Of a DNA stretch of 64,000 nt, positions 1 to 64,000 are shown piece by piece. The translations under genes and the position numbers were made by a program. The stretch is taken from assembly GCA_001779925.1 (NCBI GenBank), contig MFEK01000007.1, positions 4,108 to 68,107 of the forward strand, read 5' to 3'. This stretch comes from Candidatus Doudnabacteria bacterium RIFCSPHIGHO2_01_FULL_46_14 (lineage in GTDB: Bacteria; Patescibacteriota; Doudnabacteria; UBA920; 2-01-FULL-46-14). The notes below the pieces were generated by a model. The model had not been told where the DNA came from and searched no databases. It was given only the letters and a program-made list of their open reading frames with translations. Position 1 is the stretch's first letter; the number at the start of each line of letters is the position of its first letter.

Positions 1-342
1 GATTGGAATCGCAGTGATGGAAGGCGAGTTTCGCGGCAAAAAAGCAGTGGTAACCGTTGAAATGTTTGCTAGCCCGACGGAGACAGTGGCAGCCAAATAA
101 TTTACCATATTAGAAATGCCTTTCTAATATGACGAGCATTTCAGGCTAGCCCGGTAGTGAAAGTTCGATAGGCCGGAAAAAAACGGTTGAATCGAATTTA
201 ATATCGAACTTCTACTATCCGGGGTTAGTTTGATCAGGGTAGCCCGCACAAAACGGGCAAAAAAGGAGACTGATTTCCAAAAACAGGGTCTCCCAAAAAT
301 CTTATTGGATTTTTGGGGTGATCTAGAAGTCTTTCTCTAACA

Positions 343-376
343 AAACCCCCGCCGAATCGGCGGGGGTTTTGTTTTA
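343..376. terminator. GC hairpin plus T-run; likely bidirectional terminator
   Basis: aaaacccccgccgaatcggcgggggtttt followed by T-run, downstream of the 401..1078 minus-strand gene. Confidence 0.6.
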
Positions 377-400
377 TAACGCAGAACTTGCAAGCTCTGA

Positions 401-1078
401 TTATTTTCCAGTCACATCATCCTCAATCGCGTCCAAAACTTTTTTGGCGTGATCGCGTCCTCCAAGACCAAAGGCAATACCGCCGGCAATGGCCAGCATA
501 GCCACAAACGCGCGGAACAAATCCTTAACAAAGCTGTCGGCAACGTGCAGCTCAGAGAGGGCGGCTAGAAAGCTGAAAACGAGAACTGCCCATTTCGTGA
601 TGAGCGCGAGGCTGTCTGAGGTGCGCAACCCTCCCGCTTGTAAGGCGTGGCGTACCACGCCATGTAAGAAATTGGCCGCAACCATACCGACAAGCATGAT
701 AGCGACTGCGACGATGACGTTTCCAAAATAAGGAATAACCTCACCGTACAGGAAGGCGCCGACCTGGGACAGTCCCAAAATGTCAGCTGCCGCCACAAAT
801 GTAGCGATTATGAAAAACCATTTGATTAACCAATTGCCGAAAGCGGCAACGGAGAGCTTCTTTCCTGTCCGCTCCGAGAGTTTATCGAGGCCTACGGTGT
901 TAGCCAGGCTGTCGACTTTGAGCGTTTCCAATATTTTTTGCACCAAACCGCCAAGAGCCGCGCCGATCATCCAGCCCAAGATCAAAACGATCACGGCCAC
1001 AAGGAAATTCGGCACAAACATCACCAAGCGGTCATAAAGACCCTGCAGGGAGATTGCTACTATTTCTCCAGTTGGCAT
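401..1078 (-). CDS. Integral membrane protein with repeated conserved TM-helix segments (mechanosensitive-channel-associated type)
   Basis: 225 aa, multiple hydrophobic helices and a glycine-rich repeat pattern in the translation. Confidence 0.45.
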   Translation of the reverse strand: MPTGEIVAISLQGLYDRLVMFVPNFLVAVIVLILGWMIGAALGGLVQKILETLKVDSLANTVGLDKLSERTGKKLSVAAFGNWLIKWFFIIATFVAAADILGLSQVGAFLYGEVIPYFGNVIVAVAIMLVGMVAANFLHGVVRHALQAGGLRTSDSLALITKWAVLVFSFLAALSELHVADSFVKDLFRAFVAMLAIAGGIAFGLGGRDHAKKVLDAIEDDVTGK

Positions 1079-1192
1079 TTATAGATTCACCCCCTTCCGT
1101 GTTAGCTTGTAGGAATTAGGTTGTAAGTTGTAGGTCAGGTTCAGGTTCCCTATTCCTACCGGCTACAAGCTACTAGCTACCAGCTGTTAATG

Positions 1193-1630
1193 CTATTCTC
1201 CTAAAATTTGTACTAACACCCGGCGCGCTCTGCCGCCGTCGAGCTCCACAAAGAATATGCTTTGCCGCTCGCCGAGCATGAGCTTGCCGCCTTCAACCGG
1301 TACGGTTTCGCTGTCGCCTAAAAGGAAAGCTTTAACGTGCGCATGGCCGTTGGAGCGCTCGTCTGCTTTGACCTTGGAGCGCATCTCAAACAAATCATGC
1401 GCGTAATTAATGTCGATCGGCGCGGCTCTGTAAAGCATTTTCATAATATCCTGCTTGAGCAAAGGCTCGTTGTGGTTTACCCGTATGGCCGCGGTCGTGT
1501 GCGGACAAAAAATCACAGCCACGCCGGATTTAACCTTGCTTTGTTTTACGGCCTTGGCAACCTGGTCAGTTATGTCAACGATCTCAAACTGGGTTGTAGT
1601 GTCGATTTTTATTTCTTCATTGTAAGTCAT
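1193..1630 (-). CDS. YjbQ/UPF0047 family protein
   Basis: 145 aa with typical YjbQ-family length and motifs (FCPHTTAAI..., GHAHVKA...). Confidence 0.65.
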   Translation of the reverse strand: MTYNEEIKIDTTTQFEIVDITDQVAKAVKQSKVKSGVAVIFCPHTTAAIRVNHNEPLLKQDIMKMLYRAAPIDINYAHDLFEMRSKVKADERSNGHAHVKAFLLGDSETVPVEGGKLMLGERQSIFFVELDGGRARRVLVQILGE

Positions 1631-1640
1631 ATGTGTTTTT

Positions 1641-1712
1641 TCCCTCCCCTTGCCGTGTCCGCCGTAGCTTCAGCGGAGGCTGGGAGGGGGAGGGTTAGGG
1701 AGGGGTGAAAAT
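1641..1712. repeat. GC-rich palindromic hairpin element (family A), intergenic copy
   Basis: tccctcccc...ccgccgtagcttcagcggaggctgggagggggagggttagggaggggtgaaa; the same 3' module recurs at 20290-20325, 50617-50650 and 51784-51815. Confidence 0.8.
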
Positions 1713-1927
1713 TATTCTCCGATTCTTTCCTTAATTCTGCCTAGCCTGGTTGTTATAATCACCGCGGCCAGAGTCACCAAAATCGCATATAGAAAAAGAG
1801 AAAGTACGCCTTTCCCTTTTGGTATAAATTGTTCAATCAATTTTTTTATTGCTTCGTTCCACGCCAGCGCCGCGACCAAGCCAAAAGCCGTGCCAACCAT
1901 CGTCAAACTTTCACTAACAATTTTCAC
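1712..1927 (-). CDS. Small membrane protein (GTG start)
   Basis: 71 aa with two hydrophobic helices, preceded by a conserved TTTTAACGGGGTGA box upstream of the start. Confidence 0.4.
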   Translation of the reverse strand: MKIVSESLTMVGTAFGLVAALAWNEAIKKLIEQFIPKGKGVLSLFLYAILVTLAAVIITTRLGRIKERIGE

Positions 1928-2164
1928 CCCGTTAAAAATTCCTGTTAATTAAAAAGTTAACGTCGAATAACTTATTATTTAGAGTATATAGCCTGTATAT
2001 CGAACAACAAATATTTCTAACGGGGTTCATTTTTACTTTTTTGTTTTGCTCTACCCGGCATCAGCCGTAGCTTTGAACTGCAGGCGAACGCCCTAGTAAC
2101 ACTACAAATAATATTTTTATTTCAACAGCTTGCACTTATCAATATAATTATAGCAAATTTTACC

Positions 2165-3565
2165 TTAGTTGTCAAGGAATTTTTCTGCGGCTGCGCCAAC
2201 AGCTTCGGAAAACGAAGGGTAAGCGTGAATCATGCGAGCCATAGTGGTCACTGGAATTTTCCCTTTCATTGCCAGAGCAATTTCGTGAATGAGCTGGCCA
2301 GCGTTCTGTCCGGCGATGTGTCCGCCGAGAACCTCCATGGTTTTGGCATCAACGATGATTTTCACAAACCCGCGAAAATCCCTCTCTATAAGGTAACGTC
2401 CCAATCCGCCGGTGCGGAAGCTCTCCGCCCGGTAGTTTAAATTTTTAAGTTTTGCCTGCGCTTCGGTTATGCCGACAGATGCAACCTCTGGTTCGCAAAA
2501 CGTCACGCGCGGGACTACGTCATAGTTGGTTTTCTCTTCATGATTGTGGCAAATGTTGCGTCCTACCAGATCTCCCTCGTAAGCTGCGGTATGCGTAAAC
2601 TGCCAATTACCGGCCGCATCCCCTGCCGCCCATATGTGCGACTGGTTGGTTTGCAGATATTCATTCAGCTTGAGCCGGCCTTTATTGTCTACCTCAATTC
2701 CTGCAGCCTGAAGATTTAGATCAAGATTCGCACGTCTGCCGGTCGCCACCAAAATCTCATCTGCCGCAACCTCTGTCTCTTCGCCGTTCGATTTGATTCG
2801 AATAGATTTGGCGCTGGCCAATCTGTGCGCGAACATGATCTCGCAGTTGGTATGGATTTCCGCGCCGCGCTTTGCCATGTCCTTGGCCACGAGGTCTGCG
2901 ATATCCGCATCTTCCCGCGGCAAGATCTGAGGATCGCGCTGCAGGACAACAACGCGCTTCCCAAAGCTGAGAAAAAGCTCTGTGAATTCCATACCGATCG
3001 GTCCCCCGCCGATGATAATGATGGACTCTGGCAAGCTTTCTGCTTTGACTGCAATATCAGAAGTCCAAAACCCAACATCCGCCAGACCTTCAATGGGAGG
3101 AATAAATTCTTTGGAGCCGGTGCCGATGACCGCGTGGTTGAAAGAATATTTTTTGCCACCAATTTTTAATTCATGCTCAGAGATAAATTCCGCTCTCCCC
3201 CATATGAGATCAATGCCGGCATTATGGAGATTTCTTTCAATGCGTGGCCCAGTCAGCTGATCCACTACGCCTTGCCGAAACATCGCGATCTTTTTGAAAT
3301 CAAATCTTAGATTGTCCATTTCAATACCAAACTCGGCTCCTTGCTGGGCCATTTTGTAAATATGCGCAGATTTGAGCATGGCCTTCGTAGGCACGCAGGC
3401 ATAGTTCGGACAATGTCCCCCAAGCTTGTCTTTGAACTCTTCCACAACCGCGACCTTCATATTCGCGCGCTTCGCCACGAACGCAGCTGACCCGCCGGCG
3501 CTGCCTGAGCCGATCGAGATCAAATCATAATCGAATTTGTGGGGCATTTTTGCTATTTGTTTCAA
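2165..3565 (-). CDS. FAD-dependent pyridine nucleotide-disulfide oxidoreductase (dihydrolipoyl dehydrogenase/glutathione reductase family)
   Basis: 466 aa; N-terminal GSGSAGG FAD motif, redox-active CPNYAC (CX4C), second GGGPIG NAD motif, C-terminal dimerisation region with HAYPS. Confidence 0.75.
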   Translation of the reverse strand: MKQIAKMPHKFDYDLISIGSGSAGGSAAFVAKRANMKVAVVEEFKDKLGGHCPNYACVPTKAMLKSAHIYKMAQQGAEFGIEMDNLRFDFKKIAMFRQGVVDQLTGPRIERNLHNAGIDLIWGRAEFISEHELKIGGKKYSFNHAVIGTGSKEFIPPIEGLADVGFWTSDIAVKAESLPESIIIIGGGPIGMEFTELFLSFGKRVVVLQRDPQILPREDADIADLVAKDMAKRGAEIHTNCEIMFAHRLASAKSIRIKSNGEETEVAADEILVATGRRANLDLNLQAAGIEVDNKGRLKLNEYLQTNQSHIWAAGDAAGNWQFTHTAAYEGDLVGRNICHNHEEKTNYDVVPRVTFCEPEVASVGITEAQAKLKNLNYRAESFRTGGLGRYLIERDFRGFVKIIVDAKTMEVLGGHIAGQNAGQLIHEIALAMKGKIPVTTMARMIHAYPSFSEAVGAAAEKFLDN

Positions 3566-3598
3566 AAAATAAATCCGCTTTGCCGGTATTATACCAGA

Positions 3599-4105
3599 TT
3601 ACTGCCAATTCATTCCTACGCAATACCAGTTCCCGGCGCCATCATAACAATCTTCACCGCCAGGATAACTGCCTTCCGGCCACATCAGCAGATAATAGCT
3701 TTGCCCGCTTTTTTGAGTTCTGTAGTGATACGGGGAAGGAAAATATGTCGGAGGGGATGTGCTCAAGGGATCAAGCGGCAATTTGCTCGTATACGGAGCA
3801 AGCTTGGTTTGCAAATCAGTCCAGCAGCCTTCGTAGCCTGGATAATAGGTAGCCCAGGAACCACTGCAATTAACAGACCCGCCTCCATCATACCTTGGAT
3901 ATACGCCATTGTTCGCGTCATAATACAGCTCCAGAGCATTTTGCAGCTGATGCAAATCCGCCACTCGCCGCGAATTTCTGGCTTTTAGCCTTGCACCGTT
4001 GAGCGATACCAAAATAATGCTGGCCAAAAAACCAATCACGCTGATGACCACCAAGAGTTCGATCAGCGTGAAACCGGAATTTTTGTGATTGGATTTTTGT
4101 CTCAT
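3599..4105 (-). CDS. Type IV pilin/pseudopilin-like protein (prepilin N-terminal cleavage/methylation domain)
   Basis: GFTLIELLVVISVIG N-terminal motif after a short basic leader; Cys-rich C-terminal half. Confidence 0.7.
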   Translation of the reverse strand: MRQKSNHKNSGFTLIELLVVISVIGFLASIILVSLNGARLKARNSRRVADLHQLQNALELYYDANNGVYPRYDGGGSVNCSGSWATYYPGYEGCWTDLQTKLAPYTSKLPLDPLSTSPPTYFPSPYHYRTQKSGQSYYLLMWPEGSYPGGEDCYDGAGNWYCVGMNWQ

Positions 4106-4125
4106 GCTCGTTATCCCTAGTCCCA

Positions 4126-4647
4126 TTATAATTCAGGGTGTCGGTAATGGTCAAACACTTCTCTTGCGCCCCAGGGCTTGGTTTGCTCGATTGAGAACCC
4201 CAATTTTTCTACATGCTCGTTTATTGTCTCTTGACTGGGCCCTTCGATTTCTAAATAAGTCGGGAAATCAGAAAAGGTGTCGATCTCAAATCTTAAATCT
4301 TTTAAACTATAAGAAATTCGATGCTTGTTAAGCGGATAGCCTCGTTTTTCTCGAAAACCTACTGCCTCGAGAATTTTTTTGGTGGATTCATAATCACCGA
4401 CCTCTGTCTGAAGCTCTTCGGAAATTTTCGCGCCCGTTGTGCTCAATAGCTTTTTATGAGTTAATTCTGCGCGATCCCCTACCCGGCGCAGCCGCAACAT
4501 TTCACCTTTACCGAGCTTCCCATCCGGAAAATCAAATCCTGTCCAAGAAACCTCGCCGTCAAAAATCTTCTTTGCCCCAAGAGCGGCTAGTTTCTTTTGG
4601 ACGTCTTTAACATCAATTTCTAAAATCTTTACCTCTATCTCGTTCAT
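4126..4647 (-). CDS. CYTH-domain protein (class IV adenylate cyclase / triphosphatase-like)
   Basis: Translation begins MNEIEVKILEIDV...; EXEXK-like start and length typical of CYTH. The ORF-track N-terminal extension overlaps tRNA-Trp and was trimmed. Confidence 0.55.
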   Translation of the reverse strand: MNEIEVKILEIDVKDVQKKLAALGAKKIFDGEVSWTGFDFPDGKLGKGEMLRLRRVGDRAELTHKKLLSTTGAKISEELQTEVGDYESTKKILEAVGFREKRGYPLNKHRISYSLKDLRFEIDTFSDFPTYLEIEGPSQETINEHVEKLGFSIEQTKPWGAREVFDHYRHPEL

Positions 4648-4653
4648 ATTTAT

Positions 4654-4727
4654 TGGCAGGGGATGAGGGAATCGGACCCCCGTATCTGGTTTTGGAGACC
4701 AGTGTTCTACCACTGAACTAATCCCCC
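4654..4727 (-). tRNA. tRNA-Trp (anticodon CCA)
   Basis: Cloverleaf readable on the minus strand: GGGGGATTAGTTCAGTGGTAGAAC...CTCCAAA...GGTTCGATTCC...CCA; anticodon loop CUCCAAA. Confidence 0.8.
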
Positions 4728-4824
4728 TCGCCTCGGAATTATAGCCTTTTATTGACGGATTTGCTATACTTGCTAATATTAGTCCTAGGCTATTAAAAAT
4801 TAACAAATTAAACAAATGGGAAAA

Positions 4825-5097
4825 ATGACCAAGTCAGAGATCCTCTCCGCCCTCGCGGAAGGCACCACCATGAGCAAAAAAGAGATTGGTGAATTCATGG
4901 AAAAGGTAGCAAACCTCGCCTACAAAGAGGTTAAAAACAACGGGGAATTCGTGCTTCCGGGACTCGGCAAGCTCGTCAAGATCAAGCGCGCCGCTCGCAT
5001 GGGCAGGAACCCTGCCACCGGTGAGTCCATCTCAATCCCGGCCAAAACAGTGGTGAAATTCCGCGTGGCCAAAGCAGCGAAAGAAGCAGTTCTGTAA
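4825..5097 (+). CDS. hup: DNA-binding protein HU
   Basis: MTKSEILSALAE...GRNPATGESISIPAKTVVKFRVAKA, the canonical HU/IHF fold signature. Confidence 0.85.
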   Translation: MTKSEILSALAEGTTMSKKEIGEFMEKVANLAYKEVKNNGEFVLPGLGKLVKIKRAARMGRNPATGESISIPAKTVVKFRVAKAAKEAVL

Positions 5098-5115
5098 AAA
5101 AATAGTCAGATTTTA

Positions 5116-5141
5116 AAAACCCGCCTCATCGGCGGGTTTTT
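5116..5141 (+). terminator. Rho-independent terminator of hup
   Basis: aaaaacccgcctcatcggcgggttttt. Confidence 0.7.
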
Positions 5142-5206
5142 GTTTACTCTGTCCTCGCGTCGGGGTTATTTCTTTCACCCTACGGGTGATCTCCCGCAGG
5201 GAGACA

Positions 5207-5283
5207 TTTTACTTCTTCATCTCTTTGTGCGGGGTGTGCTTTTTGCACCACTTGTCAGCCAAAGGCTGATCTGCCGCGGGCAC
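5207..5283. repeat. Partial duplicate of the rpmG 3' end (last ~13 codons plus stop, minus strand) fused to a 30-nt hairpin motif TTGTCAGCCAAAGGCTGATCTGCCGCGGGC
   Basis: Reverse complement reads ...DKWCKKHTPHKEMKK*, a diverged copy of the rpmG C-terminus. The motif recurs at 48013-48052 next to the duplicated tRNA-Ser half. Confidence 0.6.
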
Positions 5284-5293
5284 GCTCTTTGCA

Positions 5294-5461
5294 ATAATTA
5301 AACTACTTCTTCATCTCTTTGTGGACTTGGTGTTTTTTACACCACCGACAAAATTTCTTCAGCTCCAAGGCGTTTGGAACAGCTTTCTTATTTCGAGTGG
5401 TATGGTAGTTGATCCGCTTGCAGACTGTGCACTGCAGCTTTACTAAATTTTCCTGGGCCAT
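5294..5461 (-). CDS. rpmG: 50S ribosomal protein L33
   Basis: MAQENLVKLQCTVCKRINYHTTRNKKAVPNALELKKFCRWCKKHQVHKEMKK (55 aa), below the ORF-track length cutoff. Confidence 0.8.
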
Positions 5462-5485
5462 AATTATTTGTTGCTCATCATTAAG

Positions 5486-5911
5486 TTACTGATTATTAGT
5501 CATTATTCTAACCGTTTCTTTGCCTTTTGCCAAGTCCTTGCCGCCGGCCAGTTTCCAGCCGGAATCCACGGGCTCAAAAGCTGCGACTGTGCGGTATCTG
5601 CCCTTCCCGGTCTCAATGAGGATTCGAAAAACATTATGCGTGTCATGATAGATAACGTAAGCATGGGGATCCCCTTTTACGAATTCCAATTCTCTGACTA
5701 TCCATGTTTCGGCAGTCGGCGGAGTTGGGGAAAGGTCATTGATCTGGCCGGCTATCTCTAAGACTGCTTCTGGATAGGACTCGCTGCTTAAAATTTGCCG
5801 TTCAAATTTATTCTCAGGCGGCTTTGTAATTTTCGGCAAAAAATAAACGGCGATCAAACCAGCTATGACAAACACAACGATGAGAATGACTTTTTTCATA
5901 ATGGAGCCCAC
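5486..5911 (-). CDS. Hypothetical membrane-anchored protein
   Basis: 141 aa with an N-terminal TM helix and no recognisable motif. Its 5' end overlaps the tRNA-Thr 3' exon by 11 nt, so the true start may be internal. Confidence 0.35.
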   Translation of the reverse strand: MGSIMKKVILIVVFVIAGLIAVYFLPKITKPPENKFERQILSSESYPEAVLEIAGQINDLSPTPPTAETWIVRELEFVKGDPHAYVIYHDTHNVFRILIETGKGRYRTVAAFEPVDSGWKLAGGKDLAKGKETVRIMTNNQ

Positions 5912-6164
5912 GAGCAGAATTGAACTGCTGACCTACTCCTTCATTCTATACCTCTCTTTATTTAACACATTATTAGAGGATTAGACTGTATCTTAATCCC
6001 GACATACCGCCGGGATTCCCTTGTCAGTCGTTCGAGCGCCAAATCAGCGCTACGGTCTTGATCTTGTGCAGACCTTTAACCGTTATTCGGGTGACGCCCA
6101 GAGATTACTCTTTGGGCGGGCAATTTCTACCATGGAGTTGCTCTACCAGCTGAGCTACGTGGGC
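5901..6164 (-). tRNA. tRNA-Thr (anticodon GGU) interrupted by a 188-nt intervening sequence between positions 36 and 37
   Basis: 5' exon 6129-6164 reads GCCCACGTAGCTCAGCTGGTAGAGCAACTCCATGGT. 3' exon 5901-5940 reads AAGGAGTAGGTCAGCAGTTCAATTCTGCTCGTGGGCTCCA. The acceptor, anticodon stem (ACTCC/GGAGT) and loop (AUGGUAA) only form after removing 5941-6128. Confidence 0.6.
5941..6128 (-). ncRNA. Candidate group I intron in the tRNA-Thr anticodon loop
   Basis: The 5' exon ends in U and the intron ends in G. P7-like pairing GACTG...CAGTC. An R-like segment CGACTGACAAGGG and an S-like segment AAGATACAGTCTAATCC resemble group I core elements. The 188-nt size is close to the smallest known bacterial tRNA introns. 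Confidence 0.45.
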
Positions 6165-6221
6165 AGGCTTTCAAATAATAATCGAAATATCGGGATTCTT
6201 CAAGACCGTCACAAGAATATT

Positions 6222-6308
6222 TCCTCCCCTGGATGGGGGAGGAATTGAGGAAGAGGTGTAGGAAACGTCATCACCCCCACCTAACCTCCCCCCTCAAGGG
6301 GGAGGAAT
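6222..6308. repeat. GC-rich palindromic hairpin elements (family A), two hairpins
   Basis: ttcctcccctggatgggggagga ... cacccccacctaacctcccccctcaagggggagga. Confidence 0.8.
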
Positions 6309-6313
6309 AAATT

Positions 6314-6922
6314 CTATTTTACCTTTGCGTATTGGCGGGTGACCCAGCCGGTGCTACCGTTTGCGAGCCTGATCTCATACCAGCCCTTGGTCTCATTTGT
6401 GGAAATAAGGATGTACGCTTCACCCGGCTTGACCTCGCCGATCTTTGCAAAATTCGTGCCAGGCCCTTTGCGAACATTTAGAAAATTTGTTGGAGTCGAA
6501 AGAATTTCCACCACTTGCACAGGAGCCGCAGGCTGTACGCCGGCTGGCGGAGTGGGCTCAGCAGCAGTGGTTGTCGGAGTCGTTGTGGCCGGAGGCGGCG
6601 GGCTCGCCGTGTCGTCGGGGATTGTAATTGTAGGCGCGGAATAATCATCCGGGGACGTAGTCCGAGTGTTTAAATAAAATAAAATTGCCGCGCCCGTAAG
6701 CCCCCCGAGAATCATCGCATAAAGGACGGCTTTTGCCAGTCGGTGATGGGACTCGGGCATGATGATCTTGGAATCAAGCAGTCGCCGCTCTGTTAATACG
6801 GTTGCGTCCTGTTTTTTGGGTACTGGTTTTTTCCTGGGCTTGCGAATCGGTACCGTTTTCCCAGAAACGGGACTGGAATTAATGTTTGGGTCTGAAGGCG
6901 TGCTTTCTATATTATCAGGCAT
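6314..6922 (-). CDS. Membrane-anchored protein with Pro/Thr-rich linker and C-terminal bacterial SH3 (SH3b)-like domain
   Basis: TM helix at 60-80, P/T-rich stretch, C-terminal GWYEIRLANGSTGWVTRQY. Confidence 0.5.
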   Translation of the reverse strand: MPDNIESTPSDPNINSSPVSGKTVPIRKPRKKPVPKKQDATVLTERRLLDSKIIMPESHHRLAKAVLYAMILGGLTGAAILFYLNTRTTSPDDYSAPTITIPDDTASPPPPATTTPTTTAAEPTPPAGVQPAAPVQVVEILSTPTNFLNVRKGPGTNFAKIGEVKPGEAYILISTNETKGWYEIRLANGSTGWVTRQYAKVK

Positions 6923-6935
6923 ATTTTAATTTTAA

Positions 6936-7676
6936 TTAACTTTTTAATGGCAAAGTGAAAATAAAAGACGTTCCTTTTCCTTCCTCAGAATCAAAACTGA
7001 TTTTCCCGCCCATAATCTCTACGAGAGATTTCACAATAAAAAGGCCCAGTCCGGTGCCGTCAGGAGAGAGCTTGAGGATGTTATGGCTGCGGAAAAATTT
7101 ACCAAAAACCTTAGCTTGTTCGCTTTTCGGAATCCCGACCCCGGTATCGGAGATTGATATTGAAACATTGTTTCCTTTCTTTTCCAGAACCACGCTGATC
7201 TTGCCGCCGCGCGGCGTATATTTAATGGCGTTAGAAATGAGATTCGCCATAATGCGGCTGAGTTTATCCGGGTCAGTCTGTACAAGCGGAAGAGGCCCAT
7301 TTACGATTTGGTAATCAAGGGACACTCCGGCTGTTTTGATGATCATGCTGTGATTGTCAATAATTTCTTCCGCTATTTTTTCAATCTGCATGGGTCTGAC
7401 CTCCAGATGGATCTGCCCTTCCTGAATTCGGGAGACATCGAGCAAATCATTAACCAAACCGATGGCCCGTTCGTTGGAGCGGTAGATTTCCCGCAAATAT
7501 TCTTCCTGTTTTTTGGCCAATTTCCCCGCGCGGCCGGCAAGCAGAATCTCGCAAGACCATTTCACTGCGGAAAGAGGCGTGCGAAGCTGGTGACTGGCGA
7601 GCGTAACAAAATCATACTGGATATTTTGCAGATTTACTTTTTCGCCTGAACCTAAAAGATTTTTGAGTTTACCCAT
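6936..7676 (-). CDS. Histidine kinase (HisKA + HATPase_c, no sensor domain)
   Basis: H-box SHQLRTPLSAV, N/G1/G2 boxes (NAIKYT, DTGVGI, GTGLGL). Confidence 0.8.
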   Translation of the reverse strand: MGKLKNLLGSGEKVNLQNIQYDFVTLASHQLRTPLSAVKWSCEILLAGRAGKLAKKQEEYLREIYRSNERAIGLVNDLLDVSRIQEGQIHLEVRPMQIEKIAEEIIDNHSMIIKTAGVSLDYQIVNGPLPLVQTDPDKLSRIMANLISNAIKYTPRGGKISVVLEKKGNNVSISISDTGVGIPKSEQAKVFGKFFRSHNILKLSPDGTGLGLFIVKSLVEIMGGKISFDSEEGKGTSFIFTLPLKS

Positions 7677-7723
7677 TTACCTGCTGAATTTATTATGGTT
7701 AGCCAATTTATAATACACGAAAA

Positions 7724-9502
7724 TTAAACTTTCGCCACCGGCTTTACGTTTTTTTCTTCCACGAGCGGCAAACTGAAATAAAATGTAGTGCCTTTTCCTT
7801 CGGCTGAGATGACATTTACGCGCCCGCCGTGCGCTTCCACTATTCCTTTGACGATAACAAGACCAAGGCCGGATCCTTTCTTTTCGCTTTTACTGGCTGT
7901 GGACAGCTGCTGGAATTTATTGAAAAGCCTGCCTACTTCAACCTCCGGAATACCCATCCCGGTATCAGAGATGCTTATGATAAGTTCATCCATGGCGCAA
8001 ACATTGCCCTTTGCAAACACCGGCCACGGCAATTTAAGGTTTTCCGCGTGCACGCCAACGTCATCGTCCCGTTTGCAGACAAACGCGGACAAGGTAATCT
8101 TGCCGCCAGGCGGCGTAAATTTGATGGCATTGGAAATGATATTGTTAAAAACCTGGGTGATTTTCATGTCATCCAAAGCAAGCGAATCCGGAACCTCCGG
8201 ACCCACGTTCTCCACGATTTCCAAGCGCGATTCGGCAGCGAGACTGGTGAAGGACTCGATCCGCTGCTTGATAATCTTTTTGATATCGCCCGGCTTTTTG
8301 AAAACCTGAAATTTGCCAGCCTCTATTTTGGCCACATCCAAGAGATCATTCACCAGATCCAGCATAGAGGAAGAATTTACGGAAATCAGGCTGACAAATT
8401 CCTGATATTTTTTTTGCTCATTTTTTATTTTTTCGCTTTTGAGCAAATCCGCAATACTCCGTATGCCAGTCAAAGGCGAGCGGAGTTCGTGCACCATCAT
8501 CGAGGTGAAATCCTCCCGCATTTTTTCCACCTCTTTTTCGTGCGTGACATCATGGAACAGCACCACGCTGCCGATCGGCTCGTTTTTATTATCTTTTACC
8601 GGACTGATCAAAATCTGCACAAACCGCCCTTCGATCGCCACCTCGTCCTCGACAATAACCTCATCTTTCCTGATGCTTTCTTCTATCTTTGTGCGCAGAT
8701 CTAAATGATCAGAGAGTTTATCGAGAATCTCAAAAATTGTCGGATGCTCAGCTTTTATCCCCAACAGTGTCCGAGTTTGAGGATTGACAACCATAACACG
8801 GTTGGCCGGATCCACCATTAGAACACCGTCAGCCATACTTGAGACCATCGAGTTAAGTTTGCCTTTTTCGACCTCCAAAACGATCTCCAGCTTGGAGACA
8901 GCCTCGGAGGCCTGGTTCATAATTGTATATAAAATCTCCACCTCCTGACTGGTTTTATAAAGACCGGGCTTTGTCGAGGCAACAGTAAAAATTCCGGCAG
9001 GGCGGTTGTTGATAACAATCGGAATGTTGAAAAACGATTCCACCTTGGACGCGTTGGTCGGGTCAGTGACCACACCGGTAACAGTCTCATCCACATCGCT
9101 TTCCGTATAATTTTTTCCAAGCAAGGTAGAAAAAGATTTCAGCATTCGTATTCTGGCATCGGCGATAAATCCTTTGCTCACCGGCTCGGCGAGATTGACG
9201 TGATATAAAAGCCGCCCCGATTCCGTGGGCAGCATGTAAACGACCATGGAGTACGGCAAAAGATTGCCCAGGGAAGAAGAAATAATGTCTACGATTTTCT
9301 GAACATTCAGTGAATAGCCAATACGCTCTCCCAGTTCCCGCAAAATCGAAATCTCGTACATGCGGCGCCTCATCAGCTCTTCACGGTCAATCAATCGGGC
9401 ATATAAACGACGAAATTCAATCCAGGCAACAATCAAAACTACCAGGCTAAAAATGGCCGCCCAAAATATTGGATCTGTCGAAATACCAGGATTAAACATC
9501 AA
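7724..9502 (-). CDS. Sensor histidine kinase with N-terminal TM helix and GAF/PAS-like region
   Basis: 592 aa; H-box HELRSPLTGI, N/G boxes (NAIKFT, DTGMGI, GSGLGL). Confidence 0.8.
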   Translation of the reverse strand: MMFNPGISTDPIFWAAIFSLVVLIVAWIEFRRLYARLIDREELMRRRMYEISILRELGERIGYSLNVQKIVDIISSSLGNLLPYSMVVYMLPTESGRLLYHVNLAEPVSKGFIADARIRMLKSFSTLLGKNYTESDVDETVTGVVTDPTNASKVESFFNIPIVINNRPAGIFTVASTKPGLYKTSQEVEILYTIMNQASEAVSKLEIVLEVEKGKLNSMVSSMADGVLMVDPANRVMVVNPQTRTLLGIKAEHPTIFEILDKLSDHLDLRTKIEESIRKDEVIVEDEVAIEGRFVQILISPVKDNKNEPIGSVVLFHDVTHEKEVEKMREDFTSMMVHELRSPLTGIRSIADLLKSEKIKNEQKKYQEFVSLISVNSSSMLDLVNDLLDVAKIEAGKFQVFKKPGDIKKIIKQRIESFTSLAAESRLEIVENVGPEVPDSLALDDMKITQVFNNIISNAIKFTPPGGKITLSAFVCKRDDDVGVHAENLKLPWPVFAKGNVCAMDELIISISDTGMGIPEVEVGRLFNKFQQLSTASKSEKKGSGLGLVIVKGIVEAHGGRVNVISAEGKGTTFYFSLPLVEEKNVKPVAKV

Positions 9503-9526
9503 AAATTATGATCGCCGATGAAACGA

Positions 9527-9823
9527 TTACTTCGCGATTCGAGTAAGTTTGGAAAAACCGATACCACAGCATAACAGCCCCAAAATCAGCAAAGAATTAT
9601 GAACCATTTCCGGATCGGAAAACCCTATAATATTTAAAACACTGAGATTGGCAAAAGTATCAAACACCCGGTCTAGTGACTCAATTGTAAAAAAAACAAT
9701 ACCAAGGCCGATCCATTTTAGAGCCGTACCAATGAGCCCGCCGTATGATTTGGTAGTTTGCCACAGCGTGTAAGCAACCCCGATAATAATGACTGCGATA
9801 AACCCTTGTAATATTAAAACCAT
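9527..9823 (-). CDS. Small membrane protein
   Basis: 98 aa, three hydrophobic helices, conserved 5'-UTR box upstream. Confidence 0.35.
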   Translation of the reverse strand: MVLILQGFIAVIIIGVAYTLWQTTKSYGGLIGTALKWIGLGIVFFTIESLDRVFDTFANLSVLNIIGFSDPEMVHNSLLILGLLCCGIGFSKLTRIAK

Positions 9824-9929
9824 TTGTTTGTATTTTTTACCCCGTTAGAAATCCACGTTAATAATTGAACTCTTAAAATTATTCTTAAAATAAACTACAT
9901 TCCCGCTCAAGAAAGATCGACATAGATTT

Positions 9930-10208
9930 CTAACTGGGTAAATTCAATTTTATGCCGGGATATTTGGCGAAAACCGGATTCAAAATATTTTTTACGATCG
10001 CGCCGGAGAGCGCGATGTATTCGTCAACGAGTTTCTGAAGAATCGCCTGAGCATTATTTTCATCAATGCTGAGAACCTCTCCCTTGTCGCTGAGCTTCAA
10101 GCCCGCGACGTTTGTTGCTTTGCGAATGGCAATCTCCGGACCGAGAATATCCATTTGTTTGCTGATAATCTCCTCAATGAGTTTTTTGTAATCCTGGTCG
10201 ATAGCCAT
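9930..10208 (-). CDS. Hypothetical protein, likely co-transcribed with the response regulator
   Basis: 92 aa immediately downstream of the 10209..10613 gene. Confidence 0.3.
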   Translation of the reverse strand: MAIDQDYKKLIEEIISKQMDILGPEIAIRKATNVAGLKLSDKGEVLSIDENNAQAILQKLVDEYIALSGAIVKNILNPVFAKYPGIKLNLPS

Positions 10209-10613
10209 TTAAGTAGCCGCGGCTCCTGTGCCGCGCCCCCTGGCAATCACGGTTTTGACTTTATCAAGCAAATCTTCGAGTTTATAATTGGCTTTTACTA
10301 AATAATCCATAGCGCCGAGGGACAAGGCCTCCGAAATTCGCTCGTAATCCGAAAGGTTGGTCAAAATTACAACAGGAATATCGCGCAGCTCACTATCCCC
10401 TTTTAAGCGCTGCAGCATTTCCATACCGTCCATTCTCGGCATGACTAAATCAAGCAGGATCAAATCCGGATGGAACGATTTGACCTTATCCAGACCGTCC
10501 TGCCCGTCGACAGCGCCTCCTACGTCATAGCCGCCGTTTAAGAGCTCTTCTTTAAGAGCGGTAAGTAAGATTTCCTCATCTTCGACCACGAGAATCTTCG
10601 CTTTATCTGCCAT
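10209..10613 (-). CDS. Response regulator, receiver domain only (CheY-like)
   Basis: ILVVEDEE...D at position 54 in LDLVMPRMDG...K105 pattern. Confidence 0.85.
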   Translation of the reverse strand: MADKAKILVVEDEEILLTALKEELLNGGYDVGGAVDGQDGLDKVKSFHPDLILLDLVMPRMDGMEMLQRLKGDSELRDIPVVILTNLSDYERISEALSLGAMDYLVKANYKLEDLLDKVKTVIARGRGTGAAAT

Positions 10614-10672
10614 ATTGCAATTGTCCTTTTGATTTCAAACTAAAGTATTAAGTTATTGTATTATATCATGCT

Positions 10673-10701
10673 TTGACTGTTTGTGTCAAAATTGATAGAA
10701 T
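10673..10701 (+). promoter_or_regulatory. Sigma-70-like promoter for the tRNA-Thr/tRNA-Tyr pair
   Basis: TTGACT, 17-nt spacer, TAGAAT, about 65 nt upstream of tRNA-Thr. Confidence 0.5.
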
Positions 10702-10766
10702 TCCTGACGTGCCACCTTAGCTCTCCGACCGCAGTCGGAGTCCGACTTTGGTCGGACAGTCAATAT

Positions 10767-10842
10767 GCCGGGATAGCTCAGCTGGTAGAGCAGCTGTTTT
10801 GTAAACAGCAGGTCGCAGGTTCAAGCCCTGTTCCCGGCTCCA
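10767..10842 (+). tRNA. tRNA-Thr (anticodon UGU)
   Basis: GCCGGGATAGCTCAGCTGGTAGAGCAGCTGTTTTGTAAACAGC...GGTTCAAGCCC...CCA. Confidence 0.85.
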
Positions 10843-10843
10843 C

Positions 10844-10929
10844 GGGCGGTTGGTAGAGTGGTCTATTACACCAGACTGTAAATCTGGCGGCTTATGCCTT
10901 CGGGGGTTCGAATCCCTCACCGCCCACCA
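10844..10929 (+). tRNA. tRNA-Tyr (anticodon GUA), class II with long variable arm
   Basis: GGGCGGTTGGTAGAGTGG...CCAGACTGTAAATCTGG...variable arm CGGCTTATGCCTTCG...GGTTCGAATCCC...ACCA. Confidence 0.85.
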
Positions 10930-10930
10930 C

Positions 10931-10958
10931 AAAAAAATCCTCTCATGAGGATTTTTTT
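10931..10958. terminator. Bidirectional rho-independent terminator
   Basis: aaaaaaatcctctcatgaggattttttt. Confidence 0.7.
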
Positions 10959-11053
10959 GTTTGTCACCATAACATCACACATTATTAGCATACGAATGCT
11001 GTCAATTACCAAAACTTCACCCCTACCGCCAAGGGAGAGTGGAATATCAATGA

Positions 11054-11569
11054 CTATTCGACGATCAGCTTGCCTTTCATGCCTGCGGCGCGGTGGATGG
11101 AGACGGAACAATAATACTCGAACGTGCCGGTTTTGTCGGCGATAAACTCCACAGAAGTTTTAGTGCCTGGGTTCACTCTTTCCGTATTGGCTTTGAATTC
11201 ATCCACTACCCAGTCATGAAACCCGTCAGTGCTTTCGAAATTGATTAACACCCTATCCCCATTTTTCACCTTGATTTCGGTCTGCGAGAATGAAAAATTC
11301 TTTCCAGTGATATTAAAAACTTTGGCTGGCGCTACATCCACGTCTCCCATGTCATCTTTAATTGGTCCTCCATCTGGGTCAGCCGGGGGTGGCGTGGGTG
11401 TTGGGGCAGGAGGGTCAATCGGCGACACTGGCGGCGGTTCAGGCATTGACTCCATGACCTCCCCTATCCCCTCCTCACGGAGAGCGGAATCAGACTTCTT
11501 GTTTTGCATCACATAAATTATCCCTCCGACAGCCGCTAGCAATAAAATTAAAATTACAATTTTCTTCAT
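11054..11569 (-). CDS. Cupredoxin-like (plastocyanin/azurin-type) copper-binding protein, membrane-anchored
   Basis: N-terminal TM, Pro-rich linker, then FHDW...YYCSVSIHRAAGMKG with the His/Cys/His/Met ligand pattern. Confidence 0.6.
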   Translation of the reverse strand: MKKIVILILLLAAVGGIIYVMQNKKSDSALREEGIGEVMESMPEPPPVSPIDPPAPTPTPPPADPDGGPIKDDMGDVDVAPAKVFNITGKNFSFSQTEIKVKNGDRVLINFESTDGFHDWVVDEFKANTERVNPGTKTSVEFIADKTGTFEYYCSVSIHRAAGMKGKLIVE

Positions 11570-11597
11570 GATTTCTTTTGTTACTTGTTAATTGTTG

Positions 11598-12458
11598 CTA
11601 GTTGTTTGTTTGGTATTTTAATTGCATTAATTTTTCACGAGCCAAAGTATTTGTCGGCTCGATCATTAATACTTTCTCCAGGAGAATTTCCGCCTCATCG
11701 CGACCCCCCTTTTTTACCAGAGCCTCTGATAAAATTATCACGGCTTGGGTATTTTCTGCATCCAAATCCACAGCCTTGCGATAATTGAGAATTGCTTCTT
11801 CGAGATGCTTTTTGGCCTCCAGAGTCATTCCCAGGTCGATATATCGGCGGGAATTCTCCGGCTCGAGATCGATAGCGCGCTCGTGAGCGCTGATCGCTTT
11901 GTCATACTGCTTGTGGTTATGGTACGCCTGTCCGAGACTGGCATGATAATGTCCTTTATCCGGGTAGTGCTTGATCAGAAACCGAAAAGTTTCTATTGAT
12001 TCTTTGGTTTTGTTTTGCGCCAAATAAAGCTTCCCTAGATAAGCGAACGCTTGCTCATTATGGGGATCTTTTTTTATAGCCTTAATAAAATGCTGTTCAG
12101 CATCAGCATGTTCACCCTGCTCAAGAAGCTTTTCTCCTTGTTTTATAAAAAACTCGGCTGTTCCGGGAGCCGCGCTTTTAAACGACGGCAATTTCAGCTT
12201 GGGTCGGGGCAAATGAAGTTTGGACAGATGTTTCGGCAGGAAACCCAGCGGCTGGGTTTTTCGGGAAAGCTCTTTGACCTCCAAAACAAAATGCCAGAGT
12301 TTTTGCGAGAGGATCCGCAGCCATTTTATGGTAAAATTTTCAAAATCTCGCAGCAGCACGGGCATGGGGAAGCGGAGCTCCGGTGTCCGGCGAAGCACAA
12401 TCAAAATTATGCCTGCCAATGAAAGCACAATTAATAATTGTGGGATAAACAAAAACAT
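11598..12458 (-). CDS. TPR-repeat protein with N-terminal TM helix
   Basis: Repeated AxxxYxxAlxxxP TPR-like 34-mers (HFIKAIKKDPHNEQAFAYLGKLY, etc.). Confidence 0.6.
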   Translation of the reverse strand: MFLFIPQLLIVLSLAGIILIVLRRTPELRFPMPVLLRDFENFTIKWLRILSQKLWHFVLEVKELSRKTQPLGFLPKHLSKLHLPRPKLKLPSFKSAAPGTAEFFIKQGEKLLEQGEHADAEQHFIKAIKKDPHNEQAFAYLGKLYLAQNKTKESIETFRFLIKHYPDKGHYHASLGQAYHNHKQYDKAISAHERAIDLEPENSRRYIDLGMTLEAKKHLEEAILNYRKAVDLDAENTQAVIILSEALVKKGGRDEAEILLEKVLMIEPTNTLAREKLMQLKYQTNN

Positions 12459-12473
12459 TTTTGATTTTGAAAT

Positions 12474-13070
12474 TTATTCGCCTAAAACGTAGCGTGTGAA
12501 TCTGCGGATTTGGATATTTTCCCCGATGGTAGCAATCTTTTGATTAACAAGCTCCTTGATGGTTATGTCTGGATCTTTGACAAACGGCTGTTCTAAAAGG
12601 CAAATTTCCTGAAAATATTTTTCTAGCTTTCCTTCCACGATTTTTTCGATGATATTAGCGGGTTTGGACTCTGCCACAATCTGCTCGCGGTAAATACTCT
12701 TTTCTTTTTCCACTAGATCAGTCGGGACATTCTCTCGCGCCACGTAAAGCGGGTTTGATGCTGCGACATGTAGCGCCAAATCGTGGGCCAGGGCTTTGAA
12801 ATCCTGATTGCGCGCCACAAAATCGGTTTCACAGTTGATCTCTAAAAGCACGCCGATGCGTCCCTCGCCGTGAATATAAGATTCGACAAGACCCTGACCA
12901 GTCGCGCGATCAGATTTCTTTCCGGCTTTCAAAACCCCCTTCTTGCGCAAAACCTCTACGGCAGCGGACACATCCCCCCCGGATTCAGACAAAGCAGTTT
13001 TGGCATCCATTACCCCGGCGCCTGTCTGTTCGCGCAAAGCCTTAACTTGTTCAGAGTTGATTTTAATCAT
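12474..13070 (-). CDS. tsf: Elongation factor Ts
   Basis: MIKINSEQVKALREQTGAGVMDAKTAL, UBA-like N-terminus and EF-Ts core. Confidence 0.9.
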   Translation of the reverse strand: MIKINSEQVKALREQTGAGVMDAKTALSESGGDVSAAVEVLRKKGVLKAGKKSDRATGQGLVESYIHGEGRIGVLLEINCETDFVARNQDFKALAHDLALHVAASNPLYVARENVPTDLVEKEKSIYREQIVAESKPANIIEKIVEGKLEKYFQEICLLEQPFVKDPDITIKELVNQKIATIGENIQIRRFTRYVLGE

Positions 13071-13073
13071 TGC

Positions 13074-13811
13074 TTATTTTTTCGGCAATGCCGACGTATC
13101 CGCCATAGGGACTGCGGCAACGGGCATCTCCAATTTACCCTCATTAACTGCAGCCGCAACCGCATCGCACATTAGGCTGATGGCTTTTATTGAATCATCG
13201 TTGCTGGGAATGACATAATCAATATCTTCCGGGTCAGAATTTGTATCCAGGAGGCCGATCACTTTGATTTTGGTCTTTTGCGCTTCTGTGACCGCGATCT
13301 TGTCATGATTAATATCCACCGCAAAAATCGCTTCAGGAAGTTTTTTTAGATCCTTGATGCCTTCAAAAAGATTGGCCAGTTTGGAGATCTCGCGCTCGAT
13401 GAGCAGTCGTTCTTTTTTGATATATTTTGTCTCAAAATCCGGACTCACTGCCAATTTCTGCAGCCGTTCCAATTTCTTGATGGTCTTCTGGATGGTTTTA
13501 AAATTGGTAAAAGTCCCGCCCAGCCAGCGGATCGTGACATAAGGCATGCCGCAAGAGACAGCGGCTTTCTTGACTGCGTCCTTTGCCTGGCGTTTGGTAC
13601 CGACAAACAATACCTGGCCGCCTTTTTTTGCAACTTCCCGCACGTGGTCGAGCGCCTTTTTCAGCTGTTCGAGAGTTTTTTCGAGATTGATAACGTGGAT
13701 GCGGTTGCGAGTAGTAAAAATGTACCGCTGCATTTTCGGATTCCACCGGCTGGAGAGATGTCCAAAATGCACCCCTGCTGTGAGCAGTTCTTCTAGTGTT
13801 GGGTAAGTCAT
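13074..13811 (-). CDS. rpsB: 30S ribosomal protein S2
   Basis: LLTAGVHFGHLSSRWNPKM..., VDINHDKIAVTEAQKTKIKVIGLLDTN. Confidence 0.9.
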   Translation of the reverse strand: MTYPTLEELLTAGVHFGHLSSRWNPKMQRYIFTTRNRIHVINLEKTLEQLKKALDHVREVAKKGGQVLFVGTKRQAKDAVKKAAVSCGMPYVTIRWLGGTFTNFKTIQKTIKKLERLQKLAVSPDFETKYIKKERLLIEREISKLANLFEGIKDLKKLPEAIFAVDINHDKIAVTEAQKTKIKVIGLLDTNSDPEDIDYVIPSNDDSIKAISLMCDAVAAAVNEGKLEMPVAAVPMADTSALPKK

Positions 13812-14032
13812 TGACGAGCTTTCTAGGATTTAGCTTGCCAGCTTTTTAGCCTGGCAACGGAATCCTTCCCTTAAACCTCTTCATCTCGTCATTTTTTTCC
13901 GGGAATTCGTTTTTCCCTCAGGAATCGCGAATCAGGGCCGAAAAAATCAGAGAGAATGTGTGATTAATAATACTTGAACGATTATAACAAGAATGATTAA
14001 CCTGCGCAAGGCCCGTCTAGCCGGCCATGCCC

Positions 14033-14061
14033 TTGCAAGAATCCTTTTTGCCTGTTATAAT
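14033..14061 (+). promoter_or_regulatory. Sigma-70-like promoter of rpmE
   Basis: TTGCAA, 17-nt spacer, TATAAT, 10 nt upstream of the rpmE start. Confidence 0.55.
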
Positions 14062-14071
14062 TTCGCTACTT

Positions 14072-14359
14072 ATGAAAAAAAGTTTACACCCAACATATTA
14101 CTCCTCTGCCAAAGTCGTTTGTGCTTGCGGCAATAGTTTTACCACCGGATCCACGCGCGAAGAGATCCATGTGGAAATTTGTAGCGCCTGCCATCCTTTC
14201 TACACCGGTAAACAGAAGCTTGTCGACACTGCCGGCCGCGTGGAAAAATTCCAGAAGCGCATGAAACAAGCAGAGACATCAGTCAAACTCCATATCTCCA
14301 AAAAACACAAGCTCACCAAAAAAGCTGAAGCAAAAGCTGCCAAAAAGGTAGAAAAATAG
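14072..14359 (+). CDS. rpmE: 50S ribosomal protein L31 with Lys-rich C-terminal extension
   Basis: [49 protein letters not shown]. Confidence 0.8.
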
Positions 14360-14437
14360 ATTAGCGATCTGCGAACAGCGATTGGCGATTTGGTTTTTCC
14401 CGATCGCTCTTCGCCAATTGCTCATCGCTTTATTTAT

Positions 14438-15487
14438 ATGAATTCAAATTATCAATCCATCCTCGACGAATACTCTGATATTCAAAAAAAACTCTCCGAA
14501 GCTTCTGACGGTGAGCAGTTGCGAATATTGGGTAAACGGCAAAAAGAATTGGATAAGGTAGTCAAAAAAATTCAAGAACTGAACGAAATAGAAAAACAGT
14601 TGCAAGAAAACGAAAAATTACTCAAAGATGAGGAGTTAAAAAATATTGCCGAAGAAGAGAAGCAAATCCTTAATTCTAAAATCTTACTTCTTAATTCTGA
14701 ACTTCAAAAAGCCCTAATCCCCCGAGATCCGCTCGACGAAAAAAACGCCATCCTGGAAATCAGGGCTGCTGCCGGCGGCGATGAATCCGGGCTATTTGCC
14801 GCGGAGCTGTTTCGCATGTATCAAAAATATTCCGAATCAAAGAGCTGGAAATTCTTTATTCTTTCGTCGAACCACACCAGCGTCGGAGGGTTCAAAGAAG
14901 TTATTTGTGAAGTCCGAGGCGTAGGATCGTATGGACATTTAAAATATGAGTCGGGCGTACACCGCGTTCAGCGTGTCCCGGAAACCGAAAAATCCGGCCG
15001 GGTCCATACCTCCACCGTGACTGTAGCGGTTCTCCCGGAGCTCGAGGAAAAAGATTTTGAAATAGACCCCAACGATTTAAAAATGGAGGCAACCACCTCA
15101 TCCGGCCACGGCGGACAGTCAGTCAACACAACCTATTCAGCGATCCGAATCACCCATATTCCTACGGGAATTATGGCCCAGTGCCAGGATGAACGGTCGC
15201 AGGTGCAAAACAAAGAAAAAGCCATGCAGGTTATCCGCGCGCGTGTTTACGAATACGAGCAGGAAAAAAAGAACAAGGAACTGCGCGAAAAACGCCTCTC
15301 GCAGATCGGCACTGGGGATCGTAGTGAGAAAATCCGCACCTACAATTTCCCGCAGGACCGCGTAACGGATCACCGCATCAACCAGAATTTTGGCCAAATA
15401 AACAATCTCATGGAAGGCAATATTGAACCGGTCATCCAGGCGCTGATTGCCGAGGATCAAAAGAGAATGTGGGAGTCAAAGAAATGA
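14438..15487 (+). CDS. prfA: Peptide chain release factor 1
   Basis: GGQ motif ([11 protein letters not shown]), RF1-type [22 protein letters not shown]. Confidence 0.9.
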
Positions 15488-16398
15488 CAATCCGGGAAGC
15501 CTTCGTTTGGACGGAAAAAAAAATAAATAAGGCAGATTCACCTCAGTTAGATGCTGAGGTTCTTTTGTCACATACCATAAAAAAATCCAAAGAATTCCTT
15601 TTTGCCAATCCGGACTTCAAACTTTCTAGCTTACAGTTTTCCATTTACAGGTCACTAATTCAGAAGCGCGATAGGCACTGGCCGGTCTCTTACCTCATCG
15701 GCCATAAAGAATTCTACGGCTTGGATTTCAAAGTCACACCCCATGTCTTAATTCCAAGACCGGAGACGGAATTGCTGGTAGAACTCGCGATTCAAAAGAT
15801 AAAAAACAAGCGATTAGCGATTAGAAATATCCTCGACATCGGCACTGGAAGTGGCTGCATTATCACAAGCATTGCTGTCATTGCGAGCCAGAGGCGAAGC
15901 AATCTCAAATTCTATGCGACGGATGTTTCAAATTCCGCTTTGAAAATTGCGAAGTCAAACGCACGTCGTCATAGCGTCGCAAAAAAAATAAAATTCCTCC
16001 ACAGCAATTTACTCTCAACCCTACCAGCTACAGCCTACAAGCTACCATCTCTGATTCTCGCCAACCTCCCCTACCTTACCCCTTCGCAATATAATTCGAA
16101 TCTTGATCTAAAACACGAACCACGCGCGGCATTGGTCGCAGGCCCAGATGGACTGAAATATTACCGGAAATTGTTTCGACAAATTCGTAACTCCCCCAAC
16201 CCCTCTTACCCTAAGAGGGGAACTCCTCCCCTTAGCCTAAGGGGAGGTAGGGAGGGGTTATTGACCCTCCTGCTGGAACATGACCCGTCGCAAACCTCCA
16301 AACTAAAGTTTCTCACCAAACAGTATTTTCCCCAGGCCAAACTGAAATTCCACCGCGATTTATCCGGTCTCAATCGAGTTCTAGAAATAAATCTCTAA
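15469..16398 (+). CDS. prmC: Release-factor glutamine methyltransferase PrmC/HemK, carrying an in-frame repeat insertion
   Basis: [13 protein letters not shown] motif, NLPY catalytic motif, LLLEHD tail. The family A palindromic element at 16189-16262 is translated in frame. Confidence 0.8.
16189..16262. repeat. GC-rich palindromic element (family A) inside prmC, in frame
   Basis: aactcccccaacccctcttaccctaagaggggaactcctccccttagcctaaggggaggtagggaggggtt. The first module is near-identical to 30089-30122 in dnaE; both encode [11 protein letters not shown]. Confidence 0.8.
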
Positions 16399-16470
16399 TT
16401 TCTTGGAAAAACTAGCAATTGCTAGAAAAAACAAGATTCGTTAAAAGAATCAGGGTTTGACGTGATCGAA

Positions 16471-16499
16471 TTGACATAATTAGACTGACAAACTAAAAT
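16471..16499 (+). promoter_or_regulatory. Sigma-70-like promoter for the 16531 gene
   Basis: TTGACA, 17-nt spacer, TAAAAT; AAGGAGG RBS 6 nt before the ATG. Confidence 0.5.
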
Positions 16500-16530
16500 A
16501 TAGAATTCCAGAATCCCCAAGGAGGCTGCG

Positions 16531-16842
16531 ATGACTACAAGCGTTGTAGGCGTGGAAATTGTTGAGCGTTTAATCGCTCTGACTGTTCGCGTTCCAGATG
16601 AATGGGTGGCACCCTTGATGAATGCTCTCAAGAATGCTCGCCTCATGACTCTTGAGCGGTTCGGAATGGATGTCACATATCCGAATCCTGAGGGAAGAAA
16701 TCTATACTTCAGGGTGCCGGTAAACAAAGAAACCGAGTTCACAGATTTCCTGCGCCGATTCTGTATAGAACGACAAATCGGTCACAAAGTGCCCGTCACA
16801 AGCATAAGTGTTAGGAATGTGGGGCACAGACCACTGAGCTGA
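16531..16842 (+). CDS. Hypothetical protein
   Basis: 103 aa ORF with a strong RBS and promoter, followed by a terminator hairpin. Confidence 0.4.
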   Translation: MTTSVVGVEIVERLIALTVRVPDEWVAPLMNALKNARLMTLERFGMDVTYPNPEGRNLYFRVPVNKETEFTDFLRRFCIERQIGHKVPVTSISVRNVGHRPLS

Positions 16843-16870
16843 GAGCAAGAAAATAGTCGCCGACGAGTAT

Positions 16871-16916
16871 CAGGCACAAATCACCATTTGCTTTTGGTGG
16901 TCTGTGCCTGTTTTTC
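16871..16916 (+). terminator. Rho-independent terminator
   Basis: aggcacaaatcaccatttgcttttggtggtctgtgcctgttttt. Confidence 0.55.
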
Positions 16917-16964
16917 TTATTGCGCAATATTTGCGAAAAAAGCGGAAATGGTGTAGGATAGGTT

Positions 16965-18059
16965 ATGGACGACAAAATCCGGCTAGGACTCACCTTTGAT
17001 GACGTACTTTTAGAGCCCAGAGAATCTGGGGTGGTGAGAGACGGTGTCCGGCTCGAAACAAAACTCACAAAGAAAATAAGATTACAAATTCCGATTCTTT
17101 CCGCAGCCATGGATACGGTATCTGAAACCGCCATGGCTGTTTCGTTGGGTAAATTGGGCGGCATGGCTGTCATCCACCGCAATTGTTCCATTGAGGCCCA
17201 GGTTAAAATGGTTCGAGACGCCAAAAAACATGACGTTCTTGTGGGCGCTGCTGTTGGCTCTTATGATCTCGAGCGGGCCAAGGCCCTCGACAAAGCTGGC
17301 GCGGATGTAATCGTGGTAGACACAGCTCACGCGCATAATTTGCAAACTATCGCAGGCGCAAAACAAATTAAAAAATCAATTCGAGCAGAGCTGATCGTCG
17401 GCAATATCGCCACCAGCGAGGCGGCCTCGGAACTAGTCAAATTTGCTGATGCCATCAAGGTCGGCATTGGCCCTGGCTCCATCTGCACCACACGCGTGGT
17501 GGCCGGCATTGGCGTTCCCCAACTCACCGCGATTTTGGATGTGGTAAAAATCGCGAACAAAAAAAATATTCCGGTGATTGCTGACGGTGGTATGAAATAT
17601 TCCGGAGACATTGTGAAGGCTCTTGCCGCTGGCGCTTCTACTGTAATGCTTGGTTCTATGCTAGCGGGTACAAAAGAGGCGCCGGGGCAAGTCGTTAAAA
17701 TTGACGGGAAAGAATTCAAATCCTACCGCGGCATGGGCTCTCTCGGTGTAATGCACGGCGGTAAATCTTCTGATAGATATTTTCAAAAGAACCCCCTCTT
17801 CATCTCCCCCTTATTAAGGGGGAGAAAGAGTGGGGGTTATGTGCCGGAAGGCGTGGAGGCCGTGACGCTTTACAAAGGAGAATTACAAGACGTAATTTTC
17901 CAGATTACCGGAGGCCTTGCAAGCGGCATGGGCTACATTGGCGCGCGCACCATTGCCTATATGCCAAAAAGGGCCAAATTCATACGGATAACAAACGCTG
18001 GTCTCAAAGAGTCTCACCCCCATTCTATAACAATAATTAAGCGTTCACCCAATTATTAA
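16965..18059 (+). CDS. guaB: IMP dehydrogenase/GMP reductase family enzyme (short form lacking the CBS subdomain), with a small in-frame repeat insertion
   Basis: [11 protein letters not shown] catalytic loop, ...SSDRYFQ...GYVPEGVE. A 15-aa insertion ([15 protein letters not shown]) is encoded by the palindromic element at 17792-17837. Confidence 0.75.
17792..17837. repeat. GC-rich palindromic hairpin element inside guaB, in frame
   Basis: accccctcttcatctcccccttattaagggggagaaagagtgggggt. Confidence 0.75.
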
Positions 18060-18065
18060 TGAAAA

Positions 18066-18150
18066 ATGTAAATATCAAAGATCAAAGTGACAGTGTAAAA
18101 TTTTAAAATTTTTAATTGTCATTTTCCATTTTGATTTTTCAATTTTAAAT
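18066..18150. repeat. AT-rich palindromic intergenic element, copy 1
   Basis: aatgtaaatatcaaa...tgacagtgtaaaattttaaaatttttaattgtcatttt; a second copy lies at 48400-48480. Confidence 0.7.
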
Positions 18151-18158
18151 TTACTCAA

Positions 18159-19151
18159 TTGCCCAAAATCACCAAAACCCAACGAGCAGAGCTTCATACC
18201 CATCTTGGCGCGGCTGTGGATCCGCCGATTCTCTGGTCAATCGCCCACCGCCAAGGCATCAAACTCCCAACAAAAAACTATTGGGATTTTGAAGACATGA
18301 TCACGATTGATCCAAACGAGAAAAACCGGAACGTAGGCGAGCTGGATAAAAATTTCTACCATTGGACCGAGCTTATTCAGTCTTCTCCCGAAGCCGTGGA
18401 AGAATCTGTGAAAAGCATTATCGGCGGCGGCTACCGTAAAAACAACCTGGTGCTTCAGGAGCTTCGGTTCAACCCTATGAAACGAAACCGCGGCGGTGAA
18501 CGCGATCTGGACCATATCATCATGTCCGCGATCTGGGGTCTAGACAAGGCTCTCCTCGAATACCCGCACGTGAAAGCCGGCATCATTCTGATGATGGGCC
18601 GCACCCTTACCTTAAAACAAAACGAGATCATTCTGCACAAAGCCATTAAATACAAAAATGAAGGCGTCATCGGTATCGATATTGCTGATCCTCAAGTCAA
18701 ATCATTCTCTATGAAAGAACACGCTAGACTTTTCCAAAAAGCCAAAGCAGCCGGCCTCGGTCTCACTATACACACTGGCGAAGAGGGCGATCTTGAGGAA
18801 ATGCGTTATGTGGTAAAAGAAATCAAGCCGCATCGAATCGGCCACGGCGTGATGGCTGCGCGCGACCCTCAACTCATGCGGGAAATTGCCAAAAATAAAA
18901 TCGTCTTGGAAATTTGCCCAACCTCAAATCTGCGCAACAGCGTAGTCAAAAACGTTGGGGAGCTCAAAAAAATAATCAGGGATCTAAAAAAACACAAAGT
19001 CCGATTTACCATCAACACAGACGGCCCGGAAATGTATCGTACCAATATTCATAAAGAACAAGAATTTCTGATTAAAAATAAAATCCTAAGCCCCAAAGAG
19101 GTGGCCCAGTGTACCAAATGGGCATTTGAAGCATCGTTCATAAAAAATTGA
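18159..19151 (+). CDS. add: Adenosine/adenine deaminase family protein
   Basis: ELHTHLGAAV, IHTGEEGD, TINTDGPEMY, the amidohydrolase metal-ligand pattern of adenosine deaminases. Confidence 0.7.
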   Translation: MPKITKTQRAELHTHLGAAVDPPILWSIAHRQGIKLPTKNYWDFEDMITIDPNEKNRNVGELDKNFYHWTELIQSSPEAVEESVKSIIGGGYRKNNLVLQELRFNPMKRNRGGERDLDHIIMSAIWGLDKALLEYPHVKAGIILMMGRTLTLKQNEIILHKAIKYKNEGVIGIDIADPQVKSFSMKEHARLFQKAKAAGLGLTIHTGEEGDLEEMRYVVKEIKPHRIGHGVMAARDPQLMREIAKNKIVLEICPTSNLRNSVVKNVGELKKIIRDLKKHKVRFTINTDGPEMYRTNIHKEQEFLIKNKILSPKEVAQCTKWAFEASFIKN

Positions 19152-19270
19152 TCTAATTGCTCTAATTTCTAATTGACTAAACAATGCCACAAATCCCAAT
19201 CCCCAATTAGACATTCGCTTTTTGGGTATTATTTAGAAATTAGGTTAATTAGAATAATTATAAATTCTTT

Positions 19271-20908
19271 ATGATTTACGTTCTTGATTTCGGTTCTCAA
19301 TACTCCCATCTCATTACTCGCCGCATACGCGAGCTCGGCGTACTTGCCGAATTGGTCGCGCCCAATATTTCTCTGGATAAACTGAAATCCGCAGACGGCA
19401 TTATCCTCTCCGGCGGACCGCAAAATCTTTCGGACAGCGACGCGCTCCGCGTGGACAAAAAAATCTTTAACCTAGGCGTTCCTATCCTTGGCATCTGCTA
19501 TGGCATGCAGCTGACGGCTTACGAGCTGGGCGGCCGCGTGAAGGCGGGTAAAAAACGCGAATACGGGCCGACTGACATTAAAATAATAAAACCCGGCAAA
19601 CTGTTTGCTGGACTCAAGCCAAACCAGCGAACCTGGATGTCACACGGAGACCAGGTGGTCAGACTGCCGAAAGGATTCACAAAAATTGCCGGCTCAGTAA
19701 ACTGTCCGATCGCGGCTATGTCCAACCAGGCAAAAAACATCTACTGCCTGCAATTTCATCCTGAGGTCATCCATACCGAGAATGGGAAAAAAATCCTGGA
19801 AAATTTTATAAAAATCACGGGAGCGGCCAGAACCTGGTCAATGAAAGATTTTATTGCTAAAGAAATCGACAAAGTAAAAAAACAAATTGGCAGAGATAAA
19901 GCGATCTGCGCGCTGTCCGGCGGCGTGGATAGCGCAGTGGCTGCAAAAATAGTTTCCAAGGCTATCGGCAAAAATCTCATTTGTATTTACGTGGACACTG
20001 GCCTCATGCGCCTTGGCGAAACCGCGCAGATCAAAAAGTCATTCAAAAACCTCAGAGTCGTTAATGCCGAGAAAGAATTTCTTGCCAAGCTCAAAGGCGT
20101 CACTGACCCAGAAAAAAAGCGTAAAACTATTGGCGAGCTGTTTATTCGGATTTTTGAACGCGAGGCAAGGAAATTGTCACCCCCACCTAGCCTCCCCCCT
20201 CGAGCCTACCCCAAAAGCGAGTACGCTTTCGGGGGACCCCGGCAAGGGGGAGGAAAAAGAAACAAATTCCCCTCCCTTACTGTGCCCGCCGTAGCTTCAC
20301 GCGAAGGCTGGGAGGGGAGGGTGAAATTTCTTGTCCAGGGCACGCTGTATACTGACGCGGTAAGCTCTGGCGTATCAATTGGAAAAACGGCTGCAGTCAT
20401 CAAATCGCATCACAATGTCGGCGGTCTTCCTAAAAAACTGGGGTTCAAACTCATCGAGCCGCTCCGTGATTTGTACAAATACGAGGTCAGAAAACTCGGC
20501 CGCGAGCTCGGCCTTCCCAAATCGATTTATAACCGCCAGCCCTTCCCCGGTCCCGGGCTCGGCGTCCGAGTGATCGGCGAGGTCACAGAAGAAAAACTGG
20601 AACTCCTGAAAAAAGCAGACGCTATTGTCTGCGAGGTAATTGAGAAATCCAAAATCGCCGTTGATCAATATTTTGCCGTACTGCCAGATATTCGGTCAGT
20701 CGGGGTTCAGGGTGATTTTCGCACCTATGGCTGGCCAATCATTATCCGCGCGCTGAATACCGCTGACTACCTCACGGTCCACTGGGCAAAAATTCCCCAT
20801 CCGATTCTGGAAAAAATCTCCACCCGCATCACCAACGAGGTTCGCGGCATAAACCGTGTGGTTTACGATATCACCTCCAAACCCCCTGCCACGGTGGAGT
20901 GGGAATAA
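19271..20908 (+). CDS. guaA: GMP synthase (glutamine-hydrolysing) carrying a ~150-nt in-frame repeat insertion
   Basis: Class I GATase N-terminus (GICYGMQL), PP-loop SGGVDSAV, C-terminal KPPATVEWE. A 48-50 aa insertion lies between REARKLS and KFLVQGTLY relative to canonical GuaA. Confidence 0.9.
   Translation: MIYVLDFGSQYSHLITRRIRELGVLAELVAPNISLDKLKSADGIILSGGPQNLSDSDALRVDKKIFNLGVPILGICYGMQLTAYELGGRVKAGKKREYGPTDIKIIKPGKLFAGLKPNQRTWMSHGDQVVRLPKGFTKIAGSVNCPIAAMSNQAKNIYCLQFHPEVIHTENGKKILENFIKITGAARTWSMKDFIAKEIDKVKKQIGRDKAICALSGGVDSAVAAKIVSKAIGKNLICIYVDTGLMRLGETAQIKKSFKNLRVVNAEKEFLAKLKGVTDPEKKRKTIGELFIRIFEREARKLSPPPSLPPRAYPKSEYAFGGPRQGGGKRNKFPSLTVPAVASREGWEGRVKFLVQGTLYTDAVSSGVSIGKTAAVIKSHHNVGGLPKKLGFKLIEPLRDLYKYEVRKLGRELGLPKSIYNRQPFPGPGLGVRVIGEVTEEKLELLKKADAIVCEVIEKSKIAVDQYFAVLPDIRSVGVQGDFRTYGWPIIIRALNTADYLTVHWAKIPHPILEKISTRITNEVRGINRVVYDITSKPPATVEWE
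20176..20325. repeat. GC-rich composite palindromic element (family A) inserted in frame in guaA
   Basis: cacccccacctagcctcccccctcgagcctaccccaaaagcgagtacgctttcgggggaccccggcaagggggaggaa...ccgccgtagcttcacgcgaaggctgggaggggagggtgaaa; near-identical to the intergenic copy at 50675-50755. Confidence 0.85.
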
Positions 20909-20960
20909 ACACTGTGCGGTGTTAGCGTACTAGTATGCTAACACTGTCTACTGAAATGCG

Positions 20961-20987
20961 ACCGCCTTGATACAAAGGCGGTTTTTT
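20961..20987 (+). terminator. Rho-independent terminator of guaA
   Basis: accgccttgatacaaaggcggtttttt. Confidence 0.7.
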
Positions 20988-21046
20988 GATAAATTTAGCT
21001 ATTGTTCCTACCAAATTTGCAATGATCTTTTTCAGGAGGACTGTAA

Positions 21047-22500
21047 TGACAAATAAAGAAAAGTTTCTACACGAGGCCCGGGAAGCTCAAGTTCTAGGAA
21101 TGGTTGGCGGCGCCGGAGGCGATGAATCGAAGGGACTCTGGACAGCCAGGGTCATGGATGGGTTCGACGCGGTAGCGCGGTGGGGAGGCGGTCAAAATGC
21201 CGGCCATTCTTACGGAGATTTCTCTCTGCATCTCATTCCCATGGGTGCGGTGAAGGGAATCCCCGGCTACATCGGGCAAGGATGCTTGGTCAATGCCGTC
21301 GGCGCGATTCAAGAATTGGCCGGAATCAACGCTCGGTTCGGAATAATGCCTCAACTGCGCATTGACCGAAACTGCCCGCTGTGGACGCCTTATCATCGGT
21401 ATTTAGAAATCTACATTGAAAAAATCAAGGATACCAATGCCACCGGCTCAACCGGCCAGGCAATCGGGCCCATGGCGGCATTAGATCTTCTCAGGACCAG
21501 TGTCCGAACAGGGATGCTGCTCCGGCCAGATCTGCTCCGAGACGGGATAGAAGAGAGCTACGACATCTTGCAGCCCATTTTCTTTCAGATGCAAGATCTA
21601 AAGTGGCTGGGAGAGGTAGAACATCCTGAGAAAGTCTGGACGACTTTGCTCCATGAATCCTCAGCCTTGCATCCTTTCATCACCGATGTCGGATTTGAAC
21701 TGAGAGAATTGCTGAAAAATGGAAAGCGGATCGTTGCAGAAGGTCACCAGGGCACAATGCTCGATCCGAAATTCGGCACATGGCCATTCGTTACCGCTAC
21801 ACCATGTACTGCCCACAGTATCAGCTATGGACTCGGCCTGCCGCCAAATATCCGCCAGCAAGTACTGCTCGTTACCAAAACCATGCCGACAAGAGTTGGC
21901 GCCGGTCCGTTCCCTTCGGAAATTTGGGACCGGGAATCGGCGAAAAACTTTCCCACTCTTCATCCCGAGCTTTTTCGGGACGGAGAGCCGCGCACCACTT
22001 TTCTGGAAAGTATTCGGAGAAAGATGAACGCCGAAATGTCGACAGATGCGGCAACCGCAGCGGAAATTTCCCAATATTTTCAGGTTCTGGCCAAGGAATT
22101 CGGCAGAACCACAGGTCGCGGCCGCAGTGTTGGCTATTTCGATGTCCCATGGCACCGCTATTCCATCATCATCAATGATGCCAAATGGGTGGCCCTCAGT
22201 CTTCTCGACGTGCTGTCAGGTCTGAAACGAATCCGGTACGTCAAGGAGTATTGGGTTGACGGGAAACGCCTCAAAGACGGCGAGGTTCCAGCATCTTGGA
22301 CTTCAAAACTGCAGGCGTACGCCGCCGACATCGACTGGGACTGCTGGCCAGAGAATATCTACAGCTGTAATTCCTGGGGAGAGTTGCCAGATGGAGCTAA
22401 AAAGTATGTAGAAAGGCTCCAGGAAGCTCTCGGCACCCCAATTCTTGCGACCAGCACGGGTCCAGAGGAAGATTCCTGGATGATGGTCAATATCGGCTAG
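21047..22500 (+). CDS. purA: Adenylosuccinate synthetase-like protein (divergent, extended)
   Basis: GGAGGDESKG P-loop analogue, RWGGGQNAGHS, LHLIPMG, matching PurA GDEGKGK / QGGHNAGHT / LHLIPSG. Confidence 0.6.
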
Positions 22501-22509
22501 AAACTTGGC

Positions 22510-22556
22510 TCCCTCGAAAATTGCGTTTTAGGCGCAGTTCGAGGGAGTTGTTTTTT
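22510..22556. terminator. Bidirectional terminator hairpin
   Basis: ctccctcgaaaattgcgttttaggcgcagttcgagggag followed by a T-run. Confidence 0.65.
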
Positions 22557-23289
22557 ATTTCTTTTCGGCTTTTTCTTCGGCTTTTGTTTCTTTCTTTTCC
22601 GCTTTTTCCGCCTTGACGGATTCGGCAGAGACGCCTTCGCCTTCAACAACAGCTTCTGGTACTTTCGTAAGAGCCTCTACCGCGGCTTTTTCCGCCTCAG
22701 CAGTCGGCTGTTCGAGAGAAGCAAGTTCTTCTTCGGAACGCGGCGCCTGCACAGAGACAATCATGTCATCCGGATTGCCTAAAATTTTCACTTTATCGGA
22801 AACCTTCACGTCAGCAAGCCGGATCGTATTTTCAAAAGTTTTTAAACCCGTCAGATCAATCTCAATCTTGTGCGGCAGATCCGCAGGCAAAGCCTCTACC
22901 TCAATCTCATTGGCGACTTTGAGCAGAATCCCGCCGAGCTCTTTGACTGCCGGGGCGATGCCAATAAATTCCAACGGCACCTTGGCATGCGTTTTCTTCG
23001 TCAAATCCACCTCATAAAAATCCACGTGAATCGCTTCATCGCGCATAAAGTGCTTGGCCACGTCGTGAATCAGAACCTTGGTTTCCGTCTTGCCGTCGAT
23101 TTTCAGATTGACCAGGGTATTTTCTCCGGCTTTCCGGTAGATTTTATCAAATGCCTTGGAAGCAATCTGAAGATGCACTGATTCTTTTCCCGAACCGTAA
23201 AGAACGGCCGGGAGAATGCCCTGCTTGCGAAGTTTGATATTTTGTTTGCCCAGAACAGTGCGTGCCTGAGCTTCAATAACTAGTTCCAT
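22555..23289 (-). CDS. rplY: 50S ribosomal protein L25/general stress protein Ctc with acidic/Lys-rich C-terminal tail
   Basis: MELVIEAQARTVLGKQNIKLRKQGILPAVLYG..., the L25 fold signature. Confidence 0.8.
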   Translation of the reverse strand: MELVIEAQARTVLGKQNIKLRKQGILPAVLYGSGKESVHLQIASKAFDKIYRKAGENTLVNLKIDGKTETKVLIHDVAKHFMRDEAIHVDFYEVDLTKKTHAKVPLEFIGIAPAVKELGGILLKVANEIEVEALPADLPHKIEIDLTGLKTFENTIRLADVKVSDKVKILGNPDDMIVSVQAPRSEEELASLEQPTAEAEKAAVEALTKVPEAVVEGEGVSAESVKAEKAEKKETKAEEKAEKK

Positions 23290-23293
23290 AAGC

Positions 23294-23440
23294 TTTACGA
23301 ATTACTAATGAGTACGAATATACGAATTCGTACATTCGTAATTGATTCGTTATTCGTAAAACAAATAATAGCAAATAAAAAACCCGCAGTCAAGGGGCGG
23401 ATTTGTAAATTCGTATTGATTAGTAATTCGCAGGGATCAG
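23294..23440. repeat. TACGAAT-heptamer palindromic element (family B), empty copy plus partial extra arm
   Basis: ttacgaattactaatgagtacgaatatacgaattcgtacattcgtaattgattcgttattcgtaaa; arms are reverse complements of each other. Confidence 0.8.
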
Positions 23441-23793
23441 CGTATTACCCCGGCAAAATTGCCATCGAATGTTTCCAGAAAATTGTGAAATTCCATAACT
23501 TCGTCCACGGTAATCTGGTCAGCGTCGCGGAACCGGGCCGCATCAGCGCTCGTCAGGTCTGTAACCATGCCCACCGAGAAAATTTCCGGTCCATCCATGG
23601 AAATGCTAAATACCACCGAGCTTTTGCAGCGCTCACAATCTGTATGAACCAGCATGGATGATTCCTCGGTTTTCTCCATGCCCTTGGTTTCAATGACATT
23701 AGTATTTTCCGCATTATATTTGGCCGCACAAATCGGGCAGTGAAGCACCAGCGCCAAGAGTTCTATCATTTTTTGGATATTTGTTTCCCGCAT
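23437..23793 (-). CDS. Hypothetical Zn-ribbon protein
   Basis: CPIC...CERC cysteine pairs in 118 aa. Confidence 0.35.
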   Translation of the reverse strand: MRETNIQKMIELLALVLHCPICAAKYNAENTNVIETKGMEKTEESSMLVHTDCERCKSSVVFSISMDGPEIFSVGMVTDLTSADAARFRDADQITVDEVMEFHNFLETFDGNFAGVIR

Positions 23794-24076
23794 TTCCTCA
23801 AAATTCTCTATTCTCTCTCCTTGTTCCTATTATACACCAAAAATACCTCTTTGACAAGCTCTCATGGTTAAAAAAAAATCGGCAGAGATCTCTCGTGAAA
23901 AGAGACCCCCTGCCGATTGTGCTTAACCGGTTGGGACTACTTGCACCCGATTTTTGAGCAGACGTTCGCTGCCCCCAGCAACTACCTCTGATTTTTGTGC
24001 ATGTGCGGTTTACGCTTCTTGCGTCTGCCGTTTTTAGGCTGATGAATGGTTGCGGTCGGATCGAAAGGCTTTGCCC

Positions 24077-24484
24077 TTAGAATTTTTGCAGAAATTGGGC
24101 GGGGGTGAGGATTTTTATGCCCCGAAAAATTTTCAAGTTCAAAAGTTCCAGGTCGCCGGTAACGATAAAATCGCAGCGACCTTCCGCTGCTGCTTCCAGT
24201 ACCCGATTGTCGTCTTCGTCCCGCAGTTCCCTCAGAATAAAGCTCGGGTGAACAAATTGAAATGCCTGCTTTATTTCAGATTCAGTTTGGATCAGACGCT
24301 CGTTTGAGAATTTGAATTTCTTTGCAAAAACATCCAAAACTTCTGCGAGCAGGATAGGAGATGTGATCGCTATGAAACGGCTCTCGATGAGCAAATCAAT
24401 TATCTGCTGTGGTTTGCCGCCGTAAAGAAACGCGGAAATGAGAATATTGGAATCAAGAACGGCCTTGACTTTGCCGTTTACCAT
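24077..24484 (-). CDS. vapC: PIN-domain toxin (VapC-like)
   Basis: VLDSNILISA (acidic D in PIN motif 1), ...TGD.. near the C-terminus, 135 aa. Confidence 0.7.
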   Translation of the reverse strand: MVNGKVKAVLDSNILISAFLYGGKPQQIIDLLIESRFIAITSPILLAEVLDVFAKKFKFSNERLIQTESEIKQAFQFVHPSFILRELRDEDDNRVLEAAAEGRCDFIVTGDLELLNLKIFRGIKILTPAQFLQKF

Positions 24485-24718
24485 GTCGATATTCGTAAAC
24501 TATCCGGTTTACATCTTCCTCGCTTTTAATCCCCATTTTCCGCCCGATTTTTTGGCCATAGGCGAACAGGTCTGCCCATTTTTCTTTCTGAGCCAAATAA
24601 ACCCGGACTGCTTCACGAATAAATTCACTGCGATTTTGATACTCGCGCTTAGCTGTTTGATCTATTTTCCTCACCAGCTGATCTGGCAAAGCAATATTGA
24701 AAGTTTTAGTCTTCACCC
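24453..24718 (-). CDS. vapB: Ribbon-helix-helix (CopG/RHH) antitoxin, overlapping vapC start
   Basis: FNIALPDQLVRKIDQTAKREYQNRSEFIREAVRVYL, an RHH beta-strand/helix pattern; GTG start; 32-nt overlap with the toxin gene. Confidence 0.6.
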
Positions 24719-24832
24719 CGTTTTAGAAATAAATAATTAATCGCTCAACCCCACTGAAACACCATGCGTTTCTAACGGGATTCATATACATATATTGTAT
24801 ATGATACATACATAATTGTCAAGCCCACTCAC

Positions 24833-25933
24833 CTAAAATCTTACAGGCGTGGAATGGATCGACAGGCTTTGCACAAGACCCACGAGTATGAAGGTTATGA
24901 CGAGCGAGGAACCGCCGTAGCTGAGGAACGGCAGAGTGATGCCGGTGACCGGCAAAAGCCCCAAGTTCATGCCAACGTTAACCGAGATCTGGGTGAGGAA
25001 CAAAAAAAACACGCCTGCGGCCAGGTAATTTCCGAAGCTGTCCGAGCTACGCTTCATCAGGCGCAATATTCGAAACAAAATCACCCCGAAAAATAGCAAA
25101 ACGAGAAGGCCGCCGAGAAGACCGAGTTCTTCTACGGTGGAGGCAAAAATAAAATCAGTCTGGCGCTCGGGCAGGAACTTGAGCTGGCTTTGCAGGCCGC
25201 GCGCCAATCCCCGTCCAAAAACACCGCCCGAACCAACCGCGACCATGGACTGGATCACATTGTATCCCCTGCCTAAAGGGTCTGCGGTCGGATCAATAAA
25301 AGTATGCAGACGGTCTTTCTGATAATCATGAAGGACAAACTGCCAGGAGGCCGCGGACGCGACCAAAAAAATCAAAAGCAAATATAAAAAAAATCGCTTG
25401 GGAATGCTTACCACAAGAAGCACCCCGCCCCAAATGCCCAGATGCACTATCGCGGATCCCAGATCAGACTGAAGCATGATAAGTCCTACCGGAATTGCTG
25501 CATATACAAACGACCAGGCAACGTAACGGAATTTGCGCAAGAAGGACTCTTTTCCTTGAAAATATTTTGCCAGAATAATGATGAGTGCCAGTTTGGACAG
25601 TTCCGCGGGCTGGAAATTTATCGGCCCAAGGGAAAACCAGCGCCGCGATCCGCGGATGTCTTGCCCAACCAGCAGAACGCCGACGAGTAGGAGGAGTGAA
25701 AAAATATAAATCCAGGAACTGGTTTTTCGAAAAAAACGGTAATCAAGGGAGCTGAAAAAAAACATGCCCGCAAGGCCGATGACAAGCGCAGCGATCTGCC
25801 GCATCCAAAGCGAGGATTCCGTCCGCCCGGCAAATCCCGTGGAATAAATCATCATAATCCCCACTGCGGAAAGCGCTAGCGCCGATGCAAAAAAAATCCA
25901 GTCAAAATTTTTAAACCCTTTTTCCCAAATCAT
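24833..25933 (-). CDS. SEDS-family peptidoglycan glycosyltransferase (FtsW/RodA)
   Basis: 10 TM helices, conserved GLQSQLKFLPE...DFIFA and LPVTGITLPFLSYGGSS motifs. Confidence 0.85.
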   Translation of the reverse strand: MIWEKGFKNFDWIFFASALALSAVGIMMIYSTGFAGRTESSLWMRQIAALVIGLAGMFFFSSLDYRFFRKTSSWIYIFSLLLLVGVLLVGQDIRGSRRWFSLGPINFQPAELSKLALIIILAKYFQGKESFLRKFRYVAWSFVYAAIPVGLIMLQSDLGSAIVHLGIWGGVLLVVSIPKRFFLYLLLIFLVASAASWQFVLHDYQKDRLHTFIDPTADPLGRGYNVIQSMVAVGSGGVFGRGLARGLQSQLKFLPERQTDFIFASTVEELGLLGGLLVLLFFGVILFRILRLMKRSSDSFGNYLAAGVFFLFLTQISVNVGMNLGLLPVTGITLPFLSYGGSSLVITFILVGLVQSLSIHSTPVRF

Positions 25934-26760
25934 CGCCAGCCGGGATCAAGCGGATTGACGTCAGCCATGACCTCGATTTGCCCCACAGCTGAGGGAAAAA
26001 GCTCGCTGCGGGGAACCGGCCAGAAAACCTTGGAATACCGGCTTTCAAAAGGCTGAAGATCATCAAGAACTGTTTGATTGACGGCCAGGACTGTTTTATT
26101 GTCGCTTGCGAAAACTACAACCGGCACCGTTACCCGCTTGACGCTAAACGAATTGGAATTTTTGACGAGCGCTTCCACAAAAAATTTTCCATCGCTGTCT
26201 CCTGATTGTTTTTGCAAAATATCAAACTGCGGTTTGAAATCAGTAACAGCGCGCGTCCATTTCACATCTTTGATCGTAAACAGAGCCTCGATCGGTGTTT
26301 CCGCAAGGGCAACCGCCGGCACGACGATGAATTTACTCGCTCCTCTGAGAAGGAAACTACTGCCTGAAACTGTATTCAACACAACCCCGTTTTTGTTTTT
26401 AAAAACAAACTCATAATCAAAGCTTCTAGCGGATAGATCAGCATTCGGGTTAAACACTCGCGCGTAAACCGAAAAAAAATCCGACGTTCCTACGGGGAAA
26501 AAATCTCTGCCGGCGATTTTTAAATCTTGCGGATGTACAGGATTTGAACTGACTGGAATAATCGGAAGATTGGCAATGAAAGATCTGGCCAACTGCTTTC
26601 TCAAAATAATCCCTGCCGGAATGCTTAAAATAATAACAGCAATCAAAACATAATACCAAATTTTTGAGGTTGACTGAAACTGCTGGTAGAGATCCATCAA
26701 AAAAGCTTTTTCTTTGAACTGGAAATCTTCTTTCTCCGGCAGTTTTGGGATGTTTATCAT
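25930..26760 (-). CDS. Hypothetical membrane-anchored protein, translationally coupled to the SEDS gene
   Basis: 276 aa with N-terminal TM; 4-nt overlap with the downstream gene. Confidence 0.4.
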   Translation of the reverse strand: MINIPKLPEKEDFQFKEKAFLMDLYQQFQSTSKIWYYVLIAVIILSIPAGIILRKQLARSFIANLPIIPVSSNPVHPQDLKIAGRDFFPVGTSDFFSVYARVFNPNADLSARSFDYEFVFKNKNGVVLNTVSGSSFLLRGASKFIVVPAVALAETPIEALFTIKDVKWTRAVTDFKPQFDILQKQSGDSDGKFFVEALVKNSNSFSVKRVTVPVVVFASDNKTVLAVNQTVLDDLQPFESRYSKVFWPVPRSELFPSAVGQIEVMADVNPLDPGWR

Positions 26761-26799
26761 GAGGTTATCGTATGCTCCTAAATAGATTATAATATAATT

Positions 26800-26886
26800 A
26801 GCTACGAACTACGAATTTTTTACGAAAATACGAAAAAGAACTGATTTGTTCGTAATTTCGTAGCCTTATTTCGTAATTTCGTAGCC
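26800..26886. repeat. TACGAAT-heptamer palindromic element (family B), empty copy directly upstream of dnaE
   Basis: gctacgaactacgaattttttacgaaaatacgaaaaa...gttcgtaatttcgtagcc (right arm duplicated). Confidence 0.8.
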
Positions 26887-26887
26887 T

Positions 26888-29800
26888 ATGCAATTTACGC
26901 ATCTTCACGTCCATTCACACTATTCCCTACTCGATGGGTTATCAAAAATCCCGGATCTTATAAGCGCCGTGCAAAAAAAAGGCATGGAGGCCGTGGCTCT
27001 GACAGACCATGGGGCGCTTTATGGTGCGCTCGAGTTTTACAAAGCAGCCCGACGCTCGGGTGTAAAGCCGATTATCGGCCTCGAGGCTTATGTGGCGCCA
27101 GGTAGCATGCTGGAAAAAAAGACTCCGGCCGACGCGGATTATTTTCACATGATCTTGCTGGCCCGCAATAACGAAGGCTACCAGAACCTTTTAAAGCTCG
27201 TTACCGCATCACACCTTGAAGGGTACTATTACAAACCACGCATTGATAAAAAATTACTCTCACAGTACTCATCCGGCCTGATCGGCCTATCAGGGTGTCT
27301 GCGCGGCGAGATTGCCCGGGCGGTCGCGGCCGGCAATTTTGATTCTGCAAAAAGAATCGCCCTGGAATACCAAAATATATTTGAGCCGGATGGTTTCTAC
27401 CTGGAACTGCAGAGAAACCTCGAGGAACCTCAGCAACAAACCGTCAACGACGGCCTAATCAAAATTTCCCGCGAGACTTCGATTCCGATCGTGGCAACCA
27501 ATGATGCGCACTACCTCAACCCGGAAGATAACGCGGCCCAGGACATCCTGGTTTGCATCGGCACCGGAACAACCGTAGAACAAACTGACCGTCTGGATAT
27601 GAGAAAAATGAAACTGCACCTGGCCTCGCCGGAAGAAATGGCAGAGCTATTTTCTGATATTCCCGAAGCGATCGCTAACACGCAAAAAATCGCGGACATG
27701 GTAGACCTGACGCTTTCCTTGGAAAAACGCCATTTCCCAAGCTTCCCGGTACCGGAAGGACAAAACGCGGAAGACTATCTGGAAAAGCTTTCGCTTAGAG
27801 GATTGAAAGAAAAAAAACCAGACCGCGAGCTCCCCGCAGAAATTTTGACCCGGCTGAACTATGAGCTTGATGTCATCAAAAAGAAAGGATACGCCGGGTA
27901 TTTCCTGGTAGTCGCGGATTTTGTAAACTGGTCGCGTGCGCGCGGCATTATCAGCACCACGCGCGGCTCTGCGGCCGGCTCTCTGGTGGCTTACGCGCTG
28001 GGCATTACGACCCTGAACCCTATAGAATACAAACTGCCGTTTGAGCGCTTTCTTAATCCCTACCGCCCCACTCCCCCCGATATTGATATGGATTTTGCCG
28101 ATAATCGCCGAGACGAGGTTTTAAATTATGTCAGCGACAAATACGGCCGCGATCGGGTTGCGCAAATCGTAACGTTTGGAACCATGATGGCCAGGGCTGC
28201 GGTACGCGATGTTGGCCGCGCTTTAGGCGTTGCGTATTCGAAATGCGACCGAATCGCGAAGATGATCCCCTTAGGCAAGCAGGGTTTCCACATGACCATA
28301 GAAAAAGCTTTGACGCTTGCGCCGGAGCTCAAAGAAGCCTTTGACCGCGACCAGGAGACGCGAAACCTCATCGAGCTTGCGCGCAAAGTCGAAGGCTGCG
28401 CCCGGCATGCTTCAGTCCACGCCGCCGGCGTGGTCATTGCCCCGACAAGCTTGTCCTCCTATACCCCGCTGCAGCTTGACACTGACAACAAAAACATCAT
28501 CACTCAATATGACATGCACTCTGTGGAAGAAGCGGGCCTTGTAAAAATGGATTTTCTGGGGATCCGCAACCTTTCCATTTTAGGAAATGCGGTCGAGGTG
28601 GTCCGCACTTCACGCGGTATTGATATTGATCTGGGAAAAATTCCGCTTGATGATCCGAAAACCTACAAACTGTTGTCCCTAGGGCGCACCATGGGAGTGT
28701 TTCAGCTTGGAGGAAGCGGTATGACCAAATATCTTGTGGATCTCAAACCCACGAACATCTTTGATATCATGGCCATGATATCTTTGTACCGCCCCGGCCC
28801 CATGGAATCGATTCCGGAATTTATCCAGAGAAAACACAATGCCGCGCTGATCACTTATATTGATCCGCGGCTCAAAGAAATTTTGGATATGTCCTATGGA
28901 GTCATCACTTACCAAGAAGACGTACTGCTGACCGCAATCACTGTTGCGGGATACACCTGGGAAGAAGCCGACAAGCTCAGAAAAGCAATGGGCAAAAAAA
29001 TCCCAAAAGAGATGATGGCCCAAAAAGAAAAATTTATCCAAGGAGCGATCACGGGAGGCTTGTCCTCAGAAAAGGCGGTCAAGCTTTGGGCTCTCATCGA
29101 ACCGTTTGCGGCTTACGGCTTTGGCAAAGCGCACGCTGCCTCTTACGCAATGGTAGCCTACCAAACGGCTTATATGAAAGCCAATTTTCCGGTCGAGTTC
29201 ATGGCCGCGGTCATGACTGCCGAGGCTGGGGATAATGAAAAAGTTGCGCAGGCAGTCAATGAATGCGCCAGTCTGGAGATTGAGGTCCTGCCGCCTGATG
29301 TAAACGAATCCCTGGCCAATTTTACCGCCATAAACGATCGCCAGATTCGCTTCGGCCTCAATGCCATAAAAAATCTTGGCTCAGACGTCATTGAGACCAT
29401 TATCGCCGAACGCGCTAAAGGAGGTGAATTTGCCTCGCTGGGTGATTTTGTTCGCCGCATGAAAACCCGCAATTTCAATAAAAAATCCTGGGAAGCGCTG
29501 GCGAAAAGCGGTTCGCTGGACAGGTACGGAGAGCGCAACCAATTGCTTTTGAACACCGAGATCATCCTCGAATACGCAAAGGCCGAACAAAAACAGCTGG
29601 CCTCCGGCCAATCCATGCTCCTCGGCGGCGCCACTGCCGCGGCTCAGGAACTGCTATTGAGGAACGCGCCGCAGGCCTCAGACCAGGAAAAACTTTCCTG
29701 GGAGAAAGAGCTGCTCGGCCTGTATGTTTCCTCGCACCCTCTGCGCAGCCATCGCGCGCTTCTGGAAAAATACTGCAAGCCGATTAATGTCCTTTCCATT

Positions 29801-30508
29801 GCGGACGAAAACCAGTATTTCACTATCGGCGGCATCATCACCCGCATCCAAAACATTCTCACCAAAAAAGGCGATCAGATGTGTTTTGCGGATATTGAGG
29901 ACGAAAGCGGCAAGCTGGAGCTGGTTGTGTTTCCGAATGTTTATAGTGAATCCAAATCCTTGCTCGCGGTAGACCAAATCCTTCTCACGAGAGGCAAGAT
30001 TTCCGATAAAGATGGGGAAATAAAACTGCTGGTGGATTCTATGAAATTGATTGGAGACGCGGATTTGGAAAAATGGGTTAACACTCGTAACTCCCCTAAC
30101 CCCTCTTACCCTAAGAGGGGTATTGCCCCCCACCTAACCTCCCCCACTGCCTACTCCGCCGAAGTGGCTACGGAGGCCGGACAGGGGGGAGGAAAAAATG
30201 CAGGGGATTTCCCTCCCCAGAACAGGACTTACTCTTCTATCTTCCCTCCCCCCGGTGAGGAGGGACTGAGGGAGGGGGGGCGCGTTCTCAAAATCAAAAT
30301 CCCCAAAACCGCAGACCCGCAGGTGTTTAACAAATTAAAAATCGTGTTCAACAAATTCCCAGGCGAGGTGGCCGTGTCCCTCGTCATCCCCGACCGCGAA
30401 GGAACGGAACGGGAAGTGAAAACTGACTTTAAAGTAGACAGCACCGACCTGTTCAAAACCGAGTTGCGGGAACTCTTACGCCAGAGCATCCAGCACGTCA
30501 AGTCTTGA
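26888..30508 (+). CDS. dnaE: DNA polymerase III alpha subunit with a ~190-nt in-frame repeat insertion near the C-terminus
   Basis: PHP domain (HLHVHSHYSLLDG), polymerase core, OB-fold region. The C-terminal region contains translated family A palindromic elements at 30089-30281. Confidence 0.9.
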   Translation: MQFTHLHVHSHYSLLDGLSKIPDLISAVQKKGMEAVALTDHGALYGALEFYKAARRSGVKPIIGLEAYVAPGSMLEKKTPADADYFHMILLARNNEGYQNLLKLVTASHLEGYYYKPRIDKKLLSQYSSGLIGLSGCLRGEIARAVAAGNFDSAKRIALEYQNIFEPDGFYLELQRNLEEPQQQTVNDGLIKISRETSIPIVATNDAHYLNPEDNAAQDILVCIGTGTTVEQTDRLDMRKMKLHLASPEEMAELFSDIPEAIANTQKIADMVDLTLSLEKRHFPSFPVPEGQNAEDYLEKLSLRGLKEKKPDRELPAEILTRLNYELDVIKKKGYAGYFLVVADFVNWSRARGIISTTRGSAAGSLVAYALGITTLNPIEYKLPFERFLNPYRPTPPDIDMDFADNRRDEVLNYVSDKYGRDRVAQIVTFGTMMARAAVRDVGRALGVAYSKCDRIAKMIPLGKQGFHMTIEKALTLAPELKEAFDRDQETRNLIELARKVEGCARHASVHAAGVVIAPTSLSSYTPLQLDTDNKNIITQYDMHSVEEAGLVKMDFLGIRNLSILGNAVEVVRTSRGIDIDLGKIPLDDPKTYKLLSLGRTMGVFQLGGSGMTKYLVDLKPTNIFDIMAMISLYRPGPMESIPEFIQRKHNAALITYIDPRLKEILDMSYGVITYQEDVLLTAITVAGYTWEEADKLRKAMGKKIPKEMMAQKEKFIQGAITGGLSSEKAVKLWALIEPFAAYGFGKAHAASYAMVAYQTAYMKANFPVEFMAAVMTAEAGDNEKVAQAVNECASLEIEVLPPDVNESLANFTAINDRQIRFGLNAIKNLGSDVIETIIAERAKGGEFASLGDFVRRMKTRNFNKKSWEALAKSGSLDRYGERNQLLLNTEIILEYAKAEQKQLASGQSMLLGGATAAAQELLLRNAPQASDQEKLSWEKELLGLYVSSHPLRSHRALLEKYCKPINVLSIADENQYFTIGGIITRIQNILTKKGDQMCFADIEDESGKLELVVFPNVYSESKSLLAVDQILLTRGKISDKDGEIKLLVDSMKLIGDADLEKWVNTRNSPNPSYPKRGIAPHLTSPTAYSAEVATEAGQGGGKNAGDFPPQNRTYSSIFPPPGEEGLREGGRVLKIKIPKTADPQVFNKLKIVFNKFPGEVAVSLVIPDREGTEREVKTDFKVDSTDLFKTELRELLRQSIQHVKS
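30089..30281. repeat. GC-rich composite palindromic elements (family A) inside dnaE, in frame
   Basis: aactcccctaacccctcttaccctaagagggg...ccccccacctaacctccccc...ggacaggggggaggaaaaa...cttccctccccccggtgaggagggactgagggaggggggg. Confidence 0.85.
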
Positions 30509-30562
30509 CCTCCTAATTGAATTTCCGTATCCTTCATCTGACCATAATCCAAGGAGGATACG

Positions 30563-30946
30563 TTGAAAATTCTATTGTTTGCACCTTTCGGCCACGACAA
30601 GCTCAGCTCGTTAGCGCAAGCGCTAAAAGACGACACAGTTAAAATCTACTCCGAACTCCAGGCCGCTGATCTGCTGGAAGTCATGGATACCTTCGATCCA
30701 GAGCTCGTAGTAATGTTCTGGGATGGCTCAGACTCGTCAGAAGAAAAGAGAACAATGTCCAACCGGTGCTGGGATCTAATCCGAATCGTTAGGCGATACC
30801 GCAGTACCATTTGGGTAGTCGATGATTATTATCCCCATGAAACCAAAGATTACCAACGTCTATGCGACAAAGTCTTCGACGAAGACTTGTTCACCCCCGA
30901 AGTTTTCGCCGCCTTGATCAAAGCCGCCAGTCCGGTGCTGGCATGA
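30563..30946 (+). CDS. Hypothetical protein (TTG start, strong RBS)
   Basis: AAGGAGG 7 nt upstream; 127 aa. Confidence 0.35.
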   Translation: MKILLFAPFGHDKLSSLAQALKDDTVKIYSELQAADLLEVMDTFDPELVVMFWDGSDSSEEKRTMSNRCWDLIRIVRRYRSTIWVVDDYYPHETKDYQRLCDKVFDEDLFTPEVFAALIKAASPVLA

Positions 30947-30984
30947 TTGACAAGTTCCGCCCAGAATCTTAGACTTTAATTACC

Positions 30985-31127
30985 GATAGCGTTTGGACGA
31001 AGCCTAACCATCTTCGGAGCAATCGGTAAATCGAGAAAGTGTCTCCGACGCAAGGTCGGAGGAAGCCGGGTGGAACCGCTCCGACCATAGTCGGAGTCCC
31101 AGCAACAAGGATGTTGCTGGTTTTTTA
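30985..31127 (+). promoter_or_regulatory. thrS leader: candidate T-box-like element with a terminator
   Basis: Stem taccgat...atcggta with ACC in the loop, GGGTGGAACCGC (T-box core-like), then terminator cccagcaacaaggatgttgctggtttttt. Alternatively the CTCCGAC...GTCGGAG hairpins belong to a small repeat family also seen at 10717-10760. Confidence 0.3.
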
Positions 31128-31217
31128 TTTAATTAAAAGCATTGTCATTCCTGACTTGATCCGGAATCCAGAACCCAATGGATCCCAAATCAAGTTTGGG
31201 ATGACAGAAATGAGACT

Positions 31218-32957
31218 ATGAAATCACTCGAAAATAATCGCCACTCACTCGCTCATCTTTTGGCTGCGGCAGTAATGGATCTGTGGCCGGATACCAAACG
31301 GACAATCGGCCCGGCGATCGACAATGGCTTTTATTTTGATTTCCAATTCTCCAAACCTATCTCAGATTCTGATCTGCCGAAAATCGAAAAAAAGATGCGG
31401 CAGATTCTACCGACCTGGGACAAATTTGAGAAGCACGAACTTTCTGCCGCAGAAGCCAAAAAAGAATATCCAGACAATTTGTTCAAACACGAACTCATTG
31501 ACGAATTTGCCAAGGACAGCGGTAAACTTAGCTTTTACAAATCCGGTGACTATTGGGATTTGTGCAAGGGCGGACATGTGGAAAGCATGAAAGAGGTAAA
31601 ACCTGATTCGTTCAAGCTCTCTCACATCGCAGGAGCGTATTGGCGCGGGGATGAAAAAAATCCCATGCTGACGCGGGTCTATGGCCTGGCGTTTGCCAGC
31701 AAACAGGAACTGGAGGAGCATTTAAAAATGCTGGAAGAAGCCAAAAAACGCGACCACAAAAAGCTTGGCGTGGACCTGGATCTATTTACTTTCTCGAATC
31801 TGGTTGGGGCAGGTCTGCCGCTATGGACTCCTAAAGGCACTATCCTCCGGGATTTACTGGATGATTATGTGTGGCACCTTCGACAAATTCGAGGTTATCA
31901 AAAAGTCGAAATCCCGCATATCACCAAAAAAGATCTCTATGAAAAAAGCGGTCACTGGGACAAATTTAAGGACGAACTCATGCGGATAAATACCCGAGAA
32001 GGACATGAATTTGCCATGAAGCCTATGAACTGCCCTCATCATATACAGATTTTTACCCGGAAGCCTCACAGCTATCGCGAAATGCCCCAACGCTACGCCA
32101 GCACAACCATGGTTTACCGCGACGAGCAAACCGGCGAACTTTCAGGACTTTCCAGGGTGCGTTCAATTACGCAAGATGATGCGCACGTTTTTGCCAGGCA
32201 TAACCAGATCAAAGACGAGATTCTCAAAGTCTGGGAAATAGTGGACGAATTTTACAGCGCATTTGGCTTTCCTATGGAAATTAGACTTTCCCTGCACGAT
32301 CCTGAGCAAAAGGATAAATATCTCGGCGATGCAAAAATTTGGAATGAAGCCGAAGATACACTGCGAGCTATCGCTAAACAAAAAAAAGTGAAGCCGATAG
32401 AAGGAATCGGTGAAGCTGCGTTTTATGGTCCAAAAATCGATTTCATGGCGAAAGATTCACTTGGACGACAGTGGCAGGTTGCAACTATTCAACTTGATTT
32501 TAATCAACCAGAACGATTTGACCTCGCCTGTGCTAACGAAAAAGGCGAAAAGGAACGAATAGCCATGATTCACGCGGCCGTTATGGGAGCTATTGAAAGG
32601 TTTATATCTATCATCATCGAGCATTTCGCCGGCGCGTTTCCGCTGTGGCTGTCCCCTGTCCAGGTCGCGATTTTGCCGATCAATGATGAGGTGGTGGAAT
32701 ATTCCGAAAAAATTGCCGCAGAATTGCGTACAGCAGGATTGAGGATCGAGCTCGACAGCCGCAACGAATCAATCGGCAAAAAAATCAGAGAAGCCGAGAA
32801 ACAAAAAATCCCCTATATGCTTATCATCGGGAAAAAAGAAATGGAAGCAGAAACAATCTCTGTACGGGGCAGGGGTGAAAAGGACCTAGGCAGTATGAGC
32901 CTGGACAAATTCATTGAGAAGATTCAAAAAGAAATCAGCGAAAAACAGATTCAATAA
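31218..32957 (+). CDS. thrS: Threonyl-tRNA synthetase (short form without N-terminal TGS domain)
   Basis: Class II motifs, HMIHAAVMGAIERF, anticodon-binding C-terminus. Confidence 0.9.
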   Translation: MKSLENNRHSLAHLLAAAVMDLWPDTKRTIGPAIDNGFYFDFQFSKPISDSDLPKIEKKMRQILPTWDKFEKHELSAAEAKKEYPDNLFKHELIDEFAKDSGKLSFYKSGDYWDLCKGGHVESMKEVKPDSFKLSHIAGAYWRGDEKNPMLTRVYGLAFASKQELEEHLKMLEEAKKRDHKKLGVDLDLFTFSNLVGAGLPLWTPKGTILRDLLDDYVWHLRQIRGYQKVEIPHITKKDLYEKSGHWDKFKDELMRINTREGHEFAMKPMNCPHHIQIFTRKPHSYREMPQRYASTTMVYRDEQTGELSGLSRVRSITQDDAHVFARHNQIKDEILKVWEIVDEFYSAFGFPMEIRLSLHDPEQKDKYLGDAKIWNEAEDTLRAIAKQKKVKPIEGIGEAAFYGPKIDFMAKDSLGRQWQVATIQLDFNQPERFDLACANEKGEKERIAMIHAAVMGAIERFISIIIEHFAGAFPLWLSPVQVAILPINDEVVEYSEKIAAELRTAGLRIELDSRNESIGKKIREAEKQKIPYMLIIGKKEMEAETISVRGRGEKDLGSMSLDKFIEKIQKEISEKQIQ

Positions 32958-33811
32958 ATAATATCTTTCGCCTGTTTGATGATTTCATAGGCCCGCAAGT
33001 TAAGACCAGCTTTGCGGTGATTTTCTGCTTCGTCGAGCAGGTCTGAGACTTGTTTGATTTTCTCTTTGCCCTGAACCGTGAGCAAAGCCTCTCGTACTAA
33101 AGTGATATGTTTGGAGAGAATGGTGCTGTGCTTGCGGATATCCGCTTCATTGGCCTGGTATTTTTCCACCATGAATCTGAAAATCTTTTCGTTTTGGCCG
33201 CGAGCTATAGATAACGCTTCTAATGCCACGGAAGGAATTTTCTCTACTGGCGCGCCTTCTTTGAGCTCGCGGAGATATTTTTCCTGAAGCCGGGTTTCTT
33301 CTTCGAATCGGTCTGCGACTGCAATCTCATTGCCGTCAATAAAGACAATCTTTTCAGCCATGTCCTCCGCGCTTTCCAAATAGTATTGGTAACGCCCGAG
33401 CGCCTGATTGAGATATTTCTCTTTCATCTCAGGAACAAACAAGAGGGCGCCAATTTCAGCCACGCGCTCGGATGCATAGGCCAATTTTTTAGCTTGCTTC
33501 TTTTTTGTGCTGAGCGTGAAAATGTTGACTGACAGCCACTCGGCTGGCTTTTCGAAAATATAAGCCAGCTCGCCAGGCAGTCGTCCCGGATCAGCCTCTA
33601 GCTCCGGCTCCAGACCGTGAGCCAGGACAGTTAAAGGCAAAAATACTATAATAATTATGATCGACAATATTCTCATCAATATGAATAATAACATTGGGCT
33701 GGAAAATCTCAAAGATGAACGCGCTACACGGCGCGAGAAAAAGAAACGGCCACGCATGCGAGTGCATGGGAGGAGCTTAAAAAAACCTAATTTGAGAGCC
33801 GTAAAACACAT
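32951..33811 (-). CDS. Hypothetical secreted/membrane protein (start probably MRILSII near 33675)
   Basis: Signal/TM segment followed by a helical domain. Confidence 0.35.
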   Translation of the reverse strand: MCFTALKLGFFKLLPCTRMRGRFFFSRRVARSSLRFSSPMLLFILMRILSIIIIIVFLPLTVLAHGLEPELEADPGRLPGELAYIFEKPAEWLSVNIFTLSTKKKQAKKLAYASERVAEIGALLFVPEMKEKYLNQALGRYQYYLESAEDMAEKIVFIDGNEIAVADRFEEETRLQEKYLRELKEGAPVEKIPSVALEALSIARGQNEKIFRFMVEKYQANEADIRKHSTILSKHITLVREALLTVQGKEKIKQVSDLLDEAENHRKAGLNLRAYEIIKQAKDIIY

Positions 33812-33911
33812 TGCTAAAATTGAACGCCGGAAGAATAAATAACTCCTCCTCGCCTCCCATTAAATTAAGGGGAGGAAACTATCCTCTTAAGATAAGCGGG
33901 GCGGAAAAATT

Positions 33912-34862
33912 ATGAAGTTGCCAAAGCTCATCATCATAACCGGACCCACCGCCTCCGGAAAGACTGCCTTGTCTTTAAAATTGGCCAAAAAAATTCACGG
34001 CGAAATAATCTCAGCTGACAGCCGGCAAATCTATCGCGGCATGGACATCGGGACGGCAAAACCGTCCCGAGATCAAAGATCAAAAATCAAAGATCAAAAT
34101 TTTTATTCCAAAGGGATTCGCCACCACCTCATTGATATTCGTAATCCTGATCAGCCCTATACTCTGGCTGAGTTCAAACGCGATGCCATAAAAGCGATAA
34201 ATACCATTGCGAAACGCGGCCGCGTCCCCTTTCTGGTCGGCGGCACAGCTCTCTACATCTGGGCTATTCTGGAAAATCCGGAAATACCCGAGGTTAAACC
34301 GAATAGCAAATTTAGAAATCTGCTTGAACGACAGTTACAGCGACACGGCGTTCAATACCTCTACAAAAAACTAATTCTAAAAGACCCCGAAGCCGCCTGC
34401 ATCATTGATCCAAAAAATCCCCGCAGAATCATCCGCGCTCTGGAAATAATGCACGCTACAGGCAAACCGTTTTCGGATTCTCGAAAAAAAGGAGCATCGC
34501 TCTTTGATTGCATGGTTTTGGGAATGAAACTGCCGCCCGCAAAATTGAAAAAAATAATCAAGCTTCGCGCAGCCCAGCAGTTACGCTCCAATCTCATTTC
34601 CGAAGTCCGAAGATTAACTAAAAAATATGGCATACAAAGGCAAGCCTTTGATGCTATAGGCTACCGCGAAATAATTTCTCATTTGAATGGGCAAATTTCC
34701 AAAGCCGAAGCTCTAAAACAAATCCAAAACAACACCTGGCATTTTGCTGGCCGCCAGATGACCTGGTTTAAAAAACTACCGATTGAGTGGATCAAAAATT
34801 ACAAGCAGGCTGAAACGAAAATCAAAACGCATTTATTCCTCCCCCTTGAAGGGGGAGGTTAG
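33912..34862 (+). CDS. miaA: tRNA dimethylallyltransferase
   Basis: P-loop GPTASGKT, DSRQIYRGMDIGTAKP. The last 9 codons and stop lie in a palindromic element. Confidence 0.85.
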   Translation: MKLPKLIIITGPTASGKTALSLKLAKKIHGEIISADSRQIYRGMDIGTAKPSRDQRSKIKDQNFYSKGIRHHLIDIRNPDQPYTLAEFKRDAIKAINTIAKRGRVPFLVGGTALYIWAILENPEIPEVKPNSKFRNLLERQLQRHGVQYLYKKLILKDPEAACIIDPKNPRRIIRALEIMHATGKPFSDSRKKGASLFDCMVLGMKLPPAKLKKIIKLRAAQQLRSNLISEVRRLTKKYGIQRQAFDAIGYREIISHLNGQISKAEALKQIQNNTWHFAGRQMTWFKKLPIEWIKNYKQAETKIKTHLFLPLEGGG

Positions 34863-34924
34863 GTGGGGATGGAGAATTTAAGTACTTCACCCCTCCCTTA
34901 ATCCCTCCCCCTCAAGGGGAGGGA
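34837..34924. repeat. GC-rich palindromic hairpin elements (family A), three hairpins overlapping the miaA 3' end
   Basis: ttcctcccccttgaagggggagg...cacccctcccttaatccctccccctcaaggggaggg. Confidence 0.8.
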
Positions 34925-34932
34925 AAATTTCT

Positions 34933-36402
34933 TTAATGTAATTTTTCTTCAAGTAACCTACTGGCCACTTGCGGGTTGGCTTTCCCTTTCATTTCCGCCA
35001 TGATTTTGCCAACCAAAAATCCAAGGGCTTGTTTTTTGCCGCCTTTATAATCCGCGACAACATTGGCATTTTTAGCGATCACCTTGTCAACAACAGCTGT
35101 AATCGCGACTTCATCAGAGACTTGGGAGAGTCCCTCGTCCGCGGCTACATGCGAAGGATCGCCGCCGGTTTCGAACATCACTTCTAGAATCCTTTTGGCA
35201 GCTGTGGTAGAGACCTGGCCTTGATGGATCATTTTGATAAGCTCAGCCAGATTCTCTGCGGTGATGCGTGAGTTCTGCGGATCAATGCCCTCGATTTTGA
35301 GTAAAGCCTGAAGATCCCCACTGATCCAGTTGTAAGCCATCTTGGCCAGCTTGGCAATATCCGCCTCCAGTCTTTCCTCCTTGAACCATTCTTCCAGTTC
35401 TGAGACAACCTCCTCAAAATAGGCAGCCAAATTTTTGTCATTGACCAGCACCCCTGCATCTCGGTCCTGCAAACTAAATTCGGAAATAAATCTTTCCTCC
35501 TTTTGAGCTGGGAGCTCCGGGAGTTCTGCGCGTATCTTTTCCACATCCCCGCGGATAAAATGCATTATTGGCAAATCAGGCTCGGGAAAATAGCGGTAAT
35601 CATGGGCCTGCTCTTTAGTACGCTGCTCGACAGTAATCCCTTTGCTATCGTCCCACCCCCTGGTTTGGCTGGTCAATTTTTCTCCGCTTTCCTGCATTTC
35701 GCTTTGGCGCTTGATCTCATAGTTGAGCGCGGCTTCCACGGATTTAAAAGAATTAAGATTTTTAACCTCGATTTTATACGGCGGCAGATCCTGACTGCCT
35801 GCTGGACGCAGAGAAATATTTGCATCGCACCGCATATGTCCTTTTTCCATGTCCGCGTCTGAAACTCCGAGATACCGGACGATGTTTCGAAGATTTTGTA
35901 AAAAAATTTTTGCTTCGGCAGGGGTTCGAAAATCCGGTTCCGTTACAGTTTCAAGAAGCGGAACGCCGGCCCGATTCAGATCCACGAGCGTGGTACTTCC
36001 CTCATGAATCAATTTCCCCGCATCTTCCTCCAGATGCGCCCGGGTGATGCGAATCGGTCGCTTTTTGCCCTCGTATTCAACAACCTGGATACCGGCCCCG
36101 CAGATTGGCTGATCAAATTGGGAAATTTGGTATCCTTTAGGTAGATCCGGATAAAAATAATTTTTCCGGTCAAATTTGCTATATTCAGGGATCTCGCAGC
36201 CCAGCGCCAAACCGACCAAAATAGCCATATGAACCGCCTCTTTATTTATGACCGGCATTGATCCGGGCTGGGCAGTGCAAACCTCGCAGATATTCCGGTT
36301 CGGCTCAGTCTCGTCCGGATTATTCGGCGAGGCGCAAAACATTTTGGATCGTGTTTTCAATTGCACGTGTATTTCGAGACCGATGACTGGTTCGTAGTTC
36401 AT
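34933..36402 (-). CDS. gatB: Asp/Glu-tRNA amidotransferase subunit B
   Basis: MNYEPVIGLEIHVQLKT..., GatB/YqeY C-terminal domain. Confidence 0.9.
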   Translation of the reverse strand: MNYEPVIGLEIHVQLKTRSKMFCASPNNPDETEPNRNICEVCTAQPGSMPVINKEAVHMAILVGLALGCEIPEYSKFDRKNYFYPDLPKGYQISQFDQPICGAGIQVVEYEGKKRPIRITRAHLEEDAGKLIHEGSTTLVDLNRAGVPLLETVTEPDFRTPAEAKIFLQNLRNIVRYLGVSDADMEKGHMRCDANISLRPAGSQDLPPYKIEVKNLNSFKSVEAALNYEIKRQSEMQESGEKLTSQTRGWDDSKGITVEQRTKEQAHDYRYFPEPDLPIMHFIRGDVEKIRAELPELPAQKEERFISEFSLQDRDAGVLVNDKNLAAYFEEVVSELEEWFKEERLEADIAKLAKMAYNWISGDLQALLKIEGIDPQNSRITAENLAELIKMIHQGQVSTTAAKRILEVMFETGGDPSHVAADEGLSQVSDEVAITAVVDKVIAKNANVVADYKGGKKQALGFLVGKIMAEMKGKANPQVASRLLEEKLH

Positions 36403-36471
36403 GTATTTATGCGATAATTCATAACTCAGTTCTCAAACCTAACTCTGACGTTTAACATACAAATTTTAAGT

Positions 36472-37950
36472 TCAAAAACCAACGGGTTTTTGCTTATGCC
36501 AATCCGTGATTTGCTGATACGCATACCCAACTTGGAAGACCAACTCCTCACCCCATTGCGGACCAAGAATCTGCATACCTATAGGGAGACTGACCGCAGC
36601 GCCGTCATCCGGCTTGCCCAAACCGCACGGCACTCCCATCGCTGCCAAACCAGCCAATGAGGCTGGGATGTTGAGCTGATCGGCGATGTAACCGAACAGC
36701 GGGTCATCGGCAGCCTTGCCGATTTTCAAAGCGACATTTGGAGTAGATGGACAAAGAAGGATGTCAACTTTCTTGAACATCTCATGGAATTCATTGACCA
36801 AAAGCCTTCTGACTTTTTGCGCTTTGGTATAGTAAGCGTCCCGATAACCGGCTGACAGCGCATAGGCGCCAGTCATTATGCGGCGTTTAGCTTCGTCACC
36901 GAACCCTTCCGCCCGGCTTTTCGCGTAGAGCTCATACAGATCGTTTGCCTTGTCAGTGGTATGTCCAAAACGGATCGAATCATAGCGGGACAGATTGGAA
37001 CTGATCTCAGACGGGGTAACGATTGCGTAGACCATGGATCCGTAGGAGGTCATGGGCAGGGAGACTTCGATAATCTTCGGTCCCAATTTTCGGATTTCCT
37101 CAATCGCCATACTGACCTTTTCCTTAACATCTTTTTCAATACCCGGAACAAAATATTCCTGCGGCACGCCGATTCGCAAACCCTTCATGCTTCGCGTTAA
37201 ATTTTTCGACCAAGCTTTGACCGGCAGCTTTCCGGATGTCCCGTCCTTGGGATCAAAACCGGAGATTGCCTCAGCGGTGATTGCCAAATCTTCGGCTGAA
37301 CGCGCGACTGTGCCCATGGTGTCCATTGAAGAAGACATGGCAATCACTCCATATCGCGAAACGCGGCCATAAGTCGGTTTCCAGCCGGAAATGCCGCATA
37401 AACTCGCCGGTTGGCGGATCGAACCTCCGGTTTCAGTGGCAAGGGCAAAAGGAACAAGACCGGCCGAGACCGCAGCCGCGCTTCCCCCGGAAGACCCTCC
37501 GGGGTTGCGCTCCAAATCCCAGGGATTGTGGACTGGGCCATAATAGGAGGTTTCAGTAGAGGATCCGTGAGCGAATTGGTCAAGGTTGGTCTTGCCGACC
37601 AGCACCGCCCCGGCAGCGCGCAGTCTGGCGACCACAGTGCTGTCATACGGGGGAACAAAATTTTCTAAGATCTTGGAGGCTGCCGTGGTTCTCACACCCC
37701 GCGTACAAAATAAATCTTTGGCTGCGTACGGAATGCCGGTGAGCATTTCCTGAGAGCCGGCTGCAATTCGTTTGTCAGCAGCTCGCGCTTGCTCCAGGGC
37801 AAGATCTTCAGTCAAAGTGATGAATGCGTTCAGATCCTTGTTGAATTTTTTTATTCGATCCAAATAATATTTGGTAAGCTCCGCCGAAGAAAATCGCTTG
37901 CTATCCAAGCCCTGTCTGAGTTCTTTGATTGTCGCCAAATGAAAATCCAT
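36472..37950 (-). CDS. gatA: Asp/Glu-tRNA amidotransferase subunit A
   Basis: Amidase signature GGSSGGSAAAV, Ser-cisSer-Lys triad context. Confidence 0.9.
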   Translation of the reverse strand: MDFHLATIKELRQGLDSKRFSSAELTKYYLDRIKKFNKDLNAFITLTEDLALEQARAADKRIAAGSQEMLTGIPYAAKDLFCTRGVRTTAASKILENFVPPYDSTVVARLRAAGAVLVGKTNLDQFAHGSSTETSYYGPVHNPWDLERNPGGSSGGSAAAVSAGLVPFALATETGGSIRQPASLCGISGWKPTYGRVSRYGVIAMSSSMDTMGTVARSAEDLAITAEAISGFDPKDGTSGKLPVKAWSKNLTRSMKGLRIGVPQEYFVPGIEKDVKEKVSMAIEEIRKLGPKIIEVSLPMTSYGSMVYAIVTPSEISSNLSRYDSIRFGHTTDKANDLYELYAKSRAEGFGDEAKRRIMTGAYALSAGYRDAYYTKAQKVRRLLVNEFHEMFKKVDILLCPSTPNVALKIGKAADDPLFGYIADQLNIPASLAGLAAMGVPCGLGKPDDGAAVSLPIGMQILGPQWGEELVFQVGYAYQQITDWHKQKPVGF

Positions 37951-37953
37951 TTA

Positions 37954-38234
37954 TTATAAAACTTTCTTAACCCGGATAAACCGACCCGAAGTCTCAGAAA
38001 TGTTTTGCAAAATGTCATCAGCGATTCCCTGTTCCTCCGCCTCATCACTGCGAAAAATATTCTCAAGCCCGGTAACCTGGGCGAGCGGTTCCACTCCTGT
38101 GGTATCAACTGTTTTAAGAATCTCGATGTAACCTAAAATTTTGTTCAAATCTATCCGGTATTTTTCCAATTCTTCTTGTTTGAGCTCGATCCTGGCGAGT
38201 TTGGCGATGTAGGCCACCTCTTCTTGAGTAATCA
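37954..38234 (-). CDS. gatC: Asp/Glu-tRNA amidotransferase subunit C
   Basis: MITQEEVAYIAKLARIELKQEELEKY...; the ORF-track N-terminal extension was trimmed to the conserved start. Confidence 0.7.
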
Positions 38235-38332
38235 TGGTTTTTGAAGCTTTATTGCTAAATGCTTGATTGACACCTCTACCCAATAGTATAAACTTAAAAG
38301 GCAGCAGCTCACAAGCATTAAATAAGGATACA

Positions 38333-38893
38333 AATATGACCCTATCATTGATCACTCTTATCGTAATCGGCCTGGCGGTTGGCTGGCTCATAGCCACCTA
38401 CAATGGACTCATTCGTTCCCGCAACCGCGTAGACGAAGCATGGAGCGACATCGAGGTTCAGCTCAAACGTCGCTATGACCTCATCCCTAACCTGATCTCC
38501 ACAGTCAAAGGATACGCGGCGCACGAAAGCGGGGTATTTGAAAAAGTCACCGCTGCTCGGACCGCGGCCATGAATGCTTCAAATACGCACGACAAATTGG
38601 AAAAAGAAAACATGCTTTCCGGCGCTCTCAAATCTCTGTTCGCAGTCGCAGAAAACTATCCTGACCTGAAAGCCAATCAAAATTTTCTGAGCTTGCAGAG
38701 CGATCTTACTGACACGGAAAACAAAATTCAAGCTTCCCGCCGCTTCTACAACGGCAATGTCCGTGATTACAATACTAAGATCCAAGTTTTCCCCACAAAT
38801 TTTATAGCCAGCATGCTCGGCTTCAGTGCTCGCGAATTTTTCGATATAGATGAAAAGGGAGTAGAGGGACAGGTCCCCCAAGTCAATTTCTAA
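38333..38893 (+). CDS. lemA: LemA family protein
   Basis: N-terminal TM then YNGLIRSRNRVDEAWSDIEVQLKRRYDLIPNL, the LemA signature. Confidence 0.75.
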   Translation, partial: NMTLSLITLIVIGLAVGWLIATYNGLIRSRNRVDEAWSDIEVQLKRRYDLIPNLISTVKGYAAHESGVFEKVTAARTAAMNASNTHDKLEKENMLSGALKSLFAVAENYPDLKANQNFLSLQSDLTDTENKIQASRRFYNGNVRDYNTKIQVFPTNFIASMLGFSAREFFDIDEKGVEGQVPQVNF

Positions 38894-38998
38894 TTGACCT
38901 AATTTCTACCCTTCGACAAGCTCAGGGAATAACTTATTTATTAGTTGGTGAGCCTGTCGAACCATAGGTCTATTAGAGATTAGGGTAATTAGAAATTT

Positions 38999-39904
38999 AT
39001 GGCTGTTGTCTATCAGCATATAACGGAAAATAAAATTAAAACTGCAGTGCTTCTGGCAGTCTTTTTGCTTCTGATAATCCTGCTTGGTTTCGTATTCAGC
39101 CAGGCTTACGGGGAGCCGACAATCCTTTATGCAGCCGTGGCGTTCAGTTTTATTTATTCGCTCATCAGCTACTATTTCAGCGCCAACATCACTCTGTCCC
39201 TGTCGCGCGCAGAAAAGGTTGATCGAACCACTAATCAGGATCTCTATAACCTTGTTGAAAACCTCGCTATTACAGCCGGCTTGCCGACCCCGAAAATCTA
39301 TATAATCCGCGACAGTGCCATGAATGCGTTTGCCACAGGACGCAATCCGGAAAACGCAGTAGTCGTGTTTACCACCGGCATCCTGGAACGGCTTAACAAA
39401 ACAGAGCTCGAAGGCGTAGTGGCGCACGAACTCTCGCACATCGGCAATTACGACATTCGCCTCATGACTCTGGTGGTGGTACTCGTCGGGATTTTGACCC
39501 TGCTTGCGGATTTTCTGCTGAGAATGACTTTTTATGGAGGGCGGTCGCGTTCCAAAAACAGTAATCAGATGCAAGCCTTGTTTATGGTACTGGGCATCGT
39601 TCTCGCGATTTTATCGCCGATTATCGCCACCCTGATTCAGTTGTCAATTTCCAGAAAACGGGAGTTCCTGGCTGACGCTTCAGGAATATTGCTTACTCGC
39701 TACCCCGAAGGCCTGGCTTCCGCGCTGGAAAAAATTTCCGCGGATACTGAGCCGCTGGAAGCAGCCAACAAAGCCACGGCCCATCTCTATATAGCGAACC
39801 CTCTAAAAAACCGCCATGGTAGTATTGGCTGGTTTGCCGGGCTTTTTAATACTCATCCGCCGGCAGAAGAGCGCGTCAAACGGTTGCGGGAAATGAATAA
39901 ATAA
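38999..39904 (+). CDS. htpX: M48-family Zn metalloprotease HtpX homolog
   Basis: HELSHIGN (HExxH), four TM helices, downstream glutamate in EFLADASG. Confidence 0.8.
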   Translation: MAVVYQHITENKIKTAVLLAVFLLLIILLGFVFSQAYGEPTILYAAVAFSFIYSLISYYFSANITLSLSRAEKVDRTTNQDLYNLVENLAITAGLPTPKIYIIRDSAMNAFATGRNPENAVVVFTTGILERLNKTELEGVVAHELSHIGNYDIRLMTLVVVLVGILTLLADFLLRMTFYGGRSRSKNSNQMQALFMVLGIVLAILSPIIATLIQLSISRKREFLADASGILLTRYPEGLASALEKISADTEPLEAANKATAHLYIANPLKNRHGSIGWFAGLFNTHPPAEERVKRLREMNK

Positions 39905-39944
39905 CCTAAACTGCCTCCAGATAACTTTCGTTAAGGAGGCAACA

Positions 39945-40178
39945 ATGGCTTTGAAAAAACTTCGCATGATTTGCGCGGGCGGAGACAAAACGCTCGCCGA
40001 ATGGGATACGGACACTGTGAGCCCTGATCGGCTGAAAAAGATCGAGGAGGAATTCAATCAGAAGCTTTCTGCAGGCTGGTTCGCGGCTGATATTTCCGAA
40101 AAACGGGATGTACTCATCCGCGAGTTTGACCCGCAGGCCGAGATCCTCTTGATCCCGCGAGTCCAGGGCGGCTGCTGA
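39945..40178 (+). CDS. Hypothetical protein
   Basis: 77 aa; RBS AAGGAGG upstream. Confidence 0.3.
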   Translation: MALKKLRMICAGGDKTLAEWDTDTVSPDRLKKIEEEFNQKLSAGWFAADISEKRDVLIREFDPQAEILLIPRVQGGC

Positions 40179-40639
40179 TGGCCGGTCTAGCACAAAACAA
40201 TTTCCCCTTGCAAAGGATAGACATATTCGTTTATCCCTCGCAGGATGACTACGAGCGGGCCAGGGACAAGGCCAGGGATCTGCTTCGGTCAATAGTAACC
40301 GAACTGGAGTGGTCCGAACTGGAAAACAAGGGCGTGATCGAGCTGGCAGGAAAACGCGCCAGATATGATATCTCACCTTATAGCCAGACAGAAATCCGGG
40401 ATTTAAACTCCGGCCGGATCACAGCATACGCCTGCCTGCAGCTATCCATTCTGGCGCCGACCTATGACCGGATGGTCGCGGAATACCTGCTCATCAAAAA
40501 CGCGGAAGATGATTACTGGGAAACTGCAAACATCTTTTCGCGCAGGGTAGACGAGTTTGGCACCAGGACTATGCTTCTGATCGGCCTTATCATCGCGATG
40601 TTAGCGGATCTCCTGCTTAATGTTTTCCATATGCGATGA
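40178..40639 (+). CDS. Hypothetical protein with C-terminal TM helix
   Basis: 153 aa; start overlaps the preceding stop (ATGA). Confidence 0.3.
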   Translation: MAGLAQNNFPLQRIDIFVYPSQDDYERARDKARDLLRSIVTELEWSELENKGVIELAGKRARYDISPYSQTEIRDLNSGRITAYACLQLSILAPTYDRMVAEYLLIKNAEDDYWETANIFSRRVDEFGTRTMLLIGLIIAMLADLLLNVFHMR

Positions 40640-40661
40640 TGCGACACAACCGAAAGGCGCT

Positions 40662-41108
40662 CTACCTCAAAATGGTGAGCGCCTTTCTTACTGCCTCGCC
40701 GCGGAATCCGCGTCTGGCAAACGCGGCCGACAGCTGTTCGTAAGCTGTTTTTTTTTGTTTCAGCAATTTTTTTAAAAGCCTTTGGGCTACCGCCATCTCC
40801 TCTTCCAGGGTAAAAAACTCTTTCAACGCGTCGGCCGCAATATCCTCCGGAATCTGTCTTTGAGCCAGCTTGACTTTAATGCCATAATAACCAAAATCTT
40901 TGTAACGCTTGAGGTTTTCCACAAAAATTTCAGCAAAGCGCTTGTCATTTAAAAAATCCGACTCTTCGAGTCTGCGCAGAACCGGCAAAATATCGCCGTC
41001 TTTGAAGCCGCGGGTCTTCAGCTTACGGTGCAGCTCACCCGTGGTGTGAAACCTGATTGATAAAAGCTTAATGGCTTTTTCGTAAACTTTTTCGTTAATT
41101 TCACTCAT
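40662..41108 (-). CDS. recX: RecX-like regulatory protein
   Basis: Three-helix repeats typical of RecX (YEKAIKLLSIRFHTTGELHRKL...); the ORF-track N-terminal extension was trimmed. Confidence 0.5.
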   Translation of the reverse strand: MSEINEKVYEKAIKLLSIRFHTTGELHRKLKTRGFKDGDILPVLRRLEESDFLNDKRFAEIFVENLKRYKDFGYYGIKVKLAQRQIPEDIAADALKEFFTLEEEMAVAQRLLKKLLKQKKTAYEQLSAAFARRGFRGEAVRKALTILR

Positions 41109-41230
41109 GGTATACTTATAATCATAACACGGCGGCCTCTCCCTGCCCCCGGCTACCATCCCCAGGCCTGGAGAAGGAAAGGAAGGGGTCCAATCCACAT
41201 TCGACATTCTAAATTCCATATTCGAACCCA

Positions 41231-43705
41231 ATGACCGATTTCATAAACGAAAAATTTTCCTCTCGGGCCAAAAATGCCCTAAAGACTGCACAAAAAATCT
41301 CTGAAGAGCTCGGCTATACCTATATCGGCTCTGAGCATTTACTATTTGGAATAGTGGTAGAGTTCAGCTCGTTTGCCTCTGAGGTAATTCTCAAAAATAA
41401 GATCAATGAAGAATTGCTACGCATGGAGCTCATCCGGCGCAGAAAACAACCTCTTTTTCCGGAAGCAAAGATTACTCCCGACGTCAAAGCATGCTTGGAA
41501 AGAGCGGCTATTATTGCAGCAAAATATCAATACCAGTTTATAGGCACCGAACATTTTCTTTATGGAATAGTAGACAGTGAAGATAATGAAGCAAGGAGGA
41601 TCCTCACTGCTCTTGGCATCGAGCCGCGGGAGATTAAAAAAAACTTGCTTTCCATTTTTGAAAATGTCTCCAAATTTCCAGATCCGGTGATGCGTGAAAC
41701 CCCCAGGATCCCGGATGAGCCAAATATGGCAGGTGGCGCTCTCAGCTATTTCACGACCGACCTTACCGCTAGGGCCAATGCTGGACACATTGATCCGCTC
41801 ATCGGCCGAAAAGATGAAGTCGAAAGACTCGTTAGCATTCTCGGACGGCGCCACAAAAACAATCCTGTCCTCATTGGCGAGCCAGGCGTTGGCAAGACTG
41901 CGATTGTTGAAGGGCTGGCCCTGGCAATCAAACAGCGAAAGGTTGCCCGGAATCTTCTTGGCAAACGAATCTTGTCTCTTGATCTGGCACTGATGGTCGC
42001 AGGATCAATGTTCCGCGGCGAATTTGAAAATCGCCTCAAGCAGGTACTGGAAGAAATAAAAGAATCAACTGATGTAATCTTGTTTATTGACGAATTGCAC
42101 ACCCTTGTAGGCGCAGGAGCCGCGACAGGCAGTCTTGATGCTGCCAATATTCTTAAACCTGCCCTGGCACGCGGAGAAATACGCGCGATCGGGGCCACGA
42201 CTCTGTCGGAATATAAAAAACATATCGAGACTGACCCTGCTCTGGAGCGCCGGTTCCAGCCGATCGTTGTTCGAGAACCAACTCCTGCTGAAGCACTCGA
42301 GATTCTCAAGGGTCTGCGGCCTCATTACGAAAACCACCATGGGGTAAAAATCACGGAAGATGCCCTGGAAGAAGCCATAAAACTCTCCGTGCGCTATATT
42401 GGCGAGCGTTTTTTGCCTGACAAAGCTTTGGACCTGATTGACGAAACTGCGGCTTTCCATAAGATGCACCATGATCAAAAAAATCTTGATCCCGGATCTG
42501 AAAATCCCCAGGAGAATCTTGAATATCTGGTAGCGCAGAAGCGGCTGGCAGTGCTGAACCGAAATTTTGAAAAAGCGACTGTTCTCCGCGGCCAGGAAAA
42601 CGTACTTCTCAAAAACCTCGACAGCGCGAAAAAAAACGAAACTGATAAACCTCCTATTTTAGAAATATCCAAATCGCATATTGCCGGATCGGTAGCCCGG
42701 ATAACAGGCATTCCTATTGAAGCACTACGGGCCGCCGACCGTTCGCATTTAAAAAACCTGGAAAAAAGGTTGAAAACCAAGATTCTGGGCCAGGATAACG
42801 CTATCAAGGAAATTTCCTCGGCGATCCGCCGCTCACGAGCCGGAATCTCTTCGGCCACGCGACCTTTGGGCTCTTTTATGTTTCTCGGGCCTTCCGGAGT
42901 TGGTAAAACCCTCCTTGCAAAAATACTGGCGCGCGAACTGTTTGGAGACGAAAAGGCCTTGGTGCGGATCGATATGTCAGAATTAATGGAGCGTCACAAT
43001 GTCGCGCGCCTTATCGGCGCTCCGGCAGGGTACGTGGGATTTGAGGAAGGCGGCCGGCTCACGGAAACAATCAGAAGAAAGCCCTACTCCATAGTGCTGT
43101 TTGACGAAATGGAAAAAGCTCACGCAGACGTGTTTAATCTGTTGCTGCAAATTCTCGAAGAAGGAGAACTCACCGATGCTGCCGGAAAAGTTGTGAATTT
43201 CCGCAATACCTTGATTATCATGACCTCGAATATTGGCCTCAGTACGTTTAACAAAGCCGCGCGCGGCTTTGGCTTTGACAGAGACAGGAAATCGAAAGTA
43301 AATTTTGAACAGACTGCAGAAGCGGTACTCGATGAAGTCAAAACGAATCTGCGTACGGAATTTATAAACCGGATAGATAAAATAATCGTGTTCGAACCGA
43401 TCAAAGCTGAGGAACTTGAAAAAATTGCGGTCTTGGAAATGGAAAAATTGAAAAAACAGCTCTCAGAACTCGGCATTCACCTAACTGCATCACAAAAAAC
43501 CTATGAGTATCTGGCGAAAATAAGTTTTGACCCGGAGCAGGGGGCGCGAAAAATCCGTAAAAACATACAGGAACAGGTGGAAGATTTGATAGCAAAAAAA
43601 ATTATCGCAGGCAGCATCAAACCCGGTCAAAATATCGAACTCACTCTCAAAGGCAATAAAACAAAAGCTTTGCATGTTCAAATCGTGGACCGGATCACTG
43701 CTTGA
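41231..43705 (+). CDS. clpC: Clp/Hsp100 ATPase (ClpC/ClpB family) with tandem Clp_N repeats and two AAA+ modules
   Basis: Two Walker A sites (GEPGVGKT, GPSGVGKT), Walker B (DELH), sensor and arginine-finger regions. Confidence 0.85.
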   Translation: MTDFINEKFSSRAKNALKTAQKISEELGYTYIGSEHLLFGIVVEFSSFASEVILKNKINEELLRMELIRRRKQPLFPEAKITPDVKACLERAAIIAAKYQYQFIGTEHFLYGIVDSEDNEARRILTALGIEPREIKKNLLSIFENVSKFPDPVMRETPRIPDEPNMAGGALSYFTTDLTARANAGHIDPLIGRKDEVERLVSILGRRHKNNPVLIGEPGVGKTAIVEGLALAIKQRKVARNLLGKRILSLDLALMVAGSMFRGEFENRLKQVLEEIKESTDVILFIDELHTLVGAGAATGSLDAANILKPALARGEIRAIGATTLSEYKKHIETDPALERRFQPIVVREPTPAEALEILKGLRPHYENHHGVKITEDALEEAIKLSVRYIGERFLPDKALDLIDETAAFHKMHHDQKNLDPGSENPQENLEYLVAQKRLAVLNRNFEKATVLRGQENVLLKNLDSAKKNETDKPPILEISKSHIAGSVARITGIPIEALRAADRSHLKNLEKRLKTKILGQDNAIKEISSAIRRSRAGISSATRPLGSFMFLGPSGVGKTLLAKILARELFGDEKALVRIDMSELMERHNVARLIGAPAGYVGFEEGGRLTETIRRKPYSIVLFDEMEKAHADVFNLLLQILEEGELTDAAGKVVNFRNTLIIMTSNIGLSTFNKAARGFGFDRDRKSKVNFEQTAEAVLDEVKTNLRTEFINRIDKIIVFEPIKAEELEKIAVLEMEKLKKQLSELGIHLTASQKTYEYLAKISFDPEQGARKIRKNIQEQVEDLIAKKIIAGSIKPGQNIELTLKGNKTKALHVQIVDRITA

Positions 43706-44381
43706 TTTTGTTTTTCCAGTGTTTTGCCAGGGGTGCGCGCGCGAAGGCTCTTACCTCTGCCTGCCCTGCCAAAACAGAATCGAATCCCCTATCCATCGCT
43801 GCCCTGTTTGCAGTAAAAATTCTGCCCTCGGGCAGGTTCACCACGAGTGCGCCAATCCCAAGACAGCCTTAAACGGCCTAATGGTCGCGGCTGAGTATCG
43901 CACACCTGCTGTCCGCAATCTCATCTGGCAGCTCAAATACAATTCAGTACGCGATATCAGCCAAACAATCGCGCTCGTCATGGCTGATTTTATCATCAAA
44001 AATGACCTTGCGGATTATTTTGCGCAGAGTACGATCATCGCCGTTCCGACCCATAAAAAAAGACTGCGTTTCCGGGGGTTCAACCAGGCCGAAGAGATCT
44101 CCAGACATTTCGCGGCCAGTCTTGGACTCGAGTACTGCGAAGCACTAGTCAAATCCAAACCAACAACCAGACAGGTTGATCTGCAAAAAAATGAACGCCT
44201 GGAAAATCTTAAAGGCGTGTTTGAACCCTATACCTCCCTGCAAACTGAGAAGGTGCTGGGTAAAAAAATTATCCTTGTGGACGATGTAGCCACCACTGGT
44301 ACGACGCTGAACGAATGCGCTCTGGCTTTGCAAAAATTGGAACCAGCGGAAATCTGGGGCCTTGTAGTGGCAAGAAATTAA
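43674..44381 (+). CDS. comF: ComF-family phosphoribosyltransferase (competence protein ComFC-like)
   Basis: N-terminal double zinc ribbon (CxxC...CxxC) and PRTase motif ILVDDVATTGTT. Confidence 0.7.
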   Translation: MFKSWTGSLLDFVFPVFCQGCAREGSYLCLPCQNRIESPIHRCPVCSKNSALGQVHHECANPKTALNGLMVAAEYRTPAVRNLIWQLKYNSVRDISQTIALVMADFIIKNDLADYFAQSTIIAVPTHKKRLRFRGFNQAEEISRHFAASLGLEYCEALVKSKPTTRQVDLQKNERLENLKGVFEPYTSLQTEKVLGKKIILVDDVATTGTTLNECALALQKLEPAEIWGLVVARN

Positions 44382-44393
44382 TAATCCAAAACA

Positions 44394-44422
44394 AAAAACA
44401 GATCAATACGATCCGTTTTTTG
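44394..44422. terminator. Bidirectional terminator between comF and the tRNA-Arg trailer
   Basis: aaaacagatcaatacgatccgtttttt. Confidence 0.5.
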
Positions 44423-44525
44423 GTGCCCCCGCGAAGAACCCCAGTAGTAGAACGGATTACCGTTCACTACGGGGCAAGTCGAACTTCTCTACACGGCACT
44501 TGCCCGGTACTAAAATATGCGTAAT

Positions 44526-44602
44526 TGGTGCGCTCGACAGGGATCGAACCTGTGACCTCAAGCTCCGCAAGCTTGCGCTCTATCCAACTGAGCTACGAGC
44601 GC
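44526..44602 (-). tRNA. tRNA-Arg (anticodon GCG as read)
   Basis: GCGCTCGTAGCTCAGTTGGATAGAGCGCAAGCTTGCGGAGCTTG...GGTTCGATCCC...GCACCA; anticodon loop UUGCGGA. Confidence 0.75.
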
Positions 44603-44656
44603 ATATTTTTAGTACCTGGGTCCATTGAGCTACGGGGGCGCTTGAAAAATTATAAC

Positions 44657-44685
44657 AAAAACCCCAGATTTTGTCTCGGGGGTTT
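44657..44685. terminator. Terminator hairpin downstream of the minus-strand sigma/anti-sigma operon
   Basis: aaaaaccccagattttgtctcgggggttt. Confidence 0.6.
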
Positions 44686-44702
44686 GAAATCCACGATTTT
44701 TA

Positions 44703-45560
44703 TTACTGCACTGCTTCGGGCTCGTTGTTTTCGTCAATGGTGACTACATCGCCGAGCTGAGTATCGGTTTCGACCGGCGTATCTTTTACGACCGGACTCT
44801 TTATTATTTTCTTACTCTTTGCAGGAAAACTGGGAACACTTGAGGTGGTTTTTGGCGTTGTCGTAGCCTCAGTCACATTTTCTTCTCCAGCGCTCACTGT
44901 TGTGCCCTTGACCTCTTCACTGGTCAATTTCGTTATAGATTCTTTGGTGCTAATGATGGCATGCTCTACTGCCTCTTTGACCTCGCTCGTCGCGCCAGAA
45001 CCCACGCTGGTCAAAACTTTTTCCTGTTCAACCGCCACCTCAGTAGCCTCATTTGTCAGCTCTGGTCTGACCTCAAAAACAGCCACCACCTCTACCATTT
45101 CTTCGGTTGAAGTCTTTAAAGCCGCCAAAGTATCCTCGACAATCTTTGTGTCTTTCTTGGCTTCCACGAGAGTTTTTACTTCCGCAAGTCTGCGCTTGGC
45201 ATGTCTGATGCTAACCTTGACCTTGGCTTCATCAGTGACGGCAGCAACCTTTTCCACCTGTTCAGCTACGATCTTGACCGGATACAGGGTTTCACCAGGC
45301 TGGGCATTGGCGACCGACCCTACCATAGTCAAAGCCAAAATCACCACCATGACAGTAGCCCCGATTCTGGCAAGAGTCCGCGGCAAAAATAGGTATTTCC
45401 ATACCGGCAGGCTGATTTCGGCTTTGTCCTGCAGTCTCGCGGCTATTATATAATTATGGACGCGCTGCCAAACCTTTTCTTTATCAGAAAAAGGCAAAAG
45501 CTTCCGCGGCAAACCCGCGGACATTTGGCTTATTAATTTTTCGAACTCATTATCATTCAC
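44703..45560 (-). CDS. Putative anti-sigma factor (cytoplasmic N-domain, one TM helix, extracytoplasmic helical domain)
   Basis: Downstream of the ECF sigma gene; TM at ~60-85; conserved 5'-UTR box upstream. Confidence 0.45.
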   Translation of the reverse strand: MNDNEFEKLISQMSAGLPRKLLPFSDKEKVWQRVHNYIIAARLQDKAEISLPVWKYLFLPRTLARIGATVMVVILALTMVGSVANAQPGETLYPVKIVAEQVEKVAAVTDEAKVKVSIRHAKRRLAEVKTLVEAKKDTKIVEDTLAALKTSTEEMVEVVAVFEVRPELTNEATEVAVEQEKVLTSVGSGATSEVKEAVEHAIISTKESITKLTSEEVKGTTVSAGEENVTEATTTPKTTSSVPSFPAKSKKIIKSPVVKDTPVETDTQLGDVVTIDENNEPEAVQ

Positions 45561-45633
45561 CCCGTTAGAAATCCTATGTTAATTATTTTACTTTAAGTCT
45601 CGATTTTTCCTACCACTCCCGTTAGCGAGATTT

Positions 45634-46203
45634 CTAACGGGGTTCATATTTTAAAATCTTTTTTAGTTCACTAATGGCTCGATGCTGGATAACGCGGATC
45701 GCGCCTTCTGATTTGCCAAGTATCTTGGCGATATCAGGATTGTCGAGCTCCTCGAGAAATTTGAGCTTGATGACGATTTGTTGTTCTTCGGTTAGCTGGC
45801 CGAGATTTTCCAAAAAGGCTTTTTGCTGAAAAGACAGATTCGTCCGGTCAATCATATTGTCTTCGTACTGCAGGACATTCTCCAAAAGACTGATGTCCAC
45901 GTTCTCTTTGCGGGAACGGTAATAATCGATCACCAGGTTTCTGGCGATCTGGTAAATCCAGCCGTTGAAGGCTTGGGCTTCCTGGATTTTATCCAGCTTG
46001 TCCCAGACTTTGATAAACACCTCTGAAACCAGGTCTTCGGCTGCTTCCTTGTGATTGACCCGGAAATAGATAAATCTATAAACCTTTTGAAAGTACAGAT
46101 CGTAAATCTGGCCAAAAGCTATCTCATCGCCATTTTTGGCTCTAAGGACGAGCGCTTCTAGGTTTTGAGAATTGCTGTTTTGGTCCACAAATTGCTGGAT
46201 CAA
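45634..46203 (-). CDS. ECF-type RNA polymerase sigma factor
   Basis: Sigma-70 region 2 (FIYFRVNHKEAAEDLVSEVFIKVW) and region 4 HTH (ELDNPDIAKILGKSEGAIRVIQHRAISELK). Confidence 0.8.
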   Translation of the reverse strand: MIQQFVDQNSNSQNLEALVLRAKNGDEIAFGQIYDLYFQKVYRFIYFRVNHKEAAEDLVSEVFIKVWDKLDKIQEAQAFNGWIYQIARNLVIDYYRSRKENVDISLLENVLQYEDNMIDRTNLSFQQKAFLENLGQLTEEQQIVIKLKFLEELDNPDIAKILGKSEGAIRVIQHRAISELKKILKYEPR

Positions 46204-46327
46204 TGATTAAGACGAGCCACAATGAGAAATGTTTCAAAGTGGAATCTATATTACACCATATATCGAGAAAAAAATCCAGCCCTAGGCTGGTCAGCCTCGG
46301 GCTGAAAAGCTGATTGTAAAAGTTGAT

Positions 46328-47341
46328 TTAGTATTTGCTCTTTCCGGTGTTAACAATGAGAATTTTCTTACCTCGCGGCAGCATTCTTTGCAGCTGCAGC
46401 AAAAGGGCCAATCCCGCAATCCCTGAGGGCTCGCAATTGACGTTATTGCGGCTGGCCAGAGCCAGAGCTTTGTCGAGGAAATTCTCTTTTAGCTGGTAAA
46501 TGCGGCTTTTTGCGCCAATTAAGCCGCTGTAAATATAATACTTTATCCACTGCTCGGAATAGTTGGCAAAAGGAAGAAACGGAGCATAAAGCTTATCAGC
46601 CTTGCTCTTCGGATCACTGGTAGTTGCGCCCAAGAAAGAGCAATCCCTCAGAGTTTTTTTGTTGCCTTTGAACCTCGGGTCGCGGGCTCCGTACTGGAGC
46701 TCTTTCTTTACGATGTTTAAAAGATTTTCATAGAGCTGTCCGGTACCAAATGGTAAAAACACGTAATTAGCGTCACTATTGATAATCTCGTAGCTCATCC
46801 AGTCATAAAACCTGACAGTAGGATCATAAGCTTCATTAGAGGTAATATCAAATCCTTTCGGATTCCTGGTGAGGCGCAAAATATCTTGCCAATCAAAAAC
46901 TTTTCGTCTTAAGGTCTCTAAAAAAATCCGGCAACCGATTTTTTTTAGACTGCTGACTACTTTCGAATCAGTCCGTGAATCCATGAGCACCAGCAAATCA
47001 GGCAGATGGTATTGTCTAAGCTTGGTTTGGATAGCAAGAGCTGCAGAGCCAGAGCTCAAAATCGACAAATGCGGGAGTTTGTTTATTAAACCTTTCTTTT
47101 TGGCGAGTAAAAATTCGCGGTAAGTAACTACCATCTCCCAGGCCATGCGGTCCTTGTGCGTGCCCGTCAGATTTACACTTTCGTCTTTCAGCCAAACATT
47201 GGAAAAACCCTGCACATTGATTTGGTAGGTCGGCGTAGCAGGAAACCTCGGGTTTTCCGGAGGAAACTCTGGCCGGTTCGGATCATTCTCGGAAGCAACC
47301 AGGATAGATTTTAATATTTTTTCTTCTGCTTTGCTGAGCAT
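46328..47341 (-). CDS. PLP-dependent enzyme, fold-type II (Trp-synthase beta / threonine synthase-like)
   Basis: LKDESVNLTGTHKDRMA with the lysine in the THKDR context; glycine-rich loop FGTGQ. Confidence 0.55.
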   Translation of the reverse strand: MLSKAEEKILKSILVASENDPNRPEFPPENPRFPATPTYQINVQGFSNVWLKDESVNLTGTHKDRMAWEMVVTYREFLLAKKKGLINKLPHLSILSSGSAALAIQTKLRQYHLPDLLVLMDSRTDSKVVSSLKKIGCRIFLETLRRKVFDWQDILRLTRNPKGFDITSNEAYDPTVRFYDWMSYEIINSDANYVFLPFGTGQLYENLLNIVKKELQYGARDPRFKGNKKTLRDCSFLGATTSDPKSKADKLYAPFLPFANYSEQWIKYYIYSGLIGAKSRIYQLKENFLDKALALASRNNVNCEPSGIAGLALLLQLQRMLPRGKKILIVNTGKSKY

Positions 47342-47366
47342 CTATTGTTTACCAATATTATCCGTC

Positions 47367-47456
47367 TGGCGGAGGAGGTGGGATTCGAACCCACGAGACC
47401 CCTGACGGGGTCGCAGATTAGCAATCTGCTGGTTTAAGCCGCTTACCTACTCCTCC
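47367..47456 (-). tRNA. tRNA-Ser (anticodon GCU), class II
   Basis: GGAGGAGTAGGTAAGCGGCTTAAACC...GCAGATTGCTAATCTGC...long variable arm...GGTTCGAATCCCACCTCCTCCGCCA. Confidence 0.8.
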
Positions 47457-47474
47457 GCTAGAAGGACAATCAAT

Positions 47475-47942
47475 TTAAAATTTGAGTGTTCGGGAGATTT
47501 TGTCGGAGATTCGCTCTTCCCGGTCCAAATCCTCCGGAAGATAGTCTAGCAGGAAATCGCGCACCTCGGAAGGATTCTGGTCTTCAAGCTGGAGGGTCAG
47601 AAAACGGTTCAAATACGCGGAAGTTTCGAAATTCACCGTCTTTATATCCGGCGGTTCATACACCAACCAGAAAGTTTTGACTTGCTGATAAGGAATATGT
47701 GAATCATTCATGGTTACGCCGCGCGGCCCTAGAATGATGCGCATCTGACGAGGCTTGGCGCGGGAAAAAAAGAATGCCATGAGAAAGAGCAAGATAAACA
47801 TCATTGCCGTGAGAAAATCCTTTTTAAAGAAAAAGTACCCCACTAGAAGCGCGCCAAAAATACCAAGTACCAGATACCATTTTGGGCCTTTTGGGTAGTG
47901 GATGAATTCCGGTGCTGACCAAATTATCTCTTTCTTTTCCAT
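47475..47942 (-). CDS. Hypothetical membrane protein
   Basis: 155 aa, two TM helices. Confidence 0.35.
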   Translation of the reverse strand: MEKKEIIWSAPEFIHYPKGPKWYLVLGIFGALLVGYFFFKKDFLTAMMFILLFLMAFFFSRAKPRQMRIILGPRGVTMNDSHIPYQQVKTFWLVYEPPDIKTVNFETSAYLNRFLTLQLEDQNPSEVRDFLLDYLPEDLDREERISDKISRTLKF

Positions 47943-47985
47943 AACCTTATTTTATCATATAATTAATAGTGCTACGAGGTGGGGT

Positions 47986-48023
47986 CGCATAGCGGTTTAG
48001 TGCACCAGTCTTGTCAGCCCAAG
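47986..48023 (+). pseudogene. Duplicated 5' half of tRNA-Ser(UGA): acceptor, D-arm and anticodon stem up to CUUG
   Basis: GGTGGGGTCGCATAGCGGTTTAGTGCACCAGTCTTG versus the intact gene at 48302 (GGTGGGGTCGCATAGTGGTCGAGTGCACCAGTCTTG): 32/36 identical. Confidence 0.6.
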
Positions 48024-48028
48024 GCTGA

Positions 48029-48316
48029 TCCGCCCCGGGCGGAAAAACCAAAAACTATACGCATTATGTTTACATACTAAAAAGTGAAAAAACGGGAAAA
48101 CTCTACAAAGGCAGCACGGATGATTTGAGGAAAAGAATACTTAACCACAATGCTCGCAAAGTAAATTCCACAAAAGGCGGGACACCATGGAAATTGATAT
48201 ACTATGAAGCATTTATCTCAAAAATGGACGCAAGGAGAGAGGAGCTATTTTTAAAAAGCGGAAAGGGTCGCGAGAGAATTAAGTGGCTATTTAATCAAAA
48301 TGGTGGGGTCGCATAG
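48029..48316 (+). pseudogene. GIY-YIG endonuclease-domain ORF with no in-frame ATG/GTG/TTG before the GIY motif (possibly degenerate)
   Basis: Frame reads ...HYVYILKSEKTGKLYKGSTDDLRKRILNHNARK...GTPWKLIYYEAFISKMDARREELFLKSGKGRERIKW. The GIY...YKG, R, E, N core is intact. An in-frame TGA lies at 48026; the first candidate start (TTG 48125) is after the GIY motif; the stop lies inside the downstream tRNA. Confidence 0.55.
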
Positions 48317-48391
48317 TGGTCGAGTGCACCAGTCTTGAAAACTGGAACGGGTGAAAGCCCGTCGAGGGTTCGAATCCCTCCCCCACCGCCA
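48302..48391 (+). tRNA. tRNA-Ser (anticodon UGA), class II
   Basis: GGTGGGGTCGCATAGTGGTCGAGTGCACCAGTCTTGAAAACTGG...ACGGGTGAAAGCCCGTC...GGTTCGAATCCCTCCCCCACCGCCA. Confidence 0.85.
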
Positions 48392-48399
48392 TAGAAAGT

Positions 48400-48480
48400 T
48401 CAAAATGTAAATATCAAAATGTAAAATGACAGTGTTTAAATTTTAAAATTTTTAATTGTCATTTCGATTTTTACACTTTG
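48400..48480. repeat. AT-rich palindromic intergenic element, copy 2 (upstream of recG)
   Basis: aaaatgtaaatatcaaaatgtaaaatgacagtgtttaaattttaaaatttttaattgtcatttcga. Confidence 0.7.
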
Positions 48481-50612
48481 CATTTTACATTATCATGTTA
48501 TCAATAAATGATTCTGTCTCCAAACTCCACCTTGTTAAACCTGAGCACCTTGAGGCCTTATCCAAGCTTGGCATTAAAACCGTAAAAGATTTACTGTATC
48601 ATTTTCCCCGGGACTGGCAGGATCTTTCGGAAATTAAAAAGATTTCCGAGATACGGCCAGGGGAAAAGATCAGCATCAAGGCTCGAGTTAAACATCTGAG
48701 CATTCCTGGCTTTCCTTTTCGCAGGGTCAAGATCACGGAAGCCCTGCTCGAGGATGAAACCGGAAATGTGGTCGCGATCTGGTTTAACCAGCCGTACATA
48801 AAAAATTCGCTTCGCTTGGGAAATGAATATTATTTCAGCGGCAAGGGTCAGATTTACGCCACAAAAAAACAGCAAACCCTCCAGCTGACGCATCCCACAT
48901 TTGAGATGGTACGCGAGGAAACAATTCATGTTGCCGGTCTTATCCCTGATTACCCGCTCACAGAAGGTATAACCCAAAAACAAGTCCGCTATTGGCTTAA
49001 ACAAGCTCTGGAATCTTTGCCGCAGCTCATAGAGATCCTGCCGGAAAAGTTGAAGAAAAAAATGAAGCTTATCGGGCACACGGAGGCAATAAAAAATCTA
49101 CATTTCCCTGATGATGCAGCCCATCTCAAAAAAGCAAAAAACCGCCTAGCTTTTGAGGAGTTATTTCTGTTTCAGCTGGCTTTCCAAAGCTATAAAAAAA
49201 CGTTAAAGTGCCTGCCGGCACCGGCAATCCAATTCGACAAAAATCTGGTAAGCCAATTCGTCGAGAAACTTTCGTTTCAGCTCACTGCCTCCCAGCGCCT
49301 CTCTGCCTGGGAAATCCTCAGCGACATGGCAAAGCCCCACCCTATGAACCGGCTCCTGGAAGGAGAGGTCGGCTCCGGGAAAACCGTAGTCGCCGGACTG
49401 GCTATGCTGGAAACGGCTACGGCCGGCTATCAATCGATATTGCTGGCACCGACGGAGATTTTGGCCTGGCAGCATTACCAAACCCTGGAAAAGCTTTTTG
49501 CGCATACTGGCATTAAGATTGCTTTGCAAACACGAAGTCATAAAATTGGGGAGATTAGGGAAATAAGGGAAGGCACGATCAAAATAATTGCAGGAACTCA
49601 TGCCCTTCTCCAAGAGCGGATCAGTTTCCATAAAATCGGTCTTTTAGTAATCGATGAACAGCACCGGTTTGGCATCAAACAGCGGCAAGCATTGCTTCGC
49701 GGACAAGCCGAGTTAGTTCCTCACCTATTAAGTATGACTGCGACCCCGATCCCGCGCACGCTCGCTCTGGCATTTTACGGAGACCTGGATATATCAAAGC
49801 TGAAGGAACTGCCCTCGGGAAGAAAAAAAGTCATCACGAAATTGGCATCGCCTGAGAATCGCGTGCTCGCCTACGAAGTTGTCAGAAAGGAATTGCAAAG
49901 AGGCCGACAGGCTTATGTGATCGTGCCGCTTGTCGGAGAAACAAGCGATTTATCACCCCTCCCTAACCCTCCTCCTCAAGGGGAGGGAAATACAAATGAA
50001 ACAAAATCAGTAATTACAGAGGTCGAAAAATTAAAAAAAATTTTCCCAGAATTCCAGATCGGCCTTCTTCATGGCAAAATGCCCGGCGAGGAAAAGAAAA
50101 AAATCATGCAAGTATTTTCCGCCAAAGGCGGATCCGCAACCGGCGGAAAAGCTCATAAAATAGACATTCTCGTTTCCACGACCGTGGTCGAGGTCGGCGT
50201 AGATGTTCCAAACGCCACGATTATGATCATCGAGAACGCAGAACGGTTCGGCTTGTCGCAGCTGCACCAACTACGCGGTCGGGTTGGAAGATCACACCTG
50301 CAGTCTTTGTGCGTGCTGTTCGCCGGCCTCTATTCCGAAACGACACGGCAGCGCCTGGAAGCAGTCGTGAATAGCAATGACGGATTTGAGCTTGCGGAAA
50401 TTGATTTGAAGATGCGCGGCGCCGGCGAAATACTCGGCACCAAGCAGTCCGGTTTTATTCCCTTCAAAATCGCCTCGCTCAGCGACGAAAAAACAATCGA
50501 ATCAGCAAAAAAAGAAGCCCTGGCTCTTTTGGAGCAGGACCCTGAACTTGAGAATTATCCAATGCTGATGAAAAAGGTTGCGGAGATTTCAAAAGAAGCC
50601 CATCTGGAATGA
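48456..50612 (+). CDS. recG: ATP-dependent DNA helicase RecG with small in-frame repeat insertion
   Basis: Wedge/OB N-domain, helicase motifs GSGKT, DEQHRFG, TATPIPR, QLRGRVGR. A 13-aa insertion SPLPNPPPQGEGN is encoded by the palindromic element at 49954-49988. Confidence 0.9.
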   Translation: MSFRFLHFAFYIIMLSINDSVSKLHLVKPEHLEALSKLGIKTVKDLLYHFPRDWQDLSEIKKISEIRPGEKISIKARVKHLSIPGFPFRRVKITEALLEDETGNVVAIWFNQPYIKNSLRLGNEYYFSGKGQIYATKKQQTLQLTHPTFEMVREETIHVAGLIPDYPLTEGITQKQVRYWLKQALESLPQLIEILPEKLKKKMKLIGHTEAIKNLHFPDDAAHLKKAKNRLAFEELFLFQLAFQSYKKTLKCLPAPAIQFDKNLVSQFVEKLSFQLTASQRLSAWEILSDMAKPHPMNRLLEGEVGSGKTVVAGLAMLETATAGYQSILLAPTEILAWQHYQTLEKLFAHTGIKIALQTRSHKIGEIREIREGTIKIIAGTHALLQERISFHKIGLLVIDEQHRFGIKQRQALLRGQAELVPHLLSMTATPIPRTLALAFYGDLDISKLKELPSGRKKVITKLASPENRVLAYEVVRKELQRGRQAYVIVPLVGETSDLSPLPNPPPQGEGNTNETKSVITEVEKLKKIFPEFQIGLLHGKMPGEEKKKIMQVFSAKGGSATGGKAHKIDILVSTTVVEVGVDVPNATIMIIENAERFGLSQLHQLRGRVGRSHLQSLCVLFAGLYSETTRQRLEAVVNSNDGFELAEIDLKMRGAGEILGTKQSGFIPFKIASLSDEKTIESAKKEALALLEQDPELENYPMLMKKVAEISKEAHLE
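49954..49988. repeat. GC-rich palindromic hairpin (family A) inside recG, in frame
   Basis: cacccctccctaaccctcctcctcaaggggaggg. Confidence 0.8.
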
Positions 50613-50616
50613 GTCT

Positions 50617-50765
50617 TTTCCCCTCCCTTGATGGGAGGGGTAAGGGAAGGGTGAAATTTAATTATGCCACCCCCCACCTATAACCTCCCCCATCGAGCCT
50701 ACCCCAAAACCGAGTACGCTTTTCGGAGACCCCGGCAAGGGGGAGGAACTAAATTCAGGGGGATA
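50617..50765. repeat. GC-rich composite palindromic element cluster (family A), intergenic
   Basis: cccctcccttgatgggaggggtaagggaagggtgaaa...caccccccacctataacctcccccatcgagcctaccccaaaaccgagtacgcttttcggagaccccggcaagggggaggaa; 80-nt core about 90% identical to the guaA insertion. Confidence 0.85.
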
Positions 50766-51766
50766 ATTCCAAAGAATACAAATTACCCGCGCCGTCAATA
50801 TAAAAGAGGATGTCCTTGAATGGATGCAAAAACGCGTCGCGGACAGGACCGCCGGGAAAACTGCCCCAGTCTTTGACATCGCCGGTTCTGGTATTTTCTT
50901 CTTTCAGCAAACCATTGGTCGCGAATATCACACCGCCGCTATCCCTGCTCCATATCGCAAAATCGGTACTGGCGATGCTAAAATCCTTTCTCTGCTTGGT
51001 GGCAAAATCATAGAACCAAAATACCAAAACCCCTGCCTTGTTTTCGCTGACCAAAAGCTTGCTACCGTCCGGAGAAAACCGAGTATTTTCATACCTGCCG
51101 TTATCCGCAATATTGCTGAATGTTGACGCGGCCAGATCAACATGAATCAAAGGCGAGGTTGTGGCGTTTGCAAACATCACAAGCTCCAGCTTGCGCGGAT
51201 GCGCGACAAGTCGATAGTCGGACCGGAACAGGTCGCCGATTTTGGCAAAATTACTGCTGTTGATATCAGAAATTTTCAGTTCGTGATTATCGCCTATTAC
51301 CCAATCATAGGCAATTCTGGCATCGCCGGCGAGGATAACCGGCTCGCGAATATTGTCCGGATACTGCGAAAGCTGTTTATCACTGGCGCGAACATAAGTG
51401 TAGCGAAGGTGTCCGTCAATATTTTGCGCAACGATGAAATCACTGCCTTTTTCCTGCCATTGTACGTCCGAGGGATTTTTTATGGTTTCCGGAAGGATAA
51501 ACTCTTCGCGTGCTCCAGATTCAAGATTTACGCTAAGGATTTTACCATCCAGAGTCAGGTACCATACCCGCTCTCCGTTGAATGAAGGAACAGCCGAGAC
51601 AACCTCTTGGGCTAGTATTTTTTGGGCAGGGTTCTCGTCAGAAACAGTATTCTCAGGCGCAGGAACCGGTACGGTATCGCGATTGCGGCGAATATAAAGA
51701 AAACCGAGACTCAATATCAGCAGTATAGTGAGAATGACCGTGGTGATTATAAAAATTTTTCTCATT
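50755..51766 (-). CDS. Hypothetical membrane-anchored protein, possible beta-propeller repeats (start MRKIFII)
   Basis: N-terminal TM then repetitive beta-rich sequence. Flanked on both sides by family A elements; the ORF-track N-terminal extension into the repeat was trimmed. Confidence 0.4.
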
Positions 51767-51783
51767 GTACATCTCCTGTCTTT

Positions 51784-51866
51784 TCCCCTCCCTTGATGGG
51801 AGGGGTTGGGGGAGGGTGATAAATTAGACAGTTCACCCCACCTTACCTCCCCCCTCAAAGAGGGAA
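51784..51866. repeat. GC-rich palindromic element cluster (family A), intergenic
   Basis: cccctcccttgatgggaggggttgggggagggtgataaa...caccccaccttacctcccccctcaaagaggg. Confidence 0.8.
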
Positions 51867-51914
51867 GAACTAAAACAATATTGGGAATTATATACAAAGC
51901 TACCCTAAAGTAAA

Positions 51915-52148
51915 TTACTCTGTTGCTGGTGGGGCATACTTAAAAATATAAGTCCGCTTTACCGCCGCCGCACAAGCCTTACGGCCTTCCTCATTAAAAT
52001 CAGAACTAGAGCAATACCTAATACTGTTTATCACTTCCAAATTATGCTTTTGAATCCCGATATACAGATTAAATCCAAACAACAAAATAGACAGCCCAAA
52101 GAATACCAGTAGTGTAAACCTGAACCAATTTTCTTTAATAAATCTCAT
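51915..52148 (-). CDS. Small membrane protein (77 aa, MRFIKENWFRF...)
   Basis: The upstream part of the 135-aa ORF-track ORF is occupied by a tRNA gene, so the start was moved to the internal Met with a TM helix. Confidence 0.3.
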   Translation of the reverse strand: MRFIKENWFRFTLLVFFGLSILLFGFNLYIGIQKHNLEVINSIRYCSSSDFNEEGRKACAAAVKRTYIFKYAPPATE

Positions 52149-52233
52149 AACTCTTGACAATCCTGTGGATACTTGATAATATATTCTTTCGTTCTTTGTT
52201 ATACTAACTTTAGCAGTTTTTGAAATAATGGCC

Positions 52234-52318
52234 AGCCTCGCACGGGATTCGAACCCGTATGTCCGCCACGGACGATAGTTTTCTAAACTATTGCGTATAC
52301 CAGTTCCGCCAGCGAGGC
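52234..52318 (-). tRNA. Class II tRNA (Leu-like body) with unusual anticodon loop UUAGAAA (reads as AGA), T discriminator, no encoded CCA
   Basis: GCCTCGCTGGCGGAACTGGTATACGCAATAGTTTAGAAAACTATCGTCCGTGGCGGACATACGGGTTCGAATCCCGTGCGAGGCT. Perfect 7-bp acceptor, D-arm like tRNA-Leu, long variable hairpin, canonical T-arm. Confidence 0.5.
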
Positions 52319-52405
52319 ACAAAGCCGCTCAAAGTGCAGATTAGGATTTAACGATAAAGTTCCAACGAGTCCTTTCTTCCTAATCTGCGCCCTGGGCGGC
52401 TTTTA

Positions 52406-53158
52406 TTATGCGTCAGTAGTATCAGGTGGTCGAGGAGATTTTTTGGATAAATAGTCTTCAGCTACGGCTTTCAAGTCTTTTAATGCTTGACGATATTTGG
52501 CACTCAATTCGTCATCAAAATTTGTATCGCTTTGAAAATCAGGCGGCACAAGCAAGGTAAATTTTCCATCTACGATTTTAATCGGAAATAAACCAGATGG
52601 CGTATGCGGCTGATTATGAATAACATTCGGAGTTTTGGTTGAACTTTCTGTCCGTGCCTTTTTTTCTGCCCTCGGCTGTCGTATTCTGGAAACTACCGAT
52701 CCCTCCTCTTTTAATCCTGCATATTCCAACAACCGATTAAATACGGGAATTGCTGTTCTGACTAATCGCCCCGAAAGGCCATATTGCGCTATGAACTCAT
52801 TGTTAAGATCGTCGGGCGATAAATCCTGCGGTGCTTCAACTACGCTAAATAGTTTGTGATATGCGGCTCTAACGATTTTTTCAAACTCTTTTTTGCGAAC
52901 ATCGCCTTTCAATCGCACTTTTTGAAAAAGCTCCGTCGGTTTGCCTTGTTCATCTATTAGTCCCAAAAAGCGCAAAGCATTCACGGCAAGGAGAGCGTCA
53001 GTATCCCCGAATCCATACCCTGTAAAAATGGACTGATTAATTTCAGCGTAATTACGGGTAGAAATTAGCTCAATCGTTTTATCCAGCTTCGCTACGCTGA
53101 AATACGGCGGCTTCATTTGCCTGGGATTTTCAGTTTTGGTGTCTTCTTGGTCGGTCAT
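52406..53158 (-). CDS. Hypothetical protein
   Basis: 250 aa, no recognisable motif; adjacent to the IS element. Confidence 0.35.
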   Translation of the reverse strand: MTDQEDTKTENPRQMKPPYFSVAKLDKTIELISTRNYAEINQSIFTGYGFGDTDALLAVNALRFLGLIDEQGKPTELFQKVRLKGDVRKKEFEKIVRAAYHKLFSVVEAPQDLSPDDLNNEFIAQYGLSGRLVRTAIPVFNRLLEYAGLKEEGSVVSRIRQPRAEKKARTESSTKTPNVIHNQPHTPSGLFPIKIVDGKFTLLVPPDFQSDTNFDDELSAKYRQALKDLKAVAEDYLSKKSPRPPDTTDA

Positions 53159-53409
53159 ATAGATAGAGGGTAATATAATGCGAGGATAAAGTCAAGGGGG
53201 CTGGAGTAGGCTCGTATTACTTTTTTCACTAGATTCAGCATATATCCTAAACTTGAACTTGTCAAATGGTTAAGTCCAAGTGTCATACTTGAATTAGGTA
53301 GAATGTGATAAATTAGTCATTTCTCTGACCGCATAATGGCTTATTTTAGCCAATTATTTATCCACAATTCGGACTTGACAACCCCACAATACTGATATAT
53401 ATTGCATAT

Positions 53410-54333
53410 ATGAACAACATTAAGCCCAAGACACTAATAGACTTCTTAGCCAACTTCAAAGATGAGACTACCTGCCAGAGATACTTTGAGGAGGTTCGCT
53501 TCCGAAACGGCCAGTATTGCGCCCATTGTGGCCATACCACTATCTACCGCTTCAAGGACGGCAAACGCTTTCGCTGTGCCGATTGCCGCAGGGATTTCAC
53601 TATCAAAACCAATACAATCTTTGGTGAAAGCAAAATTCCCCTGCAAAAATGGTTTATAGCCATTTATCTGCTCTCTACATCTAAAAAGGGCATTTCCTCG
53701 GTTCAGCTTGCTAAACAAGTTGGCACTACCCAAAAAACGGCCTGGTTCATGGATCACCGCATAAGGGAGGCCATGAAACAAAACAAAGGCCAGCTATTCG
53801 GGACTGTGGAAGTGGACGAAACCTATATCGGCGGTAAAGAGAAAAATAAGCACTTCAATAAAAGAGCTAAAGGCACGCAAGGCCGAAGCACAGAAACTAA
53901 AACGCCAGTCATGGGTTTAATTCAGCGCGGCGGCAAAGTCAAAGCGTCTGTGTTGGAAAATGTCAGCATGAAAGTTATTGAGCAGAACATCGTTGACCAT
54001 GTAAAGCCAGGCTCAAAAATTTACACTGACGATTTCCTATCATACTCACGAATTAAAAAGCTCTACCCGCACGAAGCCGTAAAGCACGGCAAAGGTGAGT
54101 ATGTCCGGGCAGGCGGTATTCACTCAAACAGCGTGGAAAGTTTCTGGGCGATTTTCAAAAGGGGTTATCATGGCACATACCATAAAATGAGCCGGAAGCA
54201 CTTACAGAGATATGTTGATGAGTTCGTATTTCGCTTCAACGCAAAGGCAGTAGATTTTGGCGAAACCTTTAGCGATATGGTTATGAAAGTATCGGCCAGC
54301 GAAACATTGCGCTACAAGGCTCTAGTAAAGTAA
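53410..54333 (+). mobile_element. IS1595-family transposase gene (N-terminal zinc-ribbon plus DDE domain)
   Basis: FKDETTCQRYFEEVRFRNGQYCAHCGHTTIYRF...RFRCADCRRDFTIKTNTIFGESKIPLQKWFIAIYLLSTSKKGISSVQLAKQVGTTQKTAWFMDHRIREAM, the hallmark IS1595/ISXO2 N-terminus. Terminal inverted repeats not resolved. Confidence 0.8.
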
Positions 54334-54676
54334 AATCTATGTATGAGCAGAAAATCAAAAATTCACGAGCCAATCCCTGTTAGTTTTGACAAAATCCTAA
54401 CTGGTATTGCGGATGAGAAAAAACCTCGTAAGCATAAGGAGCGAAAGCGCAAAGTGCGAGGGTATAAGAAAAAAGCATGAGAAATTGGATTAAAGAAACC
54501 TGGTTCAAAATTATAATCGCCACTTTTCTATTAGTCGTGTGCTATTTTCTTATCTACATTACTTTCAAAGGATTTCCTGTTTGCAATACTGATCCAAAAA
54601 CATCTCTAATTTTAAGACACGGTTGCAAAACTTTTTAAAAGTTTAGGGTAGCTTTGTATATAATTCCCACAATATT

Positions 54677-55987
54677 CTATTCTGAATTAATTGGCCCGCT
54701 ATCTTGTTCGCATTTGCGTAGGCTAATGTAAACATGATCAGCATTTTTGTCAGCACAAGAAACCTCGTCGGCATTAACAGTCTCACATACTGCACGGTTC
54801 AAGGCAATGCCTAAAACCTCACTGCAATACTGAGCGGCTTGCAAAATCTGCCCGCCCATCACGGCTTCATTGCCCACACCCTCACTGCCGGCAAAATCTG
54901 CAGCTAATGCCCCGGTTTTGCCAAGTGCTCCGCCATAATGGCAGGAATTAACTGGATAGGCACACTGACCGCAGATTTCCGCACCCCTGGTATAGTTGCA
55001 GACCTCGCCGCCTTGCTCAAAGGTCGAAACCCCTCCCGCATCAGGCGCTTGCGTACGAATGCAGGAAACAAGCCGGTCAAGGTCCGGATCGGTGCGACGC
55101 GGATGCGGCGCATTGTTTTGCTGGGCCAAAATCTCCGGCGCACTGCACATGGCAGTCAAACCGCTTTCCACGATTCCTGCGACACTGCCCGTCACTCCCG
55201 ACAGGCTCCCGCCGACGCTATTCAGCGAGTCGCAGACCTGCTTGGGAACCCCTATATATTCCGTATAATCAAAAGCTTCCAGAAGCGATAGCAGCCCTTG
55301 CGGATTGCAGACTATATAGAGAGGCCAGACAATAAAAATAACCAGGAGCAAGACTACCAATAAAATCGCACCAAGATCTATGACAGCCAGCTGAACCTTC
55401 TGCGCTATCGAGAATTCGCCAAACAGTTTTGATCCGAGCTTCGAAGCCAAAAAATGCGCATTCAAATATAAAAAAGGAATTATCCATCCGAATAAAGTAA
55501 GAATGCTGACCCAAAATGCTGTGAAAGCAGTGTACAATAAATACCAGCTGGCAGAGCTTTTGGCGATATTAGTCAAGCTTTCACCCTGCATTGCGCCTGA
55601 TATCGCTCCTCCCAGGGCTGCCGATTTTCCGCCGCTCATTTTTCCAACCTTGCCTTTGTATTTAGTTTTATTGAAAGCTTTCCTTGCAAGCCCTTTGCCT
55701 TGAGCAAATTTTGCAGCTTGACCGCCAGCAAAACTTGACGCGGCTTTGCGCCCGGCGCCATGATGGCCTGTTCCAGCTTCCTTAAAACCATGAGCCCCTT
55801 CACGAAATTCGTCGGCCAGGTCGTGCTGGCCTGCCATATAAGCGCCAAGTTGGCCGGCCCTCATGGCGTATTTACCAAGCTTCAAAAGCCGTTTTTTGTT
55901 TTTGCTGCTTGTAAGTTTGTCTAGATTATGCAGCTCTTCTTCGGTCAAGGTTGCCATAATACCTTCTCTTAGTTGCAAATTGATCAA
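54677..55987 (-). CDS. Membrane protein with Gly-rich N-terminal region, two TM helices and Cys-rich C-terminal domain; last gene of the VirB4 operon
   Basis: 436 aa, TM helices at ~150-180 and ~205-235, 12 cysteines in the C-terminal 150 aa. Confidence 0.4.
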   Translation of the reverse strand: MINLQLREGIMATLTEEELHNLDKLTSSKNKKRLLKLGKYAMRAGQLGAYMAGQHDLADEFREGAHGFKEAGTGHHGAGRKAASSFAGGQAAKFAQGKGLARKAFNKTKYKGKVGKMSGGKSAALGGAISGAMQGESLTNIAKSSASWYLLYTAFTAFWVSILTLFGWIIPFLYLNAHFLASKLGSKLFGEFSIAQKVQLAVIDLGAILLVVLLLVIFIVWPLYIVCNPQGLLSLLEAFDYTEYIGVPKQVCDSLNSVGGSLSGVTGSVAGIVESGLTAMCSAPEILAQQNNAPHPRRTDPDLDRLVSCIRTQAPDAGGVSTFEQGGEVCNYTRGAEICGQCAYPVNSCHYGGALGKTGALAADFAGSEGVGNEAVMGGQILQAAQYCSEVLGIALNRAVCETVNADEVSCADKNADHVYISLRKCEQDSGPINSE

Positions 55988-56948
55988 AAGTCTTGTCTAC
56001 CAGTCTGGCCAGTGTTTTATTTCGCGTGATCATTTTCCCCGCTTTGAAAAGCGGAGCGTAAATTTCCCTCCCTATCCCGGCTGTCCTTGCCACAGCAGCG
56101 CTTCTTGTCAGGATCTTTGCTCCAAGAACCGAACCCTTGACTGCTTTGGTGCCGATTGCACCAACGCCGGTCATGTCTAGAATGAAAAAACTGCCTCCTT
56201 CTAAAGCGTGCAAAGCGCGCTTCCAACCGGACAATTTTTGTCCATCTAACGTTTTTCCCTTTACTGCTTCAACCAGCATTTTCGCAGGACCAATGACAGG
56301 AATGAAATCAATGCCTGTGGAAGCGATTTTTTTTAATCTCCCGCCGTCGCCTGCCTCCTCTGCTTGTTTAATTTCTTTTACGGTGCTATCAAAGCTCTCT
56401 TTCGGGATAGCTAATTTGAATTTTTCTACTACTCCCAGAGCAGTCTTTGCCAGATTTTTATAATCAGAGCCGTCTTCGACTTTATCGAGCGCCTGAGATA
56501 TCTGTGGCGCAAGAGTGCGCAGTTTTTCCAATATCTCCAGCGATTTTTCGGAAAAAGTTTTTTTCTCGCGCAGGCTTCCAAAAAAAGCCAGCGCTTCTTG
56601 GGCGAATCTTTCTGAGGCTGTATCCAGGTCTTTTGATTCAAAAACTTCTGATAGAACCCGGCCCAGCTCCTGCTCGGCGGTTTTATCAACAACTGGCTCA
56701 GCATCAGATTCGGGGTTATCTTCCACATTTTCCCTTAAACCGATTGATGCTCTCACTTCTTGAATCTTTACTTCGTCATCAGCTTCTCTCTCGTAGACTG
56801 TGGCGTCCCACGCCGCCTCTCCTTCTTCATCATCCAAAGCTTCTTCCATAGTTGTGATATGTGGTGTTGCCCGCAATTCCCGCAAACCCTCGCGGAATTG
56901 ATGGGTTTTATCGAGATCGGCCTGGTTTTCCTGAAGTCTTTCCGTCAT
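55926..56948 (-). CDS. Acidic hypothetical protein, translationally coupled to VirB4
   Basis: 340 aa; start overlaps the VirB4 stop (ATGA). Confidence 0.4.
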   Translation of the reverse strand: MTERLQENQADLDKTHQFREGLRELRATPHITTMEEALDDEEGEAAWDATVYEREADDEVKIQEVRASIGLRENVEDNPESDAEPVVDKTAEQELGRVLSEVFESKDLDTASERFAQEALAFFGSLREKKTFSEKSLEILEKLRTLAPQISQALDKVEDGSDYKNLAKTALGVVEKFKLAIPKESFDSTVKEIKQAEEAGDGGRLKKIASTGIDFIPVIGPAKMLVEAVKGKTLDGQKLSGWKRALHALEGGSFFILDMTGVGAIGTKAVKGSVLGAKILTRSAAVARTAGIGREIYAPLFKAGKMITRNKTLARLVDKTFDQFATKRRYYGNLDRRRAA

Positions 56949-58759
56949 TGCTTTTCCCCTTCCATCTCCTCTTTGGCGCGGTCGATTTCCATGCGCTGGC
57001 GGGGGTCGGTCGTGATGATCTGGTCCTCGGTGTAGGAGGCTACAATGCGGATCGCGGCGTGTTTGAGGCCGGCAAAAAAGATGCCCTCGCCAACCTCGCT
57101 CTCCAATAGCAGATATTTTTCCCCTTCAGTCAGGAAAAAGGTCTGGGCCACTGTGTCAATCGCGGCCGGCGATTGTTTTAAAAGAAGCTGGATGGACGAG
57201 TTGGTAACAATCGGCCGGCCATAGGGACTCGCCAAAAAATCTGACACGTCCTGAGTTATAGTTGTAACCCCCAAATAATATTTCCTAGCGCGTTTGACTA
57301 GCCCGAACAAAAACCTGGCAGAGTCCTCGTGCTGCATCATCCACCACGCTTCATCCACGACAAGGATGCGCTTCTTCAGAGACGAACGCACTTCATTCCA
57401 AATAAATCCGAGAACGACATAGATCGCAATCGGTCGAAGGCTATCCTCCAAATCGCGCACGGAAAAAACCACCAGCTGATTATTCATATTAATGTTGGTG
57501 GACTGGTTGAAAATTCCGGCAAACGTGCCTTCCACGTATTTGCCCAGCCGCTGGGCCAGAGATTCCGCTCCGGTTATGCCGGAAAGAACATTGACTAAAT
57601 CCTGCATGGTGGGCATTTCTTTGCCGACAAAATCACTCCCCGGAGTAATGTCGCGCGTGGCATAAGTTTCCCAGAGAGCGCGATCCAGCATGGCTTCTTC
57701 CGTGGGATCAAGCTTGCCGAGCATGAGACCCATGAGTCCCATGAGGCTGATCACGGCTGAACGCAAAATATCCTCTGGCGATTCATCCTCGATGCCCTTT
57801 GGCAGATCAAATGGATTGATGCGCGAGTTCGAGTTGAGCGACACGTTCAAGAACGACCCGCCGACCGCCTCAGCCAAATGCTTGTATTCATTTTCCGGGT
57901 CAATCGCGATCACGTCCGTGCCGAGCATCAACGAGCGTAAAATATCAAGTTTTATAGCGTACGATTTGCCGGCACCTGATTTGGCGAAAATCACAGAGTT
58001 GGCATTTTCCATTTGAAACCGGTCAAAAAGTATCAAGCTGTTATTGTGGCGGTTGATACCGTAAAGAATTCCGTCATTGGAGCTAACCTCTGCCGACACA
58101 AACGGAAAAGTCGTGGACAACGGGCCAGTATTCATATTCGCGGTTATGGCAAGCTCATCGCTGCCCAGGGGAAGCGTGGAATTGAACCCTTGCTCTGCCT
58201 GCAGAACCGCCCTTTTACTGACAATGAGCTTGGAAGATAAAAGCGATTCCACGTTTGCCGATATCTTGTCGAGACTAGCCAGATCATCAGCGTAAATCGT
58301 GTAATAAAGCGCGAAACGGAAATAACGCTCCGTGCCCTGCATCAGAGCGTCGCGCAGCTCCTCAACATCGCGATAAGCTGTTTCCAGCATCGGATCCCGC
58401 ACTGCTCCTTTCTGCTGGTTCATGGAAATGGTTGCCTGCAGCTGCCCGACTTTGTTTTTTAGTTTTTTCATGACCACGTCCGTTTCCATGGGATAAATAA
58501 ACATGGAAATATCCATGGGCTGGTCAAGGTTGATGAGCGGCGACAGCCAGTTGGAGGAGAGAAAACGCGGATAGGTCAGCACAAAAAAAGTACGCGCGTA
58601 TTTGCCTGAAACCTGGATATGCGTAGATTCGATCTGCATTGCGGAAGGCGCGATCAGATCGAGAAGCGAAGTCATGCCTTTTTTAAAGGCTTGCTCGGCC
58701 TCCAATATCTCGCGGCCGACAGCGGCTTCAGTAGATTTATTTTTGTTGAATAATTTCAT
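56945..58759 (-). CDS. virB4: VirB4/TraC/TrbE-family type IV secretion ATPase
   Basis: Walker A AKSGAGKS, Walker B/hallmark LVVDEAWWMM (DEAW), 604 aa. Confidence 0.75.
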   Translation of the reverse strand: MKLFNKNKSTEAAVGREILEAEQAFKKGMTSLLDLIAPSAMQIESTHIQVSGKYARTFFVLTYPRFLSSNWLSPLINLDQPMDISMFIYPMETDVVMKKLKNKVGQLQATISMNQQKGAVRDPMLETAYRDVEELRDALMQGTERYFRFALYYTIYADDLASLDKISANVESLLSSKLIVSKRAVLQAEQGFNSTLPLGSDELAITANMNTGPLSTTFPFVSAEVSSNDGILYGINRHNNSLILFDRFQMENANSVIFAKSGAGKSYAIKLDILRSLMLGTDVIAIDPENEYKHLAEAVGGSFLNVSLNSNSRINPFDLPKGIEDESPEDILRSAVISLMGLMGLMLGKLDPTEEAMLDRALWETYATRDITPGSDFVGKEMPTMQDLVNVLSGITGAESLAQRLGKYVEGTFAGIFNQSTNINMNNQLVVFSVRDLEDSLRPIAIYVVLGFIWNEVRSSLKKRILVVDEAWWMMQHEDSARFLFGLVKRARKYYLGVTTITQDVSDFLASPYGRPIVTNSSIQLLLKQSPAAIDTVAQTFFLTEGEKYLLLESEVGEGIFFAGLKHAAIRIVASYTEDQIITTDPRQRMEIDRAKEEMEGEKQ

Positions 58760-58762
58760 GGT

Positions 58763-58828
58763 TTTACGAATTACGAATATTTACGAATGTACGAATTCGT
58801 AAATTCGTACGATTCGTTATTCGTAAAG
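58763..58828. repeat. TACGAAT-heptamer palindromic element (family B), empty copy between virB4 and the upstream gene
   Basis: ttacgaattacgaatatttacgaatgtacgaattcgtaaattcgtacgattcgttattcgtaaa, a perfect central palindrome gtacgaattcgtac. Confidence 0.8.
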
Positions 58829-58830
58829 CT

Positions 58831-59508
58831 TTATTCATTTATCTCTATCCCCTTAATATTATCAGCGTGCAGGATGGAGGCAGAATCCAGGTTATAGGCC
58901 TGGTAAAGGAGCTCAACTAGTTCCTCCGTGGTCAGCAAAAGCGAACGCAGTCCCACACCGCCGAGCTCTGATATAACGTGATTGGTGCGCTCATCCAGCT
59001 TGGTCTTCGCGCGATGGAAATCTCCCTGAGAGGTTGCAATCTGGGAAAGCGGATTGAAAAAGGTTCTAATCCTTGACCCCCAGGTTTGTTTTACCGGCTG
59101 GGCCGAATACGGCACCACGACATAGAAATTTTTCTGCATGATATTGGCAAACTCCACAAGCTTGCCGACGTATTCGATGTACTCGGTCATTTGGATCCGC
59201 AGCAGCTCATTGGTTTGTCCAGCGGCCAGGCCTTTGAGCTTCTCCAGATAACCGCCGATGTCGAGAATGCGCGAGTGGATCAAAATCTGCAAAGGAAAAT
59301 CTATGGAGTTGAGCATGCCCTGATAAGCGCTAACTAGCGCATTTTGCTCGTCTTCCGATTTTAGAGCGAAATTCGTCGAAGACACCGCGATAACCGCGCG
59401 CAGTGAGCCGTCTTTTAGTACCAATGTGTCTTCTTTTATTTCCGCCACATTGATATATTTTTGGGTGGAATACGAGGGGCCTTTAGTTTTTGCTTTTTGC
59501 ATTTCCAT
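58831..59508 (-). CDS. Hypothetical protein of the T4SS-like operon
   Basis: 225 aa, no TM, no motif recognised. Confidence 0.35.
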   Translation of the reverse strand: MEMQKAKTKGPSYSTQKYINVAEIKEDTLVLKDGSLRAVIAVSSTNFALKSEDEQNALVSAYQGMLNSIDFPLQILIHSRILDIGGYLEKLKGLAAGQTNELLRIQMTEYIEYVGKLVEFANIMQKNFYVVVPYSAQPVKQTWGSRIRTFFNPLSQIATSQGDFHRAKTKLDERTNHVISELGGVGLRSLLLTTEELVELLYQAYNLDSASILHADNIKGIEINE

Positions 59509-59511
59509 AAT

Positions 59512-59617
59512 GGCTACGAACTACGAAATGAATACGAAAATACGAAACGAATCTTGAAAATATTGTATATAAATAAATGGATTAGCGTCATTTTTTCGTA
59601 TTTTCGTAAGGATTCGT
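59512..59617. repeat. TACGAAT-heptamer palindromic element (family B), empty copy with 45-nt AT-rich spacer
   Basis: ggctacgaactacgaaatgaatacgaaaatacgaaacgaa...tttcgtattttcgtaaggattcgtagttcgtagc. Confidence 0.8.
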
Positions 59618-60043
59618 AGTTCGTAGCAGCCGTTCTTCTTCCGCGCTCTGCGCATCCAAAATGTAAGCTAAATTTTTAAGCCGCGATGCGACTGGGGCGT
59701 CTTGTGATCCTACGGATTCCTGAACCGCGGCTTGTTGCTGCTTGTGCACTGTTATGGCGCTCCCCTGTCTTGAAAAAACGCGATACCGCGGCGCTGTCAC
59801 GAAACGCATGAGGTTGGGCAGATTGACCAGCAAGGATCGGCCGTTGAATTTATAGAAAGTTACGGGCAGGATGACCAGAAGCGTTAAAAGCATTAAAATC
59901 GCAAAAATAAAACCAACTCCGAAAATCACCCAATAGACGAGCCCCAGAATCCCGCAAAAAATCAGCATCAGAAACTGCTTGACAGTCAGGTGCGGGAGAA
60001 TCTGATCCTCAACATCTACGAATTGTGGGAGAGAATACTGCAT
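59588..60043 (-). CDS. Small two-TM membrane protein (position consistent with a VirB3/TcpE-like T4SS component)
   Basis: 151 aa, two adjacent TM helices (FLMLIFCGILGLVYWVIFGVGFIFAILMLLTLLVILP). Confidence 0.4.
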   Translation of the reverse strand: MQYSLPQFVDVEDQILPHLTVKQFLMLIFCGILGLVYWVIFGVGFIFAILMLLTLLVILPVTFYKFNGRSLLVNLPNLMRFVTAPRYRVFSRQGSAITVHKQQQAAVQESVGSQDAPVASRLKNLAYILDAQSAEEERLLRTTNPYENTKK

Positions 60044-60044
60044 A

Positions 60045-60522
60045 GGCTACGAATTACGAACGAATACGAAAAATACGAAATTATTGAGCATTGACAATTC
60101 TTTTATACGCAACCCCATTAGCAGTAAAGTTTGCCAAGATTCCTAAAGATAAATTGAAAGCTTTCAAATAACCAAGAACCTGTTCAATGTTTTTATTCGA
60201 AAAGTTTCTGCCGTTTTTTATTTCCAGTATTACCTTGTCTTCAATAAGAAAATCGAGAAAATACTTACCTATTTTAGTATCTTGGTACTTTAATTCTATA
60301 GGCACCTGCTCTTTAAACTTTAAACCGCTTCTTTTTAATTCCACATTATTTAAAGCTCTCTGGTAATGCTTTTCGAGATAGCCGCTTCCCAACTCTTTAG
60401 ATACCTTAAATAAAACACCCATTATTTGATAACTCAATTCCGGATATATTAAATCCTTTCTTTTTAGGAGGGTTTTTTGCACTTTTGTTTCGTATTTTCG
60501 TAAGTATTCGTAGTTCGTAGCC
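60045..60522 (-). mobile_element. Family B palindromic element carrying a GxxExxY gene between inverted TACGAA-repeat arms
   Basis: Left arm ggctacgaattacgaacgaatacgaaaaatacgaaa (60045-60080) and right arm tttcgtattttcgtaagtattcgtagttcgtagcc (60486-60522) are reverse complements; a tandem extra right arm lies at 60565-60600. Confidence 0.65.
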
Positions 60523-60524
60523 AA
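60081..60524 (-). CDS. GxxExxY-family protein (PD-(D/E)XK nuclease-like)
   Basis: IYPELSYQIMGVLFKVSKELGSGYLEKHYQRAL...GKYFLDFLIEDKVILEIK...LGILANF; paralog of 61430..61825. Confidence 0.75.
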   Translation of the reverse strand: MATNYEYLRKYETKVQKTLLKRKDLIYPELSYQIMGVLFKVSKELGSGYLEKHYQRALNNVELKRSGLKFKEQVPIELKYQDTKIGKYFLDFLIEDKVILEIKNGRNFSNKNIEQVLGYLKAFNLSLGILANFTANGVAYKRIVNAQ

Positions 60525-60601
60525 TTTATTATAGCATAAATTGAAAAAATAACAAAAAACCTCCTTTTCGTATTTTCGTAAGTATTCGTAGTTCGTAGCC
60601 T

Positions 60602-61390
60602 CTATAATCTCTTGAGATTCGTCCGGAAATCGGTCAGGGTCTCGAATTCCTCACGCGAAAGCTCCGTGTTTTTTTCGTGGTTCAGAAGAGCCATACCAAC
60701 CTTGAGATAGGATTTATGCAAGGGGCTTTTTTCAAACGCTAGAAGGATTTCTTCCGCAGGAATCCGTTTCGCTATCAGAGATAAGATATATTGATTTAGA
60801 TTTTCCAAAAATACATAGATGGAAGATTCGCGTCGGAGATCCTCCATAGACAGAGACGCCAGCTTGGCAAGCTCGGGAATGACAGGCTTTTGTGGAATGG
60901 CGTCAGGCCTGCGAATTGATGCTGGAATGTTGAATTTGGAATTTGGAATATCGGCTTTTGGTATTGTGGATTCTTTCTTTACCGGAAGTGGAATTTGCGG
61001 TTTGGGTTTTTCAATATTCAATATTCGAGATTCTATATTCTTTTGTGCGGGCGGAGCAGGAGGCTCGGAAATCCGCGGACGATTCATTATAGTCGGAGCG
61101 GGTGCTTGAGGCGCAGGTGGTTTTATATCAGTAACAGGCGCCCGTAACTCCCTCTCTCTACCTCTTAGATCAAGAGGGGGTTGCCCGCCTCGACTCGCTC
61201 CGGCGAGGCTGGGGGGGGCGTTATTGAAAACTTTTGACGGCAGCTTTATTGATAAAATCCGGTCAAGCTCTTTTATTTCCTGCTCAGTCATTCTGGGCAA
61301 CAAAAATAGCCATTCTTTCTTCTCGGTCATTGATAACATACTGGATGACTCGATTCTTTGTTTGATCTGAGTAAACTGTTCTGGGCTCAT
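60602..61390 (-). CDS. Proline-rich hypothetical protein
   Basis: 262 aa with a P-rich central region (PPAPPAQ, KPKPQIPLP). Confidence 0.4.
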   Translation of the reverse strand: MSPEQFTQIKQRIESSSMLSMTEKKEWLFLLPRMTEQEIKELDRILSIKLPSKVFNNAPPSLAGASRGGQPPLDLRGRERELRAPVTDIKPPAPQAPAPTIMNRPRISEPPAPPAQKNIESRILNIEKPKPQIPLPVKKESTIPKADIPNSKFNIPASIRRPDAIPQKPVIPELAKLASLSMEDLRRESSIYVFLENLNQYILSLIAKRIPAEEILLAFEKSPLHKSYLKVGMALLNHEKNTELSREEFETLTDFRTNLKRL

Positions 61391-61394
61391 CTAG

Positions 61395-61858
61395 GTTTTA
61401 CGAATAACGAATCAATACGAATGTACGAATTATAAATTCACCAGCCTCTTAAAATGTAGTTTACGTGGAGCAAAGTAGGCTAGAATGCCCAATCTTAGTT
61501 TGTTTGCATGTAAATACTGTAATACTTGATCTATATGTGCCTTGGCAAAACGATCGCCTTTCTTGATTTCCAGAATAACTTTATCCTCTATCAAAAAATC
61601 TAAAAAATTCTTACCGATGACTTGACCATTATAAATGACAGGTACACAGACCTGTTCTCGAAAATCGAGACTACTATTTTTTAGAGCTAACGCTATTGCC
61701 TTTTGATAGGTCTTCTCACTTAAACCATAACCGATTTTGTTATAAACGTCGAACAGTATTCCTGTTATTTGATAACTTAACTCAGGATAAACAATATCCT
61801 CTCTTTTCAATACGGGTTTCGTCATTCGTAAATTCGTACAATTCGTTATTCGTAAAGC
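61395..61858 (-). mobile_element. Family B palindromic element (second arm subtype) carrying a GxxExxY gene
   Basis: Left arm ttttacgaataacgaatcaatacgaatgtacgaat (61395-61432) and right arm attcgtaaattcgtacaattcgttattcgtaaa (61823-61858) are reverse complements. Confidence 0.65.
61430..61825 (-). CDS. GxxExxY-family protein (PD-(D/E)XK nuclease-like)
   Basis: VYPELSYQITGILFDVYNKIGYGLSEKTYQKAI...GKNFLDFLIEDKVILEIKKG...LGILAYF. Confidence 0.75.
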   Translation of the reverse strand: MTKPVLKREDIVYPELSYQITGILFDVYNKIGYGLSEKTYQKAIALALKNSSLDFREQVCVPVIYNGQVIGKNFLDFLIEDKVILEIKKGDRFAKAHIDQVLQYLHANKLRLGILAYFAPRKLHFKRLVNL

Positions 61859-61864
61859 TTACAA

Positions 61865-63196
61865 CTACACTTCTTCTTCTAGCTTCTTCTCCAGCTCCTG
61901 CAGCTTTTGCTCCACTCTGTCATCGCCGGACACTACCTGCCCGCCTTCCTCCTTACTGCCGGCCCGCGCGACCGCCGCGTTTACGGAAAATGATCGCTCC
62001 TCCTCCTGTATTTTATGAAGCTCCTCTAGGGTTGAGGGTTTGGCTACGGGTGAAATAGGCCTTGGCGGAACCGCAGGCGCGGGAGGCATGGCTGCGCGCG
62101 TCATAACTCTGCCGGCCGAAGGCAGGTTAGGCATCAATTTCGGCGGCCTGGGCGGCGGAGGGAGAACTCTCTTGGGCGATTGGCGATTGGCGATTGGCGA
62201 TTGGGTCGGCGGTATTTTGCTAGTCGCTAATCGCTGTTCGCTAATCGCTGAGCTGGGCCTTATCTCGCTGATGAGCTCTCGTGGGGTCAGCCCCTGCGCC
62301 TGTGAATTGGCAGGAGGAGGCTGAGGTTTCACAGCCGCTGGTGGAGGCGGGGTCTGCTGCGGTCTGGGAATTTGAGGCGGCCTAACCTGCGATGCTGAGG
62401 GCGAGCTGGCCCTCGGTATAGGTACGGTAACATGCTCGGCTCTGTAATATGGCGCTGTCCTAGGAATTTGCGCTGCCGGTAAAAAGCTTTTCAGCCAATC
62501 ATATAACTCAAGCACTCTCCTCAGAATAGTCTTTTCGTCCTCGCGCAGTCCCCTAACATTCGGACTATGGGTGACGTAGGACGCGCGCTCGACCCCTCCC
62601 CTTTTGACCTGGCCGCCCGTAGTACCCGCAAGCGACACAGAGTACTGATTGTAATCAATGATCCAGTTCGAGACAATAGGATCCTCGTCATGTTCCCTGC
62701 CTTTGAGCTTCAAGCTTACTGTGCCGAGATACTCCTCGCTTGTTTCCATGGCTTTTACCAGCGTCTTGGCAATTTCCTGCTGGCCGTCGGGAAATTTATA
62801 GTAGACTAAAAAGAGATCATTGATCTTTTGAGTGATGTCAAAATCGAGAACCTCCATAGTAGAAAGAAGATTCTCTTTCATAAAAGTTGAAACATCGTTG
62901 GGGGACATCATTACTAAAAAGCAAGCTTTGAGAACGGACAGGAGGCGCATATATTCCTCAAAGATATCTGGCCTTTGGTTCACCAGGTCGGGAATTTTTT
63001 CCAGATGCTTATGCAGGATCTGCAATGCCCGCGAAGCATCAGCGCTGTCGCTGCTGTCCGCCGTGTCCATAACAAATAGCTTCACCTGTGCCATAATCCG
63101 TTCATCGCCAAGCCATTCAGGCTTGAGCAATTCAAAATTCTTCCAGGTAATGGAGGCGATATTTTGAGGAGTCAGATTTTGCTGTTCGTTGGCCAT
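61865..63196 (-). CDS. Proline-rich protein with C-terminal coiled coil
   Basis: 443 aa; structured N-domain, then PPQIPRPQQTPPPPAAVKPQPPP..., C-terminal EEERS...KLQELEKKLEEE. Confidence 0.4.
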   Translation of the reverse strand: MANEQQNLTPQNIASITWKNFELLKPEWLGDERIMAQVKLFVMDTADSSDSADASRALQILHKHLEKIPDLVNQRPDIFEEYMRLLSVLKACFLVMMSPNDVSTFMKENLLSTMEVLDFDITQKINDLFLVYYKFPDGQQEIAKTLVKAMETSEEYLGTVSLKLKGREHDEDPIVSNWIIDYNQYSVSLAGTTGGQVKRGGVERASYVTHSPNVRGLREDEKTILRRVLELYDWLKSFLPAAQIPRTAPYYRAEHVTVPIPRASSPSASQVRPPQIPRPQQTPPPPAAVKPQPPPANSQAQGLTPRELISEIRPSSAISEQRLATSKIPPTQSPIANRQSPKRVLPPPPRPPKLMPNLPSAGRVMTRAAMPPAPAVPPRPISPVAKPSTLEELHKIQEEERSFSVNAAVARAGSKEEGGQVVSGDDRVEQKLQELEKKLEEEV

Positions 63197-63199
63197 ACT

Positions 63200-64000
63200 T
63201 TATGGAGTAATGATGGTCGGACCACCGGGATTAGTGCCTCCAGGGCTTGGATTTGCTCCCGAAGGCGGCGCGCCAGGAACATTTCCGGGCGTTCCCGGTG
63301 CATTAGGTCCAGGTGTGGTCAATCCCGGCCCGCCGCCAGGAAATGTGGTAGTGCTTCGCGCTCCGCTGCCAAAACCCGTTGGAGGCGTGATTATTGGTTG
63401 CGCCGCACCTCCTCCCTGGCCTGCCCCGCTCCCTCCTCTGGCACTTCTTGGTTCCCCTGGCAGGTCGCTAATATTAATTCTTTCGATTGCTCCTTGGCCA
63501 GCAGAAGGAATCCCCTTAGCATCAAGATACTCATTAAAATTTGTAGCAAAATGACTGCGTTGTTCATAGGTGAATAAACGATCGCTTCCTGTTATGGCAT
63601 TGAACATTTTTCGGTTCAAGCGTGCAGTTGTTACCATCTTGTCCATGCCACGGATGTGCTGAGTCTGCTGCTCTTCTAATAATTCTTTCTTATGCGTGTC
63701 ACCACCGGACTTTGCCGTGATATCTATGTTCGTTTGTTTGACAATGTCATAATCAGGCAGTTCCCATTTACCTGTAGCAGAGTCCTGCAAAGCCCCGAAA
63801 CCCTGCAGTAAACGGCCCTGGCTTTCATGGATACGAGCGGTAATAGATTCGATGATGTTTGGCCCGACTTCATGGGTCAGCATTGAACCTAAAAGGTTCA
63901 TCCTAGTCCAGCCCTCATTTGGGTCCTGGTCGTCAATCACGGCTGCCTCAATATTTCTCGCATGCGTACCGGCATTGCCGCGCCGCAGCTTGATATGCGC
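63200..64000 (-). CDS. Hypothetical Gly/Pro-rich C-terminal protein, 5' end beyond the window
   Basis: The frame stays open upstream of the GTG at 63938 to the window edge; C-terminal GGGPGLTTPGPNAPGTPGNVPG repeats; stop overlaps the next gene start. Confidence 0.4.
   Translation of the reverse strand, partial: AHIKLRRGNAGTHARNIEAAVIDDQDPNEGWTRMNLLGSMLTHEVGPNIIESITARIHESQGRLLQGFGALQDSATGKWELPDYDIVKQTNIDITAKSGGDTHKKELLEEQQTQHIRGMDKMVTTARLNRKMFNAITGSDRLFTYEQRSHFATNFNEYLDAKGIPSAGQGAIERINISDLPGEPRSARGGSGAGQGGGAAQPIITPPTGFGSGARSTTTFPGGGPGLTTPGPNAPGTPGNVPGAPPSGANPSPGGTNPGGPTIITP

Follow-up and report, generated by a model that had tools for sequence, protein, structure and literature searches.

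In the guaA gene of a Candidatus Doudnabacteria bacterium from Rifle groundwater there is a palindromic insertion, one of a family of repeats that also occupy intergenic DNA and several unrelated genes. The same site is empty in the nearest relatives, and two loops of GuaA are used recurrently for insertions in related genomes. We consider it probable, at about three chances in four, that the insert is a repeat similar to REP and RPE sequences that is tolerated in frame and translated as a disordered loop. The analysis covers a continuous stretch of 64,000 nucleotides (the window, 64 kb), in which guaA, encoding the glutamine-hydrolysing GMP synthase OGE79101.1 of 545 aa, occupies positions 19271-20908 of the forward strand as an intact open reading frame, as identified by phmmer, NCBIfam and AlphaFold2.

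The insertion in guaA

When GuaA is compared with solved GMP synthases using phmmer, the match splits into query residues 2-303 and 351-545, and the chain of 7sbc runs uninterrupted across the split, from residue 332 to 334. The NCBIfam model NF000848 likewise matches in two stretches, 2-303 and 350-545, with 689.6 bits (cut-off 400). The intervening 48 extra codons, S303-R350 (20177-20320, forward strand, 144 nt), replace a linker of two codons, as seen from the alignment gaps and from comparison with the empty sites of L082, L002 and L003, and this region is thereby 46 aa (138 nt) longer than the empty site. The span from FIRIFE to LVQGTLY accordingly measures 70 aa in the GuaA of the window and 24 aa in these three relatives, of which L002 and L003 come from a GuaA peptide-pattern scan of genome contigs that gave at least two useful relatives among the matches listed. 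A sequence-only reading had proposed a 150-nt insertion at 20176-20325, between blocks of GuaA that are conserved and that follow each other directly in canonical GMP synthases. The phmmer splits, the homologue alignment and the empty sites all bear this out, with limits refined to 20177-20320 for the codons and to 20177-20324 for the palindrome, TCACCC...GGGTGA, of 148 nt. In 90 of 121 close homologues the linker between the blocks is 3 aa long; about 30 of the 121 have 4-49 aa at this position, and the 49 of the window is the longest.

A mapping onto the protein fold, suggested in the same reading, places the insert in the ATP-pyrophosphatase domain, between the helix at 280-302 and the strand at 351-355 of the AlphaFold2 model. 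The core of this model is confident and agrees with solved GMP synthases at a target-normalised TM of 0.78-0.82, and residues 303-350 are predicted without secondary structure, with pLDDT below 50 at 312-348. The insert is also distinct in composition, with 63% GC vs 49% in the remainder of guaA, and the tryptic peptides predicted from it include LSPPPSLPPR, SEYAFGGPR, FPSLTVPAVASR and EGWEGR(VK). By direct reading, identical AAA codons and identical GAAATT hexamers are present on both sides of the element.

Assemblers can be misled by repeats, and the NCBI label for this GuaA is 'hypothetical protein', which would agree with a repeat mis-assembled into guaA or with a guaA pseudogene. We find this hardly conceivable, because the exact protein was recovered from 3-4 contigs in different archives (NCBI, JGI, ENA), and because comparable inserts occupy the same two hot spots in dozens of related GuaA proteins obtained from other samples. 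Moreover, the reading frame is open, the catalytic residues and every column invariant across 121 sequences are kept, and identity outside the insert is 85% to the nearest homologue, the nearest relative being one with an empty site.

Architecture and copies of the repeat

The insert can be read as a dimer from a family of short, GC-rich hairpin repeats, composed of an R-unit, an A-rich spacer and an L-unit, all on the forward strand. The R-unit (20177-20253) has the head TCACCCCCACCTAG and the stem arms CCTCCCCC (20191-20198) and GGGGGAGG (20246-20253), which enclose a loop of 47 nt with a nested GC-rich hairpin. The spacer AAAAAGAAACAAA (20254-20266) leads to the L-unit (20267-20324), whose arms TCCCCTCCC (20268-20276) and GGGAGGGGA (20310-20318) enclose a loop containing CCGCCGTAGC...GGCTGG as a nested module and are followed by the tail GGGTGA, the final 4 nt of the unit falling within codons V351-K352. 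The same layout, with an A-rich spacer between two units, is present in L085 and L003. The stems within guaA are perfect helices of 8-9 bp, and the RNA fold of 20170-20330 has -70.3 kcal/mol (z = -3.7), with 0 of 200 shuffles folding as well, which upholds the description of the insertion as palindromic; with DNA parameters the element gives z = -3.4.

Units of this family (type A) measure about 36 nt and consist of a C-rich 5' arm, a G-rich 3' arm and a conserved flank (TCACCCCCACCTAA / TTAGGGGAGGGTGA), with TCACCCCCACCTAA... and ...GGGGGAGGAA as their ends. They occur as L-then-R and as R-then-L dimers, the latter closed by the terminal inverted repeats TCACCCCCACC / GGGGAGGGTGA, and a second kind of element, type B, has the terminal inverted repeats TAACTCCCC / GGGAGGGGTTA. 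By direct reading, the stem foot of type A and type B units carries neither a GTAG nor a CGTC tag, GTAG being seen solely inside a nested loop module, and the G-rich half of typical L-units, GGGAGGGGTAAGGGGAGGG, matches a G-quadruplex motif. Of the six frames, 1-3 are open in R-then-L dimers and 0-1 in L-then-R dimers.

The family occupies at least 13 sites within the 64 kb. Both halves of the guaA element recur in intergenic DNA, in agreement with its earlier description as a composite of repeated elements: positions 20180-20255 are identical to 50671-50748 at 70 of 76 positions (92%), and positions 20267-20322 to 1640-1695 at 49 of 55 (89%), with two 1-nt gaps. The nested loop module was copied together with its unit. 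The 41-nt tail quoted in the sequence-only reading was said to be repeated at 1655-1712. The gapped match at 1640-1695 supports a related copy in this place, but an ungapped search with the quoted tail, allowing up to 3 mismatches, found no second copy. The intergenic twin of the L-unit is part of a unit at 1640-1712, upstream of a UPF0047 gene, and that of the R-unit, nested module included, belongs to an L-then-R dimer downstream of recG (50613-50748) that has at least one stop in each of the six frames. Further L-then-R dimers are intergenic at 6220-6308 and at 51778-51862, upstream of the gene ending at 50755, and another lies between the convergent genes miaA and gatB (34824-34926), the first of its hairpins reaching into the 3' end of miaA.

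Insertions in frame are found in at least four other housekeeping genes of the window, in each case on the forward strand. In prmC, a type B double hairpin of 81 nt (16184-16264) encodes 26 aa, has one open frame of six, which is the frame used, and is identical at 76 of 81 positions (94%) to the element at hot spot 1 of guaA in L206; this 81-nt element has sharp ends and is present also in dnaE. The gene for IMP dehydrogenase (guaB) contains a hairpin unit at 17791-17837 that adds 12 aa relative to L085, and of which L206 has a diverged orthologous copy, differing by substitutions without frameshift, with the arms conserved and the loop diverged; this speaks for retention in frame over a long time. 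Near the C-terminus of dnaE, clustered units of both types, B and A (30085-30290), add about 50 aa relative to L085 and follow the OB fold recognised by Pfam. In recG, an R-unit (49948-49990; PLPNPPPQGEGNTNE) corresponds to a 15-aa gap in the alignment with T. maritima RecG and is situated between the helicase lobes, again according to Pfam. Hairpins lie within open reading frames in 11 of 19 cases in the window and in 25 of 25 in L003, L084, L085 and L206.

One may ask whether such hairpins arise locally and repeatedly, through slippage or inverted duplication at C/G runs, with the likeness among them reflecting convergence. The arms are of low complexity, a short unit is shared by very different organisms, and neither a transposase nor a target-site duplication was found in the comparisons described below. 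Nevertheless, we judge a local origin very improbable, because genic and intergenic copies agree at 89-92% over stretches of 76 and 55 nt, complex non-repetitive loop modules included, because the 81-nt type B element keeps sharp boundaries and 94% identity across genes and genomes, and because shuffled sequence yields about 0.1 hairpins per locus vs the 4-9 observed.

The repeats would instead resemble REP, REPIN and RPE sequences in their behaviour as mobile, non-autonomous DNA, a mobility suggested by the comparison of the copies with one another. Compared with empty sites, the copies in guaA, prmC, dnaE and L206 show no target-site duplication. Among the approximately 55 ORFs of the window, Pfam recognised no transposase other than IS1595, and no Y1_Tnp. 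The IS1595 element (51882-54669) is the sole IS in the window and has 28-bp inverted repeats unrelated to the units, and no parent IS with ends matching the units was found within the window. When every ORF of the unit-bearing loci was searched by phmmer for relatives of E. coli RayT, two Y1 transposases emerged (in L131 and L157), which do not adjoin units and one of which has its own, different REP; no RAYT was found in the window or adjoining units in about 155 other loci. Since neither a target-site duplication nor a linked transposase was found in these comparisons, the copies could have arisen through recombination or template switching instead of transposition.

Translation and persistence of the insert

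In the history that we propose, the stretch joining helix 280-302 to strand 351-355 received a copy of the repeat, by insertion or by copying, and this copy probably persists because its length keeps the frame, because the gene reads the one stop-free frame and because the loop is permissive. The ribosome most likely reads straight through, and GuaA would then contain a roughly 48-residue disordered loop rich in Pro, Gly, Ser and Arg, with its activity kept. We infer that the insert is translated because the gene retains an intact frame in which the one stop-free frame of six is that used by guaA, because the catalytic and invariant residues are preserved, and because no intron or intein signature is present; the insert is probably also neutral for the enzyme. 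Selection for read-through would be expected to leave just such an element, with the frame in use open and the other five closed. The perfect stems may mean that the insertion is recent, or the structure could be under selection.

A different fate for the insert would be its absence from the mature protein, as an intron or an intein, or because ribosomes hop over it in the manner of phage T4 gene 60, for instance between the AAA codons at 20171-20173 and 20324-20326. The hairpin is strong, and the AAA codons and GAAATT hexamers that flank the element are identical. On the other hand, neither a self-splicing intron nor an intein would fit into 144 nt, the Asn plus Cys/Ser/Thr residues of intein junctions are missing at R350-V351, and no in-frame stop codon is present that would make a hop necessary. 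Hopping between the two AAA codons would also remove five residues from a linker that has the same length in 90 of 121 homologues, and the closure of the other five frames is a further point against removal. Rfam at gathering thresholds found only 7 tRNAs in the whole window, and on the insert, even at E = 10, it found no group I or II intron or other family; in E-value mode, the insert and positions 50560-51900 gave only microRNA-type matches at chance level. Pfam places no family in the inserts when run on the whole insert-bearing proteins, and the insert peptides of 48 aa and 26 aa have no NCBIfam match up to E = 1. We consider removal to be very unlikely.

The insert might also be translated and co-opted, either at the protein level, where the loop could serve for example as an interaction surface or tether, or as a structure in mRNA or DNA with a role of its own; for instance, a strong three-way junction at a secondary-structure boundary could slow ribosomes or stabilise the mRNA, or a hairpin could alternate with a G-quadruplex. 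This agrees with the reuse of two GuaA loops across related lineages, with the intact stems and the conserved arms of the IMP dehydrogenase insert beside its diverged loop, with the very stable fold and the G-quadruplex motif in the G-rich half of the L-unit, and with the position of units elsewhere, directly after stop codons, similar to REP-type RNA elements. We nonetheless regard co-option as unlikely. The nearest relatives are without the insert, the peptide is predicted to be disordered, and the inserts at the same GuaA site vary in length and in sequence between lineages, with an apparently unrelated hairpin family of the VIARSEATKQS type (P0024) also found there. Variable inserts and a second hairpin family at one site point to a permissive site rather than to a required function.

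Known systems and wider distribution

Intragenic palindromic repeats have already been described in Rickettsia and Opitutus (PMC3733652, PMC10969869), so that the guaA insert belongs to a kind of element already known. The palindromic elements of Rickettsia (RPE; Ogata et al. 2000, 2002, as summarised in PMC10969869) are repeated palindromes of about 100-150 nt that occur both in intergenic DNA and in frame in unrelated housekeeping genes, and that leave the ORFs intact, have one frame that codes for a peptide typical of the family and occupy sites compatible with the protein fold, as do the elements described here. They differ in their hosts, which are Alphaproteobacteria, in contrast to the Patescibacteria/Doudnabacteria of this study, and the insert in guaA is without sequence relationship to them as judged by the Pfam and NCBIfam peptide searches. 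The elements here are GC-rich hairpins with a C-arm and a G-arm, arranged as dimers of approximately 36-nt units with nested modules. For some RPE-bearing proteins expression has been shown, whereas for the insert in guaA it is predicted from the sequence.

The GTAG- and CGTC-tagged palindromic REPs that occur inside genes (Di Nocera et al. 2013, PMC3733652) are similarly short stem-loops, often inverted dimers, that are mostly intergenic and sometimes genic, with dimers encoding 20-30 aa and clusters 43-82 aa. Many of the genes that they decorate function in replication and repair, to which dnaE and recG may be compared, but the units described here are without the GTAG or CGTC tag, their genic share is much higher, and no RAYT was seen. 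REPINs and BIMEs are REP doublets that form hairpins and are mobilised by RAYT transposases; as in the present family, two short palindromes in inverted order, with a spacer, form a larger hairpin, single units are found alongside doublets and clusters, and no target-site duplication is seen (PMC3116915). REPINs are, however, defined as extragenic and near a RAYT, whereas about half or more of the units here are genic. MITEs that fuse in frame are known among intragenic ERIC/RU, BOX and Anabaena MITEs (PMC10969869, PMC2759123). These too are small, non-autonomous and bounded by terminal inverted repeats, and extend or interrupt ORFs in frame, but here no target-site duplication was found and the window has no parent IS with matching ends. 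The mobile GC clusters and double-hairpin elements of fungal mitochondria are likewise GC-rich double hairpins in a less GC-rich genome, intergenic and occasionally in frame in coding genes; they are set apart by being organellar, and are not known to be related in sequence to the present elements.

Genic palindromic repeats were long held to be peculiar to Rickettsia, and later to a few REP-rich species. The window shows them at high density in a small-genome bacterium of the candidate phyla radiation (CPR), affecting at least five essential or housekeeping genes in 64 kb (guaA, guaB, prmC, dnaE and recG). Such inserts can derail annotation, as in the NCBI label of this GuaA, inflate the apparent novelty of CPR proteins, and confound alignments and phylogenies. 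Filled and empty sites, in turn, provide a natural map of the loops in conserved enzymes that tolerate insertion.

It is possible, if on balance doubtful, that the units are members of a cosmopolitan, unnamed family of double hairpins with a C-arm and a G-arm, which would be a major recurrent source of Pro/Gly/Arg-rich loops in Doudnabacteria-like reduced genomes, where genes would exclude these hairpins weakly. If the distribution across phyla reflects common descent, this would be an unrecognised and very widespread small element, and its conservation would imply a shared mobilising or binding factor or a function of the nucleic acid, e.g. a hairpin/G-quadruplex switch. Literature searches for such elements in CPR/Patescibacteria, or for the arm sequences, found nothing specific, and the type B core had no match in viral contigs. 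A plasmid BLAST with the unit gave four intergenic matches, which are unannotated and yielded no element name. The unit of about 36 nt, (A/G)CCCCCACCTNRCCTCCCCC-loop-GGGGGAGGRA, was found in contigs of 28-75% GC, in viral contigs and also in plasmids of Deinococcus and Pannonibacter. The units in other organisms lie directly after stop codons, and the L/R dimer arrangement likewise recurs in these other contigs.

The insert in guaA and its anatomy

The guaA gene of the window is an intact ORF of 545 aa (19271-20908, + strand) whose product carries the Pfam domains GATase, NAD_synthase-like and GMP_synt_C and scores 689.6 bits on the NCBIfam equivalog NF000848 against a cut-off of 400, with the match falling in two stretches, 2-303 and 350-545. 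The NCBI record for exactly this protein (OGE79101.1, A2751_05670), which is attributed to Candidatus Doudnabacteria bacterium and found identically on 3-4 contigs in NCBI, JGI and ENA, is named 'hypothetical protein' despite passing the GMP synthase model, and the insert may have derailed the naming. The phmmer alignment to solved GMP synthases breaks at query 303/351, where the crystallised chains are continuous (in 7sbc, residue 332 is followed by 334). When the protein is aligned with its 120 top-ranking homologues, which all come from metagenome bins of Patescibacteria type, the linker at this position has 3 residues in 90 of the 121 sequences, and the 49 residues of the window are the longest of all.

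The site is empty in L082, the DNA of the closest homologue among the 120 (P0001, 85% identical to the window GuaA outside the gap), and in two further loci, L002 and L003, where it reads ...AAACTT GGAAAC GTGAAATGG... (KL-GN-VKW). The filled site in the window reads ...AAATTG [TCACCC ... GGGAGGGGAGG] GTGAAATTT..., and the extra codons therefore occupy 20177-20320 (48 codons, S303-R350), for a net gain of 46 aa, with the palindrome TCACCC...GGGTGA spanning 20177-20324. The sequence-only reading had described a translated palindromic insertion at 20176-20325 between conserved GuaA blocks; its limits are essentially right, the ORF reads exactly as it was quoted there, and both the alignment break and the empty sites confirm the placement between blocks.

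The insert consists of two hairpin units in inverted relative orientation with an A-rich spacer between them. In the R-unit (20177-20253) the head is TCACCCCCACCTAG and the arms are CCTCCCCC/GGGGGAGG; in the L-unit (20267-20324) the arms are TCCCCTCCC/GGGAGGGGA, and GGGTGA forms the tail. The loop of each unit holds a nested GC-rich hairpin module, and GC content is 63% in the insert versus 49% in the remaining guaA. The predicted RNA fold of the region is a three-way junction at -70.3 kcal/mol (z = -3.7; 0 of 200 shuffles fold as well), and DNA parameters give z = -3.4. Both halves have near-identical intergenic twins in the window, in agreement with the composite palindrome proposed earlier: 20180-20255 matches 50671-50748 at 70 of 76 positions, nested module included (repeat family D8), and 20267-20322 matches 1640-1695 at 49 of 55 with two 1-nt gaps (family D4). 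The tail that the earlier reading also placed between genes at 1655-1712 recurs there as this gapped twin; an ungapped search of the window for a second copy of the 41-nt tail found none because of the two gaps.

Nested modules also occupy the loops of other hairpins of this type (type A), at 1652-1683, 30146-30183 and 61173-61218, as well as 20199-20245 and 20277-20309 in guaA and the second guaA site of two related loci, L083 and L084. Examples are CCGCC-GTAGCTTCA-GCGG-AGGCTGG and CCCGCCTCG...CGAGGCTGG; they look like a third small palindrome family inserting into the ATCAA/TTGA loop, and would thus be elements within elements. The G-rich half of the L-unit (e.g. GGGAGGGGTAAGGGGAGGG) has four G-runs that fit a G-quadruplex motif, with the C-rich strand opposite (20310-20322, 1681-1707 and 50632-50652, and the guaA inserts of L085 and L003), so that a hairpin/quadruplex alternative is possible.

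Probable translation and tolerated positions

The guaA insert is probably translated, as judged from its reading frame, the conservation of the protein and a structural model. Only one of the six frames of the element is free of stops, and this is the frame used by guaA. Every alignment column that is invariant in the 121 GuaAs is preserved. In an AlphaFold2 model (mean pLDDT 82.4) the insert lies between helix 280-302 and strand 351-355, with 303-350 devoid of secondary structure and pLDDT below 50 at 312-348, and outside the insert the model matches solved GMP synthases with target-normalised TM of 0.78-0.82. Removal as an intron or intein would spare the protein these residues, and an in-frame stop would call for ribosome hopping; an Rfam search found no intron or other family in the insert, Pfam and NCBIfam found no intein or other protein family in its peptide, and the insert contains no in-frame stop. 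We regard the translation of the insert, as the earlier reading interpreted it, as supported by inference.

In related lineages, GuaA inserts measure 4-49 aa at the same site and 13-41 aa at another, between F258 and L261, which in the model lies between helix 250-257 and strand 261-265, so that both hot spots are helix-to-strand connections. In alpha/beta nucleotide-binding folds such connections lie, as a general rule, across the sheet from the active site, and by this analogy both hot spots would be found there. The DNA of these inserts shows the R-unit/spacer/L-unit layout of the window (L085 site 2, L003 site 1) or long-loop variants (L083, L084). At one of the hot spots, the homologue P0024 carries the peptide of an apparently unrelated hairpin family, of VIARSEATKQS type as read from the peptide, which argues that the hot spots are permissive loops and not specific targets.

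Copies in the window and beyond

Hairpins with a C-rich 5' arm and a G-rich 3' arm number 19 in the window, whereas shuffled loci of comparable size have about 0.1 each, and 11 of the 19 fall within ORFs. Since coding sequence takes up about 84% of the window, their enrichment in intergenic DNA is only some three- to four-fold. Comparison with homologues reveals further in-frame copies in recG (49948-49990; a 15-aa gap against 1gm5), guaB, encoding IMPDH (17791-17837; +12 aa relative to L085), dnaE (30085-30290; about +50 aa relative to L085) and prmC (16184-16264; after the end of the HemK alignment). Intergenic dimers are found at 6220-6308, 34824-34926, 50613-50748 and 51778-51862, and a single unit at 1640-1712. 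In L003, L084, L085 and L206 the same scan found 25 such hairpins, every one of them deep within a long ORF, and in L002 it found none. As these five loci were selected around guaA, they are a biased sample for the genic share.

The prmC insert is an 81-nt double hairpin of a separate type (type B), TTCGTAACTCCCC...GGGAGGGGTTATTGA, which is identical at 76 of 81 positions to the insert at the first GuaA hot spot of another organism (P0012, DNA L206; GuaA 77% identical to that of the window), with sharp boundaries and unrelated flanks. Its first half is also present in the window dnaE, all three copies are read in one common frame, and for type B this is again the only stop-free frame of six. 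These copies are evidence that discrete elements have probably been copied between sites. Dimers in genes are arranged R-then-L, which leaves 1-3 open frames, whereas those between genes in the window are L-then-R, with 0-1, the pattern expected if essential genes keep only insertions compatible with read-through. The IMPDH insert common to the window and L206, absent from L085, has accumulated substitutions and an altered loop and no frameshift; some insertions are therefore old and retained in frame.

A different hairpin in prmC, GTCATTGCGAGCCAGAGGCGAAGCAATCTC (15877-15906), encodes 10 aa (137-146); the HemK of T. maritima is shorter by 5 residues at this point. Resembling peptides (VIARSEATKQS..., ...PRNDK) occur in the site-2 insert of P0024 GuaA and in an insert in L085 PrmC, which suggests that these loops are colonised by at least two hairpin families.

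Scanning metagenome contigs with the R-unit core CCCCACCTNRCCTCCCCC gave at least the matches listed, and a scan of viral contigs added 34 stretches. The unit of about 36 nt, and often the whole L/R dimer, was found in loci L086-L240. Among the matches listed, the partner arm GGGGGAGG follows within a few bases in 152 of 188, the contigs range from 28% to 75% GC, and the flanking bases are conserved, with (A/G)C preceding the core and RA following it, while the loops vary, ATCAA being commonest; several (L086, L098, L107, L117, L139, L144 and L201) carry a full R-then-L or L-then-R dimer with the L-unit of the window. Units in these organisms are mostly intergenic, often directly after stop codons. 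Some are in frame, splitting the Pfam domain of a radical SAM protein (L180) and an arginase (L163) or lying in the inter-domain linker of an AtuA protein (L201). Single R-units occur in plasmids of Deinococcus aetherius (NZ_AP026562.1, L242) and Pannonibacter phragmitetus (NZ_CP013069.1, L243). A name for this cross-phylum family was not found in Rfam, record annotations or the literature searched.

Possible mobilisation and relation to known repeats

The only transposase of the window (DDE_Tnp_IS1595, 53410-54333, +) belongs to a complete IS1595-family element at 51882-54669, which also contains a DUF5343 gene (52406-53158, -) and a tRNA (52234-52318, -) and whose perfect 28-bp terminal inverted repeats (51882-51909/54642-54669) are unrelated to the hairpin units. 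The scanned ORFs of the window include no HUH-Y1 (RAYT-type) gene. Among about 155 other unit-bearing loci listed there are two Y1 transposases, neither adjoining a unit and one flanked by its own, different REP. No target-site duplication is visible in the filled/empty pairs compared (guaA and the type B copies). Even without an insert, the guaA site contains GTGAAAT, the sequence with which the L-unit usually ends on its right (GGGTGAAAT). This may be a coincidence, or it may hint at insertion guided by microhomology.

Palindromic repeats in frame are the hallmark of Rickettsia RPEs (PMC10969869), and REPs of the GTAG and CGTC types were reported within genes of Opitutus terrae, R. conorii, Thauera and other species by Di Nocera et al., in whose survey dimers encode 20-30 aa, clusters encode 43-82 aa and the carriers are often replication/repair genes (PMC3733652). 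REPINs are REP doublets that form hairpins (PMC3116915). The elements of the window resemble all of these in their hairpin units, inverted dimers, lack of target duplication and tolerance in frame. However, they differ from REPs and REPINs in that they carry no GTAG/CGTC tag and are not extragenic, with no RAYT seen among the window ORFs scanned, from MITEs in that they have neither target duplication nor a parent IS in the window, and from Rickettsia RPE families in that an NCBIfam search of the insert peptides gave no sequence relation. On this shared behaviour and these differences we therefore class them as protein-coding palindromic repeats, a kind already known, in a new phylum and at unusually high genic density. 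Points that merit further work are the occurrence of these elements in a CPR genome and their density there, the GuaA hot spots that recur, and the conservation of the unit across phyla.

The window holds other repeats as well. Copies of an AT-rich palindrome (AAAATGTAAATATCAAAG..., about 90 nt) that are 74-78% alike lie after guaB (18057-18151) and upstream of recG (48402-48492) (families D2, I2 and I3). The hairpin CTCCCTCGAAAATTGCGTTTTAGGCGCAGTTCGAGGGAG at 22509-22547, between convergent purA and rplY, looks like an ordinary terminator-type stem and not a member of the hairpin repeat family of guaA. Beside the IS1595 element, 54677-58759 may be a mobile or secretion-related island, with a VirB4/TraG-like ATPase (56945-58759), an adjoining PT-TG pre-toxin-domain protein (55926-56948) and an unknown 436-aa ORF. 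A second, AT-rich family with TACGAAT/ATTCGTA motifs (23294-23434, 26801-26850, 58763-58810, 59487-59627, 60046-60080, 60485-60599 and 61395-61443) brackets two PD-(D/E)XK_3 (PF13366) genes (60081-60524 and 61430-61825), with further occurrences near rplY and upstream of dnaE.

Follow-up and report, generated by a model that had tools for sequence, protein, structure and literature searches.

Palindromic repeats inserted in frame into genes have long been known as a peculiarity of Rickettsia. To our knowledge, the Rickettsia palindromic elements (RPEs) are confined to this genus and we know of no enzyme that mobilises them; RPE-1, of about 100-150 bp, is longer than the units described here. 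The source cited for RPEs by Di Nocera et al. (PMC3733652) is Ogata et al. (2000), and RPE-4 and RPE-6 are filed there under the CGTC-tagged REPs. REP, BIME and REPIN sequences are described as hairpins of 20-40 nt with a conserved end tag, found as singles, inverted dimers or clusters (PMC3733652, PMC3337134), and intragenic REPs encoding 20-80 amino acids have been reported, many of them in replication and repair genes (PMC3733652). The presence of repeats inside genes is in itself a known phenomenon, both from RPEs and from intragenic REPs. Two further systems are relevant, namely the MITEs, which are internal-deletion derivatives of insertion sequences (PMC10969869), and the I-Bth0305I family (PDB 3R3P), which has been grouped with VSR and DUF559 (PMC3424549).

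In the 64-kb stretch of DNA analysed in this study (the window), which belongs to a Doudnabacteria bacterium with a tiny genome, the segments 30086-30281 of dnaE and 16186-16263 of prmC represent a single dispersed repeat family, whose members are small and structured DNA elements. The initial annotation had claimed an identical 34-nt module in these genes. The string quoted for it, aactcccctaacccctcttaccctaagagggg, is 32 nt long and is shared at 31 of 32 positions, being exact at 30089-30120 in dnaE and carrying in prmC one synonymous mismatch (T30097 vs C16197, CCT/CCC); the prmC copy lies at 16189-16220, so that the coordinates first given for it (16190-16223) were off by one. The shared stretch truly starts at TCGT and runs as TCGTAAC...GAGGGG with 35 of 36 nt matching (16185-16220 vs 30085-30120), and in a 47-nt register the two copies are 89% identical (repeat family D15). 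When up to three mismatches were allowed, aactcccctaacccctcttaccctaagagggg gave two matches in the window and none in 100 dinucleotide shuffles; zero matches are expected by chance. Both copies are in frame within long ORFs and encode the same 12-residue peptide. The claim of in-frame presence in dnaE and prmC is thus borne out, and the same family is also found in guaB, guaA, recG and a hypothetical gene; the continuity of the ORFs suggests that the inserts are translated. A conserved peptide motif of both protein families was refuted as the reason for the likeness, since elsewhere translation of the hairpin uses other frames and the reverse orientation, and its products differ (an 11-residue peptide here, PPLRLRGG in P0131 and IPPLRVRGGEGEL in an Uhrbacteria prmC). 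Because frames and orientation vary among the PrmC orthologues and other genomes, the conservation lies at the level of nucleotides and structure.

The dnaE gene (26888-30508, + strand) encodes a DNA polymerase III alpha subunit of 1206 aa with Pfam PHP, DNA_pol3_alpha, DNA_pol3_finger, HHH_6 and OB fold matches. Further hairpins had been proposed to follow the module in this gene, and three units were indeed found to fill 30086-30281 (+ strand; DnaE residues 1067-1132), where one of six frames is open. Unit 1 (30086-30121, + strand), the module common to prmC, consists of the tag and tail CGTAACTCCCCTA and the hairpin ACCCCTCTTA-CCC-TAAGAGGGGT with a perfect 10-bp stem. Unit 2 (30124-30192, + strand; members of D1 and D4) has the tail TGCCCCCCACCTAA and the stem CCTCCCCC/GGGGGAGG (30138-30145/30185-30192) around a 39-nt loop with a nested hairpin, and it resembles long-loop copies at 1642-1708, 20177-20253 and 50667-50746. 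It is followed by a spacer of degenerate C/G-run sequence (30193-30240, + strand), perhaps a decayed unit or what is left of the native linker, and an alternative hairpin pairs 30186-30196 with 30208-30218. Unit 3 (30241-30281, - strand) is inverted, with the hairpin TCCCTCC..GGAGGGA (30243-30265) and then the G-rich tail CTGAGGGAGGGGGGGC; in the predicted RNA fold of the insert (-97.1 kcal/mol, z -3.13) this tail and that of unit 2 are paired, closing the structure. The entire linker that joins the OB fold to the C-terminal domain of DnaE consists of the three units; in orthologues this variable region holds unrelated sequence. In the AF2 model the insert is coil (pLDDT 41-58), flanked by an OB fold and a C-terminal alpha/beta domain that are both confidently predicted. 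Immediately upstream in dnaE, GGAAAAATGGGTTAACAC bears a likeness to a unit tail in two other stretches (L090 and L091), which is probably due to chance because LEKW(V/A)N is conserved in element-free orthologues.

In case of prmC (15469-16398, + strand; release-factor glutamine methyltransferase with Pfam PrmC_N and methyltransferase matches, P0108 being 100% identical), the start in the public annotation is probably 15484 (304 aa). The insert (16186-16263, + strand) is a 'tails-out' doublet made of unit A (16186-16220, + strand; CGTAACTCCCCCAA plus CCCCTCTTA-CCC-TAAGAGGGG) and unit B (16225-16263, - strand; CCTCCCCTTA-GCC-TAAGGGGAGG plus TAGGGAGGGGTTA). In its predicted RNA fold (-44.6 kcal/mol, z -3.15) the two tails pair around the two hairpins, with the terminal inverted repeats CGTAACTCCCC...GGGGAGGGGTTA(T/C)G paired. 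The alignment with Thermotoga maritima HemK (1NV8/1SG9) ends at residue 239, where the element begins, and the loop measures 43 aa vs 23-25 aa in most orthologues; in the AF2 model the insert is low-confidence coil, pLDDT falling to 55-67 at residues 242-264 against a model mean of 93. PrmC orthologues at similar distance have the same loop without an insert or with inserts from unrelated repeat families, and the PrmC loop is a hot spot for several such families. On comparing one empty with five filled PrmC loops, the junctions read C(A/G)T|AAC and GTTA| with no clear duplication among these orthologues, which at 52-59% amino acid identity are too diverged. A TA or TTA target-site duplication was considered and is unsupported, as conservation reaches past TAAC to (T)CGTAAC and the orthologues have diverged too far.

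A census of the window gave 11 loci with about 22 units, covering 1.66% of its length, and six of these loci (in prmC, guaB, guaA, dnaE, recG and the hypothetical gene) lie in frame within genes, each interrupting a loop or linker cleanly when compared with orthologues or solved structures. The guaB insert (17789-17842, - strand, in the IMP dehydrogenase gene 16965-18059) is one hairpin, TCTCCCCCTT-ATT-AAGGGGGAGA, flanked on each side by a tail, and corresponds to a 12-column target gap in the flap between RYxQ and VPEG of T. maritima IMPDH (1VRD). The guaA insert (20177-20325, + strand, in the GMP synthase gene 19271-20908; D1, D4, D8) is a tails-out doublet of two long-loop units that adds about 47 residues, leaving query positions 104-150 unmatched in PDB 7SBC (chain positions 332 to 334). 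In recG (48456-50612) a single unit, TCACCCCTCCCTAA plus CCCTCCTCC-TCAA-GGGGAGGG (49953-49990, + strand; D1, D16), encodes SPLPNPPPQGEGN; 15 alignment columns are gapped against T. maritima RecG (1GM5). The sixth intragenic locus is a tails-out doublet, CGTAAC...GCGTTAT (61143-61225, + strand), within the hypothetical gene 60602-61390 (- strand), a called gene of a conjugation-like region with no Pfam match. In the intragenic doublets exactly one of six frames is open. The remaining loci are a single long-loop intergenic unit (1640-1710, - strand; D4) and 'tails-in' doublets without an assigned strand, namely an intergenic one at 6225-6308 (D1, D16), one between the convergent miaA and gatB (34836-34926; D6, D16) in which miaA (33912-34862) has its final ~8 codons and its stop, one between recG and the convergent gene 50755-51765 (50618-50748; D6, D8) and an intergenic one upstream of that same gene, which is on the - strand (51783-51869; D1, D6). 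An IS1595 transposase gene in the window (53410-54333) was rejected as a partner, its flanks being AT-rich and unrelated to the unit ends.

The basic unit is about 35 nt long and comprises a tag, a C-rich tail, 2-4 nt and a hairpin of 8-10 bp. The GTAG/CGTC tag was not found in the family, whose consensus is (C/A)(G/A)TAAC or, in a second flavour, TCAC. The 5' arm of the hairpin is all pyrimidine and the tail is its mirror image, the two matching at 6.12 of 7 positions vs 5.34 +/- 0.06 for mismatched pairings. This combination of mirror repeat and hairpin has the sequence features that an intramolecular triplex requires, and may form one; the symmetry could otherwise come from pairing between the tails of doublets. 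Stem differences between copies are paired C:G to T:A changes, in statistics that are biased towards pairing because the hairpin scanner demanded perfect stems. The units occur as singles, inverted pairs and, in other genomes, arrays, and the prmC and dnaE inserts fold as RNA more stably than shuffles (z about -3.1). Owing to the variable stems, a sequence-only nhmmer profile of the module recovered no copies other than the two already known, and the tail-plus-hairpin scanner was used in its place. The Rfam gathering scan of the whole window found tRNAs only, and E-value scans of the dnaE and prmC loci gave only chance miRNA and lncRNA matches far below threshold.

Outside the window, at least 94 DNA stretches carry the family (21-mer search), from many phyla within and outside the CPR. 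Matches to the module of 21-37 nt were found in MAGs of Patescibacteria, Nitrospirota, Proteobacteria, Myxococcota, Chloroflexota and Verrucomicrobiota, and 36-37 nt of it are 94-100% identical in Delta- and Gammaproteobacteria, Nitrospirota, Dehalococcoidia and several CPR lineages. The family is not restricted to the CPR. No exact 21-mer match was present in viral contigs, leaving a phage vector without evidence. Contigs of the same population are 98.6-100% identical; the elements are fixed in all of them and those of prmC and guaB are invariant. The only variant, in the guaA element of L096 (+20 nt, frameshift), looks like homopolymer or hairpin noise and is distrusted. This garbled copy, together with the error-prone nature of C/G runs and hairpins, is what an assembly or sequencing artefact or a chance low-complexity likeness could draw on, an explanation that we regard as hardly credible. 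No chance matches are expected, the module also occurs in other phyla, on long contigs and on one complete chromosome, and an assembly artefact is excluded because proteins identical to the 1206-aa DnaE and to PrmC are encoded on 7 and 15 contigs, respectively, of different ENA/JGI assemblies. The initial annotation had further called the sequence mobile. Its dispersal (11 loci in the window and the at least 94 stretches across many phyla) stands, and from this dispersal we infer mobility itself; neither a transposition event, nor a filled/empty polymorphism, nor a target-site duplication was found in the population contigs and PrmC orthologue junctions.

A recurrent neighbour of the units has been found in the DUF559 genes. 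Among the 94 cross-phylum stretches, 10 have a DUF559 gene (Pfam PF04480, E 1e-29 to 3e-36) with a unit immediately on either side. In a second, independent set of 80 metagenome loci picked by DUF559 protein similarity alone, a unit hairpin lies within 70 nt upstream in 39/60 and at the stop in 40/58, vs 1/356 control windows, and nineteen loci have the start GAGTT|ATG. The start codon of the gene falls within the tag ...GGGGAGTTATG and the stop codon within the tag (C)ATAAC, and the spacers of ORF-less tails-in doublets often have TGAAC first and TTCG or TTCA last, resembling the codons with which the ORF opens and closes. Among PDB entries, the DUF559 proteins resemble 3HRL (E 3e-29) and, only weakly, 3R3P, the homing endonuclease I-Bth0305I (E 0.005). 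Their homologues number in the thousands, most on contigs under 3 kb, as for multi-copy elements; the 64-kb window has no DUF559 gene, and none of the best 120 homologues is labelled Doudnabacteria.

Taken together, we consider it likely that these are dispersed repeats, tolerated and translated in protein loops, which have spread as derivatives of a DUF559 cassette. The parent of these non-autonomous units would be a small cassette, made up of a gene for a ~120-aa DUF559 (Vsr-like, PD-(D/E)xK) protein and a unit on either side of it, and the route of movement that we infer is one in which the nuclease cuts or nicks the hairpin/tag structure and so drives copying into new sites. Intragenic units are retained only in the single open frame of a surface loop or an inter-domain linker, and the inserts would be transcribed and translated as a Pro/Gly/Arg/Ser-rich disordered peptide that the enzyme tolerates. 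The repeated insertions in the PrmC loop may reflect permissiveness of the loop, a preference of the element for pre-existing hairpins, or both. Counting against the cassette model, no DUF559 gene lies in the window, and the intragenic doublets are tails-out whereas the DUF559 cassette is tails-in. Moreover, the units beside DUF559 could be its regulatory or terminator hairpins, or the DUF559 genes could be a favoured landing site. A wider proposal, which we offer only tentatively, is that unit-bracketed DUF559 genes constitute an undescribed cross-phylum class of mobile element, whose ORF-less derivatives colonise intergenic DNA and, where CPR genomes are gene-dense, also permissive loops of essential proteins, with the same loops rewritten time and again as at the PrmC hot spot.

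The units might instead be ordinary REPs or REPINs, mobilised in trans by a RAYT or TIRYT (HUH) encoded elsewhere, with DUF559 incidental. Short palindromes as singles, inverted pairs and arrays are indeed like REP and BIME, intragenic REPs are documented, notably in replication and repair genes (PMC3733652), and our view covers 64 kb of the genome. This explanation is nevertheless unlikely, as the tag is (C/A)(G/A)TAAC or TCAC and not GTAG/CGTC, the recurrent neighbour is DUF559, and REPINs are described as vertical and lineage-specific (bioRxiv 10.1101/2024.10.14.618302) whereas the present family spans many phyla. In a tblastn search of the window and the 94 unit-bearing stretches (~650 kb) with E. 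coli RayT as query, which could miss distant RAYTs, nothing significant was found (best E 0.15); the weak RayT match in L040 is a PdxJ-like gene.

The inserts may, on the other hand, be useful, with a Pro-rich or RGG-like linker peptide or an RNA/DNA structure acting (in translational pausing, mRNA stabilisation or termination, or as supercoiling or triplex sites) and with recruitment in place of selfish spread behind the dispersal. The hairpin and tail are far better conserved across phyla than the ~50%-identical DUF559 proteins, and the invariance of the prmC and guaB elements, the terminator-like placement of intergenic copies between convergent genes and the agreement of mirror repeat and hairpin with the triplex requirement point the same way. 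Usefulness is still quite improbable. Orthologous inserts vary in frame and orientation, so no peptide is conserved, PrmC orthologues at similar distance do without the insert or carry one of an unrelated family, the inserts are predicted to be disordered, and no terminator-like T-run follows the units in the sequence.

This study has implications beyond the two genes. Streamlined CPR genomes too have proteins shaped by repeat insertion, the gene of the replicative polymerase being one of the six affected in 64 kb, and some odd 'CPR-specific insertions' in alignments are explained by these repeats. If the mobile-element reading is true, new disordered protein segments have been created in essential proteins. 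If the DUF559 link is true, it would provide a testable function, as a repeat engine, for one of the largest uncharacterised nuclease families and would account for the origin of these repeats, with which MAGs from groundwater and sediment are littered. In practice, the family breaks MAG assemblies and yields spurious 'hypothetical proteins' like ...PNPSP..RGG...., and the repeat segments are better masked in phylogenomic alignments and gene calling.

Among the described systems, the RPEs share with this family palindromes that interrupt numerous unrelated housekeeping genes of a reduced genome without loss of frame, surface regions that tolerate insertion, and additional intergenic copies; as in RPE-type insertion, the frame is kept in prmC, guaB, guaA, dnaE, recG and the hypothetical gene. 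Compared by description, RPEs differ in that the units here are ~35 nt long, with a TAAC/TCAC tag, a mirror-repeat tail, occurrence in many phyla and bracketing of DUF559. The likeness to REPs and REPINs lies in short palindromes of many copies, often in inverted dimers (~22 units at 11 loci here), whereas the present units are without the GTAG/CGTC tag, had no RAYT found near them, are cross-phylum rather than lineage-specific and are associated with a PD-(D/E)xK DUF559 nuclease gene, not a HUH transposase. Like MITEs, they are short non-autonomous elements with inverted termini, the ORF-less doublets keeping apparent first and last ORF codons; unlike with MITEs, no target-site duplication was seen in the diverged PrmC loops compared, their putative parent encodes a ~120-aa restriction-fold nuclease and not a DDE transposase, and the IS1595 copy of the window has unrelated AT-rich ends. 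With Vsr-fold homing endonucleases they share a small Vsr-like PD-(D/E)xK nuclease as the putative engine of a selfish element. I-Bth0305I resides in a phage group I intron (its PDB entry is titled 'Mobile intron protein'), whereas the DUF559 genes here are free-standing, hairpin-bracketed and weakly similar (E 0.005), and homing serves as an analogy only. What is new in comparison with these systems is a family of many phyla without the GTAG/CGTC tag, with a mirror tail and flanking DUF559 genes, and a PrmC loop that is a hot spot for multiple repeat families.

The initial annotation had described a 34-nt module as identical in dnaE and prmC; the string is found exactly at 30089-30120, but its length is 32 nt and the prmC copy (16189-16220) carries a single mismatch, a synonymous C for T at 16197. 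No match of this string is expected in shuffled sequence. The similarity extends four bases 5' (TCGTAAC...; 30085-30120 against 16185-16220, 35/36, window repeat family D15), and in both genes, dnaE (26888-30508, DNA polymerase III alpha by Pfam) and prmC (15469-16398, release-factor methyltransferase PrmC by Pfam), the module lies in frame in a long ORF and gives the same 12 residues. It is a member of one family of C/G-run hairpin repeats, whose 11 loci, with about 22 units, together cover 1062 nt, or 1.66% of the window. The unit, of about 35 nt, comprises a tag of either of two flavours, (C/A)(G/A)TAAC or TCAC, a C-rich tail some 7-10 nt long, a linker of 2-4 nt and a perfect hairpin of 8-10 bp with an all-pyrimidine 5' arm and a loop of 3-5 nt, within which a second hairpin is nested in some units. 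Intergenic loci are located at 1640-1710, 6225-6308, 34836-34926, 50618-50748 and 51783-51869, and intragenic loci in prmC (16186-16263), guaB (17789-17842), guaA (20177-20325), dnaE (30086-30281), recG (49953-49990) and a hypothetical gene at 60602-61390 (61143-61225). The intragenic pairs in the window have tails outward (tail-hairpin, hairpin-tail) and the four intergenic pairs have tails inward; both arrangements, as well as alternating arrays, are found in the 94 loci from other genomes. The miaA gene (33912-34862) ends in a repeat unit (34838-34872), which supplies its stop codon and about the last 8 codons.

Comparison with related proteins has shown that these repeats are in-frame insertions in disordered loops. 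The alignment of PrmC to T. maritima HemK stops at residue 239, the exact start of the element, and the YYRxLF-LLEHDP segment has 43 residues here against 23-25 in most of 120 CPR orthologues. Gaps of 12 columns in the GuaB flap and of 15 columns in RecG were found in alignments to T. maritima IMPDH and RecG respectively, and 47 residues of GuaA are unmatched in GMP synthases of solved structure. In DnaE, the variable linker that joins the OB fold to a C-terminal domain of about 70 residues is wholly occupied by the three units; orthologues at 51-66% identity have linkers that are unrelated and differ in length. Insertion in loops is also supported by AlphaFold2 models: PrmC has a mean pLDDT of 93 with insert residues 242-264 as coil at 55-67, and in the model of the DnaE C-terminal fragment the coil, at 41-58, spans fragment residues 163-228 (DnaE 1067-1132), coinciding exactly with the stretch derived from repeats, and the domains on either side are at about 90-96. 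Each intragenic doublet has one stop-free frame of six, which is the frame in use; this is the outcome expected of selection on random insertions. The inserts are probably translated, and the repeats would be mobile now or have been so formerly. The window PrmC matches a protein of 'Candidatus Doudnabacteria bacterium RIFCSPHIGHO2_01_FULL...' at 100% identity, and since identical PrmC and DnaE occur on 15 and 7 contigs respectively from different ENA and JGI assemblies, the inserts are not assembly artefacts. In one population contig, L096 (about 13650-13800, equal to window 20176-20279), the differences from the window are almost confined to the guaA element, with 33 differences, 20 additional nt and a split guaA; this resembles assembly noise at homopolymers and hairpins, but could be real turnover.

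In PrmC orthologues of related species (P0109-P0136, Doudnabacteria-like genomes), the YYRxLF-LLEHDP loop is either empty (25 residues) or filled with other inserts, including the peptides VIARS...ARNDK, RHP...DSRLRGND and CHSEGTPEES...PQDDN, which look like products of three or more other widespread repeat families. Hence, this loop is a hot spot. An Uhrbacteria prmC (L001 991-2082, MGDU01000020.1) carries a same-family doublet in this loop in the opposite orientation (IHNPSQPPLILRGG...IPPLRVRGGEGEL), which implies independent insertion or in-situ inversion, and in other Doudnabacteria-like PrmCs the hairpin is read in a different frame (PPLRLRGG in P0131). A conserved functional motif in both proteins, the alternative raised in the initial annotation, is therefore refuted by this variation in frame and orientation. 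Conservation is at the nucleotide level, without conservation of the peptide.

The family crosses phyla. Exact matches to the 21-nt hairpin CCCCTCTTACCCTAAGAGGGG were found in at least 94 DNA stretches from GTDB species representatives, against a chance expectation of about 0.3 occurrences in 596 Gb. The hosts are Uhrbacteria, other Parcubacteria, Saccharibacteria and Dojkabacteria on the CPR side, and further Nitrospirota/Thermodesulfovibrionia, Gamma- and Deltaproteobacteria, Myxococcota, Dehalococcoidia, Bdellovibrionales and Opitutia; viral contigs, searched as possible vectors, gave no exact match to the 21-mer. The flank outside the query (GTAACTCCCCC...) is also conserved over 36-37 nt at 94-100% identity in one delta- and one gammaproteobacterial MAG. 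A deltaproteobacterial NnrD/YjeF-like kinase (L040 3351-4196) also contains, in frame, a segment of this repeat type, SPLPRWEGIKGR; therefore the insertions of this family, presumably translated, are not restricted to CPR.

As RNA, the prmC doublet is predicted to fold at -44.6 kcal/mol (z -3.15), its tails pairing mutually and closing off both hairpins, and the dnaE region at -97.1 kcal/mol (z -3.13); Rfam gave no family matches. In a set of 156 non-redundant units, drawn from about 60 sources, stems vary by paired C:G to T:A changes, a count leaning towards pairing because the scanner accepted perfect stems only. The tail proved, unexpectedly, to mirror the pyrimidine arm (e.g. TAA-CCCCTCC-CTA-CCTCCCC-TTA). 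The T of the tail moves with the T of the arm, with mirror matches of 6.12/7 against 5.34 +/- 0.06 when tails were matched to arms from a different stem class. Such a homopyrimidine mirror repeat beside its own inverted repeat has the sequence features needed for a possible intramolecular Y*R-Y triplex.

The window also holds other elements. An IS1595-family DDE transposase gene (53410-54333, PF12760/PF12762) has AT-rich flanks, and was rejected as a partner as its ends are unrelated to the C-rich repeats. A block of conjugation/type IV secretion-like genes (about 54677-64000, adjoining a tRNA at 52234-52318) probably represents a mobile element integrated into a CPR genome; it contains a VirB4/TraG-like P-loop ATPase (56945-58759), a TraC-like gene (58831-59508), a TrbL-like gene running off the window end, two PDDEXK_3 genes and the repeat doublet inside gene 60602-61390. 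A separate MITE-like family (D7, D20; three to four copies at 1918-2030, 9831-9943, 45551-45647 and 24758-24785) has inverted termini CACCCCGTTA(A/G)AAAT ... ATTTCTAACGGGGT about 85 nt apart. AT-rich 'TACGAA/TTCGTA' families (D3, D5, D10) are intergenic, including immediately 5' of dnaE and between the conjugation-like genes (23294-23434, 26801-26835, 58763-58809, 59513-59627, 60046-60080, 60485-60599, 61397-61443). An AT-rich repeat of 70 nt (D2), inside which is a TGACA...TGTCA inverted repeat, lies downstream of guaB (18063-18132) and upstream of recG (48402-48479), and a toxin-antitoxin pair, in which a PIN_3 toxin gene overlaps an RHH/HicB-like antitoxin gene, is present at 24077-24740.

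Clustering of ORFs from all 94 loci for a recurrent neighbour has revealed a tight association of the repeat family with DUF559 genes. One small protein, a stand-alone DUF559 of about 120 residues (PF04480, E 1e-29 to 3e-36; PDB 3HRL, E 3e-29; weakly the Vsr-fold homing endonuclease I-Bth0305I, 3R3P, E 0.005), recurs in 10 loci of different phyla, and its gene is directly bracketed by tails-inward units in 10/10. On the 5' side, hairpin-GGGGGAGTT|ATG places the start codon within the GTTATG tag; on the 3' side, the TAA of (C)ATAAC-CCCCTCC-hairpin often serves as the stop codon. The association was tested independently on 80 metagenome loci picked by DUF559 protein similarity alone (62 small ORFs): a perfect C/G-rich hairpin of at least 7 bp was found within 70 nt upstream in 39/60 and at the stop in 40/58, against 1/356 control windows, and 19 ORFs start at GAGTT|ATG. 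Almost every upstream stem reads CCC(C)CTCTTA...TAAGAG(G)GGG, as does that of the dnaE/prmC module. In ORF-less tails-in doublets the spacers often begin with (A)TGAAC and end with TTCG/TTCA-TAAC, resembling the ORF's first and last codons, which suggests that these doublets are internal-deletion derivatives. The DUF559 cassette may be the parent or engine of the repeats, and there is a substantial chance, though less than even, that the DUF559-hairpin cassette is a new class of mobile element. The 64-kb window itself has no DUF559 gene. The DUF559 family is very large (E <= 1e-10 for 7992 of 8000 scored candidates), and the majority of homologues lie on contigs below 3 kb. In a Rifle metagenome contig (C687J35174_10021604, L188 1189-2736), the DUF559 ORF continues through the downstream unit into recJ as a single 515-residue ORF, a possible fusion made by the cassette. 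VSR/DUF559 has been classed together with a group I intron homing endonuclease (PMC3424549); among papers mentioning DUF559, none was found to connect it to repeats.

In comparison to known systems, the family differs from REPs, since it has neither the GTAG/CGTC tag nor lineage restriction. A query with E. coli RayT for RAYT, the REP transposase, gave no significant match in the window or across the 650 kb of loci that carry units. The family differs from MITEs in having no transposase-encoding parent. The phenomenon is the same as that of the Rickettsia palindromic elements and of intragenic REPs (Di Nocera et al., PMC3733652). Intragenic REPs are in excess in replication and repair genes (PMC3733652), and the genes carrying inserts here likewise include dnaE and recG.

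Follow-up and report, generated by a model that had tools for sequence, protein, structure and literature searches.

Endonuclease genes that travel with part of the gene they invade are known from fungal mitochondria, in which mobile-ORF gene hybrids, a GIY-YIG case included, supply one terminus of the gene themselves and displace its native counterpart, as described for atp6 of Allomyces macrogynus and for atp6, atp9 (GIY-YIG), cox2, and nad3 of Glomus (PMC3630166). Allomyces mitochondrial DNA also contains short mobile double-hairpin repeats that coexist with the mobile ORF, according to work cited in PMC3787672. In phages, SegB cleaves tRNA genes and favours the inheritance of its own gene and of adjacent tRNA genes (PMC2330249); cleavage occurs at the T-loop motif RAWTSGAAC with recombination-dependent segmental duplication and amplification, and the position of SegB in phage genomes is statistically associated with that of tRNA genes (PMC13096335). 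The UPF0213-type group has been viewed as a minimal and perhaps ancestral version of the GIY-YIG proteins, with unknown function (PMC1564403), and in the UPF0213 literature that we searched, tRNA linkage, hairpin association, and mobility were not described. By analogy with these systems, the cassette reported here appears to resemble the fungal mobile-ORF gene hybrids in mirror image and to be functionally akin to SegB.

The cassette lies in a 64,000-nucleotide stretch of DNA (the window) from Candidatus Doudnabacteria bacterium RIFCSPHIGHO2_01_FULL_46_14 (contig MFEK01000007.1) and consists, from left to right, of a tRNA fragment, a 30-nt hairpin motif, a GIY-YIG ORF, and an intact tRNA-Ser(UGA) gene. 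A promoter-like site, TTTCCA-16 nt-TATAAT (47936..47963, plus strand), which matches the consensus at 10 of 12 positions, is followed by a displaced copy of tRNA-Ser positions 1-36 (47978..48013, plus strand). The sequence-only reading, which was made without database searches, had already noted this 36-nt copy of the tRNA 5' half, at an identity of 32/36; the correct value for the direct repeat (47978-48013 versus 48302-48337) is 33/36, i.e., three differences between the fragment and the intact copy, and this is the sole long repeat of the region. The last bases of the fragment are CTTG, and its end falls behind the second base of the anticodon, in the anticodon loop, as had been read; the last 15 nt before this junction are identical in the fragment and the regenerated tRNA. 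Its D-loop variant, AGCGGTTTAG, is the D-loop of the functional tRNA-Ser(UGA) in a related genome (L093). The 30-nt element (48014..48043) interrupts the fragment between tRNA positions 36 and 37 and is predicted to fold into two tandem 15-nt hairpins, TCAGCC-CAA-GGCTGA and TCCGCC-CCG-GGCGGA, of 6 bp each. The hairpin had been seen from the letters, but the earlier reading missed that the tRNA copy resumes behind it: AAAAC (48044..48048, plus strand) corresponds to tRNA positions 37-41 and matches CTTG|AAAAC of the intact tRNA, so the motif lies within a tRNA copy spanning positions 1-41.

The GIY-YIG gene (48059..48316, plus strand) runs into the intact tRNA-Ser(UGA) (48302..48391, plus strand; ARAGORN; Rfam tRNA, 62.4 bits), the first 15 nt of which also supply the final codons and the stop of the nuclease ORF. 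The whole insert measures 324 bp and separates the promoter of the tRNA-Ser(UGA) gene from its body. No terminator-like site was found between the promoter-like site and the tRNA, and the flank ttttatcatataatt of the promoter-like site directly adjoins the intact tRNA in relatives with an empty site (L089-L092). Judging from these sequences, the promoter-like site appears to have originally driven the tRNA and now to head the whole cassette. A search of positions 46000-50000 against Rfam gave no intron family at E<=1, and the hairpin and the tRNA fragment matched no known RNA family at the same threshold. A tRNA group I intron or a split tRNA was rejected on the basis of the missing intron structure in Rfam and the complete, high-scoring tRNA that follows the ORF.

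The identity of the ORF as a GIY-YIG protein, proposed from the translation, was confirmed by a match to Pfam GIY-YIG PF01541 that scores 49.9 bits (cutoff, 22.6) with E=3.9e-13 and spans positions 2-71 of the 78 in the profile, and residues 2-79 matched PDB 1zg2, the UPF0213 protein BH0048 (E=4.9e-7). The protein is 63-76% identical to Patescibacteria proteins of ~80 aa that begin with M[HY]YVYIL. These homologues, 79-85 aa in length, consist of the catalytic domain only; no second domain was found in Pfam, and a DNA-binding module for a long target is absent. Y13, V14, Y15, Y26, G28, R36, H40, N41, E71, and E72 are invariant in 20 sequences including that of the window, and all 26 invariant family residues are kept in the window protein despite the loss of its ATG, in agreement with the intact core reported earlier. 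The match to TIGR01453, the group-I-intron/Seg GIY-YIG subfamily, was below the cutoff (21.4 bits against 56), and that to PHROG 5123 was weak (E=0.0048, 38 residues only).

The open frame extends from 48029, behind an upstream stop at 48026-48028, and closes, as stated previously, within the intact tRNA, at the TAG of 48314-48316. Alignment with homologues placed the start at 48059-48061; this triplet is ACG in the window and ATG in 19 of 19 homologues, and the gene accordingly comprises 85 codons and not the ~95 estimated before. The sequence-only reading was right that a canonical start is missing: no in-frame ATG, GTG, or TTG occurs between the upstream stop and the domain. An assembly or sequencing error was ruled out as the source of the ACG, since six contigs, assembled independently of one another and originating from different samples, have the same triplet. 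In a collection of 5.8 billion proteins, a near-identical protein was never called, the best matches being 75-79% identical, and tblastn detected no further copy of the ORF in the window. The change from ATG to ACG, fixed in the population of the window's lineage, suggests that this copy of the cassette is at a degenerating or strongly attenuated stage. The loss of the canonical start is thus consistent with the decay suspected by the sequence-only reading; the ORF is not a rare oddity, however, but a member of a large conserved family with ATG starts that nearly always lies directly 5' of tRNA-Ser genes. A defence system was dismissed as an explanation (PADLOC, zero matches), as was a phage origin, for viral contigs contained just three matches to the hairpin and a single ORF, 36% identical.

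Comparison of the same locus in related Doudnabacteria demonstrated that the block is an insertion, present or absent among these genomes. The expectation of an empty site in relatives was borne out in L089/L090 and L091/L092, where the window's upstream flank directly abuts the intact tRNA-Ser(UGA), and L223 is likewise empty, with a similar flank of the TATAAT type. The tRNA of L089 is 90/90 identical to the window's intact copy, and the fragment, hairpin, and ORF are all absent there. Only the fragment and hairpin occupy the locus in L093/L094 and L218-L220, and L014 has a partial tRNA copy with a hairpin and without an endonuclease gene. Another relative (L221) carries a LAGLIDADG_3 ORF at the locus (42.7 bits against a cutoff of 22.5), the last 36 nt of which are tRNA positions 1-36; upstream of this ORF, the tRNA fragment match is weak (score 8). 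Empty, fragment-only, and filled states at one site constitute the presence/absence polymorphism by which free-standing homing endonucleases are recognised.

The fragments of L093 and L218 carry compensated D-stems, and several fragments derive from a different functional tRNA allele and not from a simple local copy. Formation of the fragment-only alleles through simple tandem duplication including the upstream flank was rejected, because the spacers differ from the flanks in L093 and L218. We also compared the two copies of the window as candidates for the native and the imported one: the intact copy equals that of L089, and the D-loop of the fragment equals that of L093. As it is the intact tRNA, and not the fragment, that matches L089, naming the native copy requires an assumed earlier invasion and loss.

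To define how widely the arrangement recurs, we surveyed 59 genome loci of Patescibacteria with an ORF at least 55% identical to that of the window. A same-strand tRNA lies 1-133 nt downstream of the ORF in 52 of the 59 loci and is a tRNA-Ser in 48, with all four anticodons represented; a double hairpin is found within 130 nt upstream of the ORF in 44, and an upstream fragment beginning at tRNA position 1-3 in 35. The ORF stop is situated 15 nt inside the tRNA in eight loci, the window among them, which means that the ORF and the 5' part of the tRNA must travel together. As with AAAAC in the window, the tRNA continues for 5-14 nt behind the hairpin at other loci, and the fragment junction varies between loci (tRNA positions ~12, 21, and 36). 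The ORF also occurs beside Tyr, Cys, His, and Ala tRNAs, with matching upstream fragments at the Tyr, Cys, and His loci. Apart from cases such as Cys and switches among TGA, CGA, and GCT, ORF clades follow the tRNA isoacceptor, and the proteins of the Patescibacteria tRNA-Ser clade form a distinct sub-cluster.

Individual loci of the survey showed further details of the arrangement. The fragment and the regenerated tRNA are 36/36 identical in L010; in L006, the two halves of the resident tRNA flank a block of hairpin, ORF, foreign intact tRNA, and hairpin; and in L048, one unusual hairpin variant is present on both sides of the cassette. ORF copies sharing a genome are divergent (42-69% identity to the query), and recent intragenomic jumping is therefore not indicated. 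A chance arrangement was discarded, since dozens of other genomes show the parts in this order. These data point to a tRNA-targeting selfish-element family that is widespread in the ultra-small Patescibacteria and apparently undescribed; in the literature that our incomplete coverage reached, we found no earlier description of GIY-YIG/tRNA linkage or of such repeats in this group.

The hairpin is not private to this locus: it is a structured, dispersed, and recently mobile element independent of the tRNA-Ser locus. The window holds four double-hairpin copies, all with different stem sequences, and eight single-hairpin matches compared with ~2 per shuffle, both strands counted; within the window, the search for further copies that the earlier reading had proposed was productive for the hairpin and fruitless for the ORF. 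The second copy (5255..5284; blastn, 31 nt at 90% to 48010-48040, and motif scan), whose second hairpin has decayed, stands beside a displaced duplicate, 42 nt long, of the rpmG (L33) 3' end read directly from the sequence (5210..5251, minus strand), which encodes the alternative C-terminus WCKKHTPHKEMKK* and adjoins the intact rpmG (5303-5461, minus strand). This displaced end is identical to 5304-5345 at 34 of 42 positions and has kept its frame and stop; the differences are mainly two codons plus synonymous changes, suggesting that the fragment came from a functional allele. The third copy is intergenic (46276..46305; motif scan), and the fourth (50118..50147; motif scan) is in-frame in recG, to which it adds the 10 residues SAKGGSATGG. 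This insert is missing from recG of L089 and L093, and L093 recG has another such insert at a different place.

Beyond the window, the double-hairpin element was detected in at least 119 metagenome stretches. In 34 distinct copies, 100% of stem cells were paired and six pairs had changed on both sides, a result equalled by 0 of 500 shuffles. At 84 unselected insertions, the left flank was T in 81% followed by T/C in 82%, and the right flank was A/G in 87% followed by A in 85% (TY|RA); the tRNA insertion points CTTG|AAAA, GTTT|AAGG, and GTTC|GAAT are compatible with this pattern. The insertions in tRNA copies and in recG are clean, without target-site duplication. Flank duplication was rejected as a general property of hairpin insertion (only 5 of 84 above the 99th percentile of the control), and so was a preference for the loops of existing hairpins (stems of at least 6 bp in 4.8% of flanks versus 5.1% of control TTB|RAA sites). 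No transposase gene was identified for the element. A fresh tandem duplication of part of a tRNA-Val gene (L163) has three hairpin insertions in the spare copy; the duplication runs past the gene into the terminator, and the multiple insertions came after it. Rickettsia palindromic elements are likewise short, palindromic, dispersed in multiple copies, and able to sit in-frame in genes. The hairpin resembles them and MITE/REP-type repeats in being dispersed, palindromic, and in-frame in recG, and differs from both in being only 30 nt long and built of two tandem 15-nt hairpins; unlike REPs, it has no GTAG/CGTC tag and no HUH transposase nearby.

As in the fungal gene hybrids, where the terminus that travels and the one left behind represent different functional alleles (PMC3630166), a free-standing endonuclease ORF would travel with a piece of the host gene, restoring the intact gene and leaving the native terminus displaced nearby; fragment and intact copy are different functional alleles in the cassette too. 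The hybrid architecture, with the ORF between the displaced terminus and the functional gene, recurs in at least 35 loci, and the rpmG locus (5210-5461) has the same layout at the 3' end of the gene. Unlike the fungal hybrids, the cassette resides in a bacterial chromosome, targets a tRNA gene, and duplicates the 5' end, the mirror image, which places the ORF between promoter and gene; its nuclease is a domain-only protein of ~80 aa, and a hairpin interrupts the fragment in nearly every case. In Allomyces, double-hairpin elements are physically linked to the atp6 insertion. With SegB of phages T4/T6, the cassette shares a free-standing GIY-YIG nuclease gene embedded among tRNA genes. SegB, however, comprises two domains in ~220 aa and includes a DNA-binding region, whereas the window protein is the catalytic domain alone; significant sequence kinship is absent beyond the GIY-YIG fold, and the setting of the cassette is cellular, tRNA-Ser-specific, and fixed in its 5'-adjacent position. 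The minimal domain-only architecture is that of the UPF0213/YhbQ/bacterial Slx1-like proteins (1zg2, BH0048; 1ywl, EF2693), which belong to the same sequence family.

On balance, the sequence comparisons make it probable that the region is a selfish homing-endonuclease cassette that copies itself into tRNA-Ser genes, regenerates an intact tRNA, and is degenerating in the window. Under the mechanism that we infer, the nuclease would cut a tRNA-Ser gene free of the cassette, and the cassette-bearing allele would serve as the repair template, with the tRNA fragment on the left and the intact tRNA on the right as homology arms. The nuclease gene would be copied in and the whole tRNA regenerated, the resident 5' part remaining as the fragment; the cassette could later decay and might be lost when its two tRNA copies recombine, leaving the site open to re-invasion. 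With regard to co-conversion of flanking sequence, the fragment and the intact copy were different functional alleles in the window, L093, L218, and L006. The sequence-only reading had proposed a homing-driven insertion that duplicated part of its target; the empty sites confirm an insertion, and, because several fragments trace back to another functional allele of the tRNA, the event is more aptly viewed not as duplication but as the arrival of a cassette whose own tRNA copy displaces or replaces the resident 5' part. That reading had also set two observations against itself, a partial tRNA copy without an endonuclease gene in relatives and a conserved ORF with a conventional start; both were, formally, made (in L093/L094, L218-L220, and L014, and in the 19 homologues, respectively), and they refine the homing idea and do not overturn it. 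Against homing counts the frequent identity of the regenerated tRNA and the fragment around the junction, which is hard to reconcile with escape of the cassette allele from cleavage, as does the ~80-aa catalytic domain without a DNA-binding domain, unlike I-TevI or SegB. The divergence of ORF copies that share a genome and the match of the window's intact tRNA, instead of its fragment, to L089 also speak against it, and simple homing does not account for the post-hairpin tRNA stretch of 5-14 nt or the near-universal hairpin in the fragment.

It is conceivable, if rather doubtful, that the UPF0213-type GIY-YIG protein is a trans-acting nuclease of the double-hairpin elements that cuts TY|RA sites, much as RAYT transposases act on REP repeats. 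TY|RA sites in the D, anticodon, and T loops would be cut, repair would produce both hairpin insertions and tRNA-segment duplications, and the gene would lie beside a hairpin because it is the "autonomous" copy. The double hairpin is directly upstream of 44 of the 59 ORFs, compared with seven elsewhere in ~415 kb of the same loci, and the TY|RA bias of the 84 insertions agrees with the tRNA insertion points; a GIY-YIG gene is near only three of these 84 insertions, however, and ~90% of hairpin insertions have no flanking duplication. The shared hairpin variant on both sides of the L048 cassette, the tRNA-Val duplication of L163 with its three insertions, and the recent mobility of hairpins in the lineage seen in recG fit this partnership, and the SegB motif RAWTSGAAC is that of the tRNA T-loop, SegB cuts leading to segmental duplications (PMC13096335). 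On the other side, the hairpin stems of the window all differ, unlike those of a recently copied family, and recG has a lineage-specific insertion although the nuclease of the window lacks a start codon. GIY-YIG enzymes have, to our knowledge, no strand-transfer catalysis. In its boldest and rather doubtful form, this reading would make the ~80-aa UPF0213-type proteins of Patescibacteria and the 30-nt double hairpins a two-component selfish system: cuts at TY|RA sites, above all in tRNA loops, would give rise to tRNA-segment duplications and to hairpin insertions, in-frame ones in proteins among them, and the nuclease gene would ensure its inheritance by riding directly 5' of tRNA-Ser with a spare piece of the tRNA.

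Drive might also be absent altogether, which we consider unlikely: a resident GIY-YIG gene would be co-transcribed with tRNA-Ser and have a cellular DNA or RNA function, spontaneous tandem duplication would generate the fragments, hairpins would gather in the spare loops as the sole tolerated preferred targets, and presence/absence would reflect ordinary deletion. The family's retained catalytic residues, conventional starts, and very stable position 5' of tRNA-Ser favor this reading, as do the ORF clades that mostly follow the isoacceptor, the L163 duplication into the terminator with multiple insertions afterwards, and the occurrence of UPF0213 proteins in many bacteria without known mobility (PMC1564403). 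It does not account well for four states at one Doudnabacteria locus, including an unrelated LAGLIDADG gene, for fragments drawn from other functional alleles, or for the resident tRNA of L006 split around a foreign tRNA and ORF; the ORF is next to Tyr, Cys, His, and Ala tRNAs, with matching fragments at Tyr, Cys, and His, and 85% hairpin occupancy of ~40-nt fragments far exceeds random secondary insertion.

Integrative elements classically target tRNA genes and are flanked by partial tRNA repeats. The partial tRNA could accordingly be an attL/attR-type scar of a recombinase-driven element with the GIY-YIG gene as leftover cargo, and a serine recombinase gene does occur 3' of the orthologous tRNA in L092; this recombinase is on the opposite side of the tRNA, however, and the 5' side of L092 is empty. 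With an insert of just 324 bp without a recombinase, duplication of the 5' half, a junction that shifts between loci (positions ~12, 21, and 36), and the same tiny cassette in at least 44 genomes, such a scar is very improbable, and none of the related loci showed a fragment and hairpin bounding a larger integrase-carrying element.

Stand-alone UPF0213/YhbQ-type proteins are widespread and have solved structures, and their role is unassigned. A clade tied base-for-base to tRNA-Ser, with empty, fragment-only, and filled alleles, makes it testable whether such a protein cleaves tRNA-Ser DNA or TY|RA sites. The two-component system, if true, would give the UPF0213 family its first function and would be the first bacterial counterpart of the mitochondrial pairing of mobile ORFs and double hairpins. 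For uncultured lineages, the 30-nt element matters to annotation and phylogeny, as it creates 10-residue protein inserts and pseudo-tRNA fragments. Genomes of ~1 Mb still hold actively cycling selfish DNA, which reshapes essential genes without destroying them: tRNA-Ser, rpmG, and recG are all affected in one window. That fungal mitochondria and T-even phages offer parallels hints at a general rule, under which free-standing endonuclease genes are able to colonise essential genes provided that the replacement piece comes with them.

The intact tRNA-Ser(UGA) gene of the window was placed at 48302-48391 by both ARAGORN and Rfam. Upstream of it lies a copy of the first 36 nt of the tRNA (47978-48013), 33/36 identical to the intact gene (32/36 in the sequence-only reading) and ending at CTTG within the anticodon loop. 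It is directly followed by a 30-nt motif (48014-48043), which we resolved as two tandem 15-nt hairpins, TCAGCC-CAA-GGCTGA and TCCGCC-CCG-GGCGGA. The bases directly 3' of this double hairpin, AAAAC, are the same five that come after CTTG in the intact gene, indicating that the motif is a clean insertion in a tRNA copy of positions 1-41. The stop codon of the subsequent GIY-YIG frame (Pfam E=3.9e-13), a TAG (48314-48316), falls within the tRNA. A TATAAT box (47958-47963) lies in a promoter flank, ttttatcatataatt, that is common to the window and the empty-site relatives L089-L092. These data confirmed the arrangement described by the sequence-only reading. The stretch separating the tRNA from recG (48392-48494, about 100 nt) is AT-rich, with long inverted repeats (48402-48431 and 48457-48486), and may represent a terminator or a further small palindromic insertion; this gap is only 13 nt in the empty-site relative L089. 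A class II tRNA at 52234-52318 (minus strand) was called tRNA-Ser by ARAGORN, with the anticodon AGA, which is unusual in bacteria; its anticodon loop is TTAGAAA, and its identity as Ser or Leu is uncertain.

Related Doudnabacteria were located via a neighbouring 155-aa gene, the percentages below being identities of its protein to that of the window, which itself is identical to an NCBI protein of Candidatus Doudnabacteria bacterium RIFCSPHIGHO2_01_FULL. They show that the block is an insertion: tRNA-Ser(UGA) is free of it in L089/L090 (77%) and L091/L092 (67%), where the promoter flank of the window directly abuts the tRNA, and in L223 (56%), which is empty 5' of the tRNA. Two groups carry the fragment and double hairpin without an ORF: L093/L094 (56%), with fragment 1-36, the hairpin, AAAAC, a 16-nt spacer and the intact tRNA, and L218-L220 (72%), with a 1-nt spacer. 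In L221 (58%), the final 36 nt of a LAGLIDADG_3 ORF (1102-1910, minus strand; 42.7 bits, cutoff 22.5) are positions 1-36 of tRNA-Ser(UGA), its stop codon being the anticodon TGA, and in L218 a 334-aa LAGLIDADG ORF (778-1887) ends 13 nt upstream of tRNA-Ser(GCU), so that LAGLIDADG_3-domain ORFs take the niche of the GIY-YIG gene. That a single locus occurs in four states, and that endonucleases of two unrelated families share its niche, speaks for a history of repeated invasions and losses at this site. The intact tRNA of the window is identical to that of L089 (90/90), and the D-loop of the window fragment is that of the functional L093 tRNA; these split affinities would fit successive invasions, of which they are no proof. 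Downstream of the orthologous tRNA-Ser(UGA), L091 carries an SLFN/AlbA_2-HATPase protein (1255-2682) and L092 a large serine recombinase (1439-2758) in contigs that are otherwise collinear, and the 3' side of the gene is therefore also an integration hotspot.

The arrangement recurs as a family trait: a scan of one genome per species yielded 80 loci, of which 59 had ORF identities of 55% or more. A same-strand tRNA lies 1-133 nt downstream of the ORF in 52/59 loci (median 23.5), and 48 of these 52 are tRNA-Ser (UGA 18, GCU 15, CGA 9 and GGA 6). A double hairpin was found within 130 nt upstream of the ORF in 44/59 loci and an upstream fragment starting at tRNA position 1-3 in 35/59. The break that the hairpin makes in the fragment falls near position 12/13, 21-23 or 35/36, and the tRNA sequence always continues for 5-14 nt past it. 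In 8 loci, that of the window among them, the ORF extends 15 nt into the tRNA. ORF clusters follow tRNA isoacceptor and hairpin position, with exceptions, and more distant GIY-YIG clades have neither the hairpin nor the downstream tRNA-Ser arrangement. In L004, L006, L048 and L100, a tRNA 3' fragment and hairpin lie just 3' of the intact tRNA; in L006, a unit of hairpin, ORF, a different intact tRNA and hairpin is flanked by both halves of one resident tRNA, whose anticodon-stem strands match. Some genomes (L009 2675-3660, L015 3025-4012 and L064 2654-3219) hold 2-3 divergent GIY-YIG ORFs around one or two tRNA genes, either on both sides of a tRNA-Ser or tRNA-Asn gene or in ORF-tRNA units arrayed in tandem, which hints at repeated colonisation of one tRNA neighbourhood.

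The double hairpin is an element in its own right. Our search fixed only the inner GCC/GGC, and covariation was judged on the three outer pairs per stem; these were paired in 34/34 distinct copies, and six stem pairs were changed on both sides, which none of 500 shuffles equalled. The window holds four copies, the one at 48014-48043 included, so the motif is not confined to the tRNA locus. One is intergenic (46276-46305), and another (50118-50147) lies in-frame in recG (48495-50612), adding SAKGGSATGG, an insert missing from recG of L089 and L093; in L093, recG carries a hairpin insert of its own (KGGPASGGKV), located elsewhere in the gene. A second recG insert (49944-50000; SDLSPLPNPPPQGEGNTNE), based on the palindrome CCCCTCCCT...AGGGGAGGG, is shared with L089 and missing in L093. 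The fourth copy (5255-5284) follows intact rpmG (L33; minus strand, 5303-5461) after an 18-nt spacer and precedes a displaced duplicate, 42 nt long, of the rpmG 3' end, which codes a variant L33 C-terminus (TP replacing QV) with its own stop codon. This layout (5210-5461) matches the "gene hybrids" of fungal mitochondria, although without an endonuclease ORF.

Of 84 hairpin insertions from an unselected metagenome sample, only three adjoin a GIY-YIG gene. Their flanking bases read T, T/C | A/G, A at frequencies of 81-87%, and about 90% of the 84 show no flanking duplication. The insertion points in tRNAs (CTTG|AAAA, GTTT|AAGG and GTTC|GAAT) agree with this preference. In L163 (1846-2132), the 3' two-thirds of tRNA-Val(GAC) and its terminator are tandemly duplicated, with 52 nt 100% identical. 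This duplication is very recent, and the spare copy already carries a double hairpin in its T-loop and two other hairpin inserts, suggesting that spare tRNA sequence takes up insertions at a very high rate. Two 20-nt hairpins occupy a T-loop fragment downstream of tRNA-Ser in L039, and hairpins with nested or enlarged loops occur downstream of tRNA-Ser in L048 and at about 110-250 (minus strand) in L218; the repeat family is thus diverse, and its loops can themselves receive insertions, as they also do in L017, L040 and L031.

The closest solved relative of the window protein is the UPF0213 protein BH0048 (1zg2, E=4.9e-7), of a type forming a minimal stand-alone branch of the GIY-YIG superfamily (PMC1564403). 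A phage-borne origin was ruled out by a viral-contig search, and no match was found among known defence proteins. The homologues of the window protein are ~80-aa proteins beginning M[HY]YVYIL, and the window ORF keeps 26/26 residues invariant in an alignment with 19 of them. The lack of a canonical start was borne out: ACG (48059-48061) stands where 19/19 homologues have ATG, and it recurs unchanged in six contigs that come from different samples and were assembled independently, in none of which the gene was called. The loss of the start codon is therefore real and fixed, which is consistent with decay. Bacteria initiate at ACG only at trace levels, so the window copy is probably inactive or strongly attenuated.

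Taken together, a free-standing homing-type cassette is the most likely reading of these sequences. The nuclease would break a tRNA-Ser gene without the cassette, and a cassette-bearing allele would serve as the repair template, the fragment providing the left arm and the intact tRNA the right one; the ORF would be copied in, the tRNA kept whole and the resident 5' part left as the fragment. The cassette may later degenerate, as with ACG in the window, and be lost by recombination between the two tRNA copies, which would open the site to renewed invasion. The homing-driven duplication proposed earlier was thus partly supported, by empty sites and recurrence, while the sites without an ORF modify the idea without overturning it and its mechanism stays conjectural.

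Against homing, the protein has no DNA-binding domain, the regenerated tRNA shows no obvious immunity, and homing does not account for the consistent occurrence of the hairpin within the fragment. The hairpin association is better explained by the main rival, in which nuclease and hairpin are partners and the nuclease cuts TY|RA sites, but that reading lacks genome-level support. A reading without drive, as a resident gene with passive duplications, fits poorly with a locus in four states and with fragments from foreign alleles.

Fungal mitochondrial gene hybrids formed by mobile ORFs, one of them GIY-YIG, have native and inserted termini of different origins (PMC3630166); their logic is that of the tRNA-Ser cassette, but at gene 3' ends. 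Mobile double-hairpin repeats of Allomyces mtDNA are cited in PMC3787672. Phage SegB, a GIY-YIG enzyme, cleaves tRNA genes at a T-loop motif and favours inheritance of the tRNA region (PMC2330249); it co-localises with tRNA genes and drives recombination-dependent segmental amplification (PMC13096335). The window protein is not phage-borne and showed no relationship to SegB by sequence in profile comparisons. An incomplete literature search found no published description of the 30-nt element in Patescibacteria or of the tRNA-Ser-linked GIY-YIG clade. By analogy, the cassette would be a bacterial, chromosomal, domain-only and tRNA-Ser-specific form of an endonuclease gene bringing a replacement gene piece, linked to 30-nt double-hairpin repeats, a family not remarked on before.
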